Below, piece after piece: positions 1 to 64,000 of a DNA stretch of 64,000 nucleotides. How positions within the stretch are numbered: position 1 is the stretch's first letter; each line of letters begins with the position of its first letter. The stretch is from an uncultured Anaerolineales bacterium (GTDB lineage: Bacteria > Chloroflexota > Anaerolineae > B4-G1), in assembly GCA_964653285.1 (NCBI GenBank), contig CAZZEX010000003.1:1195-65194 (forward strand), written 5' to 3'. The notes below the pieces were generated by a model. The model was not told where the DNA came from. It searched no databases and saw only the letters and a program-made list of their open reading frames with translations. A program made the translations under genes and the position numbers.

Positions 1-75
1 AAGAATCTCGCCTATATGAGAACCGAGACCCTTCGGCTTCGCTCAGGGTGACATAGCAAGTTTTGCGCTACTGCG
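1..75 (+). repeat. Partial copy of MITE/REP-like family A (GAAGAATCT...CTTCGCTCAGGGTGAC...TTTTGCGCTACTGCG)
   Basis: Shares core and terminal TTTTGCG..A.TGCG with copies at 40906, 51927 and 61248; cut by window edge. Confidence 0.7.
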
Positions 76-139
76 TAAATTGGTAAACTGGTAGATTGGT
101 ATATTGGCTCCACCTGCTATTCTACCAATCTACCGATTC

Positions 140-1261
140 CTAATCCACCACGTACTCCACACCTGGCTCGCGGGCCACGACGTACTTCATCCCACCCACC
201 TGGCGCACCATGCCCTTCAACTCCATCAGCGCCAGCGTGCTGGTCACCTGCGCAATGGGCAGGCTCACTTGCTGCCGAAGTTCATCCACGTGGGTTGGTT
301 CGGTCGAGAGGTGGGCCAGAAGCGCCGCCTCCGTCTCGTCGGCTGGGAGCACCTGGCGCGCCTCCATCTGCTCGGTCACCATGGTCAGATTCAGTTCCTC
401 CAGGATATCCTCCGGGCCAAGCACCACCTTGGCCCCGTCCTGGATGAGCGCGTTGGTACCGGCGCAGCCGCGCACCAGGATAGAGCCCGGCACAGCGAAA
501 ATATCCCGCCCCTGCTCGGCAGCATAGTCGGCGGTGATCAATGCCCCGCTCCGTACTCCCGCCTCGGTGACGAGCACGCCCAGGCTCAGCCCGCTGATGA
601 TGCGATTGCGCGGCGGGAAGTTGCTCCCCTCCGGCTGCGTACCCAGTGGGTAGTCGCTCACCAGCGCCCCCCGCGCGATGATTTCCTCGGCCAATTTGCG
701 GTGCTCCGGCGGGTAGACCCGGTCAATGCCGCAGCCCAGCACAGCGATGGTGCGTCCCCCAACCTTCAGCGCCGCCCGATGCGCCTCGCCATCAATCCCC
801 CGCGCCAAGCCACTGATGATAGTGATACCACTGCGCGCCAGCACCGTGGTCAGTCGGCGGGTCACTTCCCGTCCGTAGACCGAGGCCCGCCGTGTACCGA
901 CGACTGCTACCGCCCAGGCGTCCTCATCCGTCAATGTACCCTTGACGTAAAGCACAGGTGGTGGGTCGGGGATCTCGCGGAGGAGGCGAGGATAGCTGGG
1001 GCTTTCCCACGTGAGCACTTGTGCGCCCACGGCAGCAATCCGCTTCAACTCCTGATCCAGATCAAGCGCAGCCCGGGCCGCCAGCAGATTCTCCAGCGAG
1101 CGGCGATCCAGCCCGGCGCGGCGCAATTCCCCGGCCGGTGCATGCCAGGCCTGTTCCACGCCCCCGAAGTAGTCGAGCAGCGCCCGCAGCCGCGTCGGGC
1201 CGATACCGCGCACGATGTTGAAGCCAACCCAGTATTGTAAAGGCGAGCGCAGGTCGTTCAT
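140..1261 (-). CDS. dprA: DNA-processing protein DprA
   Basis: AVVGTRRAS, SGLARGIDGEAH and FPPRNRIISGLS motifs; C-terminal winged helix. Confidence 0.95.
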   Translation of the reverse strand: MNDLRSPLQYWVGFNIVRGIGPTRLRALLDYFGGVEQAWHAPAGELRRAGLDRRSLENLLAARAALDLDQELKRIAAVGAQVLTWESPSYPRLLREIPDPPPVLYVKGTLTDEDAWAVAVVGTRRASVYGREVTRRLTTVLARSGITIISGLARGIDGEAHRAALKVGGRTIAVLGCGIDRVYPPEHRKLAEEIIARGALVSDYPLGTQPEGSNFPPRNRIISGLSLGVLVTEAGVRSGALITADYAAEQGRDIFAVPGSILVRGCAGTNALIQDGAKVVLGPEDILEELNLTMVTEQMEARQVLPADETEAALLAHLSTEPTHVDELRQQVSLPIAQVTSTLALMELKGMVRQVGGMKYVVAREPGVEYVVD

Positions 1262-1845
1262 CCCTCATCTCCCAACATGCCTGGCAACAGGCGCACCACC
1301 ATCCGCTTCAACTCCAGGTCGAGCTCAAGCACCACGTCTTCCACGGCTGGCAGGAGCACCTCGCCCCGCGGTCCCCGCACGACGTAGACGTCGTTGGCTC
1401 CGGTCTCCAGCACTTCGACTACCCGGCCTAGCCACTGGCCGCTCTCCGTCTCCACCCTGACGCCGACGAGTTGAAAGTAGTAATACTCCCCCTCCTCAAG
1501 CGGCACGGCCTCCTCAAGCGGTACCTGCACGAGCATGCCGCGCAGTTCATCAGCACCGTTCCGGTCGTCGCAGCCACCCAATTTCAGCAGTAACGCCCCC
1601 CTGTGCCAGCGCAGTTTTTCTACTGGATAGCGCCGCACCGCTTCAGGGGAATCTGGAGAGGCAAGGTAAAAACAGACGTGCTGCCCCAACCGTTCAGGGT
1701 AGTCGGTGATGATCTCGACACGCAGTTCACCCCGTATACCGTGCGGCCGCGATATTCGTCCGACCGCTAAATAGCGGGGCTCAGGCGTACGCGCTTTCCC
1801 TGAGCCCCCATCACCCTCATTATCGTATTGTGTCGCAGCACCCAT
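1258..1845 (-). CDS. rimM: 16S rRNA processing protein RimM
   Basis: VGRISRPHGIRGE, EGEYYYFQLVG, ETGANDVYVV; rpsP-khpA-rimM context. Confidence 0.95.
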   Translation of the reverse strand: MGAATQYDNEGDGGSGKARTPEPRYLAVGRISRPHGIRGELRVEIITDYPERLGQHVCFYLASPDSPEAVRRYPVEKLRWHRGALLLKLGGCDDRNGADELRGMLVQVPLEEAVPLEEGEYYYFQLVGVRVETESGQWLGRVVEVLETGANDVYVVRGPRGEVLLPAVEDVVLELDLELKRMVVRLLPGMLGDEG

Positions 1846-1851
1846 CGGCGC

Positions 1852-2088
1852 TTAGACGATTTCGAGGGTGACCCGCTTTCCCTGCTTAGCAGCGAGTACC
1901 CGGACAAGTGTACGCATGGCGTTCGCGGTACGCCCACCCTTGCCGATCACGCGCCCCATGTCCTCCGGGCCAGCCCGCAGTTCCAGGATCACCGAAGTCT
2001 CACCCTCGATCTCGGAGACGTGCACCTGGGACGGGTCGTCCACCAGCGACTTGGCAATGAATTCAATCAACTCTTTCATCGAAGCCAT
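1852..2088 (-). CDS. khpA: KH-domain RNA-binding protein KhpA
   Basis: DMGRVIGKGGRTA KH motif; lies between rpsP and rimM. Confidence 0.92.
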   Translation of the reverse strand: MASMKELIEFIAKSLVDDPSQVHVSEIEGETSVILELRAGPEDMGRVIGKGGRTANAMRTLVRVLAAKQGKRVTLEIV

Positions 2089-2197
2089 TGTTGCTCCTCC
2101 CTCCTGAAGTAGATGTACGGAAATCCGTTGTCGTGGATGCTATAAACGGTACGGAGACGCAGTGGGGGAGCAGAATTCCACTGCGATGAGGAGTGGG

Positions 2198-2668
2198 CTA
2201 TTCTTCTATCTCTTCCTCTTCTGTCTCTACCTCCTCACCATCACCTCCCGCCTCGGTGGGCTCCGCTTCGGACTCTACAGTTTCTGGCTCTACAATCTGT
2301 TCCTCCGCTACAGGCATCGCCAGCTCCCGGCGGGTCTTGGGACTGATCTCCGGCACAGCCTGGGCCGCTTCCTCCGCCTCGGCCATCAGCGCTTCCAGAG
2401 GCTCGCCCTGCTTAAGCCGCTCGAAGCGGGCCAGCGCTCCCTGCTTCTTCAGCAGCCGTGCCACCGCCTCGGTGGGCTGCGCCCCGACGCTCAGCCAGTA
2501 CAATGCACGATCTTCTTTGATCTTCACCGTTTCCGGTTCGGTGCGCGGGTTGTAGAAACCGATGATCTCAATGAAACGACCATCGCGGGGGGCCCGCGAA
2601 TCGGTCACCACCACCCGGTAACTGGGTTGCTTCTTAGCGCCTACGCGGCGCAATCGAATCTTGACCAT
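2198..2668 (-). CDS. rpsP: 30S ribosomal protein S16 with acidic C-terminal tail
   Basis: [21 protein letters not shown]...[14 protein letters not shown]. Confidence 0.97.
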
Positions 2669-2781
2669 ACTTCTCCTCCTGTCGTTGTGTGAAGATCGGT
2701 AGATTGGGAAATTGGGAAAGGGGTGGCGGTCAGGACAGACCTCCCCGCTCAGCGTCAGGATCTCTGCGTCGGTTCGTGGGG

Positions 2782-2901
2782 TTATTTATGCTCCACGTCG
2801 TAGATGTCGAAATCATCGGCAATTGCTTCCTCATCAGCATGTTCCGTCAAATAGCACAGGCCGTTGCGAACAAGGGCCCGAATCTGTCCTATTTTGTTCA
2901 A
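2782..2901 (-). pseudogene. Truncated DUF4258-like toxin fragment (39 aa)
   Basis: Manual translation [39 protein letters not shown] resembles the N-half of DUF4258 proteins; premature stop, no partner gene. Confidence 0.5.
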
Positions 2902-2996
2902 TGATGTTCTCCATCAACAGGCTCTCTTACTTCCCGCTTCCTTGCTTCCCCCTCCTACTTCCTGCCTCCTGCCCCTTGCTTCTTGCCTCCTGCACT

Positions 2997-4325
<1,329 letters not shown>

Positions 4326-4436
4326 TGTATCGTGATGCGTGAAACGTGATCTCGCTTCGCGTTTACGTTTCACGTTTTACGCCAGGCGATTGTAACGGAA
4401 AAGCCCTGTTTCGTCAAGTTTCCTAGCGTCTGACCA

Positions 4437-6539
4437 CTATTCCAGCGCCGCCTGTTCACGGCGGCGCGTCTTGACGACCATCCGCGCGTCCACTGCTGCC
4501 ACGCCTCGCTCGAACACGAGCAGCGGGTTGACGTCAATCTCCGCCACCTCAGGGCATTCGACCAGAAACCGCGACAGCGCCAGCAGCGCCTCGACGACCG
4601 CCCCCACGTCCGCTGGCGGTTCGCCGCGCACGCCCCGCAGCAGGCAACTCCCCCGCACCTCGGAGATCATCTCCTCGGCGTCCTCGCGGGTCAACGGGGC
4701 CAGGCGAAACGCGACGTCCTCGAACACCTCCACGTACACCCCGCCCAGCCCGAACATCACCACCGGCCCGAAACTCGGATCGCGCTTACCGCCCAGGACA
4801 ACCTCCCGTCCCCCGGCGAACATCTGCTGCACCAGCACTCCCGCTACCTGTGCGCCGGGGGCGCGCTCCTCCACTCGCGCCAGAAGCGCAGGGAACTCCG
4901 CCCGCAGCGCCTCGGGTTCCTCGACATCCAACACGACTGCACCCACGTCCGACTTGTGGGAGATGTCAGCCGAGAGTACCTTGAGCGCCACCGGGTAACC
5001 CATAGCGCCAGCGGCCACCAGCGCCCCCTCGACGCTTTCCACCACAGCCCACTCGGCGGAGGGGATGCCAAAAGCCGCGCACAGCCCCAACGCCACGTCG
5101 GTCATCAAGACACCGTCGCGGGCCAGCAACTCCTCAACCTCGTGCGGACGATGGGCCGGCGCAGATGGTAACGGGAGCAGCCGCGCCGGACGAGTGTACC
5201 AGTCACGGGAGGCGGCCAGAGCCCACACCGCTGCCTCAATTGTGACAAAGGTCGGAAGTTCCACCTCCCGCTCCAGCGCCACCACCTCACTCTTCTGGGC
5301 AAAGGGGCAGAAAGCGATGGGCTTACCCGTCTGCCAGACCAGTTGCTCAATGCGGCGGGCCAGCCGGCGCGACATCTCCCCAGCCGGGCCGGGGCTATAC
5401 GTGTGCACCAACAACAGCGCGTCAGGGTTCAACGTGCGCAGGCACTCCTCAGCAATCTCTCCGTAGAGGTCAAAATTGAAAATCACTCCCACGTCAATGG
5501 GATTGGTCGGCGCGATGACGTCGGCGCGGAAAAGACCCCGCACCCTGTCCAGGAAATCGTCCGGGACAGGTGGCAAGCGAAAGCCATAAGCGGCAGCCAT
5601 GTCGGCGGCCACGACCGCGTGTCCCCCAGAACGGGAGATGATGACGATGTCGTTACCCCGCACCGGTGGCAGCGCGAATCCCCGCGCCAGCGCTACCGCT
5701 TCCCGGAAACTCCTGGCATGGGCAATGCCCGCCTGTCGCAGCGCCGCGCTGACGATGCGGTCGTCACTGGCCAGCGCCGCCGTGTGTGAGAAGGCGATCT
5801 CAGCGCTCGCCTGAGCGGTGTTTGCCTTCTGCACAATGACCGGCTTGGGTGACGAGGCGGCCAACTCTATCAGCCGCCGGCCCTCCTCGATGCTCTCCAA
5901 GTAGAGACAGATTATCTCCGTGCCGGGGTCATCCAGCAGATAAGTCAGGTAATCCACCTCGTCCAGGTTGGTCTTGTTGCCCATACTGACGACTTTGTTG
6001 ACCCCCAACCCGGCCTCGCTGAGCAGGAGCGCGTAGGTGATGGAGACGCCGCCGCTCTGCGCCAGCACCGAGACCGGGCCTCGTTTGGCCGCCTGCCGCT
6101 CAAGATGGAAAAAAGGTAGACATAGCCCATTCTCCATATTGACCACACTAATGCAATTCGGACCTACAAAACGGATGTCCCAGCGGCGCGCCACTGCGCA
6201 GACCTGCTCCTCCAGTTCGCGCCCCGCCTCCGAGAACTCAGCGAAGCCGCCCGACTCGATCACCGCGCGGCGGATGCCTTTCTTCCCACAGGCCTCCAGC
6301 AGACCGGGCACCGTCGCCGCCGGGGTCAGGATCACGGCCAGGTCTACCCCGTCGGGCAGCGACTCCACCGACGCAAGGATAGGGATGCCGTGCACTTCGC
6401 CACTCCGCAGCCCGACGGCATAGATGTCGCCGCTGTAGCCGAACTCCAACATGTTGCTGACGATGCTGGTCGCCAGGTTGTCAGGTCGCTCCGAAACACC
6501 GATGACCACAACACTATCGGGATAGAAGATTCTGTCCAC
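4437..6539 (-). CDS. Acetate/acyl-CoA ligase (ADP-forming), fused alpha-beta
   Basis: GPNCIS, SMGNK, SHTAALA, HKSDVG, GPVVMFGLGG, DVNPL; GTG start after GGAGG. Confidence 0.9.
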   Translation of the reverse strand: MDRIFYPDSVVVIGVSERPDNLATSIVSNMLEFGYSGDIYAVGLRSGEVHGIPILASVESLPDGVDLAVILTPAATVPGLLEACGKKGIRRAVIESGGFAEFSEAGRELEEQVCAVARRWDIRFVGPNCISVVNMENGLCLPFFHLERQAAKRGPVSVLAQSGGVSITYALLLSEAGLGVNKVVSMGNKTNLDEVDYLTYLLDDPGTEIICLYLESIEEGRRLIELAASSPKPVIVQKANTAQASAEIAFSHTAALASDDRIVSAALRQAGIAHARSFREAVALARGFALPPVRGNDIVIISRSGGHAVVAADMAAAYGFRLPPVPDDFLDRVRGLFRADVIAPTNPIDVGVIFNFDLYGEIAEECLRTLNPDALLLVHTYSPGPAGEMSRRLARRIEQLVWQTGKPIAFCPFAQKSEVVALEREVELPTFVTIEAAVWALAASRDWYTRPARLLPLPSAPAHRPHEVEELLARDGVLMTDVALGLCAAFGIPSAEWAVVESVEGALVAAGAMGYPVALKVLSADISHKSDVGAVVLDVEEPEALRAEFPALLARVEERAPGAQVAGVLVQQMFAGGREVVLGGKRDPSFGPVVMFGLGGVYVEVFEDVAFRLAPLTREDAEEMISEVRGSCLLRGVRGEPPADVGAVVEALLALSRFLVECPEVAEIDVNPLLVFERGVAAVDARMVVKTRRREQAALE

Positions 6540-6653
6540 TGCTTCGCCTCCCGCTACGATTGGGCCGATTGTAGCAGAGAGCGGGCAAAACGCAACTGAG
6601 AACTTCGGAAATCCCCGTTTTTGTGGTACAATGAGAGTCGAGGTGATACTACT

Positions 6654-7166
6654 GTGAACATCGCCCATCACCCTGAACTCATCCACCCAACCGCCTACGT
6701 CGCGCTAAACGCGACCATCGTCGGCGAGGTACACCTCGCGGCCAAGGCGAGCGTCTGGTTCGGTTGCGTGCTGCGAGGCGACAATGCGCCCATCATCATC
6801 AAGGCTCGCACCAACGTTCAGGACCTCACCGTCATTCACACAGATGCAGGACAGCCCTGTACGTTGGGGGAGGAGGTGACCGTCGGTCACCGAGTCGTGC
6901 TACACAGCGCGACCGTCGAAGATGGCGCAGTGATCGGCATTGGAGCCATCGTGCTGAACGGCGCGGTCGTGGGCCAGGAGGCGCTGGTCGGGGCTGGTGC
7001 GTTAGTGCCCGAGGGGATGATCATCCCCCCCCGGCACCTAGCGCTGGGCGTACCGGCGCGGGTCGTGCGGGAACTTACGGATGAAGAGATCGAACGTACG
7101 CACACTTTTGCCACACATTATGTCGCACGAGCACAAGCGTTCCTGTCTGCTAGCAAAGGAGGTTAG
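6654..7166 (+). CDS. Gamma carbonic anhydrase family (hexapeptide repeat) protein
   Basis: VLRGD, NVQD..VIH, TVGH..VLH. Confidence 0.9.
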   Translation: MNIAHHPELIHPTAYVALNATIVGEVHLAAKASVWFGCVLRGDNAPIIIKARTNVQDLTVIHTDAGQPCTLGEEVTVGHRVVLHSATVEDGAVIGIGAIVLNGAVVGQEALVGAGALVPEGMIIPPRHLALGVPARVVRELTDEEIERTHTFATHYVARAQAFLSASKGG

Positions 7167-7168
7167 TT

Positions 7169-7648
7169 ATGTCAATCACCGAGTTACTGCAACGCAGCGA
7201 GTTGTCTTCCGGGCTAAGGCCTGAGCAGATTGAGCAGATCGCCGCCCTGGGCCATGAGGTTATCTACAATGCCGACGATACCGTCATCCGCGAGAGCGAC
7301 CCCTCCGACGAGATATACATCATTTGCAGCGGCATGGTCGAGGTGGAGGTCTCCAAGGGCATGATTCCCGACGTGCCAGGACCACCCCGGCTGAGTTCTC
7401 TAGTCCGCCTGGGCCAGGGACAGGTATTCGGCGAAGTGGCACTGGTGGATCGGGGGGCTCGCTCGGCGACGGTGCGCTGCGTGGAGGACGGTACCGTGCT
7501 CTACATCATCCCCCGCCAGGCTTTCTGGGCGCTCTGCGACGGCGATCATGACATCGGATATGTCGTGATGCGCAACATCGCCGCCGACCTGTCGTTCAAA
7601 CTGCGCCACCGTAACCTGCAAGTGAGGCTGGTGGGAGGCGAACCATGA
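7169..7648 (+). CDS. Cyclic nucleotide-binding domain protein
   Basis: FGEVALVDRGARSATV. Confidence 0.88.
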   Translation: MSITELLQRSELSSGLRPEQIEQIAALGHEVIYNADDTVIRESDPSDEIYIICSGMVEVEVSKGMIPDVPGPPRLSSLVRLGQGQVFGEVALVDRGARSATVRCVEDGTVLYIIPRQAFWALCDGDHDIGYVVMRNIAADLSFKLRHRNLQVRLVGGEP

Positions 7649-7848
7649 TCTACAAAGTGAGTTACGTCGTTGTCGGCAAGCCACACCCGGGTGAAATCGT
7701 CAATCTGGACACTCCGCCGCGTGTTGGCGACCAGGTACAACTGGGCGGTGAACTGTTCGATGTCGTTGAGGTCGTTGACCTGATGCCACCACGCGGAGAC
7801 TTCGCCTATCTCCACGTCACCTGCCGGCCGGCGCAAGAGACGACGTAG
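7645..7848 (+). CDS. Small hypothetical protein
   Basis: ATGA overlap with upstream gene and GGAGG RBS. Confidence 0.7.
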   Translation: MIYKVSYVVVGKPHPGEIVNLDTPPRVGDQVQLGGELFDVVEVVDLMPPRGDFAYLHVTCRPAQETT

Positions 7849-8036
7849 GACACGCCAATGGGCACAACGCAGGCGATTTCATTCTTCAGCCGCGCCAATG
7901 GACACCCCTGCGAGGACGTGAAACGTGATGCAGAAGAACTTGTCATTTCACGCTTCACGCCAGGCCAGGTCATCAACCGAGGCGCGGCGGTGATGCCTTC
8001 CCCCTACCTCCTGACATTCTGCCCCCGCTTGACCGG

Positions 8037-8339
8037 TTGTTCCACCTGCTCTCCCATCCAGCCCGGCTGCGCATCCTGGACGAACTGCGGCGCGATGAGG
8101 CCTGTGTGTGCCACCTGCAGGCGGTGCTGGGCCGCCCCCAGGCCTACGTCTCACAGCAGCTGCGCGTGCTGCGGGAGGCGGGGGTAGTGACGGGCCGCAA
8201 GGAGGGACTCAACGTCTACTACCACCTGGCCGACCGCCGGGGGGAGCGGCTGCTGGAGGAGGTACTGGGGCTGGCGGGGGAGCGCACCGTTCCGGCGGGG
8301 TGTCCATGCCCCCGCTGCCGACGTATGACAGGAATGTGA
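8037..8339 (+). CDS. ArsR/SmtB family regulator with C-terminal CPCPRC (start uncertain)
   Basis: LSHPARLRIL...ACVCHL...YVSQQLRVLREAG. Confidence 0.8.
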   Translation: MFHLLSHPARLRILDELRRDEACVCHLQAVLGRPQAYVSQQLRVLREAGVVTGRKEGLNVYYHLADRRGERLLEEVLGLAGERTVPAGCPCPRCRRMTGM

Positions 8340-8487
8340 GTAAATATGCTCAGAGGGGGTGTGCCACCCCCGTATGTGGGACCGAGACACCGCAGTGACC
8401 GGGCGGCGTTGGAACAACTGGAGCGAGCATTGGCTGGCCGCCGACGCGCGAGTGCCGGGAGGTCATCGCGGTGATGGAGGAAGCCGC

Positions 8488-8547
8488 TTCCACTTCCCCT
8501 CCTGCGCCGACTGCCTGTGGGCGCAGGACATCGTGCGTTGCCCGTAG
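8488..8547 (+). pseudogene. C-terminal remnant resembling tungsten-cofactor oxidoreductase radical SAM maturase
   Basis: FPSCADCLWAQDIVRCP* matches the CxxCLWAQxxxxCP end of that family; rest of gene absent. Confidence 0.45.
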
Positions 8548-8714
8548 TCGAGGCCGGTCAGCCCGTGGCCCTGGCTACGGTGGTGGAGGTGCAGGGCGCT
8601 TCCCCCGCCCAGGTGGGCTTCAAGTTGCTGGTGCGACCTGACGGCAGCGGCGTAGGCAACGTCGGCGGCGGGGCGCTGGAGCAGCGGGTGCGGGATGAGG
8701 CGGCGGCTGCCTTA
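8547..8714 (+). pseudogene. XdhC/CoxI N-terminal fragment
   Basis: VALATVVEVQGASPAQVGFKLLV...GNVGGGALE; no start, homology ends after ~55 aa. Confidence 0.65.
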
Positions 8715-8902
8715 TGCGCCGCCAGCGGGGCCGAACCGGCGTGGGAAGGATGGGAGGCATCCCAGAGCGAAGCAGCCGCCAGCATCATCAAGCGGTTCCA
8801 CTCCATCCCCTGCGAACGGGTACCCTCTCTACCATCTGGATTTCGTCAGTTGACTACAGCGCAAAATCGTGTATATTAGTAAATACAGAGTAGGAGGAAT
8901 CC

Positions 8903-10849
8903 GTGGAACAGGAACGCATTCTGATCATAGACGATAGCCCCGAGACGCAGCAACTGCTGGCCGAACTGGTGCTTGAACCCAGCGGCTATCGGCCCATCGC
9001 GGCCCTGGATGGAGAGGAGGGGCTACGGCTGGCCCTACAGGAGCACCCCGATCTCATCATCCTGGACATGCAATTGCCAAAGATGAACGGGATCGAGGTG
9101 CTGCAGGCGCTGCAACAACGGAATGTAGACATCCCGGTCGTCTTCACGACCATCCGCGAGTCTGCCGAACTAGTCGTGCAGGCCTTCCGGCTGGGAGCGC
9201 GCGATTACATCATCAAACCTTTCGGTCCCCTTGAGATGCAAGAAACAATCCAGCGCGTCCTCGCTTCCACCACGTTGCGCGACGAACGGGATCAACTCAC
9301 GCAGCAACTGATGGATGCCAACCAGAAATATCAGCGCCAACTCCAGGAACTGAACGCCATTTACACCATTGGGCGATCGGTCACATCGCTGCTAGACCTG
9401 AACCGCGTACTCAACCGCGTAGTTGAGGCGGCAGTATACCTGGCGGATGCTGAAGAGGGCATGATCCTGCTGCTGGATAGGGAAGGGGACGAACTCTACC
9501 TGCGGGCGGCCAAGGGTGTAGATGAAAAGGTGGCGCAGAGCCTGCGCGTGCGGGTAGACGACAGCGTCGCGGGGCGAGCGATTCAAACAGATCGGCCTGT
9601 GCTTATGACCGGCGAACGCGCCAAGGTTACCACCGGCTACCTGGTCAAGGCGCTGCTCTATCTACCGCTGCGGGTTCCTGACCGTGGTGTGATCGGCGTG
9701 CTGGGGATGGTCAATCGCGAAACGGAGCGCTCTTTCTCGGAGCGAGACATATTACTGCTTTCGGCCCTGGCGGACTACGCGGCCGTCGCCATTGAGAATG
9801 CACGGCTCTTCGAGACAGTTGAAGTCGAGCGGGCCAAGTTGGAAACCGTCTTGCGGGGGACCCAGGAGGCGATCATCATCGTGGACGAGGAGGACAACAT
9901 CCTGCTGTGCAACACGGCAGCCCGCGCCACGCTGGGCCTGGTCGAGGCCGACCTGTTGCACCGGCCCGCTAGCGAAGCCATACCACACCCCACCCTGCAT
10001 AGCATGTTCGCCCAGGTGCGCGAGACGGGGCAGGCAACTCGCAACGAGGTGCCTCTGGAGGACGGGCGCACGTTCAACGCACAACTCACCCCCATCAAAG
10101 GGGTTGGGCGGGTGTTGATAATGCAGGACATCACGCACCTGAAAGAACTGGGCCGCATCAAGTCGGAGTTCGTAGCCGCTGTCTCTCACGATTTGCGGAC
10201 GCCGCTGACCACCATCCAGGGTTATATCGAGTTGCTCCCTCGGGCAGGGTCGCTGAATGCGCAGCAACAGGAATTCGTCCTGCGCACCCGCCAGAGTATG
10301 GAGGCCATCACTGAACTGATCAATAATCTCCTCGACATTAATCGCCTCGAGACCAGACTCGACCTGGAAATGGTACCCTGTGACCTGGTACAGGTGATCG
10401 AAGAAGCGATCAAGGACTTCCGACCACAAACGGAGGAGCATAAGCAGGAGATACGCTGGGAGCCGCCCGAGGCGCTGCCGCTGGTGCAGGGCAACCCCTA
10501 TCGCCTGCGCCAGGTGATGGATAATCTGCTCGGCAATGCGGTCAAGTACACACGAGAAGACGGATGGATCGCTGTGAGCGCAGTCGAGGACGACGGGCAC
10601 GTCGTGGTACGCGTGGCCGACAACGGCATTGGCATCCCCCCGGCTCAACAGCCCTACATCTTCGACAAGTTCCATCGCGTGGAGTCGGACGAGACATTGG
10701 GCGTCGCAGGCACCGGGCTAGGTTTGGCCATCGTCAAGACGGTGATCGAGAAGCACAACGGGCGGGTATGGGTCGAGAGCAGGCCAGGGGTAGGCAGTGT
10801 CTTCAGCTTCGTACTGCCCGCAATTAAAGACACGACGCAAAAGACATGA
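8903..10849 (+). CDS. Hybrid sensor histidine kinase (REC-GAF-PAS-HisKA-HATPase)
   Basis: ILIIDD/LDMQLP receiver, SHDLRTPL H-box, NAVKY, DNGIGI, GTGLGL. Confidence 0.93.
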   Translation: MEQERILIIDDSPETQQLLAELVLEPSGYRPIAALDGEEGLRLALQEHPDLIILDMQLPKMNGIEVLQALQQRNVDIPVVFTTIRESAELVVQAFRLGARDYIIKPFGPLEMQETIQRVLASTTLRDERDQLTQQLMDANQKYQRQLQELNAIYTIGRSVTSLLDLNRVLNRVVEAAVYLADAEEGMILLLDREGDELYLRAAKGVDEKVAQSLRVRVDDSVAGRAIQTDRPVLMTGERAKVTTGYLVKALLYLPLRVPDRGVIGVLGMVNRETERSFSERDILLLSALADYAAVAIENARLFETVEVERAKLETVLRGTQEAIIIVDEEDNILLCNTAARATLGLVEADLLHRPASEAIPHPTLHSMFAQVRETGQATRNEVPLEDGRTFNAQLTPIKGVGRVLIMQDITHLKELGRIKSEFVAAVSHDLRTPLTTIQGYIELLPRAGSLNAQQQEFVLRTRQSMEAITELINNLLDINRLETRLDLEMVPCDLVQVIEEAIKDFRPQTEEHKQEIRWEPPEALPLVQGNPYRLRQVMDNLLGNAVKYTREDGWIAVSAVEDDGHVVVRVADNGIGIPPAQQPYIFDKFHRVESDETLGVAGTGLGLAIVKTVIEKHNGRVWVESRPGVGSVFSFVLPAIKDTTQKT

Positions 10850-10876
10850 TGCAGAGATAGCCAACGGTTGCACTTC

Positions 10877-10912
10877 AAGGGGGCGCTCCATTGAGCGCCC
10901 CCTTTGTGTTTC
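10877..10912 (+). terminator. Intrinsic terminator-like hairpin
   Basis: AAGGGGGCGCTC-catt-GAGCGCCCCCTT then T-rich tract; nested in a CGGTTGCA...TGCAACCG inverted repeat (10865-10920). Confidence 0.65.
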
Positions 10913-11000
10913 TGCAACCGGCGTGGGGTTGGCATAGGGTTTTCGTAGGGTTGGCGTAGGGCTGACGTCAAGCCCTGCGGGGCAAGATATGGTATTATTT

Positions 11001-11075
11001 AAGCGAAGTTAGGGACGGTTTCTCTTCTTCTCCTCCTTTTGGTGAGGGCCGGGGTGCGGCGACCCCGGCTCTCCG
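11001..11075 (+). ncRNA. Candidate small RNA with anti-Shine-Dalgarno tract and 3' hairpin
   Basis: TGgTATTAT extended -10-like box at 10990-10998, TCTCCTCCTTT at 11029-11039, 12-bp stem at 11044-11073. Confidence 0.35.
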
Positions 11076-11299
11076 TGCGTTCAGGGCCGGCGGGGAACTC
11101 CACCGTCGCCGACAGGTCTCGCGTGTTGATGTACACTAACATCTCCCCGCCGGGTGGGATTTCTTCAGTACCACGGCTACACCGGGCCATGATGTCATCC
11201 TGCGCCCGAGACCAGCCACGCCATCCCGGCTCTCCCCGTCCCATGGGCAATTGACTTCCCCTCCATTCCAGTGTAAGATAAACACCCAGGAGGGGCAAC

Positions 11300-12127
11300 G
11301 TGGCACATCAAACAGGCGGTCACACATCATCCACGTACGAAGAGACTACAGGCGCTATCACCATTGCCTTGCGCCTGGTCGTCATTGTCTCTTGCTTAGC
11401 CGCCACCGCCGCAATGACTCACGGGCTGTGGGGAGCGAGGTCGCCTGCTGGGAGCGCGCCGGAGATCATCCCGCCTCCTGCTCCACCCGCTATCCCATCT
11501 GCCAATCCCCTACCATCCACCGACCAACCCCCTACCCCATCCCTTAATCCCCCCCCATCCGCCGACCAATCCGCCGTTGTCCCGCACATCGGTATCGTCG
11601 CTGGTCACCGGGGAAGTGATACGGGCGCGATGTGTCCTGACGGTCTGACTGAGGTCGAGATCAACCTCAACGTCGCCCGGCGAGTCGTCTACACCCTGCA
11701 GGCTCTTGGCTACCAGGCCGACCTGCTGGCGGAATTCGACCCGCGCCTGGAGGGCTACCGGGCCGATGCGCTCCTATCCATCCACGCCGATTCCTGCGTG
11801 GATTACCCCAATGCTACCCCGCCAGCCAGCGGGTTCAAGGTCGCCAGCGTCGAGGACAGCCTGGTGCCGGAGGAAGAGGAGCGGCTGGTCACCTGCCTGG
11901 CGCAGTGCTACGCCGCCCGCACCGGGATGTACTTTCATGCCAACAGCATCACCTACGATATGACCCGCTACCACACATTTTACGAGATTGACGGCCAGAC
12001 ACCGGGTGTCATCATTGAGACCGGCTTCATGCTGAACGATCGCTACATGCTTACCCAACGGGCCGATTTGGTAGCCCAAGGCATCGTAGATGGTATCGTC
12101 TGCTTTATCGAAGGTGAGAGACCATAA
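11300..12127 (+). CDS. N-acetylmuramoyl-L-alanine amidase (Amidase_3)
   Basis: IVAGH, E..IN, LSIHADS, IIETGF zinc motifs; N-terminal TM and Pro-rich linker. Confidence 0.88.
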   Translation: MAHQTGGHTSSTYEETTGAITIALRLVVIVSCLAATAAMTHGLWGARSPAGSAPEIIPPPAPPAIPSANPLPSTDQPPTPSLNPPPSADQSAVVPHIGIVAGHRGSDTGAMCPDGLTEVEINLNVARRVVYTLQALGYQADLLAEFDPRLEGYRADALLSIHADSCVDYPNATPPASGFKVASVEDSLVPEEEERLVTCLAQCYAARTGMYFHANSITYDMTRYHTFYEIDGQTPGVIIETGFMLNDRYMLTQRADLVAQGIVDGIVCFIEGERP

Positions 12128-12237
12128 CGAACTTCAAACTCCAAAGCCCAGAACAGTCCACCTGACCATCTGAGTGCATGGTCAATTATCCCTGGGATAC
12201 CACTTCCTGACAAATATATTACACGAGGAGGTACAAG

Positions 12238-14253
12238 ATGTACTGTGCCAAGAATCCCAAAGCCGGACTGTTGGTTGGAGACGGCCCCGCCACCCCGGCC
12301 GATCTCGACGTCATCCGCCAGGCCGGACTGGAGGCGCTCAAACTGCGGGCCATCGTCAACCCAGCCTCTGACCTGTCCGCCTATCGGGACATCGGGGTCC
12401 ACACTTTCTTGATCCAACTCCTCAGCCCGGAGCCAGGCAAACACCCCACCTCCCCACAGGAGTTCGTGGACTACTTCGCCCCGGCTATGGAAGCGTTCGT
12501 CCGAGCCAGCGTATGCGAATTCGAGGTACACGGCGAGCCCAACCTGCCCGAGCGCGGATATGGCGTCTCCTGGGACAGCCCCGCCGCCTTCGGCGACTGG
12601 TTCGTCGCCGTCGTGGAGGCGCTCAAGACGACCTTTGGCCCACAGGTACGGGCGGGATTCCCCGGCCTCATCCCCCCACCGCCCCGACAGCCGGGGGCCG
12701 CGCCTGCCGTCTCCCAGAGCGACTTCCTGGGAGCCTGCGCTGACGCTGTGCAGGAGGCCGACTTCATCTGCTGCCACGTCTACTGGGACAGCGCTGAGAA
12801 GTTGCGCGCCTTCGACGGCGGTGTGCGCTTCATCCGCCAGTACCTGGAGACCTTCCCGACCGCCCCACTGGTCATCTCCGAATTTGCCAATGTCAACCCC
12901 AACACCAACAGTGCCGTCAAGGGCGACCAATACGCCGAGTTCTACTTCACCTGCGCCCAGTACGACGAGTGCCGTTACGATTGGCCCTGGTACCAGGCGT
13001 TCTGGCCACGCATCCAGGCCGCCTACGCATTTCTCCTCCGCTCGCCCGATCCTACCTATGCCTCACAGGTTTGGATGGACGCCGATAGCCAGCCCCGCAC
13101 GGTCGTCGCCCGGGTCGCAACCCGCTCCCGCATGCCTCTTCCTGCTGCCATGCGTTTCACCTGGCCCACCGAGTTCCGCCACTATACCCAGTTCTACGGC
13201 GAGAATCAACAGAGTTATTATGACACATCCTATGCCCATTCGCTGCACGGCGGTCACAATGGAGTGGACCTGCAGGTCAATCGCGACGACCCGGCCAGTT
13301 CTCCCATCCGTGCCTGCCTGGACGGCGTCGTGACTCGCAAGAAAATGATTGAAACCGGCTATGGCCACCACGTCTACGTCAGCAGCCAGGTGGAGGGTAT
13401 GGGGCAGGTAACGCTGCTCTACGCCCACATGACTCACGTGCCGGTGGAGGAAGGGCAGGCAGTGCAGGCCGGACAGGTGATCGGCACTGCTGGCGAGACG
13501 GGCGCGAGCACTGGCCCGCACCTGCACCTTTCGCTGAAGATCGAGGGGATGAAGTTGCCCGCCAATGCTGATTACCTCAACCCGCGTCCTTACCTCGATC
13601 CACCTCCACCGCCACGCGGACGGCCCCGTACCCCGTACTCCCGCACCTACGTACTCCTCCCGCCGGAGGCCGACGCGATGTGGGCTCAGGCGGTGGTGGA
13701 TGCGGCCTGGGACGCGCACCGCTTCACCATCGGCGGCAGTGCCGACGACGCCGGCATCGGCGACCTGGACTTCCGCCGCGTCGTCGCCGTCAATCCCACT
13801 GCCTGGGGCGATGACCTGTTCGCTTTTTTCGAGACCTATTACCCGGGCATCGTCTATGTACCCGTAGACGCGGAGAGCCCCGACGCACTGAGAGCCGCCA
13901 TGGAGGCCCTGCCTGAGATGCCAACTCAGCCGCCTACGCAGCCCGAACCACCTCGGGGGAGGCCCCGCGCCCCTTATGCCCGCACCTACGTGCTGTTGCC
14001 ACCGGGAGCCGACGCTGCCTGGGCCACCAGTGTCGTCGGAGGGGCCTGGGATGTGCACCGCTTCACTATCGGCGGCAGTGCCGACGACGCCGGCATCGGC
14101 GACCTGGACTTCCGCCGCGTCGTCGCCGTCAATCCCTCTGCCTGGGGCGACGACCTGTTCGCCTTTTTCGAGACCCATTACCCGAGCGTCCTCTACGTCC
14201 CCCTCGTGGCGGACACGCCGCAAGAACTGGCAGAGCGGCTGGGGGAACTCTGA
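12238..14253 (+). CDS. Multidomain cell-wall hydrolase: GH-like barrel, M23 peptidase, two tandem C-terminal domains
   Basis: HNGVD and STGPHLH M23 motifs; GEPN and ISEF in N-terminal part; duplicated C-terminal domain. Confidence 0.8.
   Translation: MYCAKNPKAGLLVGDGPATPADLDVIRQAGLEALKLRAIVNPASDLSAYRDIGVHTFLIQLLSPEPGKHPTSPQEFVDYFAPAMEAFVRASVCEFEVHGEPNLPERGYGVSWDSPAAFGDWFVAVVEALKTTFGPQVRAGFPGLIPPPPRQPGAAPAVSQSDFLGACADAVQEADFICCHVYWDSAEKLRAFDGGVRFIRQYLETFPTAPLVISEFANVNPNTNSAVKGDQYAEFYFTCAQYDECRYDWPWYQAFWPRIQAAYAFLLRSPDPTYASQVWMDADSQPRTVVARVATRSRMPLPAAMRFTWPTEFRHYTQFYGENQQSYYDTSYAHSLHGGHNGVDLQVNRDDPASSPIRACLDGVVTRKKMIETGYGHHVYVSSQVEGMGQVTLLYAHMTHVPVEEGQAVQAGQVIGTAGETGASTGPHLHLSLKIEGMKLPANADYLNPRPYLDPPPPPRGRPRTPYSRTYVLLPPEADAMWAQAVVDAAWDAHRFTIGGSADDAGIGDLDFRRVVAVNPTAWGDDLFAFFETYYPGIVYVPVDAESPDALRAAMEALPEMPTQPPTQPEPPRGRPRAPYARTYVLLPPGADAAWATSVVGGAWDVHRFTIGGSADDAGIGDLDFRRVVAVNPSAWGDDLFAFFETHYPSVLYVPLVADTPQELAERLGEL
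13615..14205 (+). repeat. Intragenic ~250-bp direct repeat (13615-13866 and 13954-14205)
   Basis: Near-identical DNA encoding RGRPR.PY.RTYVLLPP...HRFTIGGSADDAGIGDLDFRRVVAVNP. Confidence 0.9.
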
Positions 14254-14266
14254 TAGACAGCAGGAT

Positions 14267-15277
14267 ATGATGGAGAACCGTATTGCTACCCTGCTACGGG
14301 ATGGTCAGGTCGCAGCCCGCGCTGGTCAGAGAGCCAGGGCACGGCGTAAATTCCGCGCCGCGCTGGTCTTCGATCCTGCCAACGTGACCGCTTTGTTGTG
14401 GTTGGCGTGGCTCAGCGACGATCCCCGCGCCAGCCTGGCCTACATCGCTCGCGCGCTGACCTGCGACTCTCAAAACCACCGCACTCACGCCGCGCTGCGC
14501 TGGGCGCGCCGACGTGCGATCTCCCATGTGCCCCAAGAATCGCCATCTTCGCCCACATCTGCTGCACCGACATCCCGCCGCCGGCGGAGCCACAGTGTCG
14601 CCGCCGTCACACTGGGCCTGCTGGTCATCCTCATCGGCAGTGCGCTGGCCTGGTCTCTGCCGGCAGATATGCCTGTGTTAGCCGCGCTGGCCTCCACCCC
14701 CTCCCCAACTGCCACTGCTACCGCCAGTCCCACGCCCACCCCTACCCCCACACCCACTCTCACTCCTACTCACACACCCATTCTTCTCACTCCTACTCAC
14801 ACACCCACTCCTACCCCCACTTCCACCCCCTCCCACACCCCTACAGCCATGCCTCGTTCCGTCCTGCCCACCGCGCCGCCACTCCCGCCGAGTTTGACGC
14901 CAGCCCCCCCGTCTATTCATAGCAACGTGCGCTGGATAGATGTGGATCTGACCCACCAGAGGCTCACCGCCTACGAGGGACAGACGCTAGTGCGTACGAC
15001 CCTCGTCTCTACGGGATTATCGCGCACGCTCACGCCCGCCGGCCGGTATCGCATCTGGATCAAACTGCGCTACGACGACATGAGCGGCCCCGGCTACTAT
15101 TTGCCCAACGTGCCCTACACGATGTACTTCTACCGGGGCTATGGCCTGCATGGCACCTACTGGCACAACAACTTCGGCCACCCGATGAGCCACGGCTGCG
15201 TCAACCTGCCTACGCGGGAGGCGGAATGGTTCTTCAACTGGGCCAAAGTAGGGACGATGGTCAACATCCACTACTGA
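14267..15277 (+). CDS. L,D-transpeptidase (YkuD) with TPR-like N-terminus, TM and Thr/Pro linker
   Basis: LHGTYWH...SHGCVN catalytic motif. Confidence 0.9.
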   Translation: MMENRIATLLRDGQVAARAGQRARARRKFRAALVFDPANVTALLWLAWLSDDPRASLAYIARALTCDSQNHRTHAALRWARRRAISHVPQESPSSPTSAAPTSRRRRSHSVAAVTLGLLVILIGSALAWSLPADMPVLAALASTPSPTATATASPTPTPTPTPTLTPTHTPILLTPTHTPTPTPTSTPSHTPTAMPRSVLPTAPPLPPSLTPAPPSIHSNVRWIDVDLTHQRLTAYEGQTLVRTTLVSTGLSRTLTPAGRYRIWIKLRYDDMSGPGYYLPNVPYTMYFYRGYGLHGTYWHNNFGHPMSHGCVNLPTREAEWFFNWAKVGTMVNIHY

Positions 15278-15315
15278 GAGATATGGGGGGGATACTTTCA
15301 GCCCAGGAGGGCACA

Positions 15316-16119
15316 GTGAAACGATATCGCGTAAAACCGGGCAGCCAGATCAACCTGAGCCAGTGGGATCCAAACGACAAGAGCGCGTTTGACGGAAGCA
15401 AACAGGAAGCACGGGAGGCACTACGAACACTCAACGAGCGACTGGAGGCGCTGCAAGAACTGCTCTACGCAGAACACAAACACAAAGTGCTCATTGTGCT
15501 GCAGGCAATGGATACCGGCGGCAAGGACGGCACCATTCGCCACGTCTTCGAGGGCGTAAATCCTCAGGGCGTGAAGGTGGCCGGCTTCAAAGTGCCCACA
15601 CCGGAGGAACTGGCCCACGACTTCCTGTGGCGGGTGCACAAACAGGTGCCGGGCAAGGGCGAGATCGTCATCTTCAACCGTAGCCACTATGAGGACGTCT
15701 TGGTCGTCCGGGTACATAACCTGGTGCCGCCGGCAGTGTGGGGTCGGCGGTATGCCCACGTCAACGACTTCGAGCGGATGTTGGCCAAAGAGGGCACGGC
15801 GATCCTGAAGTTCTTCCTGCACATCAGCCTGGACGAGCAGAAGGAGCGGTTGCAGGCCCGGCTGGACGAGCCGCACAAACGCTGGAAGTTCCACCTGGGC
15901 GACCTGGATGAGCGCAAGTTATGGCCGGAGTACACGCGAGCCTACGAGGATGTCCTCAGCAAGACCAGCACCGAGCAGGCACCCTGGTACATCGTCCCGG
16001 CCAACCGCAAGTGGTACCGCAACCTGGTGGTGGCTACTGTCCTGGTGGAGACGCTGGAAGGTCTAGACATGAGCTACCCTCAGCCAGAGGAGGGGCTGGA
16101 CGACGTGGTGATTGAATGA
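15316..16119 (+). CDS. ppk2: Polyphosphate kinase 2 family protein
   Basis: QAMDTGGKDG, FNRSHYEDV, PWYIVPA. Confidence 0.92.
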   Translation: MKRYRVKPGSQINLSQWDPNDKSAFDGSKQEAREALRTLNERLEALQELLYAEHKHKVLIVLQAMDTGGKDGTIRHVFEGVNPQGVKVAGFKVPTPEELAHDFLWRVHKQVPGKGEIVIFNRSHYEDVLVVRVHNLVPPAVWGRRYAHVNDFERMLAKEGTAILKFFLHISLDEQKERLQARLDEPHKRWKFHLGDLDERKLWPEYTRAYEDVLSKTSTEQAPWYIVPANRKWYRNLVVATVLVETLEGLDMSYPQPEEGLDDVVIE

Positions 16120-16200
16120 TCCTAACCAGACCGTGACCCTATCCCAACCAACCAAACGCCCCTTCGCTGTCCCGGTCGGAAAAGGTTGCACCACAAGCGT

Positions 16201-17274
16201 ATGAGCAAACGCATCGCTTTTCTTGTTGCCCTGACCGCTCTCTACCTTCTGCCCACCCTGCTGACCTCTTGCAGGGCTGAGATCGTGGAAGGCCGGGCCA
16301 CACCCACCGCTCCAGCGGCCACGAGCACCATGCCCCCCCGCCCACACCCCCACACCCCCACACCCACCTCCCCTCCAGACTCCGCCCCAATCCCCACGAA
16401 CCCGCCGCCCGTCGAACACGGTCTCGTCGAGCACACCGTCCAACCCGGCGACACCTTGCTGGGTCTGGCCACAGCGTACGACGTGCCGATGGCCGCGATC
16501 CAACTCCAGAACGGAATGGGCGATTCCGCCGTCGTAAAGGTGGGACAGGTGCTCTCCATCCCCCCGCGAGTTGGTTGGGAGGGGGCCTCGCGCTTCTGGG
16601 TCGTGCACGTAGTGAAAGCAGGCGAGACGCTGGTCGGCATCGCCCGGACCTACGGCCTGAAAGCAGCGACGCTCAAGGCTGTCAACGGATTGGCCGACGC
16701 CGACCTGATTGTGATTGGCCAGGAACTGGTGCTCCCGCTGGACGCACCGGCCGTGGCGCGCGCGCCGGAGCCCACCGCCACGCCGATACCGCCGCCCATC
16801 CCAACCCGCAGCCCGACCACAGATGCCGTCGGCACGTCACCCCCGCCGACCACCGCGCCAGCCGCCCCGCCACCCGCTGACGTCGCGGCCTGGCCCCACG
16901 AAACGGTGCGGCTGATCAATGAAGTGCGCGCTCAGCACGGCCTGGGGCCGCTGGCCTACAACGAGACGCTGGCGCTGGCGGCCCAGGGGCAGGCGAACGA
17001 CTGCGCCCAGCGCGGCTGGTGCAGTCACACCGGCTCTGACGGTTCGAACATCAAGACGCGCATCCTGCGCGCAGGCTACGAACCCGCCAGTTGGGCGGAG
17101 TGTTGGGCACAAAGAAAGACACCCCAGGGCGCGGTGGACATCTGGATGGACGAGGTGCCACCCAACGATCCGCACCGGCGCACATTGCTCACCACCCATC
17201 TTTCGGAAATCGGCGTGGGCGTGGCCGAGACCAGTTGGGGCTACTACTTCATCGCCGACTTCGGCCGGCCGTGA
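16201..17274 (+). CDS. Lipoprotein with two LysM domains and a CAP/SCP domain
   Basis: LTSC lipobox; HTVQPGDTL and HVVKAGETL; CSHTGSDGS...HRRTLL. Confidence 0.87.
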   Translation: MSKRIAFLVALTALYLLPTLLTSCRAEIVEGRATPTAPAATSTMPPRPHPHTPTPTSPPDSAPIPTNPPPVEHGLVEHTVQPGDTLLGLATAYDVPMAAIQLQNGMGDSAVVKVGQVLSIPPRVGWEGASRFWVVHVVKAGETLVGIARTYGLKAATLKAVNGLADADLIVIGQELVLPLDAPAVARAPEPTATPIPPPIPTRSPTTDAVGTSPPPTTAPAAPPPADVAAWPHETVRLINEVRAQHGLGPLAYNETLALAAQGQANDCAQRGWCSHTGSDGSNIKTRILRAGYEPASWAECWAQRKTPQGAVDIWMDEVPPNDPHRRTLLTTHLSEIGVGVAETSWGYYFIADFGRP

Positions 17275-17292
17275 TGCGGTCCGGCGGCTTCC

Positions 17293-17320
17293 TTGACATC
17301 CCGCCCACCCTGACTACAAT
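17293..17320 (+). promoter_or_regulatory. Sigma70-type promoter upstream of coaX
   Basis: TTGACA-16-TACAAT. Confidence 0.6.
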
Positions 17321-17386
17321 ACCTCCGCCACGGACCTGCGCGGCTGTGAGTCTTACTCGACAACAACCCAATGCACCGCTTTCCGG

Positions 17387-17420
17387 TGCCGCTGGGATCG
17401 CCGAGGCGACCGAGACGGCA
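17387..17420 (+). promoter_or_regulatory. pan-RNA-motif-like leader hairpin
   Basis: TGCCG-CT-g-GG-A-TCGC-cgag-GCGA-CC-g-AG-A-CGGCA stem with two bulged adenosines, upstream of pantothenate kinase. Confidence 0.5.
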
Positions 17421-17516
17421 GCAAGGAAGCGATCCACTGCTCCCCTTGCCGCCCCACGCCTCCCCATCCCACACTTGTCCACTTGCAAACTTGCACACCT
17501 GTACAAGGAGAGACCA

Positions 17517-18281
17517 ATGCTACTCGCCATAGACATCGGCAACACCAACATCACCTTCGGGCTGTACGAAGGAGAGACACTGAAGCCGCACTGGCGCATC
17601 CGCACAATTCACGAGAAAATGCCCGACGAGTACGGCATCCTGCTGGACCAACTGTTCCGCCACCGGGGCTATCGGCCCGAGCAGGTGACCGACATCGCCA
17701 TCGCCAGCGTCGTGCCGCCGCTGACTCCAGTCTTCGTGCAGGCCTGCCAGGACTACCTGGGGCAGACGCCGCTGGTGGTGGACACGGGGGTGCGGACCGG
17801 CGTGCGCATCCGCTACGACAACCCACGGGAGGTGGGAGCCGACCGGGTGGTGGACGCCGCCGCCGTGCGGGCTCTCTACGGCGTGCCGGCCTGCGTGGTG
17901 GATTTCGGCACTGCCACTACCTTCGATGCTGTGTCGGCGGAGGGGGACTATCTGGGCGGGGCCATCGCCCCCGGCATCGGCATCGCCGCCCAGGCCCTCT
18001 TCGAGCGCACCGCCAAACTGCCCCGAGTGGAACTGGCCCGCCCGCCGTCGGCTATCGGGCGCAATACCGCCCACAGCATCCAATCCGGCCTACTCTTTGG
18101 CTACGTCGGTCTGGTAGAGGGAATGGTGGCCCGCTTCAAGGCCGAGTTGGGGCCCCAGACCCGCATCGTCGCCACGGGGGGCCTGGCGGAGATCATCGCC
18201 CGCGAGACGGAGGTCATAGACGTGGTGGACCCGTGGCTGACGTTGCACGGCCTGCGCATCATCTACGAACTGAACCGGTAG
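17517..18281 (+). CDS. coaX: Type III pantothenate kinase
   Basis: AIDIGNT, VGADR, VDFGTATT. Confidence 0.95.
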   Translation: MLLAIDIGNTNITFGLYEGETLKPHWRIRTIHEKMPDEYGILLDQLFRHRGYRPEQVTDIAIASVVPPLTPVFVQACQDYLGQTPLVVDTGVRTGVRIRYDNPREVGADRVVDAAAVRALYGVPACVVDFGTATTFDAVSAEGDYLGGAIAPGIGIAAQALFERTAKLPRVELARPPSAIGRNTAHSIQSGLLFGYVGLVEGMVARFKAELGPQTRIVATGGLAEIIARETEVIDVVDPWLTLHGLRIIYELNR

Positions 18282-18297
18282 GAGTGGGAAACTCTAC

Positions 18298-18326
18298 TTG
18301 CACCTTTCAGGGCTATGTGCTATAAT
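18298..18326 (+). promoter_or_regulatory. Internal promoter for MNT-HEPN pair
   Basis: TTGCAC-17-TATAAT with TG extension. Confidence 0.55.
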
Positions 18327-18360
18327 TAGCACACAGAGAGGTGAAAACGAGGTAAGAACC

Positions 18361-18987
18361 ATGCGCTATACCCACCCACTGGACGACCTGCTCAGCAGCC
18401 AGGCCCGGCTGAGAATCCTGCGCTATCTCTGCACCGTCGAAGGCGAGCATACCGGGCGGGAGATCGCCCGCGCCATCGGGATGGGGGAGACGCCCACTCA
18501 CCGGGCCTTGAAAGAGTTAGCCGACACGCTGATCGTGCTCTATCGCGTGGCCGGACGTGCCCACTACTACCGCCTGAACGAGCACCACGCCCTGATAGAA
18601 CGGGTACTGCGTCCCCTGTTCGCGGCAGAGAAGGCTCAACGGGATGCCGCCGTTGCCGAACTGCTGGCCGGGATGGACGTTCCCCTGGATGCGGCGCTGA
18701 TCTACGGCAGCGTGGCACGGGAGGAGGATACCTGGCGCTCCGACCTGGACATCCTCTTGGTGACACCCACGGCCGACGACGCTTGCCGGGCCGCCGAATG
18801 CCTGTGGCAGCGCGATGCGGACATGCTCAGGCACTACGGGGTGATCTCGGTTCAGGCTCTATCCAGGGGCGAACTGGCCGCCAGGGTACAGCGCGGCGAG
18901 AAGTGGCTAGTGGAGGCCCTACGGGACGGCGTAGTTGTCAGAGGCACGTTCCCCCGGCGCCTGTTGCGTGGGCAGGCGCCGGCCTGA
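18361..18987 (+). CDS. wHTH plus minimal nucleotidyltransferase (MNT) antitoxin-like protein
   Basis: N-terminal HTH (TGREIARAIG); YGSVAREE...SDLDILL. Confidence 0.8.
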   Translation: MRYTHPLDDLLSSQARLRILRYLCTVEGEHTGREIARAIGMGETPTHRALKELADTLIVLYRVAGRAHYYRLNEHHALIERVLRPLFAAEKAQRDAAVAELLAGMDVPLDAALIYGSVAREEDTWRSDLDILLVTPTADDACRAAECLWQRDADMLRHYGVISVQALSRGELAARVQRGEKWLVEALRDGVVVRGTFPRRLLRGQAPA

Positions 18988-19010
18988 GCCCGTTGAAAGA
19001 ATATGTCGTG

Positions 19011-19454
19011 ATGGTCAAGAAGGCCAGACGGCGCACTCGGCGCTCCGACACGGCGCGCATTCATGCGGTTGGGCCGGCCGCCTGGCGGAACTACCTGCGG
19101 CGTGCCCAACAGACCCGGCGGGCGATGCAACGTTCCGCCGCAGAGGAGGACTGGGCTGCCGTGGCCGCCATCGCCCCCACCTGCGCTATCGCTGCCGCCG
19201 ACGCAGTGGTGGCGAGGATGGCCGGCGTGGTGGCCAGAGACGAAGATCACGCGGCTGTCGTAGAACTGCTACTGGCCCACGGTAGTGAACTGGAGGGGGT
19301 GCAGCGGGCGGCACAACATCTGCGCCGGCTGTTGGAGCGCAAGACCACAGCCCAGTACGGTGAGGAGCCCGTCACCGCCTCGATGGCACGGGATATGCTG
19401 ACCCATGCCGAGCGGTTGTTAGCCTGGGCAGAGAGGCAACTCGAAAATTCTTGA
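19011..19454 (+). CDS. HEPN domain protein
   Basis: All-helical 147 aa after MNT; AIAAADA, EDH, RKTTAQY. Confidence 0.7.
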   Translation: MVKKARRRTRRSDTARIHAVGPAAWRNYLRRAQQTRRAMQRSAAEEDWAAVAAIAPTCAIAAADAVVARMAGVVARDEDHAAVVELLLAHGSELEGVQRAAQHLRRLLERKTTAQYGEEPVTASMARDMLTHAERLLAWAERQLENS

Positions 19455-19464
19455 GGGTACGCGA

Positions 19465-20709
19465 ATGGAACCCGTCCCCCTACTCGAAGACAAGCGTATT
19501 ATCCTGGGCATCACCGGCGGCATCGCCGCCTACAAGATCGGCACGCTGGCCAGCCACCTGACCCAGGCCGGGGCGCAGGTGGACGTGGTGATGACGGAAC
19601 CGGCGACCCGCTTCGTCGCGCCACTGACCTTCGGGGCGCTGACCGGCCGGCCCGCCTACACCGACATGTGGCGCACGTCCAGTGAGGGGTTGCCCACCCA
19701 CATCGCCCACGTGGGGCTGGCCCACGCCGCCGACCTGCTGGTCATTGCCCCAGCCACCGCCAACACGCTGGCGAAACTGGCGACGGGCCTGGCTGACAAT
19801 ATCCTCACCACTCTGGCGCTGGCTGCCTCCTGCCCGATGCTGGCGGCCCCGGCGATGGACGCCGGAATGTGGACCCACCCGGCCACCCAGGCCAATGTCA
19901 CCACGCTGCGGGAGCGGGGAGTCCACTTCGCTGGCCCGGTCCGCGGGCGAATGGCCTCCGGCCTGGAAGGAGAGGGCCGCATGATGGAGCCCGACGAAAT
20001 CCTGGGCCACATCCGCCTGGTGCTGGGACGGGATGGCCCCCTGGCCGGACGGCGGGTCGTCGTCACAGCCGGCCCCACTCGCGAGCCGCTCGACCCGGTT
20101 CGCTTCCTCAGCAATCCCTCCTCCGGCCAACAAGGCTTCGCCCTGGCCCAGGCGGCGCTGGACCGGGGAGCGGCAGTCACGCTCATCACCGGCCCCACAC
20201 ACCTGCCTACGCCGGTGGGGGCGGAACGGGTGGACGTCACCACCGCCCAGGAGATGCACGATGGTGTGATCTCCGCCGTGAGACAAGCCGATGCGCTGCT
20301 GATGGCGGCCGCCGTGGCCGACTACCGCCCGGTCACCGCCGCTCCGCAGAAGATCAAGAAGGAAGAGGGAGATCTGAACCTGCACATGGTTCGCACGCCG
20401 GACGTCCTCTCCGCCGTCGCCGTCCAGTGGACAGAGACCGGCTTCCCCCGCGTCGTGGTCGGCTTCGCCGCCGAAAGCGAGGCCCTGGTGGAGAACGCCC
20501 GCGCCAAGTTGGCGGCCAAGAACCTGGACCTCATCGTCGCCAACGACATTACTGCGCCGGATGCGGGCTTTGGTGCGGAGAACAACCGTGTAGTGCTGAT
20601 CGGGCGGGACAGCAGCGTGGAGGAACTGCCGTTGATGAGCAAGGCCGCCGTCGCCGACGTCATCCTCGACCGCCTCCTACCCCTCCTGACCGACCAATCA
20701 ACTGACTAA
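19465..20709 (+). CDS. coaBC: Phosphopantothenoylcysteine decarboxylase/ligase
   Basis: GITGGIAAYK, APATAN, TAGPTREPLDPVRF, GFAAE. Confidence 0.96.
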   Translation: MEPVPLLEDKRIILGITGGIAAYKIGTLASHLTQAGAQVDVVMTEPATRFVAPLTFGALTGRPAYTDMWRTSSEGLPTHIAHVGLAHAADLLVIAPATANTLAKLATGLADNILTTLALAASCPMLAAPAMDAGMWTHPATQANVTTLRERGVHFAGPVRGRMASGLEGEGRMMEPDEILGHIRLVLGRDGPLAGRRVVVTAGPTREPLDPVRFLSNPSSGQQGFALAQAALDRGAAVTLITGPTHLPTPVGAERVDVTTAQEMHDGVISAVRQADALLMAAAVADYRPVTAAPQKIKKEEGDLNLHMVRTPDVLSAVAVQWTETGFPRVVVGFAAESEALVENARAKLAAKNLDLIVANDITAPDAGFGAENNRVVLIGRDSSVEELPLMSKAAVADVILDRLLPLLTDQSTD

Positions 20710-20764
20710 CCAACCAGCAGGGGCCTCTTGACACTCCATTCAATGGGGGTACAATAACCTTGCC

Positions 20765-21817
20765 ATGAATCCACAAGGCCGTGAGCCTTATCTTGCAGCC
20801 CCCCAATGCATTGCGCCACGGTGGTGGCTGGCAGGTACATCACACCTCATCCGCCTCTTCCTCCTGCCGCTGCTGTTGGCTGCTTGCGCCCCCCCGTCCG
20901 CCACACCCCAGCGGCTTCCCACCCGGGCCGCCACCCCCACCCCTACCCCCACTCCTTTCTCCATCGCTGCGCAGACCTACTACGAGGAAGGGATGGTCCA
21001 CCAGGAAGCAGGCGACACCGAGGGCGCGCTGCAATCCTTTACCTGGGCTATCCAACGGGTGCCCGACTTCGCGCCAGCCTACGTCGCACGCGGCACCGTT
21101 CACCTGGCGCAGGGGAAACTCCATTCGGCGCTGACCGACGCCGATGCTGCGCTGGAGGCCGACCCTGCCGACGCCGCCGCCTATGCGCTGCGTGGCGAGA
21201 CGCTACGCCTGCTGGGCCGTGCCCACCAGGCATTGGAAGCCTTCGACCAGGCCCTGGCCCTGGACACTGACCTGAAGCCAGAGACCTTTCGCTCCCGTTG
21301 GCTGGCTGCCCGCGCGACCCACAATGCCGGCCGTCTGCTGAGGCTGAGCGATGAGTACGCCGCCGCCCACCCCGACGATCCCCTGCACCACTACTATCGT
21401 GGCTGGGGACTCATCGAATTGGACAAGCCCCGCCTCGCCATCAGGGTACTGGTCGAGGGGATCAAGGCCACTCCCGAGCCGCCAGCCCTGCTTTGGTTCG
21501 CGCTAGGTTGGGCCTACGTGGCGGATCGCTCCTGGCAGGAGGCAGTCACTTCTTTCGAGGCCACCCGCGCGCTGGTGCAGGCTGGCGACACCAGCCTAAT
21601 CGTCCACTCCGACCAGCCCATCGCCGACCTCTTCGGTGCGCTCGGGCAGGCCTACCTGGGTGCCGGACGCTGCGTGGACGCTGAGATGATGCTAGAATAC
21701 GCCATTGACGTCGGCGCTCCGGCCTCGGAATACGCCTCCGCGTTGAAGGAGGCGCGTCTCTGCCAGACCCCCGCCCCCACAGCCACGCCCTACCCTACCA
21801 CGACTCCGTTCAAATAG
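20765..21817 (+). CDS. TPR-repeat lipoprotein (start may lie slightly downstream)
   Basis: LAAC lipobox, Thr/Pro linker, several TPRs. Confidence 0.75.
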   Translation: MNPQGREPYLAAPQCIAPRWWLAGTSHLIRLFLLPLLLAACAPPSATPQRLPTRAATPTPTPTPFSIAAQTYYEEGMVHQEAGDTEGALQSFTWAIQRVPDFAPAYVARGTVHLAQGKLHSALTDADAALEADPADAAAYALRGETLRLLGRAHQALEAFDQALALDTDLKPETFRSRWLAARATHNAGRLLRLSDEYAAAHPDDPLHHYYRGWGLIELDKPRLAIRVLVEGIKATPEPPALLWFALGWAYVADRSWQEAVTSFEATRALVQAGDTSLIVHSDQPIADLFGALGQAYLGAGRCVDAEMMLEYAIDVGAPASEYASALKEARLCQTPAPTATPYPTTTPFK

Positions 21818-21939
21818 CGAGAAGCACCGTCAGCACCGGGCCAATGACGAGCCAATAACCTGAAACTCCGCGCCACATTGACGCTATCTTCACTTGTGCT
21901 ATACTATGCCAGCAAAATTCATCCAAGGAGACCGATACG

Positions 21940-22185
21940 ATGGTAGACGAAGACCTGCTGAAGATCCTGCGCTGCCCCTATTGCGTCAGCGGCGAGACCC
22001 GCAAGCCTGGCGACGACCCCGGCCAACTGAAACTGGCCCATGACTGCTGGCTCGTGTGCCAGGAGCCCGATTGCGGCCGCAAGTACCCCATCCGCGATGA
22101 CATCCCGGTGATGCTCATCGAAGAGGGGGATAAATGGATCAGCGTGGCCGTCGAGGATCTGCCGGTTCCGCCGCCAGCCGGGTAG
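21940..22185 (+). CDS. Trm112-like protein
   Basis: [10 protein letters not shown]...[15 protein letters not shown]. Confidence 0.85.
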
Positions 22186-22189
22186 CCCC

Positions 22190-22420
22190 ATGCTCCAGTG
22201 GCGGGTGATCCTGCTGGCAGCACTGGCCATGCTGCTGCTGTTGGGCGGGCTATTCGCTCTGATCCTGCCCGACCCTTACGAGGGTCCGGTGCTCTATCAC
22301 TTCGACGAGCAACACGCCATCCGCGCCATGGACGCCCTGGGAATAGTGCTGCTGGCCCTGGGATGTGCCATGTCCTGGAGCGCCGGGGCCTTATGGCAGC
22401 GCCGGATGTATGCTTCCTGA
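22190..22420 (+). CDS. Small two-TM membrane protein
   Basis: Two hydrophobic segments; operonic spacing. Confidence 0.65.
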   Translation: MLQWRVILLAALAMLLLLGGLFALILPDPYEGPVLYHFDEQHAIRAMDALGIVLLALGCAMSWSAGALWQRRMYAS

Positions 22421-22850
22421 CCAGCCTGGGACTTATGTGCTGATTTTGAGGCTGCCACGTCCCGCGACCATCGGCGTCGGGCGATTGGGCCACTTCCAAT
22501 TCCCGGCTGGCTGGTATGCCTACGCTGGCAGCGCCCACGGGCCAGGCGGACTGGTTGCCCGAATTTCCCGGCACTTGTGCCCATCCAAACCCCTGCACTG
22601 GCACGTGGATTATCTGCGGGCTTATGCCCGGCCTGTTGAAATCTGGTACGCAATCGGGACCCGGAAGCGGGAATGCGCCTGGGCCCAGGCGCTGTTCGGA
22701 CTCCCCGGTGCTTCCCTCCCTGTACCCCGCTTCGGCGCTTCCGACTGCCAATGCCTGGCCCACCTAATTCACTTCGCCGCGCCACCGGACCTGGCGACCT
22801 TCGTCCGCGTCGTGGGCGAACCCATATCGCAGGAGAAGCTGAATGCCTGA
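22410..22850 (+). CDS. DUF123 / GIY-YIG (Uri) nuclease family protein
   Basis: GTYVL, YAYAGSA, HWHVDYL, FGASDC.C..HL. Confidence 0.85.
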   Translation: MLPDQPGTYVLILRLPRPATIGVGRLGHFQFPAGWYAYAGSAHGPGGLVARISRHLCPSKPLHWHVDYLRAYARPVEIWYAIGTRKRECAWAQALFGLPGASLPVPRFGASDCQCLAHLIHFAAPPDLATFVRVVGEPISQEKLNA

Positions 22851-23448
22851 TGCGCTCAAGGTGTTTCTGGACAGTATCGCCGCTGGCGACGACGCCCGCA
22901 CCGAGGAAGCCGTGCTGGCGCTGGGGCACAGTTCGGCTGAGAACTCACGGCGCAGCCTTGATGACGCAGTGCTGCCCCCGTTGCGCGACCTGCTGGTCGA
23001 CGCCGACCCCGACCGCCGCTGGTGGGCTGCCCGCGCCCTGGCCGCCGTTGGCACCCAGGCTGCACGGGATTTGCTCATCACCGCACTGGCCGACCCCGAT
23101 CCCGACGTACGTGCCTGTGCCGTGCAGGGGCTGGGAGAACTGCACGCTGAGGACGCCGTGGCGGGGCTGGTGCGCTGCCTGGCCGATCCCAGCCCTTTCG
23201 TTTCCCGCATCGCCGCCGATAGCCTGGCTCACATCGGCCCACCCGCCGTCCCGGCCCTCATTGCTGCGCTGCAGGAGGGAGAGGTCCTTACCCGGGCGGG
23301 GGCAGCCCGCGCCCTGAGCATCATTCAGCCCGAAGAAGCCATCCCCGCCCTCTGTGCCGCCCTCAATGATCCGAGCGCCATCGTCACCTATCACGCGGAG
23401 GAAGCGCTAGAGCGGATGAAAGTGGGGCTGGTGCTCTTCCGCCCCTGA
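22843..23448 (+). CDS. HEAT-repeat (PBS lyase-like) protein
   Basis: Repeated L.D.DP.VR..A..ALG units. Confidence 0.82.
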   Translation: MPDALKVFLDSIAAGDDARTEEAVLALGHSSAENSRRSLDDAVLPPLRDLLVDADPDRRWWAARALAAVGTQAARDLLITALADPDPDVRACAVQGLGELHAEDAVAGLVRCLADPSPFVSRIAADSLAHIGPPAVPALIAALQEGEVLTRAGAARALSIIQPEEAIPALCAALNDPSAIVTYHAEEALERMKVGLVLFRP

Positions 23449-23574
23449 GCAGCAAGGGGTCCCGCCACCGTGCCGCTTTACCTCGCCCCGCGCATCCTCC
23501 TGGAGACGTGCCGCACGGCGCGGGAGGTCCTTTCGCGGATTCAGGAGATGCTGCACCTTCTTTCAAGCATTTCC

Positions 23575-24795
23575 TCACAGGTCCCACCTCTCCACCACTT
23601 CCGCGCCATTCGTTGCCCTACAGACGTAGATGCTTGGTGCGATGCCCGTGGTTGCCTGGTAGCAGGTGGTGACGGCAGCGGCAAAGGCGCGGGCGGCGTC
23701 GGCGCGGACGAGGGCCACGGCACAGCCACCAAAACCAGCGCCAGTCATGCGGGCGCCGTAGCAGGTGTCTTCGCGACAGGCGCATGCCACCATACCGTTC
23801 AGTTCATCGCTCGACACTTCGAAATCATCTCGCAGGCTGACGTGGCTACCGTTCATCAGTTGGCCCAGTGCGACGGCGTCACCCTGGCGCATAGCCCCCG
23901 CGGCCTGCAAGGTGCGGGTATTTTCTGTCACCACGTGGCGGGCACGGCGGCGAGTCAGGTCGTCCAGCCGGTCGGCCTGGGCCCGGAACTGGGCCACGCT
24001 GACGTCGCGTAGGACAGGGACGCCGAAGAAGCGTGCAGCGGCTTCACACTGGGCACGACGCTCGTTATAGGCCGAATCCACCAGTCCCCGCCGGGTGGCA
24101 GTGTCCAACACTGCGACAGCCGTGCCGGGCGGCAGGGGCACGGGCCGCGTCTCCAGCGAGCGGCAGTCAATCAGGAGGGCGTGGCCGGCCTTGCCCGCTG
24201 CTGAGATCATCTGATCCATGATGCCACAGTTGACCCCCACCCACTCGTTCTCCGCGCGCTGCCCGATCTTCGCCATCGTCGTTGAGTTCCACGGCAAACT
24301 CGACGCCACGGCGAAGACCTGGGCTGTGGCCATTTCCAACGCGGCCGAAGAGGAGAGACCAGCGCCAATCGGCACATCGCCAGCGACGACGCCCTCCCAG
24401 CCCTGTAACGTGTAACCCGCCTCCTGCAAGGCCCAGGCAACTCCCTTCAGGTATTCTCCCCAGCCTGTCCTGCGATGGGCATGGAAACCCGCCTGTCCTG
24501 CGGCGGGTATGGAAACCTGTCCCACGCTCTCCAGCGAGAATTCCACTGTCTGATCAAAATCGAGAGAGTGGCATAAAATGCGCTGGTCGCTGCGGGGCCG
24601 CACCGCCATCCACACCGCGCGGTCAATCGCCATCGGCAGTACAAAACCATCGTTATAGTCGGTGTGTTCCCCGATCAGATTAACCCGCCCCGGCGCACGC
24701 ACGACGAAGACGGGGGGGGCGCCGAAGCGGCGTTCAAATTCCATTGGGACCTGATTTTTTCCGCCAGACCTGGTTTCTCTTGACTCGCGCCTCAC
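23575..24795 (-). CDS. galK: Galactokinase (start may be 24744)
   Basis: RAPGRVNLIGEHTDYN, GAGLSSSAA, GARMTGAGFGG. Confidence 0.95.
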   Translation of the reverse strand: MRRESRETRSGGKNQVPMEFERRFGAPPVFVVRAPGRVNLIGEHTDYNDGFVLPMAIDRAVWMAVRPRSDQRILCHSLDFDQTVEFSLESVGQVSIPAAGQAGFHAHRRTGWGEYLKGVAWALQEAGYTLQGWEGVVAGDVPIGAGLSSSAALEMATAQVFAVASSLPWNSTTMAKIGQRAENEWVGVNCGIMDQMISAAGKAGHALLIDCRSLETRPVPLPPGTAVAVLDTATRRGLVDSAYNERRAQCEAAARFFGVPVLRDVSVAQFRAQADRLDDLTRRRARHVVTENTRTLQAAGAMRQGDAVALGQLMNGSHVSLRDDFEVSSDELNGMVACACREDTCYGARMTGAGFGGCAVALVRADAARAFAAAVTTCYQATTGIAPSIYVCRATNGAEVVERWDL

Positions 24796-24798
24796 GTT

Positions 24799-26599
<1,801 letters not shown>

Positions 26600-26840
26600 A
26601 GCCTAAACTCCTTATCTCTACATAGTCAGACCTACTCTACATAGTCTGCTGAATGGGCATTTTATTATCTCCCTCCAAAGACCTCCGAGGTTTCCTTGGT
26701 AGGCCCATTTGTAATAGAGGACAAGGACTTTGTCAAGGGGGATAACCTTAAAAACCGGGCGCTGGTGGGGCAAACCCCTCATCCTGTGAATACTCCCGGC
26801 AGGGTGACGAGTGTCACGCGAAAGAAATACCAGGTCTCAC

Positions 26841-26889
26841 TTGCCAAATGACGTGGAGTGTGTATAATTGTTAATGCGAAGCATTCGCA
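26841..26889 (+). promoter_or_regulatory. Promoter plus Fur-family operator-like 7-1-7 palindrome
   Basis: TTGCCA-16-TATAAT; TGCGAAG-C-ATTCGCA at 26875-26889. Confidence 0.5.
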
Positions 26890-26904
26890 CCAAGAAGGTG
26901 AGAA

Positions 26905-27360
26905 ATGAGTGAGCCGAAAGAGCATCTGCGAGACGTCTTTCGAGCCGCGGGCCGGAGGCTGACCTCCCAGCGCCGCCTGATTCTGGAGGTGCTGGAGGAG
27001 AGCAACGAGCACCTGGACGCTGAAGAGCTTTACGACCGGGCCAGGGTTCACAACACCGACATCAGCCTGGCGACAGTCTATCGCGCGCTGGCTGTCCTTA
27101 AGGAAATGGGACTGGTGGAGGAGCACCGCCTGGGTGAGGAGCACGGTCACTACGAACCGATGCGAGACGAACCGCACTATCACTTCACCTGCGTGGGCTG
27201 TGGCAGGGTGATCGAGTTCGACTCCCCCCTGGTAGCACGGATCCAGCAGGAATTGAGCGAGCGGGAAGGGGTGTGTGTGACCAGTGTCCATCTGCACCTG
27301 AGCGGCTACTGTGCCCAGTGTCAAAACAAAGCAGGAGGACAAAGCAGAAATGAGACATAG
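26905..27360 (+). CDS. fur: Fur family transcriptional repressor
   Basis: RLTSQR, HLDAEE, SLATVYR, HYHFTC..C, C..C. Confidence 0.9.
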   Translation: MSEPKEHLRDVFRAAGRRLTSQRRLILEVLEESNEHLDAEELYDRARVHNTDISLATVYRALAVLKEMGLVEEHRLGEEHGHYEPMRDEPHYHFTCVGCGRVIEFDSPLVARIQQELSEREGVCVTSVHLHLSGYCAQCQNKAGGQSRNET

Positions 27361-27631
27361 ATCGAAGAGGCACCGAGCAGCCCTATCGTCCACACCAGAG
27401 GACGAAGTGGTTGCCCTGAGCGCTCTACACCCCGGCGAGCAGGGAGTGGTAGCTGAGCTACTCGGCGGGCGCGGAGTACTGGGTCGCATGGCATCACTGG
27501 GCTTCACGCCGGGGGCGAAGGTGAGGATGCTGCAGAACTTCGGCCACGGCCCGCTGATCGTGCTTCTGCGCGACACGCGCGTGGCCCTGGGGCGCGGCGA
27601 GGCGCGCAAGGTGAGGATGTTGCGCAAATGA
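27350..27631 (+). CDS. feoA: Ferrous iron transport protein A
   Basis: RMASLGFTPG...GPLIV...VALGRGEA. Confidence 0.9.
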   Translation: MRHRSKRHRAALSSTPEDEVVALSALHPGEQGVVAELLGGRGVLGRMASLGFTPGAKVRMLQNFGHGPLIVLLRDTRVALGRGEARKVRMLRK

Positions 27632-29622
27632 CTGACGAGAACATCATCACCGTCGCCCTGGCCGGGCAGCCCAACGTGGGCAAGTCCACGCTCTTCAACC
27701 TGCTCACCGGCCTCAATCAGCACGTGGGCAACTGGCCCGGCAAGACGGTCGAGCGGAAGGAGGGCACGTTCGCCTTCAACGGGGCGACCTACCGGCTGGT
27801 TGACCTGCCCGGCACTTACAGCCTGACCGCTAACTCCTCCGAGGAGGTCATCGCCCGCGACTTCATCATCAAGGAACGGCCCGACGTGGTGGTCGTGGTG
27901 GTGGACGCGGCGATACTGGAACGCAGCCTGTACCTGGTGGCGGAGTTGATGCCGCTGCCCGCGCCGGTCATCGTGGCGCTGAATATGATGGATGTGGCCC
28001 AGCAGGAGGGATTCCGCATCGAGCCGGAGGTGCTGGAGGCGGCGCTAGGCGTCAAGGTGGTGCCTATGGTCGCCGCCAGGAACGTCGGTGTCCGTGAACT
28101 GGTGAGGGCGATTGACACAGTGGCGCGTGATAGCTACGTCTACACACCCAAGCGCCCCAAGATCCGCGCCGACCACAGGGATGTGCTGGCCAAGATCGAA
28201 GCGCTGATTGAGGGGTATGTACCCCAGCCTTACCCGCAGGATTGGGTGGCGCTGAAACTGCTGGAGGGGGATCGGGAAATCACGCGCATGATGCGGGAAT
28301 GTATGCCGGACGAGCGCTGGGAGGCGGTTCACGACGTCCTGCGAGCCCACGACGACGCGCTGATGGCCGTGGCCAGCGGGCGCTACGAGTGGATCGGGCG
28401 CATGATCCGCGCCGCCGTGACCCGCCCCAAAGCCGGCCAGATCGGCCTGACGGAGCGGCTGGACCGCTGGGCCACCCATCCCTTGTGGGGGCTTCTGATC
28501 CTGGCGGGCATCCTGGGTCTGATCTTCTGGCTGACCTACACCATTGGCGCACCCTTGCAGGACATGCTCAATATCTACGTGGTGAGCGGGCTGGCAGAAC
28601 TGGCGCGCGCCGGGCTGGCTGGAGCCCCCACCTGGCTTTCCGATCTGATCGTGGATGGCGCCATCGGCGGAGTGGGAGCGGTGCTTACCTTCCTGCCTAT
28701 CCTGGTCATCTTCTTTGCCGTGATGGGCGCACTGGAGGATATTGGGTACATGGCCCGGGCGGCCTACGTGATGGATGGCTTTATGCACCTGATGGGATTG
28801 CACGGGAAGTCCTTCCTGCCTCTGTTCCTGGGCTTCGGCTGTAACGTCCCTGCGGTGCTGGGTGCCCGGGTGATCGAATCCCGCCGCGCGCGCCTGTTGA
28901 CTATCCTGCTTGCCCCACTGATCCCCTGCACGGCCCGGATGGCGGTGGTCGCCTTCTTGTCCCCGGCCTTCTTCGGCTCTGCTGCCACGCTGGTCTCCTG
29001 GGGGCTGGTCCTCCTGGCGCTGGTGGTGTTGGCCCTCTCCGGCGTGCTCATCAACAAGACCATATTCCGGGGCCAGCGGGCGGCGTTCATTATGGAATTG
29101 CCCCTCTACCACCTCCCCAACTGGCGCACCATCGGCTTGCTGGTCTGGCAGCGCAGCCTGGCCTTCCTCAAGAAGGCGGGCACGCTGATCCTCACGGTCT
29201 CGGTGGTGGTGTGGGCTCTCTCGGTGCTGCCAGGCGGGGAGATCGAGACCAGTTTTCTGGCTCAAATCGGCCGGTGGTTGGAGCCAGCAGGCCGGCTGAT
29301 GGGCTTCGACTGGCGGCTGATGGTGGCACTATTGACCAGTTTCATCGCCAAGGAAAACTCCATCGCCACGATGGGCGTGCTGTTCGGCACGGGCGAGGAA
29401 GCCGGGCTGGCGGAGACGATGGCGGCTACCTTCCCCGCCTCTACGGCGCTGGCCTTCCTGGTGGTGCAGATGCTTTTTGTCCCCTGCGTGGCGACAGTCG
29501 CCGTCGTCCGTCAGGAGTCCGGATCGTGGTGGTGGACTCTGTTCAACCTGGGCTTCCTGCTGGCGGTCTCTTGGGCGGCCGGCGTGGTGATCTTCTGGCT
29601 CGCGGGAATGGGGGGGTTATAG
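27628..29622 (+). CDS. feoB: Ferrous iron transport protein B
   Basis: GQPNVGKS, VGNWPG.TVE, DLPG.YSL, GFGCNVPA. Confidence 0.96.
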   Translation: MTDENIITVALAGQPNVGKSTLFNLLTGLNQHVGNWPGKTVERKEGTFAFNGATYRLVDLPGTYSLTANSSEEVIARDFIIKERPDVVVVVVDAAILERSLYLVAELMPLPAPVIVALNMMDVAQQEGFRIEPEVLEAALGVKVVPMVAARNVGVRELVRAIDTVARDSYVYTPKRPKIRADHRDVLAKIEALIEGYVPQPYPQDWVALKLLEGDREITRMMRECMPDERWEAVHDVLRAHDDALMAVASGRYEWIGRMIRAAVTRPKAGQIGLTERLDRWATHPLWGLLILAGILGLIFWLTYTIGAPLQDMLNIYVVSGLAELARAGLAGAPTWLSDLIVDGAIGGVGAVLTFLPILVIFFAVMGALEDIGYMARAAYVMDGFMHLMGLHGKSFLPLFLGFGCNVPAVLGARVIESRRARLLTILLAPLIPCTARMAVVAFLSPAFFGSAATLVSWGLVLLALVVLALSGVLINKTIFRGQRAAFIMELPLYHLPNWRTIGLLVWQRSLAFLKKAGTLILTVSVVVWALSVLPGGEIETSFLAQIGRWLEPAGRLMGFDWRLMVALLTSFIAKENSIATMGVLFGTGEEAGLAETMAATFPASTALAFLVVQMLFVPCVATVAVVRQESGSWWWTLFNLGFLLAVSWAAGVVIFWLAGMGGL

Positions 29623-30800
29623 TGTCGCAACTAGAGCGCTTCTTCCTCATCGGCCTGGTCCTGCTGGCGGTGCTGGCGGTAGTCATCGTCATTGTAGTAC
29701 CCCGGCTGAGACAGCAGCCCTCCCCATCTGAGCCATCCCTTGCACCAGGCGAGACGGAGACGATGTCCGCACGCGTGATCGAGGTGGTGGAGGAGGGCAC
29801 CGTCGAGCTGGGCGGGGGCAGTACGCAACCTTACCAGCGGTTGCTGCTGCGCGTCGAAAGCGGATCCCTGGCTGGACAGGAGGTCATGGTTGAGGAGGGA
29901 ACGGTCAACATCATCAGCCAAGAGCGGCTGTTCCACGCCGGCGACCGGGTTTACCTGGAGCGGGTGGTAGGGCCAGACAGCGAGCGCTTCTACGTCTCGG
30001 ACTTCGTGCGCACCGGTCCGCTGCTCTGGATCGCGGCCCTGTTTGTGACGCTGGTCGTACTGGTGGGCCGGGGCAAGGGTCTGCGGTCGCTGGTGGGCAC
30101 GCTATTCAGCCTGGTGGTGATTTTTGCCTTCATCGTCCCTCAGATCATAGCGGGCCGAGACCCGGTAGCCGTGAGCATTGCTGGCTCTATCCTGTTACTG
30201 GCCGTCTCCAACTACCTGATCTACGGTTGGAACCCCAGGGCGCACGCAGCGGCGGCCGGGATGGTACTGAGCCTGGTGCTGACCGGGGTGCTGGCCTGGT
30301 TGTCCGTGGGCTGGACCCGTATGACTGGCTTGACCGCGGAGGAGAGCTCCTACTTAATCATGGAACTGGGGCCGGATGCCAACCTGCAGGGGTTGCTGCT
30401 GGGCGCGATCATCATTGGGTCAATGGGGGCACTGGACGACGTATGCGTGGGTCAGGTATCGGTAGTCTTCGAACTGCTCGACGCCAACCGCGATTTGGGA
30501 TGGACAGACCTCTTCCGTCGCAGCTTCAACGTCGGGCGGGACCACATCGCGGCGATGGTCAACACGCTCGTCCTGGCTTACACGGCGGCTTCGTTGCCCT
30601 TGATGTTAGCCTTCACCCTCTACCAAGAACCGCTCTGGCGGCGGATCAACCGGGAGCCCATCGCCGAGGAGATCGTGCGCACGCTGGTGGGGAGCATAGG
30701 ACTGATCCTGGCCGCGCCCATCACCAGTCTGACCGCCAGCCTCTTAGCGCACTGGACGGTCCAGCAGGAGGAGGCGAGGAGCAGGAGAGTAGGGGAGTAG
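29622..30800 (+). CDS. YibE/F family membrane protein
   Basis: IIGSMGALDD, GRDHIAAMVNTLVLAY, EEIVRTLVGSIG. Confidence 0.88.
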   Translation: MSQLERFFLIGLVLLAVLAVVIVIVVPRLRQQPSPSEPSLAPGETETMSARVIEVVEEGTVELGGGSTQPYQRLLLRVESGSLAGQEVMVEEGTVNIISQERLFHAGDRVYLERVVGPDSERFYVSDFVRTGPLLWIAALFVTLVVLVGRGKGLRSLVGTLFSLVVIFAFIVPQIIAGRDPVAVSIAGSILLLAVSNYLIYGWNPRAHAAAAGMVLSLVLTGVLAWLSVGWTRMTGLTAEESSYLIMELGPDANLQGLLLGAIIIGSMGALDDVCVGQVSVVFELLDANRDLGWTDLFRRSFNVGRDHIAAMVNTLVLAYTAASLPLMLAFTLYQEPLWRRINREPIAEEIVRTLVGSIGLILAAPITSLTASLLAHWTVQQEEARSRRVGE

Positions 30801-30947
30801 AAGAGCGGGGGAGCAGAGAGGCAGGGAAGCACAAGTCGCAAGTCACAAGATGTAGGAGGCAAGAGGCAAGAAGCAGGGGAGCGAGGGGACACAAGGCTAC
30901 AAGCTGACAAGAAGACGGGATAAGAATGGGCAAGGGGCAGGGAGTAG

Positions 30948-31193
30948 ATGACGATGTTGAACTGGCTGCTGGAGTTGCTGCGGGCGGGGGGCACCCACCG
31001 GGTGGTCGGCCTGGCCCGCGAGCTGGATACGACGCCCGCGTTGGTCGAGGCGATGCTGGAGCACCTGGCCCGTATGGGTTATCTGAGGCCGGTGGGGGGC
31101 GAATGTGACACCAAGTGCGCTGGTTGTCCACTGGCGGGACTGTGCGCGGCGGGGAAAGGCGGGCGCGTGTGGGCGCTGACGGGGAAAGGATAA
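30948..31193 (+). CDS. feoC: FeoC-like wHTH protein with Cys cluster
   Basis: LARELD...VEAMLEHL..MGY then C...C..CP....C. Confidence 0.75.
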   Translation: MTMLNWLLELLRAGGTHRVVGLARELDTTPALVEAMLEHLARMGYLRPVGGECDTKCAGCPLAGLCAAGKGGRVWALTGKG

Positions 31194-32060
31194 CTACGGA
31201 GCAAGCCCTGCCCCTACCAGCGACCGCAATACCGCCAGGTTCTCTCTATCCTCGTGCAGGTCGTCGCTCTTGGGTGTCTCCAGCAGGCCCGGCAGCACCG
31301 CCAACCGGGGGTCGTTCAGCACGTGGCGGAACCCCTCCAGGCCGATGTTTCCCTGGCCGATGTGCTCGTGCCGATCTTTGCGGCTTCCCAGGTCCCCTTT
31401 GCTATCGTTCAGGTGAATCACCTTGAGCCGCTCCAGGCCAATGACCCGATCGAAGGCCTCCATCGTGGCGGCGTATCCCTCCACCGTGCGCAGTTCATAG
31501 CCGGCAGCGAAGACGTGACAGGTATCGAGGCAGACCCCCAGCCGTTCTCCCTGCTGCGTGTGCTCCATCAGCCAGGCCAGGTGCTCGAAGCGATAGCCCA
31601 GGTTAGTGCCCTGCCCGGCGGTGGTCTCCAGAAGAATCTGGGTGCGGAAGCCCGGCGTGGCGGCATGGACTCCCCCCAATGCCTGCGCTACCCGCGCCAG
31701 CCCTGCTTCCTCCCCTGTGCCCACGTGCGAACCCGGATGGAGCACCAGATAAGGCACATCTAGCGCCTCACACCGATCCAGTTCGACGATGAGCATGTCG
31801 CGTGACTTTGTCCACAGCGCTTCGTCGGGCGTAGCCAGGTTGAGCAGGTAGGAGGTGTGGCCCACCACCGGCTGGATACCCGTCCCCACAGCCTTCGCCT
31901 TGAAACGTGCGATGTCCTCCTCGGTCAGTGGCTTCACCGCCCAGGAGCGGTTGGACTTGACGAAAATCTGCAGCGCATCGCAGCCTACAGACTGAGCGCG
32001 GTCGAACGCCTTGTGCAGCCCGCCAGCGATGGACTCATGGGCCCCCAGCCTCAGCGTCAT
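31194..32060 (-). CDS. nfo: Endonuclease IV
   Basis: GAHESIAGG, HPGSH, ETTAGQG, DTCH, HLNDS, DRHEHIG. Confidence 0.95.
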   Translation of the reverse strand: MTLRLGAHESIAGGLHKAFDRAQSVGCDALQIFVKSNRSWAVKPLTEEDIARFKAKAVGTGIQPVVGHTSYLLNLATPDEALWTKSRDMLIVELDRCEALDVPYLVLHPGSHVGTGEEAGLARVAQALGGVHAATPGFRTQILLETTAGQGTNLGYRFEHLAWLMEHTQQGERLGVCLDTCHVFAAGYELRTVEGYAATMEAFDRVIGLERLKVIHLNDSKGDLGSRKDRHEHIGQGNIGLEGFRHVLNDPRLAVLPGLLETPKSDDLHEDRENLAVLRSLVGAGLAP

Positions 32061-32138
32061 CCACTCCCTCCGTTCCCATCGTCCAGCCCGGGTTCGCCCC
32101 GCACAACCTGAAACCTGAAACCTGAAACCACCAGAGGG

Positions 32139-32669
32139 CTACTCCTCCGGCACCCAACCCGTTGGATACCGCCGCGCCAGGTCCACGTAGGTCTCCTTAA
32201 AGTGGGTCCACTGGGCCTTGTATTCCTCGCTCACTGTCTTCTCCAGCACCCGGGCCGGCACTCCCACGGCGATGTGGCCCGGCGGGATCTCCTGCCCTTG
32301 CCGGACGACGGCCCCTTCGCCCACCGCGGCCCACTCACCGAGGACTGCCCAGTCGGAGACCACCGCCCCCATGCCGATGATGGCATAGTCGTGGATCATC
32401 TGCACGTTGTGGATCACCGCGCCGTGGCCGATGGTGACCCAGTTGCCGATGGTCGTCTGCCCGCCGGGGCGGGCGTGGATGACGCAGTTGTCCTCCACGC
32501 TGCAATAGTCGCCGAGGACGATGGTGCCGTAATCCCCCCGGATGCGTGCTCCCGGCCCGATCCAGCAGCCCTGGCCGATGGTCACGTCCCCGAAGACGTC
32601 GGCAGAGGGGTGGATATAGGTGCCCGCGCCGATGCAGGGCGTCTTGCCCTCGAAAGATGCGATGGTCAT
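32139..32669 (-). CDS. Gamma carbonic anhydrase family protein
   Basis: IRGD, VEDNCVIH, TIGHGAVIH. Confidence 0.88.
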   Translation of the reverse strand: MTIASFEGKTPCIGAGTYIHPSADVFGDVTIGQGCWIGPGARIRGDYGTIVLGDYCSVEDNCVIHARPGGQTTIGNWVTIGHGAVIHNVQMIHDYAIIGMGAVVSDWAVLGEWAAVGEGAVVRQGQEIPPGHIAVGVPARVLEKTVSEEYKAQWTHFKETYVDLARRYPTGWVPEE

Positions 32670-32775
32670 TGTAAGCCCTCCTGCGCCGTCTCGGCTCGCG
32701 CCTGCTCCAACTCCTCCTCCAGTTCGATGATCATCGCCGGAGGGACGGAGTGTTTGGGCCGGCGGGCCTTCAGGC
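32666..32775 (-). pseudogene. Remnant of a small coiled-coil protein
   Basis: LKARRPKHSVPPAMIIELEEELEQ...* overlaps next ATG; in-frame stop upstream and no start. Confidence 0.3.
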
Positions 32776-32806
32776 CATCATACGATGCTGCGTATTACGT
32801 ATTGCG

Positions 32807-33139
32807 TCACTCCTCTTGGTGCGGGATAACACAGATAAACCGCAGCACCCCCGCCCCGGTGTTCCGGTAGCCATGGGGCTCGTCGGGGGGGATGTAGAGG
32901 GCGACGCCCAGTCGCATCGGAACCTCCCCCTCCGGCCCCTCCACCACCCCCTCTCCCTCCAGCACGAAGATCTCGTGCTCGTAAGGGTGCTGGTGGCGGG
33001 CAAAGACCGCTCCCGGCACAAATTCGATCACCCGCATGGCGAAGTTGGGCGCGCCTTCCGGCCGCCCGACGACCCAGCGGATAGTGATTCCCTCGCCAGC
33101 GGGCTCCACAGGAACTTCCCTATAATCCCGGCTCAGCAT
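32807..33139 (-). CDS. Cupin domain protein
   Basis: HQHPYEHEIFVLEG...EPHGY. Confidence 0.88.
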   Translation of the reverse strand: MLSRDYREVPVEPAGEGITIRWVVGRPEGAPNFAMRVIEFVPGAVFARHQHPYEHEIFVLEGEGVVEGPEGEVPMRLGVALYIPPDEPHGYRNTGAGVLRFICVIPHQEE

Positions 33140-33183
33140 ATCTACCTCCCATGCGTTCGCTCGAGTTGCAGGTTTCAGACCCC

Positions 33184-34182
33184 TCACCCCCCAACCTGGG
33201 GATACTCCTCCAGGAACTTCTCCGCCTCCATCACCGTAACCGCACCGGTGCCGGCCGCGACCACCACCTGGCGATAGAGGGGGTCCTGCACGTCACCAGC
33301 CGCGAAGACCCCCGGCACGTTGGTGTGCTGACGCCGGTCCGAGACGATGTACCCCCGCTCGTCCAGTTCCAATTGGCCGGCGAATATCTTTGTCGTCGGC
33401 TCCAGGCCAGCGTAGATGAACACGCCATCGGTCTCAATGACCGAGGTCTCCCCAGTTTTCACGTTGCGCACCCGCACGCCGTTCACCGTCTGATCCCCCA
33501 AGACCTCCTCCACTACGGCATCCCACACGAAGCGGATTTTCGGGTTCGCAAAGGCCCGCTCCTGGTAGATCTTCGTCGCCCGCAATTGGTCGCGTCGGTG
33601 GATGATGATGACCTCGCGAGCAAACTTGGTGAGGAAGATCCCCTCGGAGATGGCGCTATCGCCCCCGCCGATCACCACGACCCTCTTGTCCTGATAGAAG
33701 AAGCCATCACAGGTGGCACAGACGGAGACGCCTCGCCCAAAGAACCTATCCTCACCAGGCACCCCCAAGCGGCGCTGGACGGCCCCGGTAGCGACGATCA
33801 CCATCCGAGCCTGATACACCGCCTTGTACGTACGGATGGTGAAGGGCCGGGCAGAAAAGTCTACCTCCGTCACGTCGTCCAGCTCGACCCGGGCACCGAA
33901 TCGCTCGGCCTGACTCTGAAAGCGCTGGGCCAGTTCTGGCCCGCTGATCCCCTCGGGGAAGCCGGGAAAGTTCTCGACGATGTCGGTGTTGGCCGGCTGC
34001 CCACCAGGGAGGGAACCAGCCAGCACCAGGGTTTTGAATCGGGCACGACCGGCATAGATGGCGGCGGTCAGCCCGGCCGGCCCCCCGCCAAGAATGATCA
34101 GATCGTAGACCTGATCCTTTTTCTCCGCATCCATACGTGGTTGTGCTTCCTGTTGATCTTGCGTCAGCCTGAAATCAAACAT
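33184..34182 (-). CDS. trxB: Thioredoxin-disulfide reductase
   Basis: GGGPAGLTAA, CATCDG, GGGDSA, FAAGD. Confidence 0.95.
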   Translation of the reverse strand: MFDFRLTQDQQEAQPRMDAEKKDQVYDLIILGGGPAGLTAAIYAGRARFKTLVLAGSLPGGQPANTDIVENFPGFPEGISGPELAQRFQSQAERFGARVELDDVTEVDFSARPFTIRTYKAVYQARMVIVATGAVQRRLGVPGEDRFFGRGVSVCATCDGFFYQDKRVVVIGGGDSAISEGIFLTKFAREVIIIHRRDQLRATKIYQERAFANPKIRFVWDAVVEEVLGDQTVNGVRVRNVKTGETSVIETDGVFIYAGLEPTTKIFAGQLELDERGYIVSDRRQHTNVPGVFAAGDVQDPLYRQVVVAAGTGAVTVMEAEKFLEEYPQVGG

Positions 34183-34201
34183 CCTGTTACACCTCAAAGT
34201 G

Positions 34202-34846
34202 TTACGCTTCCAACGCCTCCCACAGTTTCTCCATCACCATCGGCTCCGGCGCGGCTCCCTCAATGTGCACGGTCTCGTTGATCACCGTGCGCGGCACACC
34301 CATCACCTGGTACTTCATCGCCAGGTGCGGAAATTCCATCGCTTCCACCATGTCCGCCTGCACCATCGGGCTGGCGACGGCCATCTGGTGGGCCAGCACC
34401 ACGGCCCCAGGACAATAGGGGCAGGTGGGGGTGATGAAGACCTGCATGTGTACCGGCTCGGTCACCTTCGCCAGCGCCCGCATCCCCTCTTCACTCAGTT
34501 CCGGCTTCCCTGCCGCCACCATGCGGATGGCGTGCAGCAGGGAGGTGAACTCGTAACTAGATGGAATGCCATAGAAGCGCACGCCGTAATCCTCCGCGCC
34601 GGTGACGGCTATGGCCGGGATTTTGTCTATCCCCAACTCCTCGGCCTTCTCCTTGTCAGTGACTAAGTTATAGACCTCGGTCGTCAGTCGGTCGGAGAGG
34701 GCGGCGACTTCCTCGACCAGTTGCCGGGTCTCAGCACAGTACTCGCACTTAAATTCCTGGGTAAACATCGCCAGCCGCACTGGGCCAGCCAGGCCGGCCA
34801 GTTCCTGCTTGACCTGCTCTGCGATCTCTTTATTCAACAGAGGCAT
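34202..34846 (-). CDS. Protein disulfide oxidoreductase (PDO, two thioredoxin folds)
   Basis: CEYC and CPYC motifs. Confidence 0.88.
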   Translation of the reverse strand: MPLLNKEIAEQVKQELAGLAGPVRLAMFTQEFKCEYCAETRQLVEEVAALSDRLTTEVYNLVTDKEKAEELGIDKIPAIAVTGAEDYGVRFYGIPSSYEFTSLLHAIRMVAAGKPELSEEGMRALAKVTEPVHMQVFITPTCPYCPGAVVLAHQMAVASPMVQADMVEAMEFPHLAMKYQVMGVPRTVINETVHIEGAAPEPMVMEKLWEALEA

Positions 34847-34904
34847 CTTCTAACTCCTTTGTCTTGAAATTTGCAATCTGTAGCCTGCAACCTGCGATTT
34901 GCTT

Positions 34905-35168
34905 CTACGCCAGTCTCGACAGCGCCGTTGCCAGCGCGTCGGCGATCTCCTCAGACGAACTGCCCGATGCCACACATTCGGTGGCATAGACCCGCACCAG
35001 CGCGACGGTGGCCTGATGGGCAGCGGAGCGGATAGCAGCCAATTGCTGCAGGATTTCGTGGCAGTCACGGTCCTCCTCGATCATTCTCGCCACTCCTCGC
35101 GCCTGCCCCTCGATGCGTCGCACACGCCTCAGCAGATCGGCCTTGGCGGATAAATCAGTTAATTTCAC
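34905..35168 (-). CDS. CsoR/RcnR family metal-sensing repressor
   Basis: RVRRIEGQARGV..MIEE..DC.EILQQLAA. Confidence 0.88.
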   Translation of the reverse strand: MKLTDLSAKADLLRRVRRIEGQARGVARMIEEDRDCHEILQQLAAIRSAAHQATVALVRVYATECVASGSSSEEIADALATALSRLA

Positions 35169-35212
35169 CTTTCTCCCTATCGGAGGCTCACGGCCCCCTA
35201 ACGGCTCGTCCC

Positions 35213-35413
35213 TCAAACGGGGCCGGGACCGCAAGAGGTGGCGCTCGTCTGGCTGCCCCCGCCTGTCCCCCCAACGCCAAATAGCGAGATAGCCTTCTGC
35301 ACCCTTTGGCTCCCACACCTGGGACAGGTGGGAGTGGTCTGCCGGGCCGCCGAACGCACAAACAGTTCAAATATCTCTCCGCATTCGGCACAACGGTACT
35401 CGTAGATCGGCAT
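35213..35413 (-). CDS. FmdB family zinc-ribbon protein
   Basis: MPIYEYRCAECG...CPRCGS. Confidence 0.88.
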   Translation of the reverse strand: MPIYEYRCAECGEIFELFVRSAARQTTPTCPRCGSQRVQKAISLFGVGGTGGGSQTSATSCGPGPV

Positions 35414-35529
35414 ATTCCTACCTCCAAAATACTCTACTAGAGTACAGTATACCACAAAAACCGGGCTTGCCAAGTCGCCATGGGGATGAGGATACATCCC
35501 TATAAGCCCTGCGTATTCCGTTATCTCGC

Positions 35530-36567
35530 CTAAGCCAAAACCTGCGCAAAATCCGCCGGTGCCACTCCCGGGCTCTCCACCCCGTGCTCCTCGTAGAAAC
35601 TGGCGAGGGTCGCTTCCACATCCGCTTCGGACACCCCCACCAGCACTGTCTCCAGGTCGGCCAGTTTCTCCTCCGGGAAGAAGAAGAAATCGCCGGAGAG
35701 GGAAACGGCGGCGATGACGCCGTCCTGCACCTCGGTCGTGGCGCGGATGAGGCCGCCAGGTGCTTTGTACACCTTCTGCCTCACCTGTACGCCAGCGCGG
35801 ATGGTGATCTCACGACCGGCACGAGGCCGCCTCTTCTGATAGAGCCACTCGTCGCTGAGGAACTGCACCGCCAATTCGTCCGTTTTGGCGCGCCACTCCT
35901 CGTCCACCATCGTCTCCACCTCCATCGGCCCCAGCATCTCGACAAACTTATCAGCCATCAGCGACCACAACTCCTCTTTCGGCGGGACCTGCTTGATCTC
36001 CCGCTTGACGGTCGAGAGATTCTCGTAGATCGTCTTGTAGATCTTGTCGCGGAATTTCTCGTCGGGGACTTTCAGCACCCGGGCCATCATCTCGTAGTTG
36101 AAGTCCACGATCAGATTGCCGACCAGGACGTAGTAGTCGCCAATCTCCCCGGCCCCACAGCCGGAGACCTTGCGCTGATTGGCGACGATGTCGTTGACCT
36201 CCCGGTACTGGGCGGGAATGCCCAGCGCCCGGTAGGCCTCGATGGGAGCCTGCAGGAACTTGCGGTAGAAGGCTATTTTGCCAGCGGGGACGAGCGGATT
36301 GTCGCGACGGATGATCAACTGGAAGAAGAGTTGTTCGCCATCCAGGTAGGTCGCGCCGCCACCGACCTCCCGCCGGAAGACGGGGATGTCGTTCTTGCGG
36401 CAGAACTCCACGTCCACTTCCTGCTCCACGTCCTGGAAGTAGCCGATGCAGACGTAAGTCGTGGCAGGAGAGCAGAGGATCACCCCCTCGCGGCCCACGC
36501 GGGGCAGAGAGTGGTACAGAAGTTGCGAATCCTGCCACGGTACGGTGCCAAGACGGTAGAGTTTCAT
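35530..36567 (-). CDS. Lipoate-protein ligase family protein
   Basis: RREVGGGATY, NDI...KVSG, KAPGGLIR, GDFF. Confidence 0.88.
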   Translation of the reverse strand: MKLYRLGTVPWQDSQLLYHSLPRVGREGVILCSPATTYVCIGYFQDVEQEVDVEFCRKNDIPVFRREVGGGATYLDGEQLFFQLIIRRDNPLVPAGKIAFYRKFLQAPIEAYRALGIPAQYREVNDIVANQRKVSGCGAGEIGDYYVLVGNLIVDFNYEMMARVLKVPDEKFRDKIYKTIYENLSTVKREIKQVPPKEELWSLMADKFVEMLGPMEVETMVDEEWRAKTDELAVQFLSDEWLYQKRRPRAGREITIRAGVQVRQKVYKAPGGLIRATTEVQDGVIAAVSLSGDFFFFPEEKLADLETVLVGVSEADVEATLASFYEEHGVESPGVAPADFAQVLA

Positions 36568-36591
36568 TCGTGAGTCCCTCTTGCTGCCCTG

Positions 36592-37023
36592 CTAGCCCAG
36601 GATATCCTTGTACTTCTCCGCTTCCTCCTCAATGAAGGCTTTCATCTCTGGAGAGTCGGCCTTCATCAGGTTGTCCAGTTCGGCGGGGTCGGACATCTCA
36701 ATCTTGACCAGCCAGCCGTCCTCGTAGGAGGAATCGTTGACCAACGTGGGCTCCCACTCCAGTTCCTCATTAACCTCGGCGATCTTGCCACTGACCAGAG
36801 CGGCGACGCGCCCTACCCACTTGCCTGACTCCATGGACATGAAAGTCTGCCCCTGCTCGACTTCCCGTCCAGTGCGAGGCGCTTCGACGAAGACGATCTC
36901 CTGAGCGATCGCCTGGCCGAACTTGGACATACCCTGTGTGACGACGTCCCCCTCCACCCGGGCCCAACTATGAAGTTTATCGTAGTACAGGTCGTCAGGG
37001 AACTCATAACCGCTGATCTGCAT
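36592..37023 (-). CDS. gcvH: Glycine cleavage H-like lipoyl carrier protein
   Basis: MESGK lipoyl lysine; VN.S.YEDGWL. Confidence 0.85.
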   Translation of the reverse strand: MQISGYEFPDDLYYDKLHSWARVEGDVVTQGMSKFGQAIAQEIVFVEAPRTGREVEQGQTFMSMESGKWVGRVAALVSGKIAEVNEELEWEPTLVNDSSYEDGWLVKIEMSDPAELDNLMKADSPEMKAFIEEEAEKYKDILG

Positions 37024-37176
37024 TGTTGCACCTCCTAATTTATGTGCTCATCCTCGCAAGTCTTCCTCGCCCACCATCAAGGCGACGTCATTCCCTTCCA
37101 TTAAAAAGCGCCGTTGCGCGACGCAACGGTGCTCTCTCGATTGAATCACAACTTCTCCAACCGGTAACGTGGTCGC

Positions 37177-37449
37177 TCAGGCGGCACGTTCGATCTGATT
37201 CAAGCGCCGCATCAGGCGCGACTTACGCCGGGCGGCGTTATTCTTATGGATGATGCCCTTCTCAGCGGCACTATCCAGCGCGCTGACCGCCACGTGCACC
37301 GCCTCACGGGCTTCTTCAAGACGGCCCTCGTCCATCAAGCGCCGGGCCTTCTTGACGGCAGTACCAGCCCGCCCACGATGTATCCGATTGCGCAGTCGCC
37401 TGCGCTCCGCGCTACGGAGGCGCTTGATCGCTGACTTCGTATTGGCCAA
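37177..37449 (-). CDS. rpsT: 30S ribosomal protein S20
   Basis: MANTKSAIKR...KGIIHKNNAARRKSRL. Confidence 0.97.
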   Translation of the reverse strand: MANTKSAIKRLRSAERRRLRNRIHRGRAGTAVKKARRLMDEGRLEEAREAVHVAVSALDSAAEKGIIHKNNAARRKSRLMRRLNQIERAA

Positions 37450-37780
37450 TACTTGATCCCTCCAACTGATAGATTACAGTGGCCATTATTTTACAACAAC
37501 TCGGCCAATTTGTAAAGCCTGAGCATCTGGTCTATAATCAACTCGAAGTGACCGTTTGTCTACGCTACAACTACATCCGACTCAGGCCACCAAACTGGCC
37601 CCCGGCTGGGCCGAAGCGTGGTTCAACCGCACCATCGCCCACCAGACACAGGGCGATTAACGAGCACACCATCGCCGACTACGAGCGCTCCCTGCCACCA
37701 GGGCGCGACTTAAAGTGGCGCGGGGTCAGTCAGCAGTGGTCACAAGACCTGCGACCCGTTGACGAGGAGAGGACGGACAA

Positions 37781-38449
37781 ATGAGCGATTCTGAAGAAAC
37801 GCCCGCGAGCGGTGACTACGAAACACAGGTCGGCGACATCTCCGGCGCAGTGCACACCGGGCGCGGCGACATCATTCACATCGAGAAGGTGGAATTGGCA
37901 GCCACGCGCGCCGCGGATGCGCTACGACGCGCGCTCTCCACTGATGAAAAGACGCGCGATCAACTGCTGGAGGTACTCGAGCAGCTATCCACGCTCCAGG
38001 CCCAACTGGGGGAATGGAAGGAACTGCACCACATTCTGCACGAGCTACTGACCGCCTTCGCCCCTTTCTACGCTAGCCTGCTTGCCCTCGGCCACGCGGA
38101 AGTGGAACCGGCGGGGTGGCGGGCGTTGCTGCGAGGTTGGCGATCCTGTCAGACCGAAGTGGACCGGCTGATGGATTTTGAGAGCAGCGTGGAGTATATC
38201 CGGCTATCCCCCTGCCGCGAGGGAACCGCGGCCTCCCGGCCAGACTGGGGCGTACGCATCGCCTTGCTGCGGCGCGAGGTGGAGGATAGGCTGAGGGAGG
38301 AGAGGTGCAGCGCCGAGGGATTGGCTGACCTGGCCGACGAATTCAGTCGCACCTGCGACTGCTACCTCAGCCTCGCCGACCGGGAGTTGCGCCGGGCAGT
38401 TGAAAAAGTGCAGCGGTCGTACACGCATTTGATAGGGGGTCTGCTATGA
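37781..38449 (+). CDS. Hypothetical protein: N-terminal G.VHTG.GDI motif plus helical domain
   Basis: GAGGAG RBS; ATGA-coupled to next gene. Confidence 0.75.
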   Translation: MSDSEETPASGDYETQVGDISGAVHTGRGDIIHIEKVELAATRAADALRRALSTDEKTRDQLLEVLEQLSTLQAQLGEWKELHHILHELLTAFAPFYASLLALGHAEVEPAGWRALLRGWRSCQTEVDRLMDFESSVEYIRLSPCREGTAASRPDWGVRIALLRREVEDRLREERCSAEGLADLADEFSRTCDCYLSLADRELRRAVEKVQRSYTHLIGGLL

Positions 38450-39924
38450 GTGATCTTTTCGACACACTACAGGAACGGTACCAGACGCTGGTCGCCCGCA
38501 AGGAGAAGGGCGAGACGAGGAAAGAATTTCCGGAGGATGTGAGCGTCTTCATCGCCGACGCGCAGCGCGCCGGTGCAGCGATCGCTGACGTGAGCGAGCG
38601 CAGCCAACTGCGGGCCTGGATGCGCTTCCTGGCCAACATCCTGTACGACGCCACGGGCACCTATCCCGACACGTCGCTGCAACCGCTAGCCCATGGTCAA
38701 TTGATCGACTCCCGGCTAGAGCGCAGGGAAAAGCCGGCCCCGTTGTCGCCGCTTGCCTGGGCGCTCATCGGCGGAGCAGTGCTCGTCATCGTGGCCCTGT
38801 TCCTCACCGTGGCCCTTCGCTCGGAAGGCGAAGTGGCTACACCTTCACCGCTTCCTACAGCAACGTCCACCGTCGGTCCCGCTGTAGCGGCCCAGGCCGC
38901 GGTGGGGGAGAGGTTGACGGAAGAGGGCACCCTGGCACACTCCGGCGATACCTTCTGCCTGGGCATCTCTGAGATCATCGCCGAGTTCACGCTGGACGGG
39001 ATGCCGCCGGAGACGAAGTGGTACTGGGAGGTGCAGCGTGACGATGAAGTCGTGGCCACGCAGCCAGAGGTTCCCTGGGGACGGAGCGAGGGCCACGTCA
39101 CTGTGCCTGTCCTGCGAGGCGGCCCAGAGGGCGTGGAAGCGGGCGATTACCGCCTGCTGATCTACGCTGGTGGGGAGGTGGTAAGCACCATCCCCTTCCG
39201 CGTGCTGGAGACCCCACCGCGCATCTCCAACCTGCGGGTATCCGACGTGCCGGAGCCGGCGAGCGCAGCGAATGAGCCTTTCGCCCCTGGCGTGCGGGTA
39301 CTCTACCTGAGTTACGAGCACGAGGGGATGTGCCAGGGCCTGGAAGTCGTGCACTCCCTGTATTACGAGGGCGATTTGTTGCAGAAGCAGACCATCACCT
39401 GGAGCGACGCGCCCGAGGGGTCAGCACAAATCAGTTTCCAATCCCTGGCCGATGAGCCGTTCCTCTCCGGCGACTACGAGGCAGCGGTGACCGTAGCGGG
39501 CGAGGAGCAGGATCGCGTGGGGTTCACGATTCGGGAGGCGGGGGGAGAAACGGAAGCACCTCCTGCCTTTGGCAACGTCACCATCGCCCTGGGTATGCAA
39601 CCGGACGGCACGCCGATCCTCACTGCGCCGGATAACCGCTTCGATTGGAACACCAAGATTGTCTACGCCGCCTTCGACTACGCGGGCATGCGCGACGGGC
39701 TGGCGTGGATGGCGGTGTGGAACCGCAACGGCCAGCAGGTGGCGCGGGAGGAGCATTTCTGGGACGTGGAAACCGAGGGGACGGAGGGCCGGCACTGGGT
39801 AGCCTACTACGACGAGCGGGGACGGGTGCTCCCTGGCGGCACCTACAGCGTGACGCTCTGCATCGAGAACGTCGCGCAGCGCACGGCCGAGTTCAACATT
39901 CTCTATTATGCGTCACCAGAGTAG
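38446..39924 (+). CDS. Single-pass membrane protein with about three beta-rich (Ig-like) C-terminal domains
   Basis: Helical N-terminus, TM at ~aa 103-125, repeated W...G.Y...(L/V) units. Confidence 0.7.
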   Translation: MSDLFDTLQERYQTLVARKEKGETRKEFPEDVSVFIADAQRAGAAIADVSERSQLRAWMRFLANILYDATGTYPDTSLQPLAHGQLIDSRLERREKPAPLSPLAWALIGGAVLVIVALFLTVALRSEGEVATPSPLPTATSTVGPAVAAQAAVGERLTEEGTLAHSGDTFCLGISEIIAEFTLDGMPPETKWYWEVQRDDEVVATQPEVPWGRSEGHVTVPVLRGGPEGVEAGDYRLLIYAGGEVVSTIPFRVLETPPRISNLRVSDVPEPASAANEPFAPGVRVLYLSYEHEGMCQGLEVVHSLYYEGDLLQKQTITWSDAPEGSAQISFQSLADEPFLSGDYEAAVTVAGEEQDRVGFTIREAGGETEAPPAFGNVTIALGMQPDGTPILTAPDNRFDWNTKIVYAAFDYAGMRDGLAWMAVWNRNGQQVAREEHFWDVETEGTEGRHWVAYYDERGRVLPGGTYSVTLCIENVAQRTAEFNILYYASPE

Positions 39925-39933
39925 GGAGGAACG

Positions 39934-40380
39934 ATGACCAAGCGACGCACGGGCGATAGTTTCGAGACTCACATCGGGTCGGTGAGCGGGCCGGTGCACA
40001 CTGGCAAAGGCGACATCGTCATTGAGCGTTGGGATGCGCAAGGGACGACGGCGGCGGACCTGGAGGCGCTGCACGCTCTGTTCAGCAACCTGCGGGGGCG
40101 CGTGGCAGCCGAGGCCCCGCCCGAACTGGCAGAGGAGGCCCAGGTGCAGGTGGATACGCTAGAAAAGGCAACCACCGCTGAGGAACCCGACTTGAGCGCG
40201 ATGGAGCGGGTGCGGGATTGGTTCCTCCAGCACCTGCCCTCGGTCGCGGGAGCGGTGACCTCGCTGTTGGTCAACCCCATCCTGGGCAAAGTGATCGAGG
40301 CGGCCGGCGACCTGGCGGCCGGCGAACTCCGGCGGCGGTTTGGGCAGCAGGAGGAGACACCCCTTGACAGCCCCTGGTAG
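39934..40380 (+). CDS. Hypothetical protein: N-terminal G.VHTG.GDI motif plus amphipathic helical domain
   Basis: GGAGG RBS; shares motif with 37781 ORF. Confidence 0.75.
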   Translation: MTKRRTGDSFETHIGSVSGPVHTGKGDIVIERWDAQGTTAADLEALHALFSNLRGRVAAEAPPELAEEAQVQVDTLEKATTAEEPDLSAMERVRDWFLQHLPSVAGAVTSLLVNPILGKVIEAAGDLAAGELRRRFGQQEETPLDSPW

Positions 40381-40391
40381 TGTGTTATCAT
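40364..40391 (+). promoter_or_regulatory. rnpB promoter
   Basis: TTGACA-16-TATCAT just before P1 helix. Confidence 0.65.
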
Positions 40392-40397
40392 AAGATT

Positions 40398-40867
40398 GGC
40401 GCCTAGGTCGGCCAGGCGGTCGCGCCTCCCCCCCCTCATCCCCCCACCGGGGGGGGAAAGAGGTGGGGCACGAGGTGAGGAAAGTCCGGGCTCCACAGGG
40501 CACGGTGCTGGATAACACCCAGGCGGGGCGACCCGACGGAAAGGGGCCACAGAAACAGACCGCCGCCCTCTCCCCTCACCCCTCCCCCGGTGGGGGAGGG
40601 GAAGGGAGTGAGAGTGGTAAGGGTGAAAAGGTGGTGTAAGAGACCACCGGCGTCGCTGGTGACAGCGGCGGCCAGGCAACCCCCACCGGGAGCAAGGCCA
40701 AGCAGGGGCAAGACTGTTACCGTCGGGTCTGAGACCCGACGGATAACAGCGCGGGGCGGCCCGTCCCGTTCGAGCCTCGGGTAGGCCGCTAGAGGCGGCG
40801 GGCAACCGCCGTCCCAGATAGATGACCGCCCACGACAGAACCCGGCTTATCGGCCGACCTGGGCGCC
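40398..40867 (+). ncRNA. rnpB: RNase P RNA (type A), ~470 nt
   Basis: GAGGAAAGTCCGGGCTCC, CCACAGAAA, GGGTGAAAAGGTGGTGTAAGAG, ACAGAACCCGGCTTA; P1 pairs 40398-40413 with 40852-40867. Confidence 0.97.
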
Positions 40868-40905
40868 AGGTAGGGGTGCGGTCACCACACCCATAACAGA
40901 ATTCA

Positions 40906-41054
40906 CGCAATAGCGCAAAACTCACCCTGTCACCCTGAGCGGCCTGCCCTGAGCGCAGTGAAGGGAAGCGAAGGGCCTCCACCAGAGCAGAGGGAGATTC
41001 TTCGCTACGCTCAGAATGACGGCTAGCCGTCAGGGCGACTTTTGCGACACTGCG
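40906..41054 (-). mobile_element. MITE/REP-like family A, full copy
   Basis: TIRs CGCAATAGCGCAAAA / TTTTGCGACACTGCG; core GTCATTCTGAGCGTAGCGAAGAATCT; flanked by GAATTCAC and GAATTCGC. Confidence 0.7.
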
Positions 41055-41094
41055 AATTCGCGCTAGAATTGTAGTGTAACTGGAAAGCAGTTTG

Positions 41095-41343
41095 ATGGAG
41101 GGTGCTCTGACGACGGTTTACCAGTTCACAGTTGTCATAGAACCAGACGAGGACGCATTTCACGCCTACGTCCCGGCCTTGCCCGGTTGCCACACTTTTG
41201 GAGCCACCGTCGAGGAAGCACGAAGCAACATCGCAGAAGCCATAGCACTACACATTGAATGCATGCAGGAGGATGAGGAAGCCATCCCCGTTGAACGCGA
41301 ACCCCTGTTTATCACTCGCCTGTCCGTGCCGGTGGCAGCATGA
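41095..41343 (+). CDS. hicB: HicB family antitoxin
   Basis: VVIEPDE..FHAYVPALPGCHTFGATVEEA..NI.EAI. Confidence 0.88.
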   Translation: MEGALTTVYQFTVVIEPDEDAFHAYVPALPGCHTFGATVEEARSNIAEAIALHIECMQEDEEAIPVEREPLFITRLSVPVAA

Positions 41344-41375
41344 GCCCCAAACTTCCACGAGTTGATTGCCGTCAA
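41340..41375 (+). pseudogene. hicA: HicA toxin 5' stub (12 codons) in frame with next gene
   Basis: MSPKLPRVDCRQ is a typical HicA N-terminus, ATGA-coupled to hicB. Confidence 0.55.
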
Positions 41376-42116
41376 ATGTCCAGCGCGGTTTCCACCCTGC
41401 AAGACTTCCCCTGGGATGAGAGCATCCAGGCCGTCAAAGACAGCCTGCGCTTCGACTCGTACCCAGCCTTCGCGGAGCACGTCTTCAGCACGCTACCCCA
41501 GAACTCCCCCCAGACCCGCCGCCGCTACACCAACCTGATCGGCCGTTGGTTCTTCCCTGACCGCCAACTCCCCGGCCCGGCCGGCCGGGTGTGGGCCGCC
41601 TACGGGGACGAGAAGGTACTCCGCGACGTGATGCGTGTCTGTGTACTCTCCCAGGAGCCAGTCGTCGCCGCGTTCATCGAGCGGTTTATCCGGCCCGCAC
41701 CGCCGGGCGCCGAGTTGCAAGGAAACGTGTTCCGAACGTACATCAAGGAGACCTACGGCGAGTTCAAGCGCCAATCACACCAGCGCCTCACCCGCACACT
41801 GCGCGAACTGGGCTTTATCGTCAGGATTGGGCAGACCTGGTTCACACAAGCCCTCATTCCCCGCCCCGCTACCGCCTTCCTGATCCTGCTCCACGAGCGG
41901 TTCGCCCCCACCCCTCGCATCGTCTCGCTGGCCCGGATTCTGGCCGACCCGCTGTGGTGGCAGGTGGGCTACCACGCCCCGGCCGAAGTGCGGGAAACGT
42001 TACACGACGCGGCTGCCGGCGGCCTGATTGCCCGTTTTGTCGCCGTGGATCAGTTGGAGCAGGTCACCACCCGCTACACGTTGGACGAGTGGCTGGCCCG
42101 GAGGCTGCGGCTATGA
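41376..42116 (+). CDS. BrxA-like putative DNA-binding protein
   Basis: 246 aa, helical/wHTH character, QNSPQTRRR; first gene of BREX-like operon (mostly positional call). Confidence 0.5.
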   Translation: MSSAVSTLQDFPWDESIQAVKDSLRFDSYPAFAEHVFSTLPQNSPQTRRRYTNLIGRWFFPDRQLPGPAGRVWAAYGDEKVLRDVMRVCVLSQEPVVAAFIERFIRPAPPGAELQGNVFRTYIKETYGEFKRQSHQRLTRTLRELGFIVRIGQTWFTQALIPRPATAFLILLHERFAPTPRIVSLARILADPLWWQVGYHAPAEVRETLHDAAAGGLIARFVAVDQLEQVTTRYTLDEWLARRLRL

Positions 42117-42607
42117 CACCGGATGATCTGCGCGAGACTTTTGGGCGCTTGGCGCGAGGCCCCACCGCAGCGACGCAAGCGGGCCGGCACCTCTACCTGT
42201 GGCACGGCGATCTGACCGCGCTGGAGGAATTGGTGCCGCCGGTACTGTTGCAGCGGTTCAACCTCTACGCGCTGGCGGGGCGACTTCCGCGCACGCCCTA
42301 CGCCGCTGACGAAGCCCGCCGTCTGCTGCGCGCTCAGATCGAGCAAGAACTGCACGACCGGGCCGCCCGTGCCTCCCGGCAGGTGCTCACCGTGGACGGC
42401 TGCACCCTGCTGGCGCGCTACGGCGTGCCCCTCCAGCCCTTCTACTCCTTCGTCAGCGACAGTCACGCCGTCGTCCTGGTGGTGGCTCGCGAGGAGACGG
42501 AGTTCGTCCCACCCGCGCTGCTGCCGGATTTCGTTCGCCTGGCTCCGGCGACGACGTTTGCCGCGTTGAGCCGGGCCGTGGGGGAAAAGAACGTCGTACA
42601 AGGATGA
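42113..42607 (+). CDS. BrxF/BrxB-like inactive P-loop protein
   Basis: 164 aa, Walker-B-like VLTVDG, no Walker A; directly before BrxC-like ATPase. Confidence 0.5.
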   Translation: MTPDDLRETFGRLARGPTAATQAGRHLYLWHGDLTALEELVPPVLLQRFNLYALAGRLPRTPYAADEARRLLRAQIEQELHDRAARASRQVLTVDGCTLLARYGVPLQPFYSFVSDSHAVVLVVAREETEFVPPALLPDFVRLAPATTFAALSRAVGEKNVVQG

Positions 42608-42613
42608 TAGAAT

Positions 42614-45600
42614 ATGGAACGAGTACCGCTGCGCACGCTCATCCGTCCCCGGCCGCAACCGGAGACCACGCTCGACCTGCGCCGCTCCGTCGCCCAACCG
42701 GAGGCCACCGTCGGCACCTACGTGTTCACGGATAGCATCCGACGGCACTTCGAGGAGATCCTGGAGCACATGGCCCGGGGCGAAGGCCAGGGCTTTTGGG
42801 TACAGGCCGAGTACGGAGCCGGCAAGACCCACTTCCTGGCGACGCTGGCCTGCCTCCTGTCCGGCGACGACGCGCTGTGGAAACAGGTACAAGACGACGG
42901 TATTCGTCTCTACCGTCGCCGCCTGCGCGGTACCCGCCTGTTCCCGGTCGTCATCTCCCTGCGCGGCGAGGCAGAGACCGACGCGGTCGCCACTCGCCCC
43001 CTGTTCGACGTCATCGAGGAGAGGCTGGAACACTCGCTGAAGGAGCACGGCCTGCGCGACGCTGTACGGCTCACGCTCGCCGACGACCTGCTGGACTGGT
43101 TCGCGGGGCAGCCGGAGGGGACGCGCGGGGACATCGAGACCTACGTGCAGCGCCAGACCGGCCAGTCCCCTGGCGCGCTGCGCGAGTACGAGGGCGACGC
43201 CGCGCTCACACACCTCCTCCGGGCCTACTGCGACGAGCACTCCATCCGCCCGCAGGTGGCCTCGACCGTCAAGGCGCGGTTGTGCCACATCTACGACCAG
43301 TTGACGTCACCGGATTTGCCTGGCGGATCCTACGACGGCCTGCTATTCGTGATAGACGAGTACGAGGGCTGGGAAAAGTCACGCCCTCGTGGTTCTTCAC
43401 AACAAGCCCGAGATGAGGATTTGCTGGAGACGATGGCCTTCGTCCTGCCCAGGGGCGAGGGGCTGCGCATCTTCACCGTCGTCGCCTCACAGACAGCGGT
43501 GCCGGCTAAACTGCGCGGCGAGCACGGCGGCGACCGCTTTATCAACGTGCCGCTTCTAGCCGGCGCCGAGCGCGACTACGACCTCATCGTCTCGCGCCGC
43601 GTGCGCGAACTGGAACCCGAAAAACTGCCGGAGGTGGACGAGTACTACCACTACTACGCCGAGATGTTCGATTTCGTCCGCGACCTGAACGAGGACCAGT
43701 TCCGCGACATCTTCCCCTTCCAGCCGCGCTGCTTCGACGTCGCACGCCGCATCACCGAACGCGATCTGCCCACCGCCCGCTCCGGCATCCTCATCTTCTG
43801 GCAGGCGCTCAACCGGCCGCGGTTGCTCGACTGCGACACCCTCATCCGCGTGGCCGACCTGCTGGAAAGCGACCACCTGCACGAATGTCTGAACACGACC
43901 GTCTACCGGCCCGCCTTCGACGCCTACCGGGTGGCCCACGAGGGGCTGGAGAGCCTGGGGCTGGAGAAGACCGACCTGCAACTGGCCCAGGACGTGCTGG
44001 CGACGCTGTTCCTCTGGCACCTGGCGTACCTGACAGGGCCCCGCCCGCTGTCGCTGAAAGAGTTGGCTCAGGCGACGCTGACCGTCTCCGACCTTCTGCG
44101 CGCCGAGGACGCCGTGGCCTACGTCCTGGCCCGGATGCGGGAACTACCCCAGGTGCGCTTCGACGACCAGGGGGCAGCGTTCGTCGTGACCGGCGGGGAA
44201 GGCCCGACGCCGGTGGAAGTCTTCAGCCGCTATCGCGAGGAACCGCTGCGCGACGCCCACGCCGTCGCCCAGGCCTGGACCGACGGGCTCTTTCTCACCC
44301 CCCGTGAGACCGGGGGCCAGGCAGGGCTGTTCGGTGACTTCGAGCCCAACGAGATGAAGCGGCTCCGCGCCGAGTTCCGACACCTGGAGTACAACGGGGA
44401 GGTCGTCGTGGCCACACACTGGCAACTGGACTGGAGCCTGCCGCTGCCCGGCGAGGACGTCCATTTCCGCATCGTCATCCTCACCGGCCACAAGCCCGAC
44501 GCCGTGAAGCCAGCTGACCTGCAAGACCCGCGCATCGCTGTGATCGTCCCCTCCGAACTGGTGGGCGGAGCGCACGCGGCTGCAGTGGACTACCTGGCCT
44601 GGCAGAACATGGAGCGGGACTACCGTGATCGAACTGGCCCGGAGGCCGAAAAGATGCGCGACTGGCTGGTGACCAGGCGGACGACTGTGCTGAGCGACCT
44701 GCTGATGAAGCAGACCGGCCTGTACCGCTCCGCCACCGTCGTCACCCGCGACGGGCTGGCGATTGACGTGCGCGAGGCGATGGGGCTGGCCGGAACGGAG
44801 CACCACGTCGGGTACGTCGTCGAGCGCCTCCTGGCGGCGGCCTACCGGGACCTGCCCGTCGAGGCGGGCAAGTTGCGCTCCCTCCTGCACCCCAACGACG
44901 CGGGCAAACTGTTCGGCGGCCTGTTCGGCCGCCAGCAGACCTCCGCCGCCCGCGCTGCCGTGCGTAACTACGGCGTCGGGCTGGGCCTGGTGCACCCCGA
45001 CCGGCCCACCGGCTTCAGGCCCACCGCTTGCCGGGCCTTCGACCTGATCCGCGCCATGCTGGACGAATACCAATCGCAGGGACGGGAACTGCCGGCCTGG
45101 CGCATCTACGAGCGCCTGTCCGGCGTGCCCTACGGCCTCCCCTACCCGCTGATCCAGTTGTACCTGCTGGCGTTCGTGCGCCACGGCCAGCCACGGGTCG
45201 AACTGAGACTCAAGCCGGGCCACCGGCTGACGATACGCAAGGGCCAGCCTTTGCCCAGGCCCGCGCTGACGATGACCAACGTGGTGGACGTGGACTGGAA
45301 ACTGGGACTGAACCGTTGGTTCGACGCGCTCATCCCCGCCCGTGGCCCCAGTTGGAACGACACAGTAGCCTTCGCCCGTGAGGTCAAGCCCGACCTGCAC
45401 GCCGCCTCCGACCCGGCCGAGATTGAGCGCCAGGATAACGCACTCCGCGCCGCGATGGAAACGCTGAGCCAGGAGGCGCAGACGGCCCACCGGGGACTGG
45501 AGGCGCTGGCCCGCTCGCTGCAGGGCGAACTGACCGACGAGGCTGGCGAGGTGCTCGACCGGATGCTCGCCTTGGGCCAGGCCGGTGCGCAGGGGTACCA

Positions 45601-46546
45601 GGCTTTCCACGAGCGGGTTCAGGAGCACTACGCTTCGCCCGAGCCGCTGCGCGAGGACGTGAGCGCCTACACGCGGCTGCGCCGTCTGGCCGGGTACGCG
45701 GCCGAGATTCAGGAGACGCGGGCCTACCTCGACGCGATGCTCCTCCGTCCGCAGGACAGCGAACTGGCCGGCGACCGCATGCTGTTGCTGGGGCAACTAT
45801 CGCTGGCGGAATTGGAGCGCAATCCGGCGCTCTGGCCCTCCGTCTCCGACTCCTTCGGGCGGCTGAAGAGCCGCTATCGCACGGCCTACCAGAAGCACCA
45901 TCGCGACACCTACCGGGTGATGGCCGACTTGCGGGCGCGGCTGGAGGACGTACCCCGGCGGCTGCACGCACTGGCGTTACTCAACTCCATTATGGAGTTG
46001 GGCGAGCCGGTGGGTGCGGACCTGGCCGAGGGATACGCACGGCTTCAAGAGCGGCTGCGTCCGTGCCCAGTGACGGAAGTGACGGCGGTGGACGTCGAGG
46101 CCCAGCCAGTGTGCGCCGCCTGCGGCCTGCCGCTGACCGTCCGCGCCCCGGCCGCCGAGGTTGAAGCGTTCCTGGGCGACCTGGAGCGGGCGCTGCAGGA
46201 GCAGAGGCGGCGGCTGAGCGCCGAGGCAGTGCGCCGCGTGCTGGAGCGCGCCGGCGGCGACGAACTCTCGCGCCTGATCGAGGCCGCCCGCGCGGCCGAG
46301 ATTGCCCGCCTGGTGGACGTGCTCGACGAGCGCGTGGCCGAATCCATCCGCAAACTGCTGGTGGAGGACGGGCTGGTGACCGCCCCGGCAGAGGTATTTG
46401 CGCAGTTGGCCGAGTTGCATCCCACCGTCGGGGAGGGCGAGATACCCGCCACCGTGCGCGACTTTGAGGGCTTGCTGCACGAGGCATTTGATGAGGCGCA
46501 GAAGGCGCACCCGGACAAGAAGACGGTGAGAGTAAGTCTCAGGTAA
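42614..46546 (+). CDS. brxC: BrxC/PglY-like ATPase (DUF6079-like)
   Basis: Walker A AEYGAGKTH, Walker B LLFVIDE, FPFQP, coiled-coil C-half, C...PVCAACG zinc site. Confidence 0.75.
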   Translation: MERVPLRTLIRPRPQPETTLDLRRSVAQPEATVGTYVFTDSIRRHFEEILEHMARGEGQGFWVQAEYGAGKTHFLATLACLLSGDDALWKQVQDDGIRLYRRRLRGTRLFPVVISLRGEAETDAVATRPLFDVIEERLEHSLKEHGLRDAVRLTLADDLLDWFAGQPEGTRGDIETYVQRQTGQSPGALREYEGDAALTHLLRAYCDEHSIRPQVASTVKARLCHIYDQLTSPDLPGGSYDGLLFVIDEYEGWEKSRPRGSSQQARDEDLLETMAFVLPRGEGLRIFTVVASQTAVPAKLRGEHGGDRFINVPLLAGAERDYDLIVSRRVRELEPEKLPEVDEYYHYYAEMFDFVRDLNEDQFRDIFPFQPRCFDVARRITERDLPTARSGILIFWQALNRPRLLDCDTLIRVADLLESDHLHECLNTTVYRPAFDAYRVAHEGLESLGLEKTDLQLAQDVLATLFLWHLAYLTGPRPLSLKELAQATLTVSDLLRAEDAVAYVLARMRELPQVRFDDQGAAFVVTGGEGPTPVEVFSRYREEPLRDAHAVAQAWTDGLFLTPRETGGQAGLFGDFEPNEMKRLRAEFRHLEYNGEVVVATHWQLDWSLPLPGEDVHFRIVILTGHKPDAVKPADLQDPRIAVIVPSELVGGAHAAAVDYLAWQNMERDYRDRTGPEAEKMRDWLVTRRTTVLSDLLMKQTGLYRSATVVTRDGLAIDVREAMGLAGTEHHVGYVVERLLAAAYRDLPVEAGKLRSLLHPNDAGKLFGGLFGRQQTSAARAAVRNYGVGLGLVHPDRPTGFRPTACRAFDLIRAMLDEYQSQGRELPAWRIYERLSGVPYGLPYPLIQLYLLAFVRHGQPRVELRLKPGHRLTIRKGQPLPRPALTMTNVVDVDWKLGLNRWFDALIPARGPSWNDTVAFAREVKPDLHAASDPAEIERQDNALRAAMETLSQEAQTAHRGLEALARSLQGELTDEAGEVLDRMLALGQAGAQGYQAFHERVQEHYASPEPLREDVSAYTRLRRLAGYAAEIQETRAYLDAMLLRPQDSELAGDRMLLLGQLSLAELERNPALWPSVSDSFGRLKSRYRTAYQKHHRDTYRVMADLRARLEDVPRRLHALALLNSIMELGEPVGADLAEGYARLQERLRPCPVTEVTAVDVEAQPVCAACGLPLTVRAPAAEVEAFLGDLERALQEQRRRLSAEAVRRVLERAGGDELSRLIEAARAAEIARLVDVLDERVAESIRKLLVEDGLVTAPAEVFAQLAELHPTVGEGEIPATVRDFEGLLHEAFDEAQKAHPDKKTVRVSLR

Positions 46547-46553
46547 GTATTCC

Positions 46554-47396
46554 ATGACAAAGAAGCGCACTTCCCGGCGGCGCAGATCAAAATCCGCTCG
46601 CTCTACCAGTGCACGTCTCAGCCCGGCTCAACTCAACGGATTGCTCAACCAGGGCCGACGGCTGTTGATATCCGGCGAGCATGAGCGTGCAATCTCCGTT
46701 CTGGAACGGGCGTTGCCGCATCTGCCACGCAACCGCCAGCGGGCCGAGGCGCTCAGCGACCTGGGAATGGCCTACGGTATGCTCAAGCGTGACGAGGATT
46801 CGTACCGGGCGTTGCTGGAGGCCACGCAGATTGCCCCTGACGATGTGCGCATCTGGTATAACTTCGGTCAGACCTGCCGGGGGGCCGGGCGGCTCGTGCA
46901 GAGCCTGCGCGCCTACGAGCGTAGCGCGGCGCTGAACCGCGACCCCCGCCTGGCTTCCAGGATTGCCAAAGATGTTGCCCTGGCTCGCCAGTTGGTAGAG
47001 ACCGAGTTGAGCGTGCGCCCACCTGGCTTTACCGTTGATGACCTGCTGGCGCAGGAGAACCTGTTCCTGGCAGGTGTGGAGGAAATGGTTGCCCGGCAGT
47101 GGGACCGCGCCGCCGATCTTTTCCGGCAGGCGCTTGCCCTGGCCGACACGATCCCGCAATTGTGGGGTAACCTGGGCATCTGCCTGCTCAACCTGGAACA
47201 GTACGACGAGGCCGAAGCAGCGCTCCGCCGGGCGCTGAAGCGTGACCCTGACTACGATCTTGCCCGGCAGAACCTGGCCGCCCTGGCGGAGATGCGCCGC
47301 TCGGGCGGACGCCCCATTGTGGCGATGCGTGACCCCCTGGCTGGTCGGCCGGCTCCAAAGATCTTCTACCCGGAGATGGATGAACACCATGGTTAA
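46554..47396 (+). CDS. TPR-repeat protein with basic N-terminus
   Basis: About six TPRs (e.g. LWGNLGICLLNLEQYDEAEAALRRAL). Confidence 0.8.
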   Translation: MTKKRTSRRRRSKSARSTSARLSPAQLNGLLNQGRRLLISGEHERAISVLERALPHLPRNRQRAEALSDLGMAYGMLKRDEDSYRALLEATQIAPDDVRIWYNFGQTCRGAGRLVQSLRAYERSAALNRDPRLASRIAKDVALARQLVETELSVRPPGFTVDDLLAQENLFLAGVEEMVARQWDRAADLFRQALALADTIPQLWGNLGICLLNLEQYDEAEAALRRALKRDPDYDLARQNLAALAEMRRSGGRPIVAMRDPLAGRPAPKIFYPEMDEHHG

Positions 47397-47533
47397 CGAC
47401 CTCCATCTTTTCTCATCTACTATGATGCCGCCCACTACGACCACATACTGACATCTGCTGTCACATCCATTTCCCCTGCACCGAGAAGTATGCTATACTG
47501 CGTCACGAAACCAACTGTTGAAAGGTGTGTTTC

Positions 47534-48343
47534 GTGTCGAGAAATATAACAGAACTGGGTCCCAGGGAGGCGGAGTTTCTCTCCAGATTGGCCGGTGAGG
47601 GACGGACTATCTTTACCGTCGAGCAGGCACGGTGCTTCTGGGGAAACACCGACTACACGACCAACGTCCTGGGGCGGCTGGAAAGCAAGGGGTGGCTGCG
47701 CCGGCTGGAACGCGGCACGTACCTGATCATCCCCCTCGAAGCGGGCCCCGCACGCGACTGGTCGGAGAGCGCGCTGGTGATCGCGCCGTACCTCATCCAG
47801 CCAGCGGCAATCGCCTACTGGTCGGCGCTGCACTACTGGAATATGACCGAGCAGGTACCCCGCACCGTCTTCGTCCAATCCACCCGCCGCAAACACCGGC
47901 GTCGGGTAGAGGTACTGGGCATCCCCTTTCGCTTCGTCACCGTCGTCGAGGCCAAGTTCTTCGGCGTGGTCAAGCGCACACTTGATGGCAAGCCGCTTTA
48001 CGTCACCGACCGGGAGAAAACGCTGCTGGATGCGGCCGACCGCCCCGACCTGAGCGGCGGCATCGGCCAACTGGCCCAGGCATTGCGCAATGCCTGGGCC
48101 GACGTGGACTGGCAGCGGCTGGACGAGTACCTGGCCCGTTGGGGGACAGGCAGCCTGACCAAGCGGCTTGGCTACCTGATAGAGATACTGGAACTGCCGC
48201 TCCCCGACCGGGAGGAGCGTCTGACCCGCTGGCGCCGTTCGCTCTCTAGCGGCATTGCTTCCCTCGAACCCAGAAGTGGCGATAAGGGCCACGTCGTGAC
48301 CCGCTGGCGAGTGCGCGTAGACGTAGAGGAGACGTGGCAATGA
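47534..48343 (+). CDS. abiEi: Type IV TA antitoxin AbiEi family
   Basis: wHTH ...RLERGTY, AYWSALHYW.MTEQVP, TDREKTLLD. Confidence 0.85.
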   Translation: MSRNITELGPREAEFLSRLAGEGRTIFTVEQARCFWGNTDYTTNVLGRLESKGWLRRLERGTYLIIPLEAGPARDWSESALVIAPYLIQPAAIAYWSALHYWNMTEQVPRTVFVQSTRRKHRRRVEVLGIPFRFVTVVEAKFFGVVKRTLDGKPLYVTDREKTLLDAADRPDLSGGIGQLAQALRNAWADVDWQRLDEYLARWGTGSLTKRLGYLIEILELPLPDREERLTRWRRSLSSGIASLEPRSGDKGHVVTRWRVRVDVEETWQ

Positions 48344-49254
48344 TCGGCGAGGCCGAACTGCGGCGCTGTGCGGCGCGTTGGGGCGTGGATCCGATGATGG
48401 CGGATTTGGACTACAGCCTCGGCTGGTTCATCGCCGCGCTGTACAGTGCGAACGAGATCACCAGCCGGCTGTGTTTCAAAGGCGGCACCTGCCTGCGCAA
48501 GTGTTACTTCGCCGACTACCGCTTCTCCGAGGACCTGGACTTTACGGCCACGGTTCGTCTCAGCCCCGACCGGCTGCTGGAATGGGTAGAGCAAGCCACC
48601 CGCTGGGCTGCTGAGGCGGATGGCCCGAACTATCGGGCTTCCCCTCCGCGCCTGGAGACTGTCCATGATGAATACGGAAGCGAGACGTATCAGGTGCGGG
48701 TCTACTACCGGGGGCCATTGCGGTGGGGCGGGGACCCGCGCGCGATACGGCTGGATGTGACCCGTGAGGAACGGCTGGTGCTTGCCCCGGCGATTCGTCG
48801 CCTGATTCACCCGTATTCCGACGGGCCGGTGCTTGCCCAGGCGGAGATTGCCTGCTACACGCTGATCGAGGTACTGGCCGAGAAAGTGCGCGCCGTGGGC
48901 GGGCAGCGCCGCTTTGCTATTTCTCGTGACATCTACGACATCCATCGTCTGGTGCAATCCGGCGTGACGGTCGCCGATGTGGTGCCGCTACTGCCGGCCA
49001 AGTTCGCCGCCCGGGGTGTGGACATTGAGACTCTGGCCGTAGAGCGGTTCACAGCCCGGCGTGCCGCCTTTGAGGACGATTGGAACCAGCGTCTCGGCCA
49101 TCTTGTTCAGGACGCGAGCCCCGTGACTTTTGACGCTACCTGGGAGACGACCGTTGATGTGCTGCGACAGGTTGAGGAGAGCCTGGGAAAGCGACCGTCA
49201 GCGTCCCGTGCGTCTCACACAGGAGGAGACGGCTCTGATGCCCAAGCCCAATGA
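48340..49254 (+). CDS. abiEii: AbiEii/AbiGii nucleotidyltransferase toxin
   Basis: FKGGTCLRK, RFSEDLDF, AEKVRA, RDIYD. Confidence 0.9.
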   Translation: MIGEAELRRCAARWGVDPMMADLDYSLGWFIAALYSANEITSRLCFKGGTCLRKCYFADYRFSEDLDFTATVRLSPDRLLEWVEQATRWAAEADGPNYRASPPRLETVHDEYGSETYQVRVYYRGPLRWGGDPRAIRLDVTREERLVLAPAIRRLIHPYSDGPVLAQAEIACYTLIEVLAEKVRAVGGQRRFAISRDIYDIHRLVQSGVTVADVVPLLPAKFAARGVDIETLAVERFTARRAAFEDDWNQRLGHLVQDASPVTFDATWETTVDVLRQVEESLGKRPSASRASHTGGDGSDAQAQ

Positions 49255-51562
49255 CTTGAAAGCCTTCCTCGCCCACCACGCCACCCCCTACGACCCCGCC
49301 AGCGACACCTACCGCCGGCCCCCCTTCGCCGCGCCGGTGAAGGCCGGCAAGAACACGCCCGTCTACAACGCCCACTCCTACCACACCAAGGTCCCGCCCC
49401 AGGGCATCGTCCCCTATATCCTGCACTACACCGACCCCGGCGATCTGATCCTCGACCCCTTCTGCGGCTCCGGGATGACCGGCGTGGCCGCACTGATGTG
49501 CGCTCACCCTCCAGCCGAAGCGTTACACCTGGTATCCGGCGTTCAGCCCGGCCCCCGCTACGCGGTGCTCAACGACCTCTCCCCCGCTGCGACGCACATC
49601 GCCTACAACTACTGCACCCCTGTTGACGTGGAACCGCTGCGGCGGGAGTTCGAGCGCATCAAGGCCGCGGTGCAGGAAGAGTTCGACTGGCTCTACGGCA
49701 CGACCTGCGACCGCTGCGGTGGCCCGGCGACCATCCAGTACACTATCTGGAGCGACGTATTCGAGTGCGCCCGCTGCGGGGAGGAACTGGTGCTGTGGGA
49801 CGTGGCGGTGGACTCTGAGAGCGGCAAGGTGCGCAAGAGGTTCACCTGCCCGGTGTGCGGCAAAGAGCAGGTCAAGAAAGGGTTGCACCGGGTGGGGTCG
49901 GTGCCGGTCGTGACCAACTACGAGTGTGCACGCTGCAAGCCCCATCGCGCTGAGCACCCCACAACTGAGACGGAAAAGCAGCGCATCGCCGAGATCGAGA
50001 GTGCTGACATCCCCTACTGGCACCCTACGGATGAGTTCCCATTGGGCAGGCAGACACGCAAGATTCGGAAGGGGACCGCAGGCATCAGCCGAGTTGACCA
50101 GATGTACACGAAGCGTAACCTTTGGGCATTGGCGCGGCTCTGGTCCGAGTTCGAAGGTGTCGAAGATGAGCGGATTAGTTCGGCTCTGTGGTTTGCGTTC
50201 ACTTCAATTGGGCTCACGTCTACGAAGATGTATGCCTATCGCGCTACAAGGAAGGGTGGTATTCATAAAGGCACTCTCTACGTTCCTGCTCTCAACTGCG
50301 AACTCAATGTGGGAGCAAGTATCGCCCGGAAGGTAGGGGGCATGTGCCGTTCTCTGATCAAGACTGGAGAGGGTGGTGTGGTTGTCGCAACTGGTTCAGC
50401 AGTCAACTTGGGAGACCTACCTCGCGCGAGTGTTGATTATGTTTTCACAGACCCTCCGTTTGGTTTGAATCTTCAGTATGCTGAGATCAACTTTATCTGG
50501 GAATGCTGGCTTCAGCGATTTACGGACTGGTCCCAAGACTGTGTGATGAATTACGTCCACGAAAAAGACCTGGTTTTCTACAGCGATGTGATGACCCAGG
50601 CATTTGTGGAGATGTACCGCGTGCTCAAGCCGGGCCGTTGGGCATCGGTCGTCTTCCACAATACCGACGACGCAGTGTGGCGGGCAATTCAGGAAGGAGC
50701 ACAAGAAGCCGGTTTCGACGTGGTCAACGCCATGGCTTTCGACAAGAGACAGGGCACCTTCAACCAGGTCAACATGGGTAAAGACAGTGCCGCTGGCTTT
50801 GACGTTGTGCTCAACCTGTACAAGCCCCGTCGCGACGGCACTAACGGCAGAGCGACACCAATCACTGACGTCGAGACCAAGGTTGTGGAGGCCGTGGCTG
50901 CTCACCTCTCCAACAACCCACCGGCAGAGCATCGCACAACCCAATTCCTGCACAGTTTTACCATCCGTCAGTTGCTTAACTCTAATGTCTTGATCGAGAA
51001 GGTGACCATCCCCTATCTGGAGGCGGTCCTACCCCACTACTTCAAACAGATTGAGGGCTGCTGGTATCTGCGCGGCGAGCAGGTGATCGAGGGCGGGCTA
51101 GGGCTGATTGTCAAAGACGAGCCCTCCGCCATCGCCTGGCTTTCGCGCCTGCTGGAGAACGAGCCCCAGACCACCGGCGACCTGATCCCGCAGTGGCAGA
51201 TGACCACGCTCGACGCGCCAATCGCCAAGCCGCTGGACCAGATCCTGGAGGAGAACTTTTGGCAGGATGGGCGCACCGGCCGCTGGCGGCTGCCCACCGA
51301 AAAAGAGCGGCGCAAGATGTCCGCCAAAGAGGAGGTCGCCGCCCAGGCCCACCTGCGCGTCGTCCACCGCTACCTGGATGGCGGCCTGGAGCGCCGCCCT
51401 GGCGACCTGGAACTGTGCCTCTGGATCCGCTTCTGCTACCGCCGCGAGTTCTATGCCGAGGCGGTGGCCCTCTTCCCCCACGTGGACGAGACCCGCGTGG
51501 ACGCGGAGGAGTACCGGAAGGTGCGCAAGATTGTCGAGGTGTGCCGGCTGAAAGGCGAGTAG
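49238..51562 (+). CDS. PglXI-like amino-DNA methyltransferase with zinc ribbons
   Basis: YHTKVP, DPFCGSGMTG (motif I), four CxxC, DYVFTDPPF (motif IV), YRVLKPG; AGGAGG RBS. Confidence 0.85.
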   Translation: MPKPNDLKAFLAHHATPYDPASDTYRRPPFAAPVKAGKNTPVYNAHSYHTKVPPQGIVPYILHYTDPGDLILDPFCGSGMTGVAALMCAHPPAEALHLVSGVQPGPRYAVLNDLSPAATHIAYNYCTPVDVEPLRREFERIKAAVQEEFDWLYGTTCDRCGGPATIQYTIWSDVFECARCGEELVLWDVAVDSESGKVRKRFTCPVCGKEQVKKGLHRVGSVPVVTNYECARCKPHRAEHPTTETEKQRIAEIESADIPYWHPTDEFPLGRQTRKIRKGTAGISRVDQMYTKRNLWALARLWSEFEGVEDERISSALWFAFTSIGLTSTKMYAYRATRKGGIHKGTLYVPALNCELNVGASIARKVGGMCRSLIKTGEGGVVVATGSAVNLGDLPRASVDYVFTDPPFGLNLQYAEINFIWECWLQRFTDWSQDCVMNYVHEKDLVFYSDVMTQAFVEMYRVLKPGRWASVVFHNTDDAVWRAIQEGAQEAGFDVVNAMAFDKRQGTFNQVNMGKDSAAGFDVVLNLYKPRRDGTNGRATPITDVETKVVEAVAAHLSNNPPAEHRTTQFLHSFTIRQLLNSNVLIEKVTIPYLEAVLPHYFKQIEGCWYLRGEQVIEGGLGLIVKDEPSAIAWLSRLLENEPQTTGDLIPQWQMTTLDAPIAKPLDQILEENFWQDGRTGRWRLPTEKERRKMSAKEEVAAQAHLRVVHRYLDGGLERRPGDLELCLWIRFCYRREFYAEAVALFPHVDETRVDAEEYRKVRKIVEVCRLKGE

Positions 51563-51576
51563 GGAGGGAACCTATA

Positions 51577-51925
51577 TCAGGGCTTTACCGAAGCCGCCTG
51601 ACCTAACCCCCCAGCCCCCTTCCCTGCAAGGGAAGGGGGGCGGAAGCTCTCTCTCCACTCTCCGCTTCGGGGAGGGGGGGAGCGGAAGCTCTCTCTCCAC
51701 TCTCCGCTTCGGAGAGGGGGGGAGCGGAAGCTCTCTCTCCACTCTCCGCTTCGGGGGGGGAGCGGAAGCCCCCTCTCCCCTCTCCGCTTCGGGGAGGGGG
51801 GGGAGCGGGAGCCCTTTCTCCCCTCTCCGCTTCGGGGGGGGGGGAGCGGAAGCCCTCTCTCCCCTCTCCGCTTCGGGGAGGGGCCGGGGGAGGGGTTCTC
51901 TTGGCAGACTTTGGGATAGCCTTGA
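51577..51925. repeat. Tandem array of six ~42-bp hairpin units within imperfect TIRs
   Basis: GCGGAAGC(Y)nCTCTCCGCTTCGGGGAGGGG units at 51640, 51682, 51724, 51762, 51805, 51846; ends TCAGGGCTTTACCGAAG and CTTTGGGATAGCCTTGA. Confidence 0.85.
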
Positions 51926-51926
51926 C

Positions 51927-52052
51927 CGCAGTATCGCAAAAGTCGCCCTGACGGTTAGCCGTCATTCTGAGCGTAGCGAAGAATCTCCCTACTACCTTGG
52001 TCGAAACCCTTCGCTTCGCTCAGGGTGACAGGGTGAGTTTTGCGCCATTGCG
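51927..52052 (+). mobile_element. MITE/REP-like family A, full copy
   Basis: CGCAGTATCGCAAAA...TTTTGCGCCATTGCG; inverted relative to the 40906 copy. Confidence 0.7.
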
Positions 52053-52097
52053 ATACGAGATATTGGCGGGGCTACAGTCTTCGAGGAGGTGTCTGGA

Positions 52098-52170
52098 TCA
52101 CGAAGGTCACGAAAGAACGCGAAAGCCACGAAGTTTTCGTGCTTTTCGTGCCCTTTCGCGTGTTTCGTGG
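52098..52170. repeat. Inverted arrays of 9-mer repeats (CACGAA.. x4 and ..TTCGTG x4)
   Basis: Read directly from sequence. Confidence 0.65.
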
Positions 52171-52237
52171 TTCAGGGCCCCGTGTCAAAGTCGTCACTAT
52201 GAACAGATTGCCGGTGTCCGGTTAGGGGGGAGAACTC

Positions 52238-52975
52238 ATGTCCGCGTCAGTTTTTGAAGTGCAATCCGATTACGAAGTGCCACTTCTTCGTCTGCTGCCC
52301 ACACTTGAGGGAGGTCAGGGACAGGCAAGCGAAGTCATTCGTCTCTTCGCTGAACGCTATGAAGACAACATCCACGCTGACCAGCGCGAACTGTTATCAA
52401 GGGGGATACCCAGATGGCACGTAAACGTGCAGCGGGCGCGGTATGGACTCGTGCAATGCGGCCTGATGGACGCACCGGCACATGGCGTCTGGCGCATCAC
52501 CGAGGCAGGACGCCAATGGCTTCAGGAGCACCCCGAAGCGACACGACTGGAACCCGGACGTCGCCCGCGACGGCCCCGCTCTCGACGGAGCCGCACGACC
52601 GTTCCGCCAGACGTCACGCTAGAGCAACTCAAAGCCACCAAAGCCGTGATGCCCCCTGATCAGTTCCGCCACATCTGGGGGGAACTCTACGACCAGTTGC
52701 TGGCCGAGGAACGCGCCCGCTCCAAGACCAGCATCTCTAACCGGGAACTGGGCACCCGGGCCCGCGCCGTCCTGCGCGAGGTGCACGGTTTTCTGGACGG
52801 CAACGCCGCTGCCTCCTCAGAGAAGGCCTACGACTGGATGCAGTTCTGCTACGCGCTGGGCCTGTATCGTGAGACGGCCGCCCTCTTCGCCTTCGTCTTT
52901 CAGGACGACTTGCCCGCATGGGCCTACGAACGTGCGCGCAAAGTGGCGGAGGCGTGTCGAGCGCGACTGGGGTAG
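52238..52975 (+). CDS. Mrr N-terminal wHTH protein lacking nuclease domain, with methylase-like C-terminal domain
   Basis: PLLRLL...RWHVNVQRARYGLV..GL....GVWRITEAG. Confidence 0.78.
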   Translation: MSASVFEVQSDYEVPLLRLLPTLEGGQGQASEVIRLFAERYEDNIHADQRELLSRGIPRWHVNVQRARYGLVQCGLMDAPAHGVWRITEAGRQWLQEHPEATRLEPGRRPRRPRSRRSRTTVPPDVTLEQLKATKAVMPPDQFRHIWGELYDQLLAEERARSKTSISNRELGTRARAVLREVHGFLDGNAAASSEKAYDWMQFCYALGLYRETAALFAFVFQDDLPAWAYERARKVAEACRARLG

Positions 52976-53005
52976 CGGAAGAGCGATGCGCTGGGAACTT
53001 CGAAC

Positions 53006-53082
53006 CACTGAAGCGCTGAATTCGCTGATGACACTGAAAAAGCCCCATATTTCAGCGCATTCAGTGCGCTCAGTGTTTCAGC
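53006..53082. repeat. Inverted arrays of 9-mer repeats (C.CTGA x4 and TCAG.G x4)
   Basis: Read directly from sequence. Confidence 0.6.
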
Positions 53083-53101
53083 GATTCAAAGTGGAGATAC
53101 C

Positions 53102-53587
53102 ATGAGCCATGCGGAGAGCCTCCCATCCCTGGATGAACTATTGCGCAGCCTCAATCACACCGACACCCTGACCACCAGCCGCGCTCTGACCCACCTGGAG
53201 AGCCTGAGCCTGCTGCGTCGCTCCGAACAGCGTCGCGGGCCGGGGGTCTATTACACCCTGGTCGAAAAAGAGGAAACTCCTCAGATTACTTCTAAGGTTA
53301 CTCCTGATACTGTGTCCCAACTCCTTATCTTGTTGAGAAAAGGAAAACGACTCTCAAGGGATGAAACCATCACACTTGTCATTTCGCTCTGCACCAAGCG
53401 ACCACACACAGCGCGCGAGTTAGCCCAGATTTTGAATCGCAACGCCGATTACCTGCGTAACGCCTATCTTTCGCCGTTGGTGCGAGAAGGACGGCTGCAA
53501 CTCACCGGTGCGCCCAACGACCCCAACGTCGCCTACCGCGCGATAACAAACAAAGACACGGGCAATGACAGCAGAATCCCTATATGA
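53102..53587 (+). CDS. Winged-helix protein like the C-terminus of RecG-like/AlbA-ATPase or Fic proteins (possible remnant)
   Basis: LC...TARELAQILNR...YLR..YL.PLV.EG.L...PNDPN.AY. Confidence 0.6.
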   Translation: MSHAESLPSLDELLRSLNHTDTLTTSRALTHLESLSLLRRSEQRRGPGVYYTLVEKEETPQITSKVTPDTVSQLLILLRKGKRLSRDETITLVISLCTKRPHTARELAQILNRNADYLRNAYLSPLVREGRLQLTGAPNDPNVAYRAITNKDTGNDSRIPI

Positions 53588-56270
53588 CCATTTCGAGCAC
53601 CTCATCGCCTGTCTGCCGCCCCAGGCGCGGCTGGCGCTCGCGCTGGACCCGCCTGGACTGCTGGGGCTGGGGGAAGCCGTAGAGGTCGAGGGGCGGCGCT
53701 GGACCGTCTTCCGCTACGATGGCAACGACCTGGCCTTCCGCCAGGCCTACGGCCACCACGGGCCGGACACCCCCCACCTGGTCTGGATCACCCGTCCCCC
53801 TGGCTATCTGACCACACGACCACTTGACCTCAGTTTCCTGACCGGCGTGGTGCGCCGCGCCGACGCGATCCTCGATCTCAGCCTGCTCGGCGTGCTCAAG
53901 GCCCTCAAGCCCCGCGAGACCTGGCCGCCGGCAGCGGTGGCCCGCTTCGAGCCGCTCATCGCCGCTCACCTGGGCACGGTGCTGGCCGCCCACGCCGACC
54001 TGCGCCGCGTGCTGGGCCCCGGCGTTCCCCTGGACACCCACTGCCTGCGTGCGCTGGTGCTGCACGCGCTCCATCCGGCCGTCCCCATGGGCGACCTGAC
54101 CTTCCGCGACCCGGACCCCCGCCGGGCGCTCACCCGCTACCTGCGGCTACTCGTGCAGGAGGAGTGGGACGAGGAAGGGCTGGCCTTGCTTCAGGATCAA
54201 GCCCGCCTGGCCCCAGGGCCTCCTGCTGAGGAACTGGCCCCCTGGTTCGAAGCGCCCCCGGTGGCGTTGATGCGCTACCTGTACCTGCGCCGCCTCCTGG
54301 CCCGGCAGCGCGTCGCCAACATCGCCGCCGTCACGCGCGCGCTGCTCCCCTTCGACCCGCGCCCGCTGGAGCCCGGAGTGGGCTTCGCGCTGTATCTGTG
54401 GGACGACGACCCCGCCTGGCGCGAGTCTCTGATCGTCCGTACCGAGCACATGCTGGACAAGGTAGAACTGGACGAGGCCCTGGCCCTGCTGGGGGCCGGC
54501 CGCCCCGCCGATCTCTTCGCCGCCCTGGCCGAGGCCGAGACGCCGGCCGTGGTCTACGGGCTGGGTCGGCAGCTACTGTCCGGCATAACCGGCACCGAGG
54601 AACTGGGCCGCATCGCTCTCACCTGGACGCGCCGCCGTCCGCCATTGGCCGCCTGGCCCAAGACCTCCTACAGCCGCCACGCCCGTGACCTGGCTGGCTT
54701 CCTGGACGAACTGGCCTTCCTGTTCGACCGCCTCACTCAAGAGCGTCGCCCTGAGCCTGTCGAAGGGATGAGTCCGCCGACGGGGGCGGCTGGTCTGGTA
54801 GACTGGTACGTCGAACAGCGGTTCTACGATCTGGAGTATGCTGGCGCCCGCGCCGCCGATGCGCTCCAGCGGCTGCCAGGGCTGACCGAAACCCTGCGGC
54901 CCCTGCTCGACCAGGTACGGGCGACGGTACGACAACACCTCAACCGCCTGGATCAGGAACTGGCCCGTCGCATCGGCGAGGACTGGCGCGGCTACCTGGG
55001 CCACCCGCGTCTATCGTCCAACGTCCTGCGAGATGCGCTTATCAAGCCACGCCAGAAGGTCAGCTGCGAATCTAGCGTCTGGATCATCGTCTTCGACGGT
55101 ATGCGCTACGATAGTTGGGAGCGGGTCGTCAAGCCTCGCCTCCTGGAGCGCTACAGCCTGGAGCGGGAGCGGCCCTACCTGAGCCTGCTTCCCTCGTGGA
55201 CCACCATCGCCCGCACGGGGCTCCTGGCCGGCAAGCCTCCCGAAGGCTGGCGCAGTTACCGCGGCCGGGTCACGCTGAACCAGGAGATGTTGGCGGCACG
55301 GCTTTTTGGCCTGAGCGAGGCCGAGCGCAAGCGGAGGTTGCGCTTCTACTCCGGGATGGAATCGGACCGCACCCAGCGCAAACTCGACCGGCGCAAGCGG
55401 TTTCCTTACAACGTCCTCGTCTTCAACGTCAGCGACGACAACCTCCACGCCATGCGGGGCAACCTGGTGGCGCTGAACGAGGTGGTCGCATCGCTGCTGA
55501 AGGGCATCCTGGAGACACTGGACAATCTGGTGCAGCCGGACGACACGCTCATCGTCACCAGCGACCACGGCTTCGTCGAACTGGAAGAAGGCCAAGCGAT
55601 CACCATCCGCGATGACACTCGCTGGCAGCGTTACGTCGAGGGTGGCCGGCACCCCGTCCATTACCGCTTCATCCGGGGCGTGGAGCGACCGGGGGGGTTG
55701 GCCGACGAGGATGCCCTGACGTTCGAGTATCCCAATCTGCGCGACGGCCAGTTCACCGTGGCGGTGGGCCGGCGCTGGTTTGCCCGCGAGGGGACCACCC
55801 GCCCCGACCGCTACGCCCACGGCGGGCTGAGCCTGGCCGAGATGGTCGTCCCCGGCGCGGTGCTGCGTCCCATCGTCGCGCCGCTGGTCAGGCTAGCACT
55901 GGAGAGTTTCCCGCGTGCGCTGACCGTGCAGGAGGGAGAGGAGACCGTCATTGCGCTCACGCTGGTCAACAGCGGCAACCAGCCGGCCCATTTCACGCTG
56001 GAGGTCGGGGCCAACACTGCCCGCGAGGCCCACCGCCAGGAGGGAGACCTGCGGCCGGGGCAGCGTCTCCCCGCCTCCTACCGCTTCACGCCCGTCTACG
56101 CCGACGTCCCAGGCGAGGTGGGCACGGAGCGCGTCACCGTCAAAGTCACGTACCAGGACGCCGGGGGGAAGCGCCGGAAACTGTCACGCTCCGCGACGGT
56201 CACCGTCGAGCCGCGCAAAGACGTCGTGAAGTTCAGTCTGGGCGGCCTGGACGAGTTGGATGATTTGTGA
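53565..56270 (+). CDS. pglZ: PglZ (BrxZ) alkaline-phosphatase-fold protein with Ig-like C-terminus
   Basis: IIVFDGMRYD, LPSWT, TSDHGF, HGGLSLAEMVVP. Confidence 0.88.
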   Translation: MTAESLYDHFEHLIACLPPQARLALALDPPGLLGLGEAVEVEGRRWTVFRYDGNDLAFRQAYGHHGPDTPHLVWITRPPGYLTTRPLDLSFLTGVVRRADAILDLSLLGVLKALKPRETWPPAAVARFEPLIAAHLGTVLAAHADLRRVLGPGVPLDTHCLRALVLHALHPAVPMGDLTFRDPDPRRALTRYLRLLVQEEWDEEGLALLQDQARLAPGPPAEELAPWFEAPPVALMRYLYLRRLLARQRVANIAAVTRALLPFDPRPLEPGVGFALYLWDDDPAWRESLIVRTEHMLDKVELDEALALLGAGRPADLFAALAEAETPAVVYGLGRQLLSGITGTEELGRIALTWTRRRPPLAAWPKTSYSRHARDLAGFLDELAFLFDRLTQERRPEPVEGMSPPTGAAGLVDWYVEQRFYDLEYAGARAADALQRLPGLTETLRPLLDQVRATVRQHLNRLDQELARRIGEDWRGYLGHPRLSSNVLRDALIKPRQKVSCESSVWIIVFDGMRYDSWERVVKPRLLERYSLERERPYLSLLPSWTTIARTGLLAGKPPEGWRSYRGRVTLNQEMLAARLFGLSEAERKRRLRFYSGMESDRTQRKLDRRKRFPYNVLVFNVSDDNLHAMRGNLVALNEVVASLLKGILETLDNLVQPDDTLIVTSDHGFVELEEGQAITIRDDTRWQRYVEGGRHPVHYRFIRGVERPGGLADEDALTFEYPNLRDGQFTVAVGRRWFAREGTTRPDRYAHGGLSLAEMVVPGAVLRPIVAPLVRLALESFPRALTVQEGEETVIALTLVNSGNQPAHFTLEVGANTAREAHRQEGDLRPGQRLPASYRFTPVYADVPGEVGTERVTVKVTYQDAGGKRRKLSRSATVTVEPRKDVVKFSLGGLDELDDL

Positions 56271-56336
56271 TCAAGACCGGAGAAGCAGGAGGCAAGAGGC
56301 AAGAAGCATCCTGCATCCTGACTTCAAGGAGGAGGA

Positions 56337-57776
56337 GTGGATAACCTGACGGTTGAAGTAGATACGCTGGCGCAGCAACACCTGGGCGACCGGGTCGTCC
56401 TCAAGCCCCTCACGCGCTGGAACGAGGCCTACAAGGAGTTTCCGCGCTACGTGATGGAGTACCTGTGCGCAAGATACGTGGACCCGGGCAACCCCATCCC
56501 CGGCCAGATGCGGATTGACCGCCTCCTGAGCGAGCACTACGCCGAGAGCGAGGCCCGCGAGTTGATCAAGAGCCGCATCAAGGAACAGGGGGAGTATGTC
56601 CTGTTGGGGCAGTTGCAGGTGCGGCTCGACCAGGCTCGCGACCATTACTGGGCGGAAGTGCCGGCGCTGGGCGACAACTTCGTGCGCATCAGCCCGCGCG
56701 TCCTGAGCGATTACGGCGAACCGCTGCTATCCGGCGGAGCCTGGGGCACGATGAACATCGAGTACGACGCCCGCTACGAACTCAAGGGCCGCATCTACCC
56801 CTTCTTCATCCGCCAGTTCCGCCCCTTCCAGATCACCCGCCTGGACCTGGACGACTACGTCGAGAAGCGGAGCCTGTTCGACACCGACACCTGGATCGGC
56901 CTCTTGATCCAGTCCATCGGCTTCAACCCCGACCGGCTGAGCGAGCGGGAGCGATGGCTGATGCTCCTACGGCTGGTGCCCTTCGTCGAGGCCAACTACA
57001 ACCTGATCGAACTGGGGCCCCGCGAGACCGGGAAGACCTACACCTTCCGCAACACCTCCAGCCGTTCCTTCGTCATCTCCGGCGGCAAGGCCACGCCGGC
57101 CACGCTGTTCTACAACATCGCCACCCGCAAGATCGGCATCCTGGGCTACAAGGACGTCGTCTTCTTCGATGAGATCGCCAGCACCCACTTCACTGATCCG
57201 GAGGCGACGATCAGCGTCCTCAAGGACTTCATGCAGACCGGCCACTTCAGCCGGGGGCGGCTGGAGTTCACGGCCCAGGCCAGCATTGTCCTGGGAGGCA
57301 ATATTGACACCGACATGGAACGGCGGGAGCCTTCGCCGCGTTACCGCCATCACTTCGAGATCCTGCCGCCGGAGTTACAGGATCCCGCCTTCCTGGACCG
57401 CATCCACGCCTTCTTGCCCGGCTGGGAGATGCCCAAGGTGCGCCCGGAGAACTATGCGACCGGCTACGGTTTCATCACGGACTATATGGCCGAGATTTTC
57501 ACCCGTCTCCGCCGCCGCAACTACCAGACCCACATCGCGGCCCACGTGGACTTTGGGGGGATGACCGGGCGCAACCAGGATGCAGTCAAGAAGACCACGG
57601 CGGGCCTGCTGAAACTCGTCTTCCCCCACCGCACCGCCGATGACCTGGAGCGGGATGAACTGGAGATGTGCCTGGCCCTGGCCGTCGAATGCCGCCAGCG
57701 GGTGCTGGATCAACTGGCGGTGATGTCGCCGGAGGAGTTTGGTGGGGTGAGGGTGGAGGTGAGGGTGGAGGAGTGA
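56337..57776 (+). CDS. brxL: BrxL-like MCM/AAA+ ATPase without Lon protease domain
   Basis: PRYVMEYL, ELGPRETGKTY, VFFDEIA, AFLDRIHAFLPGWE; only 479 aa. Confidence 0.88.
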   Translation: MDNLTVEVDTLAQQHLGDRVVLKPLTRWNEAYKEFPRYVMEYLCARYVDPGNPIPGQMRIDRLLSEHYAESEARELIKSRIKEQGEYVLLGQLQVRLDQARDHYWAEVPALGDNFVRISPRVLSDYGEPLLSGGAWGTMNIEYDARYELKGRIYPFFIRQFRPFQITRLDLDDYVEKRSLFDTDTWIGLLIQSIGFNPDRLSERERWLMLLRLVPFVEANYNLIELGPRETGKTYTFRNTSSRSFVISGGKATPATLFYNIATRKIGILGYKDVVFFDEIASTHFTDPEATISVLKDFMQTGHFSRGRLEFTAQASIVLGGNIDTDMERREPSPRYRHHFEILPPELQDPAFLDRIHAFLPGWEMPKVRPENYATGYGFITDYMAEIFTRLRRRNYQTHIAAHVDFGGMTGRNQDAVKKTTAGLLKLVFPHRTADDLERDELEMCLALAVECRQRVLDQLAVMSPEEFGGVRVEVRVEE

Positions 57777-58015
57777 GAGAGAACCGGAACGAGCGTTTGC
57801 TCGAATTTGCAACGGGAGTATAATTGTACTGAATCCTGGTTACAGAAACGCGGCTTAGAGCCTGCTTCTGTAACTCCATTGACAGAAAGTGGTTCGGCGT
57901 GCACAAAGACACCTACGTTGGCCTGCCTCGCTTGCTGCGTCAGCACGCCGAGGGCCAAATGGCGATGGCCTTCGAGCGGCTCGATCAGTTGCGGGCCGGG
58001 CGCTGGTACGGCGGC

Positions 58016-58386
58016 AAGGCCGGACATCGAACGCGCGGCGGTGTGGTTGCGGGATAATCTGCTGACGGCCGGGTTTCCGAAGGCGGAGGTGATGCCCACG
58101 CCGGGCCATCCTGTCGTCCACGCGGAGTGGCTGGCTGCCGGGCCCGAGACTCCCACCATCCTGATCTACGGACACTACGACGTGCAGCCGCCCGATCCAC
58201 TGGAACTGTGGGATACCCCACCGTTTGAGCCCACCGTCGTGGGCGACGACATCTTCTGCCGGGGGGGCGGCGGATGATAAGGGGCAGTTGTACGTTCACG
58301 TGAAGGTAGTAGAAGCGCTCAAGGAGACGGTGGGCGCGCCGCCGGTCAACGTCAAGTGCATCTTCGAGGGCGAGGAGGAGTCCGGC
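58016..58386 (+). pseudogene. M20 dipeptidase fragment, frameshifted and truncated at both ends
   Basis: [11 protein letters not shown] then AADDKG across a G7 run (58261-58267), EGEEESG then homology ends. Confidence 0.85.
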
Positions 58387-58721
58387 AATCCCTCGGGCTA
58401 TAGTATTACCCGGCAACATTTGCGTTGTCCGCGAGAATCATAATCTGCTACTTGCAGACTTGCAGACTTGCAGCTTTGCCGCGCTACGGAGTTCTTAGGA
58501 GAATAACCGCCACGAAGAGCACTGCCAAGAATGAAAGAGGTGTCTCATGTATGCTTTATCCCTACCCACCCACGACTTTTGTCCTATAGACATATCGCGC
58601 CACCTGTGGTATCATTGGGTTAGTTTCCAGTACAACAGTGGGGCAGACTCTTCAATCTGCCGCTCGGATAGGCTAGAGAGTGTGCCTCACATGTCGTTTT
58701 GCGCCACAAATCAGACTGCCG

Positions 58722-59414
58722 ATGGATGCGACACCTTCTTTGATCTATCTCATCCTCGCCCTGGCTACATTTGCTATCGCTGGGGGATTGCTCGTTTGGG
58801 TCGTGGGCTACATCAGAAGCCGAGGCAAAGGGAGTTCAAAAGGACGTGGATGGCCTCCGACCACTGTGGCACCAGCAGAGCCGGAGACTTCTGTGCTGGC
58901 AGGCGAACAGGAACTGCTGCGCATCTCGCGCACGAAGAAGGGCAGGCTGACCATCTTCGTGCAGGGCCGACGTTACCGTCACCTACGGGAGATTAAAGAT
59001 CCACAGGTGGGACGCGAGACAATCGAAGCCCTCAAGGCCGTGCTGACCTTTGCCGAAGGCTGGCTACCCGCGCCCCGACAGACACCACCCCAGCCCGCCT
59101 CCAGGAAGTCTACCGTGGATGAGGAAACCTTTCTGGAGCGACTGCGCCGGAGTGATCTTTTTCCCGCAGGTGGCCCTGCCAGGACGTCCCAGCCGGAGCC
59201 ACTGATCCCTGTAGGGAAAATCAACGCCCTGGTGCAGAAACGACTACGGGAACGGCCAGACCTGGCCGGGCGACACATCTTCCTGACCACCAAAGTGGGC
59301 GGGAACCCGCTCATTTGCGTGAGCCAGCAAACCTTCGACGCTGTGGACGATATCCCCGACCCCCAGATACGAGCCCTGATCCAAGACGCCATCCGCGAGT
59401 GGGAGAGCGGCTAG
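58722..59414 (+). CDS. Membrane-anchored hypothetical protein
   Basis: N-terminal TM; C-terminal VDDIPDPQIRALIQDAIREWE. Confidence 0.65.
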   Translation: MDATPSLIYLILALATFAIAGGLLVWVVGYIRSRGKGSSKGRGWPPTTVAPAEPETSVLAGEQELLRISRTKKGRLTIFVQGRRYRHLREIKDPQVGRETIEALKAVLTFAEGWLPAPRQTPPQPASRKSTVDEETFLERLRRSDLFPAGGPARTSQPEPLIPVGKINALVQKRLRERPDLAGRHIFLTTKVGGNPLICVSQQTFDAVDDIPDPQIRALIQDAIREWESG

Positions 59415-59485
59415 CGCGGGCCCCAAGCAACACAAAAAGCCGCCGCCTTTACCGGCAGCGGCCCGATGCTCCGTGCCTGTCTGAT

Positions 59486-59725
59486 CTAACGTGATGACCT
59501 GAGAGCGCAGGTCGCGCACGAGGCCGAGGGCGTACAGGAGCCGCACGACGTCCCCGCCCCCGCGATCACCCCCTCGCTTCCAACGGCCGAGAACAATGAG
59601 ATCATACGGCACGTGTTCTCGCTGCCACACTTGGGGCACGCGATGGGCACATCGGCGTCCGACATCGCCCGCAGAGCGTCGAAGCACGTCTCGCAGTCGG
59701 AGCACTTATACTCGTATAGCGGCAT
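59486..59725 (-). CDS. FmdB family zinc-ribbon protein
   Basis: MPLYEYKCSDC...CPKCGS...CGSC...CATC. Confidence 0.88.
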   Translation of the reverse strand: MPLYEYKCSDCETCFDALRAMSDADVPIACPKCGSENTCRMISLFSAVGSEGVIAGAGTSCGSCTPSASCATCALRSSR

Positions 59726-59814
59726 AGCCTCCACCTCATCTTCCGCTTGCTCAGCCTTGCGGGCTCATTGTACCGCCGTTCAGCCTCACCGTCAAGGTTA
59801 CCAGCGTACGCCCA

Positions 59815-60996
59815 CTACCCGACGAGGCCCAGCGCCTGGCCTACCTCCGCGAAGGTCGCCAGGACGCGACCGAGTTGCTCGTCGGTGTGGGTCGCCATGT
59901 AACTGGTGCGCAGCAGCGCCGACCCCGGCGGCACCGCCGGTGAGACGACCGGGTTGGTGTAGATACCGGCCTCGTAGAGCGCCTTCCAGGCTATGAAGGT
60001 GTGCATGTCGTCGCCAATGATGACCGGGATGATGGGGGTCTCACTGGCACCCACGTTGAAGCCCAACCGGCGGAACCCGGCCCCCATGCGCCTGCCGATC
60101 TGATTGACCCGCGCGATGCGCTCCGGCTCCTCCTGCATCACCTCCAGCGCGGCCAGCACGGCCGCCGCGTTGGCCGGCGGCATACTGGCGCTAAAGATCA
60201 GCGAGCGGGCATTGTGCTGGATGTAGTGGATCACATCCTCCGCGCCGGCGATGAACCCACCCAGGCTGGCGAAGGATTTGCTGAAGGTGCCCATTGTCAG
60301 GTCTACCTGGTCGGTGAGGCCGAAGTGAGCCGCTGTGCCGCGTCCCCCGCCTACCACACCCATAGCGTGGGCGTCGTCCACCATCAGCCGCGCCCCGTAC
60401 TTCTGGCACAGCGGCACGATCTCCGGTAGCGGAGCAATGTCGCCGCCCATGCTGAAAACACCGTCCACGACCACCAGTTTGCCCACCTCCTCTGGCAGCC
60501 CGGCCAGGACGCGCTCCAGATGAGCCATGTCGTTGTGGCGGAAGCGGCGCATCTCACCAAAGGCCAGCCGGCAGCCGTCCACGATGCTGGCGTGGTCATC
60601 CTTGTCGGTGACGACGAAGTCGCTCCGGCCCACCAGCGCCGAGATGGTGCCCAGGTTGGTCTGGTAGCCAGTGGAAAAGACCAGCGCCGCCTCCGTGCCC
60701 ACGAATTCGGCCAGCCGCCGTTCCAGTTCCAGGTGCAGTTCCAGCGTGCCGTTGAGGAAACGGGAGCCGGTGCAACCGGTGCCGTAGCGTTGCGTCGCTT
60801 TGATGGCGGCCTGGCGCACCCTGGGGTGCGTCGTCAGGCCCAGATAGTTGTTGGAGCCAATCATAATCAGGCGGTGATCGCCGATGGTGACCTCGGTGCC
60901 CTCGCTGTCGGTGAGGGGGATGAAATAGGGATAGAGGCCGGCCGCTTGTACCTCCTTGGCCGCCGTGTACTGCCAACACTTCTCAAACAGATCCAT
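59815..60996 (-). CDS. PLP-dependent alpha-oxoamine synthase (SPT/Kbl/BioF family)
   Basis: GSNNYLGL, GSRFLNG, DHASI, DDAH, GTFSKS. Confidence 0.9.
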   Translation of the reverse strand: MDLFEKCWQYTAAKEVQAAGLYPYFIPLTDSEGTEVTIGDHRLIMIGSNNYLGLTTHPRVRQAAIKATQRYGTGCTGSRFLNGTLELHLELERRLAEFVGTEAALVFSTGYQTNLGTISALVGRSDFVVTDKDDHASIVDGCRLAFGEMRRFRHNDMAHLERVLAGLPEEVGKLVVVDGVFSMGGDIAPLPEIVPLCQKYGARLMVDDAHAMGVVGGGRGTAAHFGLTDQVDLTMGTFSKSFASLGGFIAGAEDVIHYIQHNARSLIFSASMPPANAAAVLAALEVMQEEPERIARVNQIGRRMGAGFRRLGFNVGASETPIIPVIIGDDMHTFIAWKALYEAGIYTNPVVSPAVPPGSALLRTSYMATHTDEQLGRVLATFAEVGQALGLVG

Positions 60997-61247
60997 CGAA
61001 ATACCCTCCTTAATTCCACATGTCGCTAGTTGCGCATCATCTCAATATTTAGGGGCAAATAGTCCCCATCTGTCGCCGATGGTATGGATGCGCCAACTTG
61101 TTGGCGTTTTTGCCGACCGAGACCCGTTTCCGCAAGACCGAAACAAGTTTCGGCATCCACATTCCCCAGTTTATTGAGCAGATACCTAGTTACGCTAATC
61201 TATATAACACGGTATTACAGCCAAAGTTTCCACGCTATGGCTACTTT

Positions 61248-61552
61248 CGCAGTATCGCAAAAGTCGGTGGTCCCCCCGTAGAGTATTGGTCGCTCGGCCC
61301 CGCCCGGACGTGAACGTCCGGGCTGAGAGAGCAAAGCCCTACGGGCTGAAATCCAGCCCCCGAAGGGGGCTTCGCTCTTTCAGCCGGGCGGTTTAGCGCC
61401 TGGCAAGGCGGCCGGAAGAACACCAACACCCAAGCGGGGGACTACCCAAAAGTCGCCCCGACGGCTAGCCGTCATTCTGAGCGTAGCGAAGAATCTCCCT
61501 CTGCTCTGGTGGAGACCCTTCGCTTCCCTTCACTGCGCTCAGGTGCAGGCCG
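61248..61552 (+). mobile_element. MITE/REP-like family A copy, interrupted and 3'-truncated
   Basis: Near-identical to the reverse complement of 40906-41054 once the insert is removed. Confidence 0.75.
61266..61446. mobile_element. 181-bp MITE (family B) with 8-bp target-site duplication
   Basis: TIRs GGTGGTCCCCCCG and CGGGGGACTACC; CAAAAGTC at 61258-61265 and 61447-61454. Confidence 0.8.
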
Positions 61553-61599
61553 GTGAGTGCGTACTGGTGGTGACGGTCTTCGCATTGGCCCTACACTGA

Positions 61600-61810
61600 T
61601 TGCATCTACCGCCAGACCCACGACGGCCTACGCGCCGCTAGGGGTCGGGCACCATGTGGATCACCAAATCGCGCGCCGCGCAGCAGAGGCCCCTGGGCGC
61701 ACATTGACCTACTCCGAGGAGTTCCCCTACGCGGAAGACCCACAGACGGTGCAGACGGCGTTGGCGAAGAGGCGAGGGCAAGCAGAGTTGGTGCTGCTCT
61801 CCGGAGCGGT
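61600..61810 (+). pseudogene. PIG-L family deacetylase C-terminal fragment
   Basis: YAPLGVGHHVDHQIAR...YSEEFPYA; N-terminus missing next to the MITE. Confidence 0.6.
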
Positions 61811-61869
61811 ACTGGATACTGGATGCTTGATGTTCATCCGGCCAATCCGGGTGCCAGTTCGTCCATCGG

Positions 61870-63198
61870 TCACCTCGCCAGAAACGGGATGATGAACTTA
61901 AACAGGCAGTACATGTCCAGCGCCGCCAGCCCAGCGAAAAGAGCGACCATCACCCAGGCGCGTGTTCGCTGTGGCAGAACTCTCGCCAGCATGCTCAGCC
62001 CCAACGCAGCCGCCATCCCGACGGGGATCAGGGCTGGAAAAAGGTAGCGGCCCTGATGCTGGACGAAGGTCAGGTTGTACCAGAAAAAGGAAAGAACAGT
62101 AAACAGACAAGAAACAAGAAGCAAGAGCAGGCTGGCGCGTTGGAGCGAGGTCAACCTGGGACGACGTCGGTCGAACAGCCACCACAGGAAGCCAGCGACC
62201 AGGAGGGTGGCGAGAAATGCAAGAGCCTGGTAGATGCAAGCCGGAAGCACCACCTTCATCCAGCCAAATTGTCCCCAGAAACTCTGGAAGGTGGTGTGGG
62301 CCAGGCGGCCCAAAAGCCCACCCCAGCCGTAGAGCGCCAGCCATTCGGAGGAACGCGGTTGTCCTTCAACGACTCCGTTGTGCCGCGCCCACCCCAGCGG
62401 GTCACGCCAGCCATAGGTGAGCCCGTTGCGGATAAACCAGGGTGCAGAGAGCACCAGTGTCGGGACGAGCATCCAGGCCAGTTGTCCCACCGCCCATCCC
62501 CACGTCCGGCCATCTCGCCGCCAGCGGAGCACGACCGCGAGCACAGCCACTCCCACGACGACGTAGGCTGTCGTCTTGGTCAGTAACGCCGCCGCCAGCA
62601 GCAACCCAACTGGCCAGGGGCGGTCACGGCCTCCGCCGACGTAGACAACCAACGTCCACAGTGTACCCCCTACCACAAGTTCCGCCAGCGCGTCGTTCTC
62701 CACCCCGGCGGTCATAGCCACGTGCTGGGGGATGAACGCGATGAAGGCGGCCACCGTCAATGCCAACTCAGGCCGTGCGGGGAAGATCGCCCGCGCGGTC
62801 CCGAAAGCGACCACCAGCAACCCGGCCCCAAATAGCACCGACAGCAGCCGCAGCGGCAGTACCGCACCGCCAAAGAGCAGGTAGACCGGGATCGCCAGCA
62901 GATAGTAGAGCGGCGGCTGGTGATCCTCGTACTCCAGCGATTCGATGGAAAGTTCTGGCGGAAAGTCTCGATGGGTGAGTTGGTTCAACAACTCCTGGTC
63001 ATAGTCGCCTGGTTCCAGGACTGGGAACCCCTTGCCCTCGGCCAGCGCACGGACGTAGTTGTAATGGGCGGGTTCGTCGGGCACCTGCCAGGTGGGGGTG
63101 AGGGCCGCGTAGAGAACGCCAATCGTGGTATAAGCAGCAACGATGGCGACCAGGAGAGCGCGCAGGGGTGGTGCCACTGATTGGTTAGGTGCTCCCAC
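61870..63198 (-). CDS. GT-C fold membrane glycosyltransferase (ArnT/PMT-like, DUF2142)
   Basis: PDEPAH, HQPPLYY, many TMs, QGRYLFP. Confidence 0.82.
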   Translation of the reverse strand: MGAPNQSVAPPLRALLVAIVAAYTTIGVLYAALTPTWQVPDEPAHYNYVRALAEGKGFPVLEPGDYDQELLNQLTHRDFPPELSIESLEYEDHQPPLYYLLAIPVYLLFGGAVLPLRLLSVLFGAGLLVVAFGTARAIFPARPELALTVAAFIAFIPQHVAMTAGVENDALAELVVGGTLWTLVVYVGGGRDRPWPVGLLLAAALLTKTTAYVVVGVAVLAVVLRWRRDGRTWGWAVGQLAWMLVPTLVLSAPWFIRNGLTYGWRDPLGWARHNGVVEGQPRSSEWLALYGWGGLLGRLAHTTFQSFWGQFGWMKVVLPACIYQALAFLATLLVAGFLWWLFDRRRPRLTSLQRASLLLLLVSCLFTVLSFFWYNLTFVQHQGRYLFPALIPVGMAAALGLSMLARVLPQRTRAWVMVALFAGLAALDMYCLFKFIIPFLAR

Positions 63199-63200
63199 TA

Positions 63201-63503
63201 CTATCCCATCACCTCTGCTAGCAGGTCGGCCAAGTCACCGTAGTCGTAGGGGGGGCGCTTACGCACGGTCAGGATACCTACCCATTGGTCGGCCTCATCA
63301 ATCAAATACACCACGCGCCAGCGGTCCAACCTTAGCCGCCGTAACTCGACATCGGTTTCTGACCACTCCAGCCGTTTGCCACGGAGCGGGCGCGGATCGT
63401 TTTTCAGGTCGTCTATCGCCCGTTTGACTCGCTGGCGCATGTGGCCTGGGAGATGTCTGACCTCGTGCCACACATCTGGCGGTACCCAGACCTCATAACT
63501 CAT
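63201..63503 (-). CDS. RelE/ParE family toxin
   Basis: L..DPRP..KRL...RRLRLDRWRVVY. Confidence 0.85.
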   Translation of the reverse strand: MSYEVWVPPDVWHEVRHLPGHMRQRVKRAIDDLKNDPRPLRGKRLEWSETDVELRRLRLDRWRVVYLIDEADQWVGILTVRKRPPYDYGDLADLLAEVMG

Positions 63504-63726
63504 GCCGAACATCCTCCCAGCGGAGCCAACCGGCTGCCTCTGGATCGCCCCCTGCTGCTCTTAATTGCTCTAGAGCCCTCTGTGCTATCTGGATGTCTTC
63601 TATAGCCTCCAGCCACTCTACAAGTCCTTCCCACTCGTCAGCATCCAGTACAGCCAGGCGCCGCCCGCCTGCCGTCAGGAACTGAACAGAGGTCAATACC
63701 TCGCTCAATGTCGTTACCGCATTCAT
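63493..63726 (-). CDS. Cognate antitoxin
   Basis: 77 aa overlapping toxin start; AVLD.DEWE.L.E.LE..ED. Confidence 0.72.
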   Translation of the reverse strand: MNAVTTLSEVLTSVQFLTAGGRRLAVLDADEWEGLVEWLEAIEDIQIAQRALEQLRAAGGDPEAAGWLRWEDVRHEL

Positions 63727-63875
63727 CGCTTTTTCCTCCGTGAGACAGAAACGCTATCCACCGTCCAGCCGATCTCAGGACGTAGCATCGTTACCCAATC
63801 TAACAGTCTTTACATTATAGCCTATCCACTTCAACTGTCAACTGATTGTCACCCGTGCATCCGCACATGGGCCGA

Positions 63876-63904
63876 TTGACAAGCAGCGTCAACAGTGCTA
63901 TCAT
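63876..63904 (+). promoter_or_regulatory. Sigma70-type promoter
   Basis: TTGACA-17-TATCAT with TG extension. Confidence 0.5.
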
Positions 63905-64000
63905 ATCGCGGCTTCCCGTGACGGAGTTATCCAATGCGCGATGTGAGTGAGTGGCGCCCTACTCACTGGGTGCTGTCCATCATTATTCTTTTGACACTGC

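Follow-up and report, generated by a model that had tools for sequence, protein, structure and literature searches.

Gene content of the BREX-like operon

The window analyzed here is a 64,000-nucleotide stretch from an uncultured Anaerolineales bacterium, and the genes considered below all lie on its plus strand. The first gene of the conserved operon (41340..42116) encodes a 258-aa protein that is possibly BrxA-like. Homologues precede brxC in related loci, and by BLASTP it aligns over 50 aa with an annotated "BrxA family protein" of a Halorarius plasmid (E 3e-8), with no match in Pfam, PADLOC (to E <= 1) or NCBIfam. The following gene (42113..42607) encodes a 164-aa protein that is conserved between the first gene and brxC and was recovered by tblastn in 14 related loci with its position unchanged. 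The preliminary description of this DNA had termed it BrxF-like; its BLASTP comparison with an annotated BrxF gave E 0.49, and Pfam, PADLOC (to E <= 1) and NCBIfam returned no family match. Next comes a BrxC-like ATPase of 1310 aa (42614..46546), for which Pfam reports DUF6079 above cutoff (3.2e-12) and PADLOC reports BrxC (1.5e-10); its score against NCBIfam BrxC is 30.8 bits, far under the cutoff of 400. The interval between brxC and the methylase gene is occupied by a cargo insert (46554..49254) in which Pfam and PADLOC identify a TPR protein (46554-47396), AbiEi (47525-48343) and AbiEii (48334-49254). This insert is missing from most related loci, where the corresponding gap is 22-123 bp.

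The DNA methylase (49238..51562) is of the PglXI type, with a Pfam N6_N4_Mtase match and a PADLOC PglXI match (PDLC02541, E 1e-168) that covers residues 43-597 only. It spans 774 aa when read from ATG 49238 and 810 aa in the longest open reading frame, from TTG 49130; its homologues are about 770-780 aa long. The gap of 676 bp that separates it from the next gene contains a 42-bp tandem repeat in six copies (51635..51883, unstranded; Tandem Repeats Finder score 377; 6 matches observed versus 0 expected), and in related loci the same two genes are adjacent or overlapping. Downstream lies an accessory gene (52238..52975) for a 245-aa protein with 63 homologues and an N-terminal Mrr_N winged helix (residues 14-97, 52277-52528; Pfam PF14338, 7.7e-12). 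AlphaFold2 (pLDDT 89) lays this protein out as a winged helix, a disordered basic linker, a two-helix segment here called MID (52610-52717) and a C-terminal domain. That it carries no nuclease domain, as had been claimed earlier, is borne out: beyond the N-terminal match, Pfam, PADLOC and NCBIfam give no nuclease family, and the remainder of the protein is the disordered linker and six helices.

Between this gene and pglZ lies a gene for a 161-aa protein (53102..53587) that overlaps the start of pglZ by 23 nt, does not encode the C-terminal domain described below and has no family match in Pfam, PADLOC (to E <= 1) or NCBIfam. A homologue sits downstream of brxL in another locus, L003, and the gene is probably cargo or a remnant. 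Kinship with a Schlafen/AlbA_2 cargo protein of a further locus, L006, was considered and rejected (BLASTP E 19). PglZ (901 aa, 53565..56270) is recognized by Pfam (2e-10, above cutoff) and PADLOC (1.4e-12) and ends in an acidic tail, GGLDELDDL, that is conserved in related loci. The operon closes with a short BrxL of 479 aa (56337..57776) that consists of an N-terminal domain and an ATPase without the Lon-like C-terminal domain (Pfam BrxL_ATPase 2.2e-113 and BrxL_N 2.2e-23; NCBIfam TIGR02688 1.1e-137, above cutoff).

A C-terminal module shared by the methylase and the Mrr_N protein

The methylase and the Mrr_N protein share their C-terminal ends. By BLASTP, methylase residues 721-808 (810-aa numbering) align with residues 155-243 of the Mrr_N protein at 31 of 91 identical positions (34%, E 6e-10), and this is the single significant local alignment between the two proteins, all other segments giving E >= 1.8. 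Profile-profile comparison with hhalign of the Mrr_N protein family alignment (A1, 35 sequences) and the methylase family alignment (A2, 37 sequences) matched residues 156-245 of the former with residues 688-774 of the latter, numbered from ATG 49238, over 88 columns (probability 98.9, E 2.6e-17). The shared module, which we name C-dom, accordingly occupies 51299..51559 in the methylase gene, where a local profile match reaches E 4e-42, and 52703..52972 in the Mrr_N protein gene, where a local profile match was also obtained. The tails quoted in the preliminary description agree with the translated reading frames, and the common domain that it proposed is upheld by both the pairwise and the HMM alignment, at a length of about 88 aa, slightly more than the approximately 75 aa suggested there, and inside the span it gave. 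These two copies are the only ones in the genome assembly (5.1 Mb, 219 contigs). When the 90-aa C-dom was compared with Pfam, including its TPR models, no family was found at E <= 0.1.

The C-terminal part of the Mrr_N protein was folded alone because the VIA-align search with the whole protein was filled by winged-helix matches to residues 1-102. Residues 123-245 are predicted as six helices (residues 128-244) with a pLDDT of 96.6. The nearest structure to this isolated domain in VIA-align is the prolyl-4-hydroxylase peptide-binding domain (Z 8.2, rmsd 5.6, 117 aligned), and TM1634 (Z 8.0, rmsd 2.6, 54 aligned) and a TPR subunit of the APC/C (Z 7.9, rmsd 1.7, 50 aligned) also match it. Over the shared part, the closest solved structures are hairpin domains of the TPR, TPR-like and MIT classes, and the language-model neighbors are TPR proteins (score 0.93). 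Since a structural Z of about 8 falls in a range common among helical models, and since neither the whole Mrr_N protein nor the isolated domain had a Foldseek match in the PDB at E <= 1e-3, "TPR-like" denotes a fold class here and is not functional evidence; the class itself is typical of protein-protein contacts. C-dom resembles TPR and TPR-like adaptors in its predicted helical hairpins and in these structural and language-model neighbors, but it has no Pfam TPR match and consists of roughly two hairpins with a capping helix, and a Z of this size is not decisive. Its conserved W, F-C-Y, A and L-F positions presumably correspond to the TPR core and so point to no interface. In the alignments, the last helix of C-dom and the helix that precedes its FLxG turn are basic. 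As read from alignments and models, C-dom is a helical module of about 88 residues, undescribed until now and always C-terminal, with a predicted TPR-like fold.

Distribution, operon position and variable heads

Searched with a profile, a set of 1.84 billion representative proteins returned 323 clusters with C-dom at E <= 1e-3, 267 of them at E <= 1e-10. In all 145 representatives examined, the module ends no more than 12 residues from the C-terminus, and five of the 145 carry it as a tandem pair. Pfam heads among these representatives are dominated by Mrr_N (65), followed by HARE-HTH (12) and N6_N4_Mtase (2), with one each of HTH_6, Trans_reg_C, HTH_IclR, PhdYeFM, RAMA, DUF7112 and DUF7008; judged by family annotation, almost all of the matches are DNA-binding heads.

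Operon context was read in 54 sources, namely the window and 53 related loci retrieved from metagenome contigs with the Mrr_N family alignment A1. Because an accessory protein served as the query, at least one accessory gene per locus is built into this set, which also includes near-duplicates (L020/L021/L023/L024, L048/L049 and L015/L016). Both the methylase and PglZ are present in 21 of the 54 sources. These 21 loci hold one accessory C-dom gene in 13 cases, two in 4, three in 3 and four in 1, and every one of the 34 accessory genes lies between the methylase gene and pglZ. In every locus with sufficient context, C-dom occurs in a BREX-like operon of one kind, ordered as the 258-aa gene, the 164-aa gene, brxC, the PglXI-type methylase gene, one to four accessory genes, pglZ and short brxL. 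A more distant locus (G307) shows the same arrangement, a methylase with C-dom (E 4e-9) being followed by a 186-aa open reading frame with C-dom (E 1e-3) and then by PglZ and BrxL. The catalytic part of the methylase has been lost, with the accessory genes kept, in L019, L002/L025 and L048/L049.

The accessory proteins vary in what precedes C-dom, as would suit a plug-in module. Among 71 accessory open reading frames, the architectures include Mrr_N-MID-C (37), XD-C (6), unknown-MID-C (5), Mrr_N-XD-C (4), HARE-C (3) and HARE-MID-C (2), where XD is our name for an otherwise unnamed head domain. Pfam gave nothing for 7 of 8 proteins with unknown heads, and PADLOC gave nothing at E <= 1 for the two such accessory proteins compared with it. 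Fusion of the Mrr_N protein's C-dom to a core protein was seen in none of 694 candidates of 430-2000 aa, which counts as weak evidence.

In a tree of C-dom sequences, all 29 methylase copies fall in one clade of 30 (support 0.96), 34 of the 37 MID-type copies group in another (support 0.83), and 12 XD-type copies make up most of a clade of 14 (support 0.84). Mean pairwise identity of C-dom is 0.53 in each of the two carriers. By this phylogeny the clades follow carrier type, with no exchange between methylase and accessory proteins, and the module has long been kept on each carrier class. The notion of an interchangeable module, put forward in the preliminary description, holds in a changed form: on the evidence of the architectures, the interchangeable part is the head of the accessory proteins, while methylase and accessory copies of the module itself form separate clades.

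Comparison with known systems

Type 3 BREX consists of BrxF, BrxC, a PglXI/BrxXI methylase, the BrxHII helicase, PglZ and BrxA. The operon resembles it in its PglXI-type methylase, in the presence of a BrxC-like ATPase (DUF6079) and PglZ, and in the two small genes that precede brxC; it differs in that no helicase such as BrxHII was found among the ten locus proteins scanned and that a short BrxL follows PglZ instead, an arrangement repeated in related loci. Type 4 BREX consists of the PAPS reductase BrxP, BrxC, PglZ and a short BrxL. Here the likeness lies in a BrxC-like ATPase, PglZ and a short BrxL without the Lon-like domain, whereas the operon has a DNA methylase in place of the PAPS reductase of type 4; neither PAPS reductase (BrxP) nor DUF4007 was matched among the ten locus proteins scanned with Pfam and NCBIfam. 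According to the available text of a 2026 survey (PMC12839542), types 2 and 3 have no BrxL at all, and the BrxL of type 4 is about 480 aa long and lacks the Lon-like domain. The same text includes neither the pairing of a methylase in the style of type 3 with a short BrxL in the style of type 4 nor, in its description of type 3, accessory C-dom genes (PMC12839542). Judged from gene content against that text, the host system is BREX-like, with a PglXI-type methylase, a BrxC-like ATPase, PglZ and short BrxL in a mix outside the types published there, and the joining of the two styles in one operon widens the known BREX layouts.

A Roseomonas plasmid carries an annotated BREX-3 locus whose methylase shares 34% identity with that of the window. 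Matches of the window methylase to the PglXI profile and to the plasmid methylases end at residues 597-674, so that its C-terminal region, including C-dom, differs. C-dom was not detected in the Roseomonas methylase, a canonical type-3 enzyme (hmmsearch E 0.41; hhalign probability 0.8), and the idea that it is a general C-terminal domain of PglXI methylases was discarded. For a methylase of a Halorarius plasmid the C-dom match was only weak: in a search of ten proteins hmmsearch gave E 2e-6, and hhalign gave E 0.009 at a probability of 4.5. The match in G359 is likewise weak (E 2e-4).

Two further comparisons concern the accessory protein. It shares the N-terminal Mrr_N winged helix with Mrr-type (type IV) modification-dependent restriction enzymes and differs from them in having no catalytic nuclease domain, its C-terminal half being formed by the MID and C-dom helices. 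In type I restriction-modification, the recognition subunit HsdS is encoded beside the methylase HsdM and joined to it through a conserved assembly region. We take the C-dom system to resemble HsdS with HsdM in idea, with recognition heads beside a methylase; to our knowledge there is no sequence or fold relation between the two, the heads here being winged helices and not HsdS target recognition domains.

Proposed function of C-dom

For C-dom, the homology, the position in protein and operon, the variable heads and the confidently predicted helical fold are observed; protein binding by the module, its partner and the signal read by the heads are inferred. On balance we lean toward a role in protein-protein assembly, with C-dom joining the methylase to one BREX complex together with DNA-binding heads that can be swapped. 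The methylase and every accessory protein each present a terminal C-dom, in the accessory proteins behind heads that are Mrr_N, HARE-HTH, XD or unknown regions, and C-dom would bring methylase and DNA-binding heads together in a single complex. This could happen by docking on a common core site (PglZ, BrxC or BrxL) or by direct contact between one C-dom and another, and the heads would add DNA anchoring or DNA-state sensing. Tandem C-doms, as in the five representatives above, are what one would predict if one module can be placed next to another. A complex prediction of methylase residues 600-774 with Mrr_N protein residues 123-245, each with its own alignment, scored 0.00 in a run without controls and speaks neither for nor against contact.

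It is unlikely, in our estimate, that C-dom is instead a helical domain that binds nucleic acid in cis, giving each protein an extra DNA or RNA contact beside its own head with nothing docking on it. The two basic helices would suit such a role, and the many Arg and Lys residues of the last helix make DNA contact possible; the carriers of C-dom are all DNA-binding or DNA-modifying, and the available text of the survey describes the helical C-terminal domains of type-3 BREX methylases as HTH-like (PMC12839542). That description may not apply to C-dom, however, since the canonical type-3 methylase of the Roseomonas plasmid has no detectable copy. The 50 structural neighbors listed for the isolated domain are TPR, MIT and other hairpin repeats, with no HTH or winged-helix protein among them, and a module confined to the very end of proteins equipped with one or two DNA-binding heads of their own would more typically be an assembly tag.

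We think it quite improbable that the accessory proteins are competitive regulators or a mode switch, their C-doms vying with that of the methylase for a core site, or the proteins regulating transcription of the operon, so as to set the balance of methylation and restriction. They do have C-dom without an enzyme domain, methylase-type and accessory-type copies form distinct, related clades, and the loci that have lost the catalytic part of the methylase retain accessory genes. However, an operon may contain as many as four accessory genes whose heads differ, which looks more like an array of sensors or adaptors than a single regulator, and the genes lie in mid-operon, not upstream. There is very little chance that the shared end is a leftover from partial duplication of the 3' end of the methylase gene, kept by chance and without common function. 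Tandem duplication of a 3' end would be a simple event, and the methylase and Mrr_N genes are neighbors; against this, both families retain C-dom down to whole-protein identities of about 45-50%, and the module occurs in 323 clusters on many head types and falls into old carrier-specific clades, so that the conservation data already contradict the relic reading.

The methylase and variable small DNA-binding proteins, tagged by one terminal module, offer a simple, testable handle on the system. Removal or transplantation of C-dom could probe how BREX assembles, how it finds DNA and how it chooses between methylating and blocking. With C-dom comes, in addition, an unnamed domain family that spans more than 300 clusters. 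A bolder version, which we regard as rather doubtful, casts C-dom as a plug and the core (PglZ, BrxC, BrxL) as a socket that the methylase and reader heads would compete for or share; the plug that is bound would decide between methylation as self and restriction, with the heads reading modification of the incoming DNA. If true, this would provide BREX with a layer of sensors that can be exchanged and can evolve, and would explain in physical terms how it switches between modification and defense.

The acidic PglZ tail was also considered as a peptide that a TPR-like C-dom might bind and was set aside as unsupported. A second PglZ of the same genome, from a BrxC-PglZ-BrxL locus without C-dom, has a similar tail (FDLRELF), and two other PglZ proteins of the phylum have different C-terminal endings.

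A C-terminal domain common to the methylase and the Mrr_N protein

The preliminary description proposed that the BREX methylase and the neighbouring Mrr_N protein end alike, and the shared domain was confirmed by BLASTP (31 of 91 residues identical, E 6e-10, C-terminus to C-terminus, the only significant segment between the two) and by comparing profiles of 35 and 37 family members (probability 98.9, E 2.6e-17, 88 columns). There are 63 homologues of the Mrr_N protein, similar to it in length, and 101 of the methylase C-terminal region. Since the profiles align residues 156-245 of the Mrr_N protein with 688-774 of the methylase, we place the domain, here called C-dom, at 51299-51559 and 52703-52972. 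It belongs to no Pfam family, and no third copy occurs in the window's assembly. C-dom is a new domain family.

For the 245-aa Mrr_N protein AlphaFold2 predicts (pLDDT 89) a winged helix (residues 1-97) and six helices (128-244), separated by a disordered basic linker (109-122); residues 123-245 folded alone with a 46-row alignment reach pLDDT 96.6 and pTM 0.76. Foldseek with this latter model returned nothing at E <= 1e-3. Exhaustive structure alignment over the shared part retrieved little other than TPR, TPR-like and MIT hairpin domains, including 4bta_A (Z 8.2, rmsd 5.6, 117 aligned), 2vkj_A (Z 8.0, rmsd 2.6, 54 aligned) and 8a3t_D (Z 7.9, rmsd 1.7, 50 aligned), with Z 6.6 at rank 50; because such values are common for helical models, TPR-like here denotes a fold class only. 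Language-model neighbours are TPR proteins (0.92-0.93, with 139-160 shared features, under the 170 mark). Residues conserved in C-dom (W, F-C-Y, A and L-F) appear to resemble the TPR core pattern.

Gene cluster and comparison with known BREX types

Both genes lie in a single plus-strand cluster spanning 41.3-57.8 kb (41340-57776). It opens with a gene for a 258-aa protein without a family match, followed by those for a 164-aa protein (42113-42607) and a BrxC-like ATPase of 1310 aa (Pfam DUF6079, PADLOC BrxC). The methylase matches PADLOC PglXI (E 1e-168) over residues 43-597 only; its start was set at the ATG at 49238, giving 774 aa, because homologues have ~770-780 aa. The Mrr_N protein, with its Mrr_N domain at residues 14-97, precedes a 161-aa protein (53102-53587) with neither a family match nor C-dom, then PglZ (901 aa) and a 479-aa BrxL (TIGR02688 above cutoff; BrxL_N plus ATPase) without the Lon-like part. 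The methylase and Mrr_N genes abut or overlap in related loci; in the window they are separated by an unusual 676-bp gap, which contains six copies (89% matches) of a 42-bp unit at 51635-51883, with none elsewhere in the window. The same genome carries a second cluster of BrxC-like, PglZ (803 aa) and BrxL genes on another contig (G000:C9, L067 8168-16246, minus strand), with no C-dom protein.

In the available text of a 2026 BREX survey (PMC12839542), type 3 has BrxHII as a core part and a methylase whose C-terminal region comprises three helical HTH-like domains, BrxL is wholly absent from types 2 and 3, and type-4 BrxL is a short form. The window operon has both the PglXI-type methylase, a type-3 hallmark, and the short BrxL, a type-4 hallmark; neither BrxHII nor a PAPS reductase was found among the ten locus proteins scanned. 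The methylase of an annotated Roseomonas plasmid BREX-3 locus is 34% identical to the window's up to residue 674 of the latter, with no detectable C-dom, and is followed by a helicase. From these comparisons we read the operon as combining a type-3-style methylase with a type-4-style BrxL, plus an accessory array, which is a new BREX layout. The available survey text describes no such mix of PglXI-type methylase and short BrxL; its main text does not contain "Mrr" and mentions HARE-HTH only with nuclease fusions. The accessible portions of the literature on BREX with PglXI, HARE-HTH with PglZ, or PglZ with an Mrr N-terminal domain gave no description of the shared module.

Related loci

Using the Mrr_N family alignment as query, we collected 53 loci: 47 came from metagenomes and 6 from species genomes, each a Chloroflexota MAG. 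They were compared by local tblastn, blastp and the C-dom profile. The recurring order is the 258-aa gene, the 164-aa gene (kept in 14 loci), brxC, the C-dom methylase, at least one accessory gene (encoding a C-dom carrier other than the methylase), pglZ and short brxL. Methylase and PglZ are both present in 21 of 54 sources (the 53 loci, with several near-duplicates and 11 short contigs bearing accessory genes alone, plus the window). These 21 have one (13 loci), two (4), three (3) or four (1) accessory genes, at least one being built in because an accessory protein served as query, and all 34 map to the interval from the methylase gene to pglZ, with none elsewhere. C-dom is rare: among 401 genomes sampled from the phylum, the match is strong in the window's genome only and weak in two others. 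Layouts also occur that are more distant: one genome (G307) has the order methylase (C-dom E 4e-9), 186-aa ORF (C-dom E 1e-3), 260-aa ORF (no significant C-dom match), PglZ and BrxL; another (G359) has PglZ, a PglXI-like methylase ending weakly C-dom-like, and a long BrxL.

The brxC-methylase gene junction is a cargo hotspot. Of the 20 loci listed, among which near-duplicates are frequent, 11 have just 22-123 bp between the two genes and 9 have an insert of 0.8-5.4 kb there; without near-duplicates these 9 come down to 7 distinct cases, window included. The cargo is a TPR protein with an AbiEi/AbiEii pair on the plus strand in the window (46554-49254), an AbiEi/AbiEii pair in L032 (4091-6079), a Schlafen AlbA_2/HATPase_c_4 protein in L006 (6400-7949), an IS200-like transposase in L004 (6273-7829) and a DDE transposase in L026 (1133-6516); further inserts lie in L005 (6714-7520), L015 (4285-5501) and L038 (4371-7653).

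The window's 161-aa gene may itself be a mobile cargo remnant. Its homologue in L003 (7325-7765) sits downstream of brxL, and an ORF at its position in L031 (316-813), N-terminally alike by eye, has downstream of it a 664-aa ORF on the opposite strand, possibly an IS transposase. Several related loci have lost the catalytic part of the methylase: it carries an internal deletion in L002 (622-1290) and L025 (452-1120), and is reduced to its last ~160 residues, C-dom included, in L019 (5952-6854) and to an 86-aa C-dom remnant in L048 (5617-5877) and L049 (9691-9951), where brxC is broken into three ORFs; L017 retains only the end of brxC and an accessory gene.

Carriers and phylogeny of C-dom

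Accessory ORFs were sorted with small local profiles under our own labels: MrrN, HARE, MID (a two-helix segment directly N-terminal of C-dom) and XD (an unnamed domain of ~140 aa). The 71 ORFs comprise Mrr_N-MID-C (37), XD-C (6), unknown-MID-C (5), Mrr_N-XD-C (4), Mrr_N-C (4), C only (4, fragments or remnants), Mrr_N-Mrr_N-C (3), HARE-C (3), HARE-MID-C (2) and singletons (3); Pfam bears out HARE-HTH and Mrr_N in the L006 proteins. Unnamed domains occur in accessory proteins of L004 (11073-11792), L005 (11910-12641), L006 (11058-12395 and 12423-13991) and L026 (8812-9975). XD, doubled in some, matches nothing in Pfam or PADLOC; among its language-model neighbours, which are Chloroflexota clusters without a name, DUF4268 appears at 0.78 only. 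A ~260-aa head in L026, L028, L030 and L047 likewise has no match.

Alignment A3, which unites 17 C-doms of the window and of six loci, was run as a profile on 1.84 billion representative proteins; 323 clusters matched at E <= 1e-3, of which 267 reached E <= 1e-10. Carriers were surveyed in 145 of the best 150 of the 323 clusters. Among these matches listed, C-dom ends within 12 residues of the C-terminus in 145 of 145 and is present in two tandem copies in 5; their Pfam matches are Mrr_N (65), HARE-HTH (12) and N6_N4_Mtase (2), with HTH_6, Trans_reg_C, HTH_IclR, PhdYeFM, RAMA, DUF7112 and DUF7008 as singletons. No fusion of the Mrr_N protein's C-dom to a core protein appeared among 694 longer candidates (430-2000 aa), a negative that counts as weak evidence.

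A FastTree phylogeny, midpoint-rooted and based on the last 78 residues of 87 distinct C-doms, clusters the domains by carrier. A 30-member clade (support 0.96) contains all 29 methylase C-doms and, as its remaining member, the 86-aa remnant at the L048 methylase deletion; 34 of 37 MID-type C-doms form a pure clade (0.83), and the 12 XD-type C-doms lie in a clade of 14 (0.84). Mean pairwise identity of C-dom is 0.53 in both families, compared with 0.47 in the Mrr_N head, 0.61 in MID and 0.57 in the methylase core. From the grouping by carrier we conclude that C-dom is not shuffled between methylase and accessory proteins; the variable part is the head, and the MID-C or XD-C behind it is stable. 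The suggestion of an interchangeable docking module is supported in part.

Possible role of C-dom

Among the readings weighed, an assembly tag is the best fit to the facts, because C-dom is strictly terminal, occurs in one operon both on an enzyme and on DNA-binding proteins that are not enzymes, follows swappable heads, has a hairpin-repeat fold and is occasionally found in tandem. We lean towards a role for C-dom in uniting the methylase with the heads in a single BREX complex, where its target would be either a common site on PglZ, BrxC or BrxL or another C-dom. That C-dom is instead a helical domain binding DNA in cis seems unlikely, and slightly less likely still is that its carriers act as a competitive regulator or mode switch. 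The two copies could also be a functionless duplication relic, which we judge very improbable; conservation speaks against it.

As to the heads that such an assembly tag would recruit, HARE-HTH is said to occur in restriction enzymes acting on modified DNA, as reported by Aravind and Iyer in 2012. Mrr_N is likewise known from restriction enzymes acting on modified DNA (Pfam description). Given these occurrences, it is plausible that the heads would sense DNA state.

An acidic amphipathic tail is conserved at the C-terminus of PglZ in the window (56241-56267) and in 20 related loci (GGLDELDDL, GDLDRLDDLL and GGLDDLEI, for example), and might serve as a short motif on which some partner docks. 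In the phylum, two PglZ proteins that belong to other BREX layouts have a different C-terminus. A similar tail is found on two more distant PglZ proteins adjoining BrxL (G001 and G307) and, more loosely, on the second PglZ of the window's genome.
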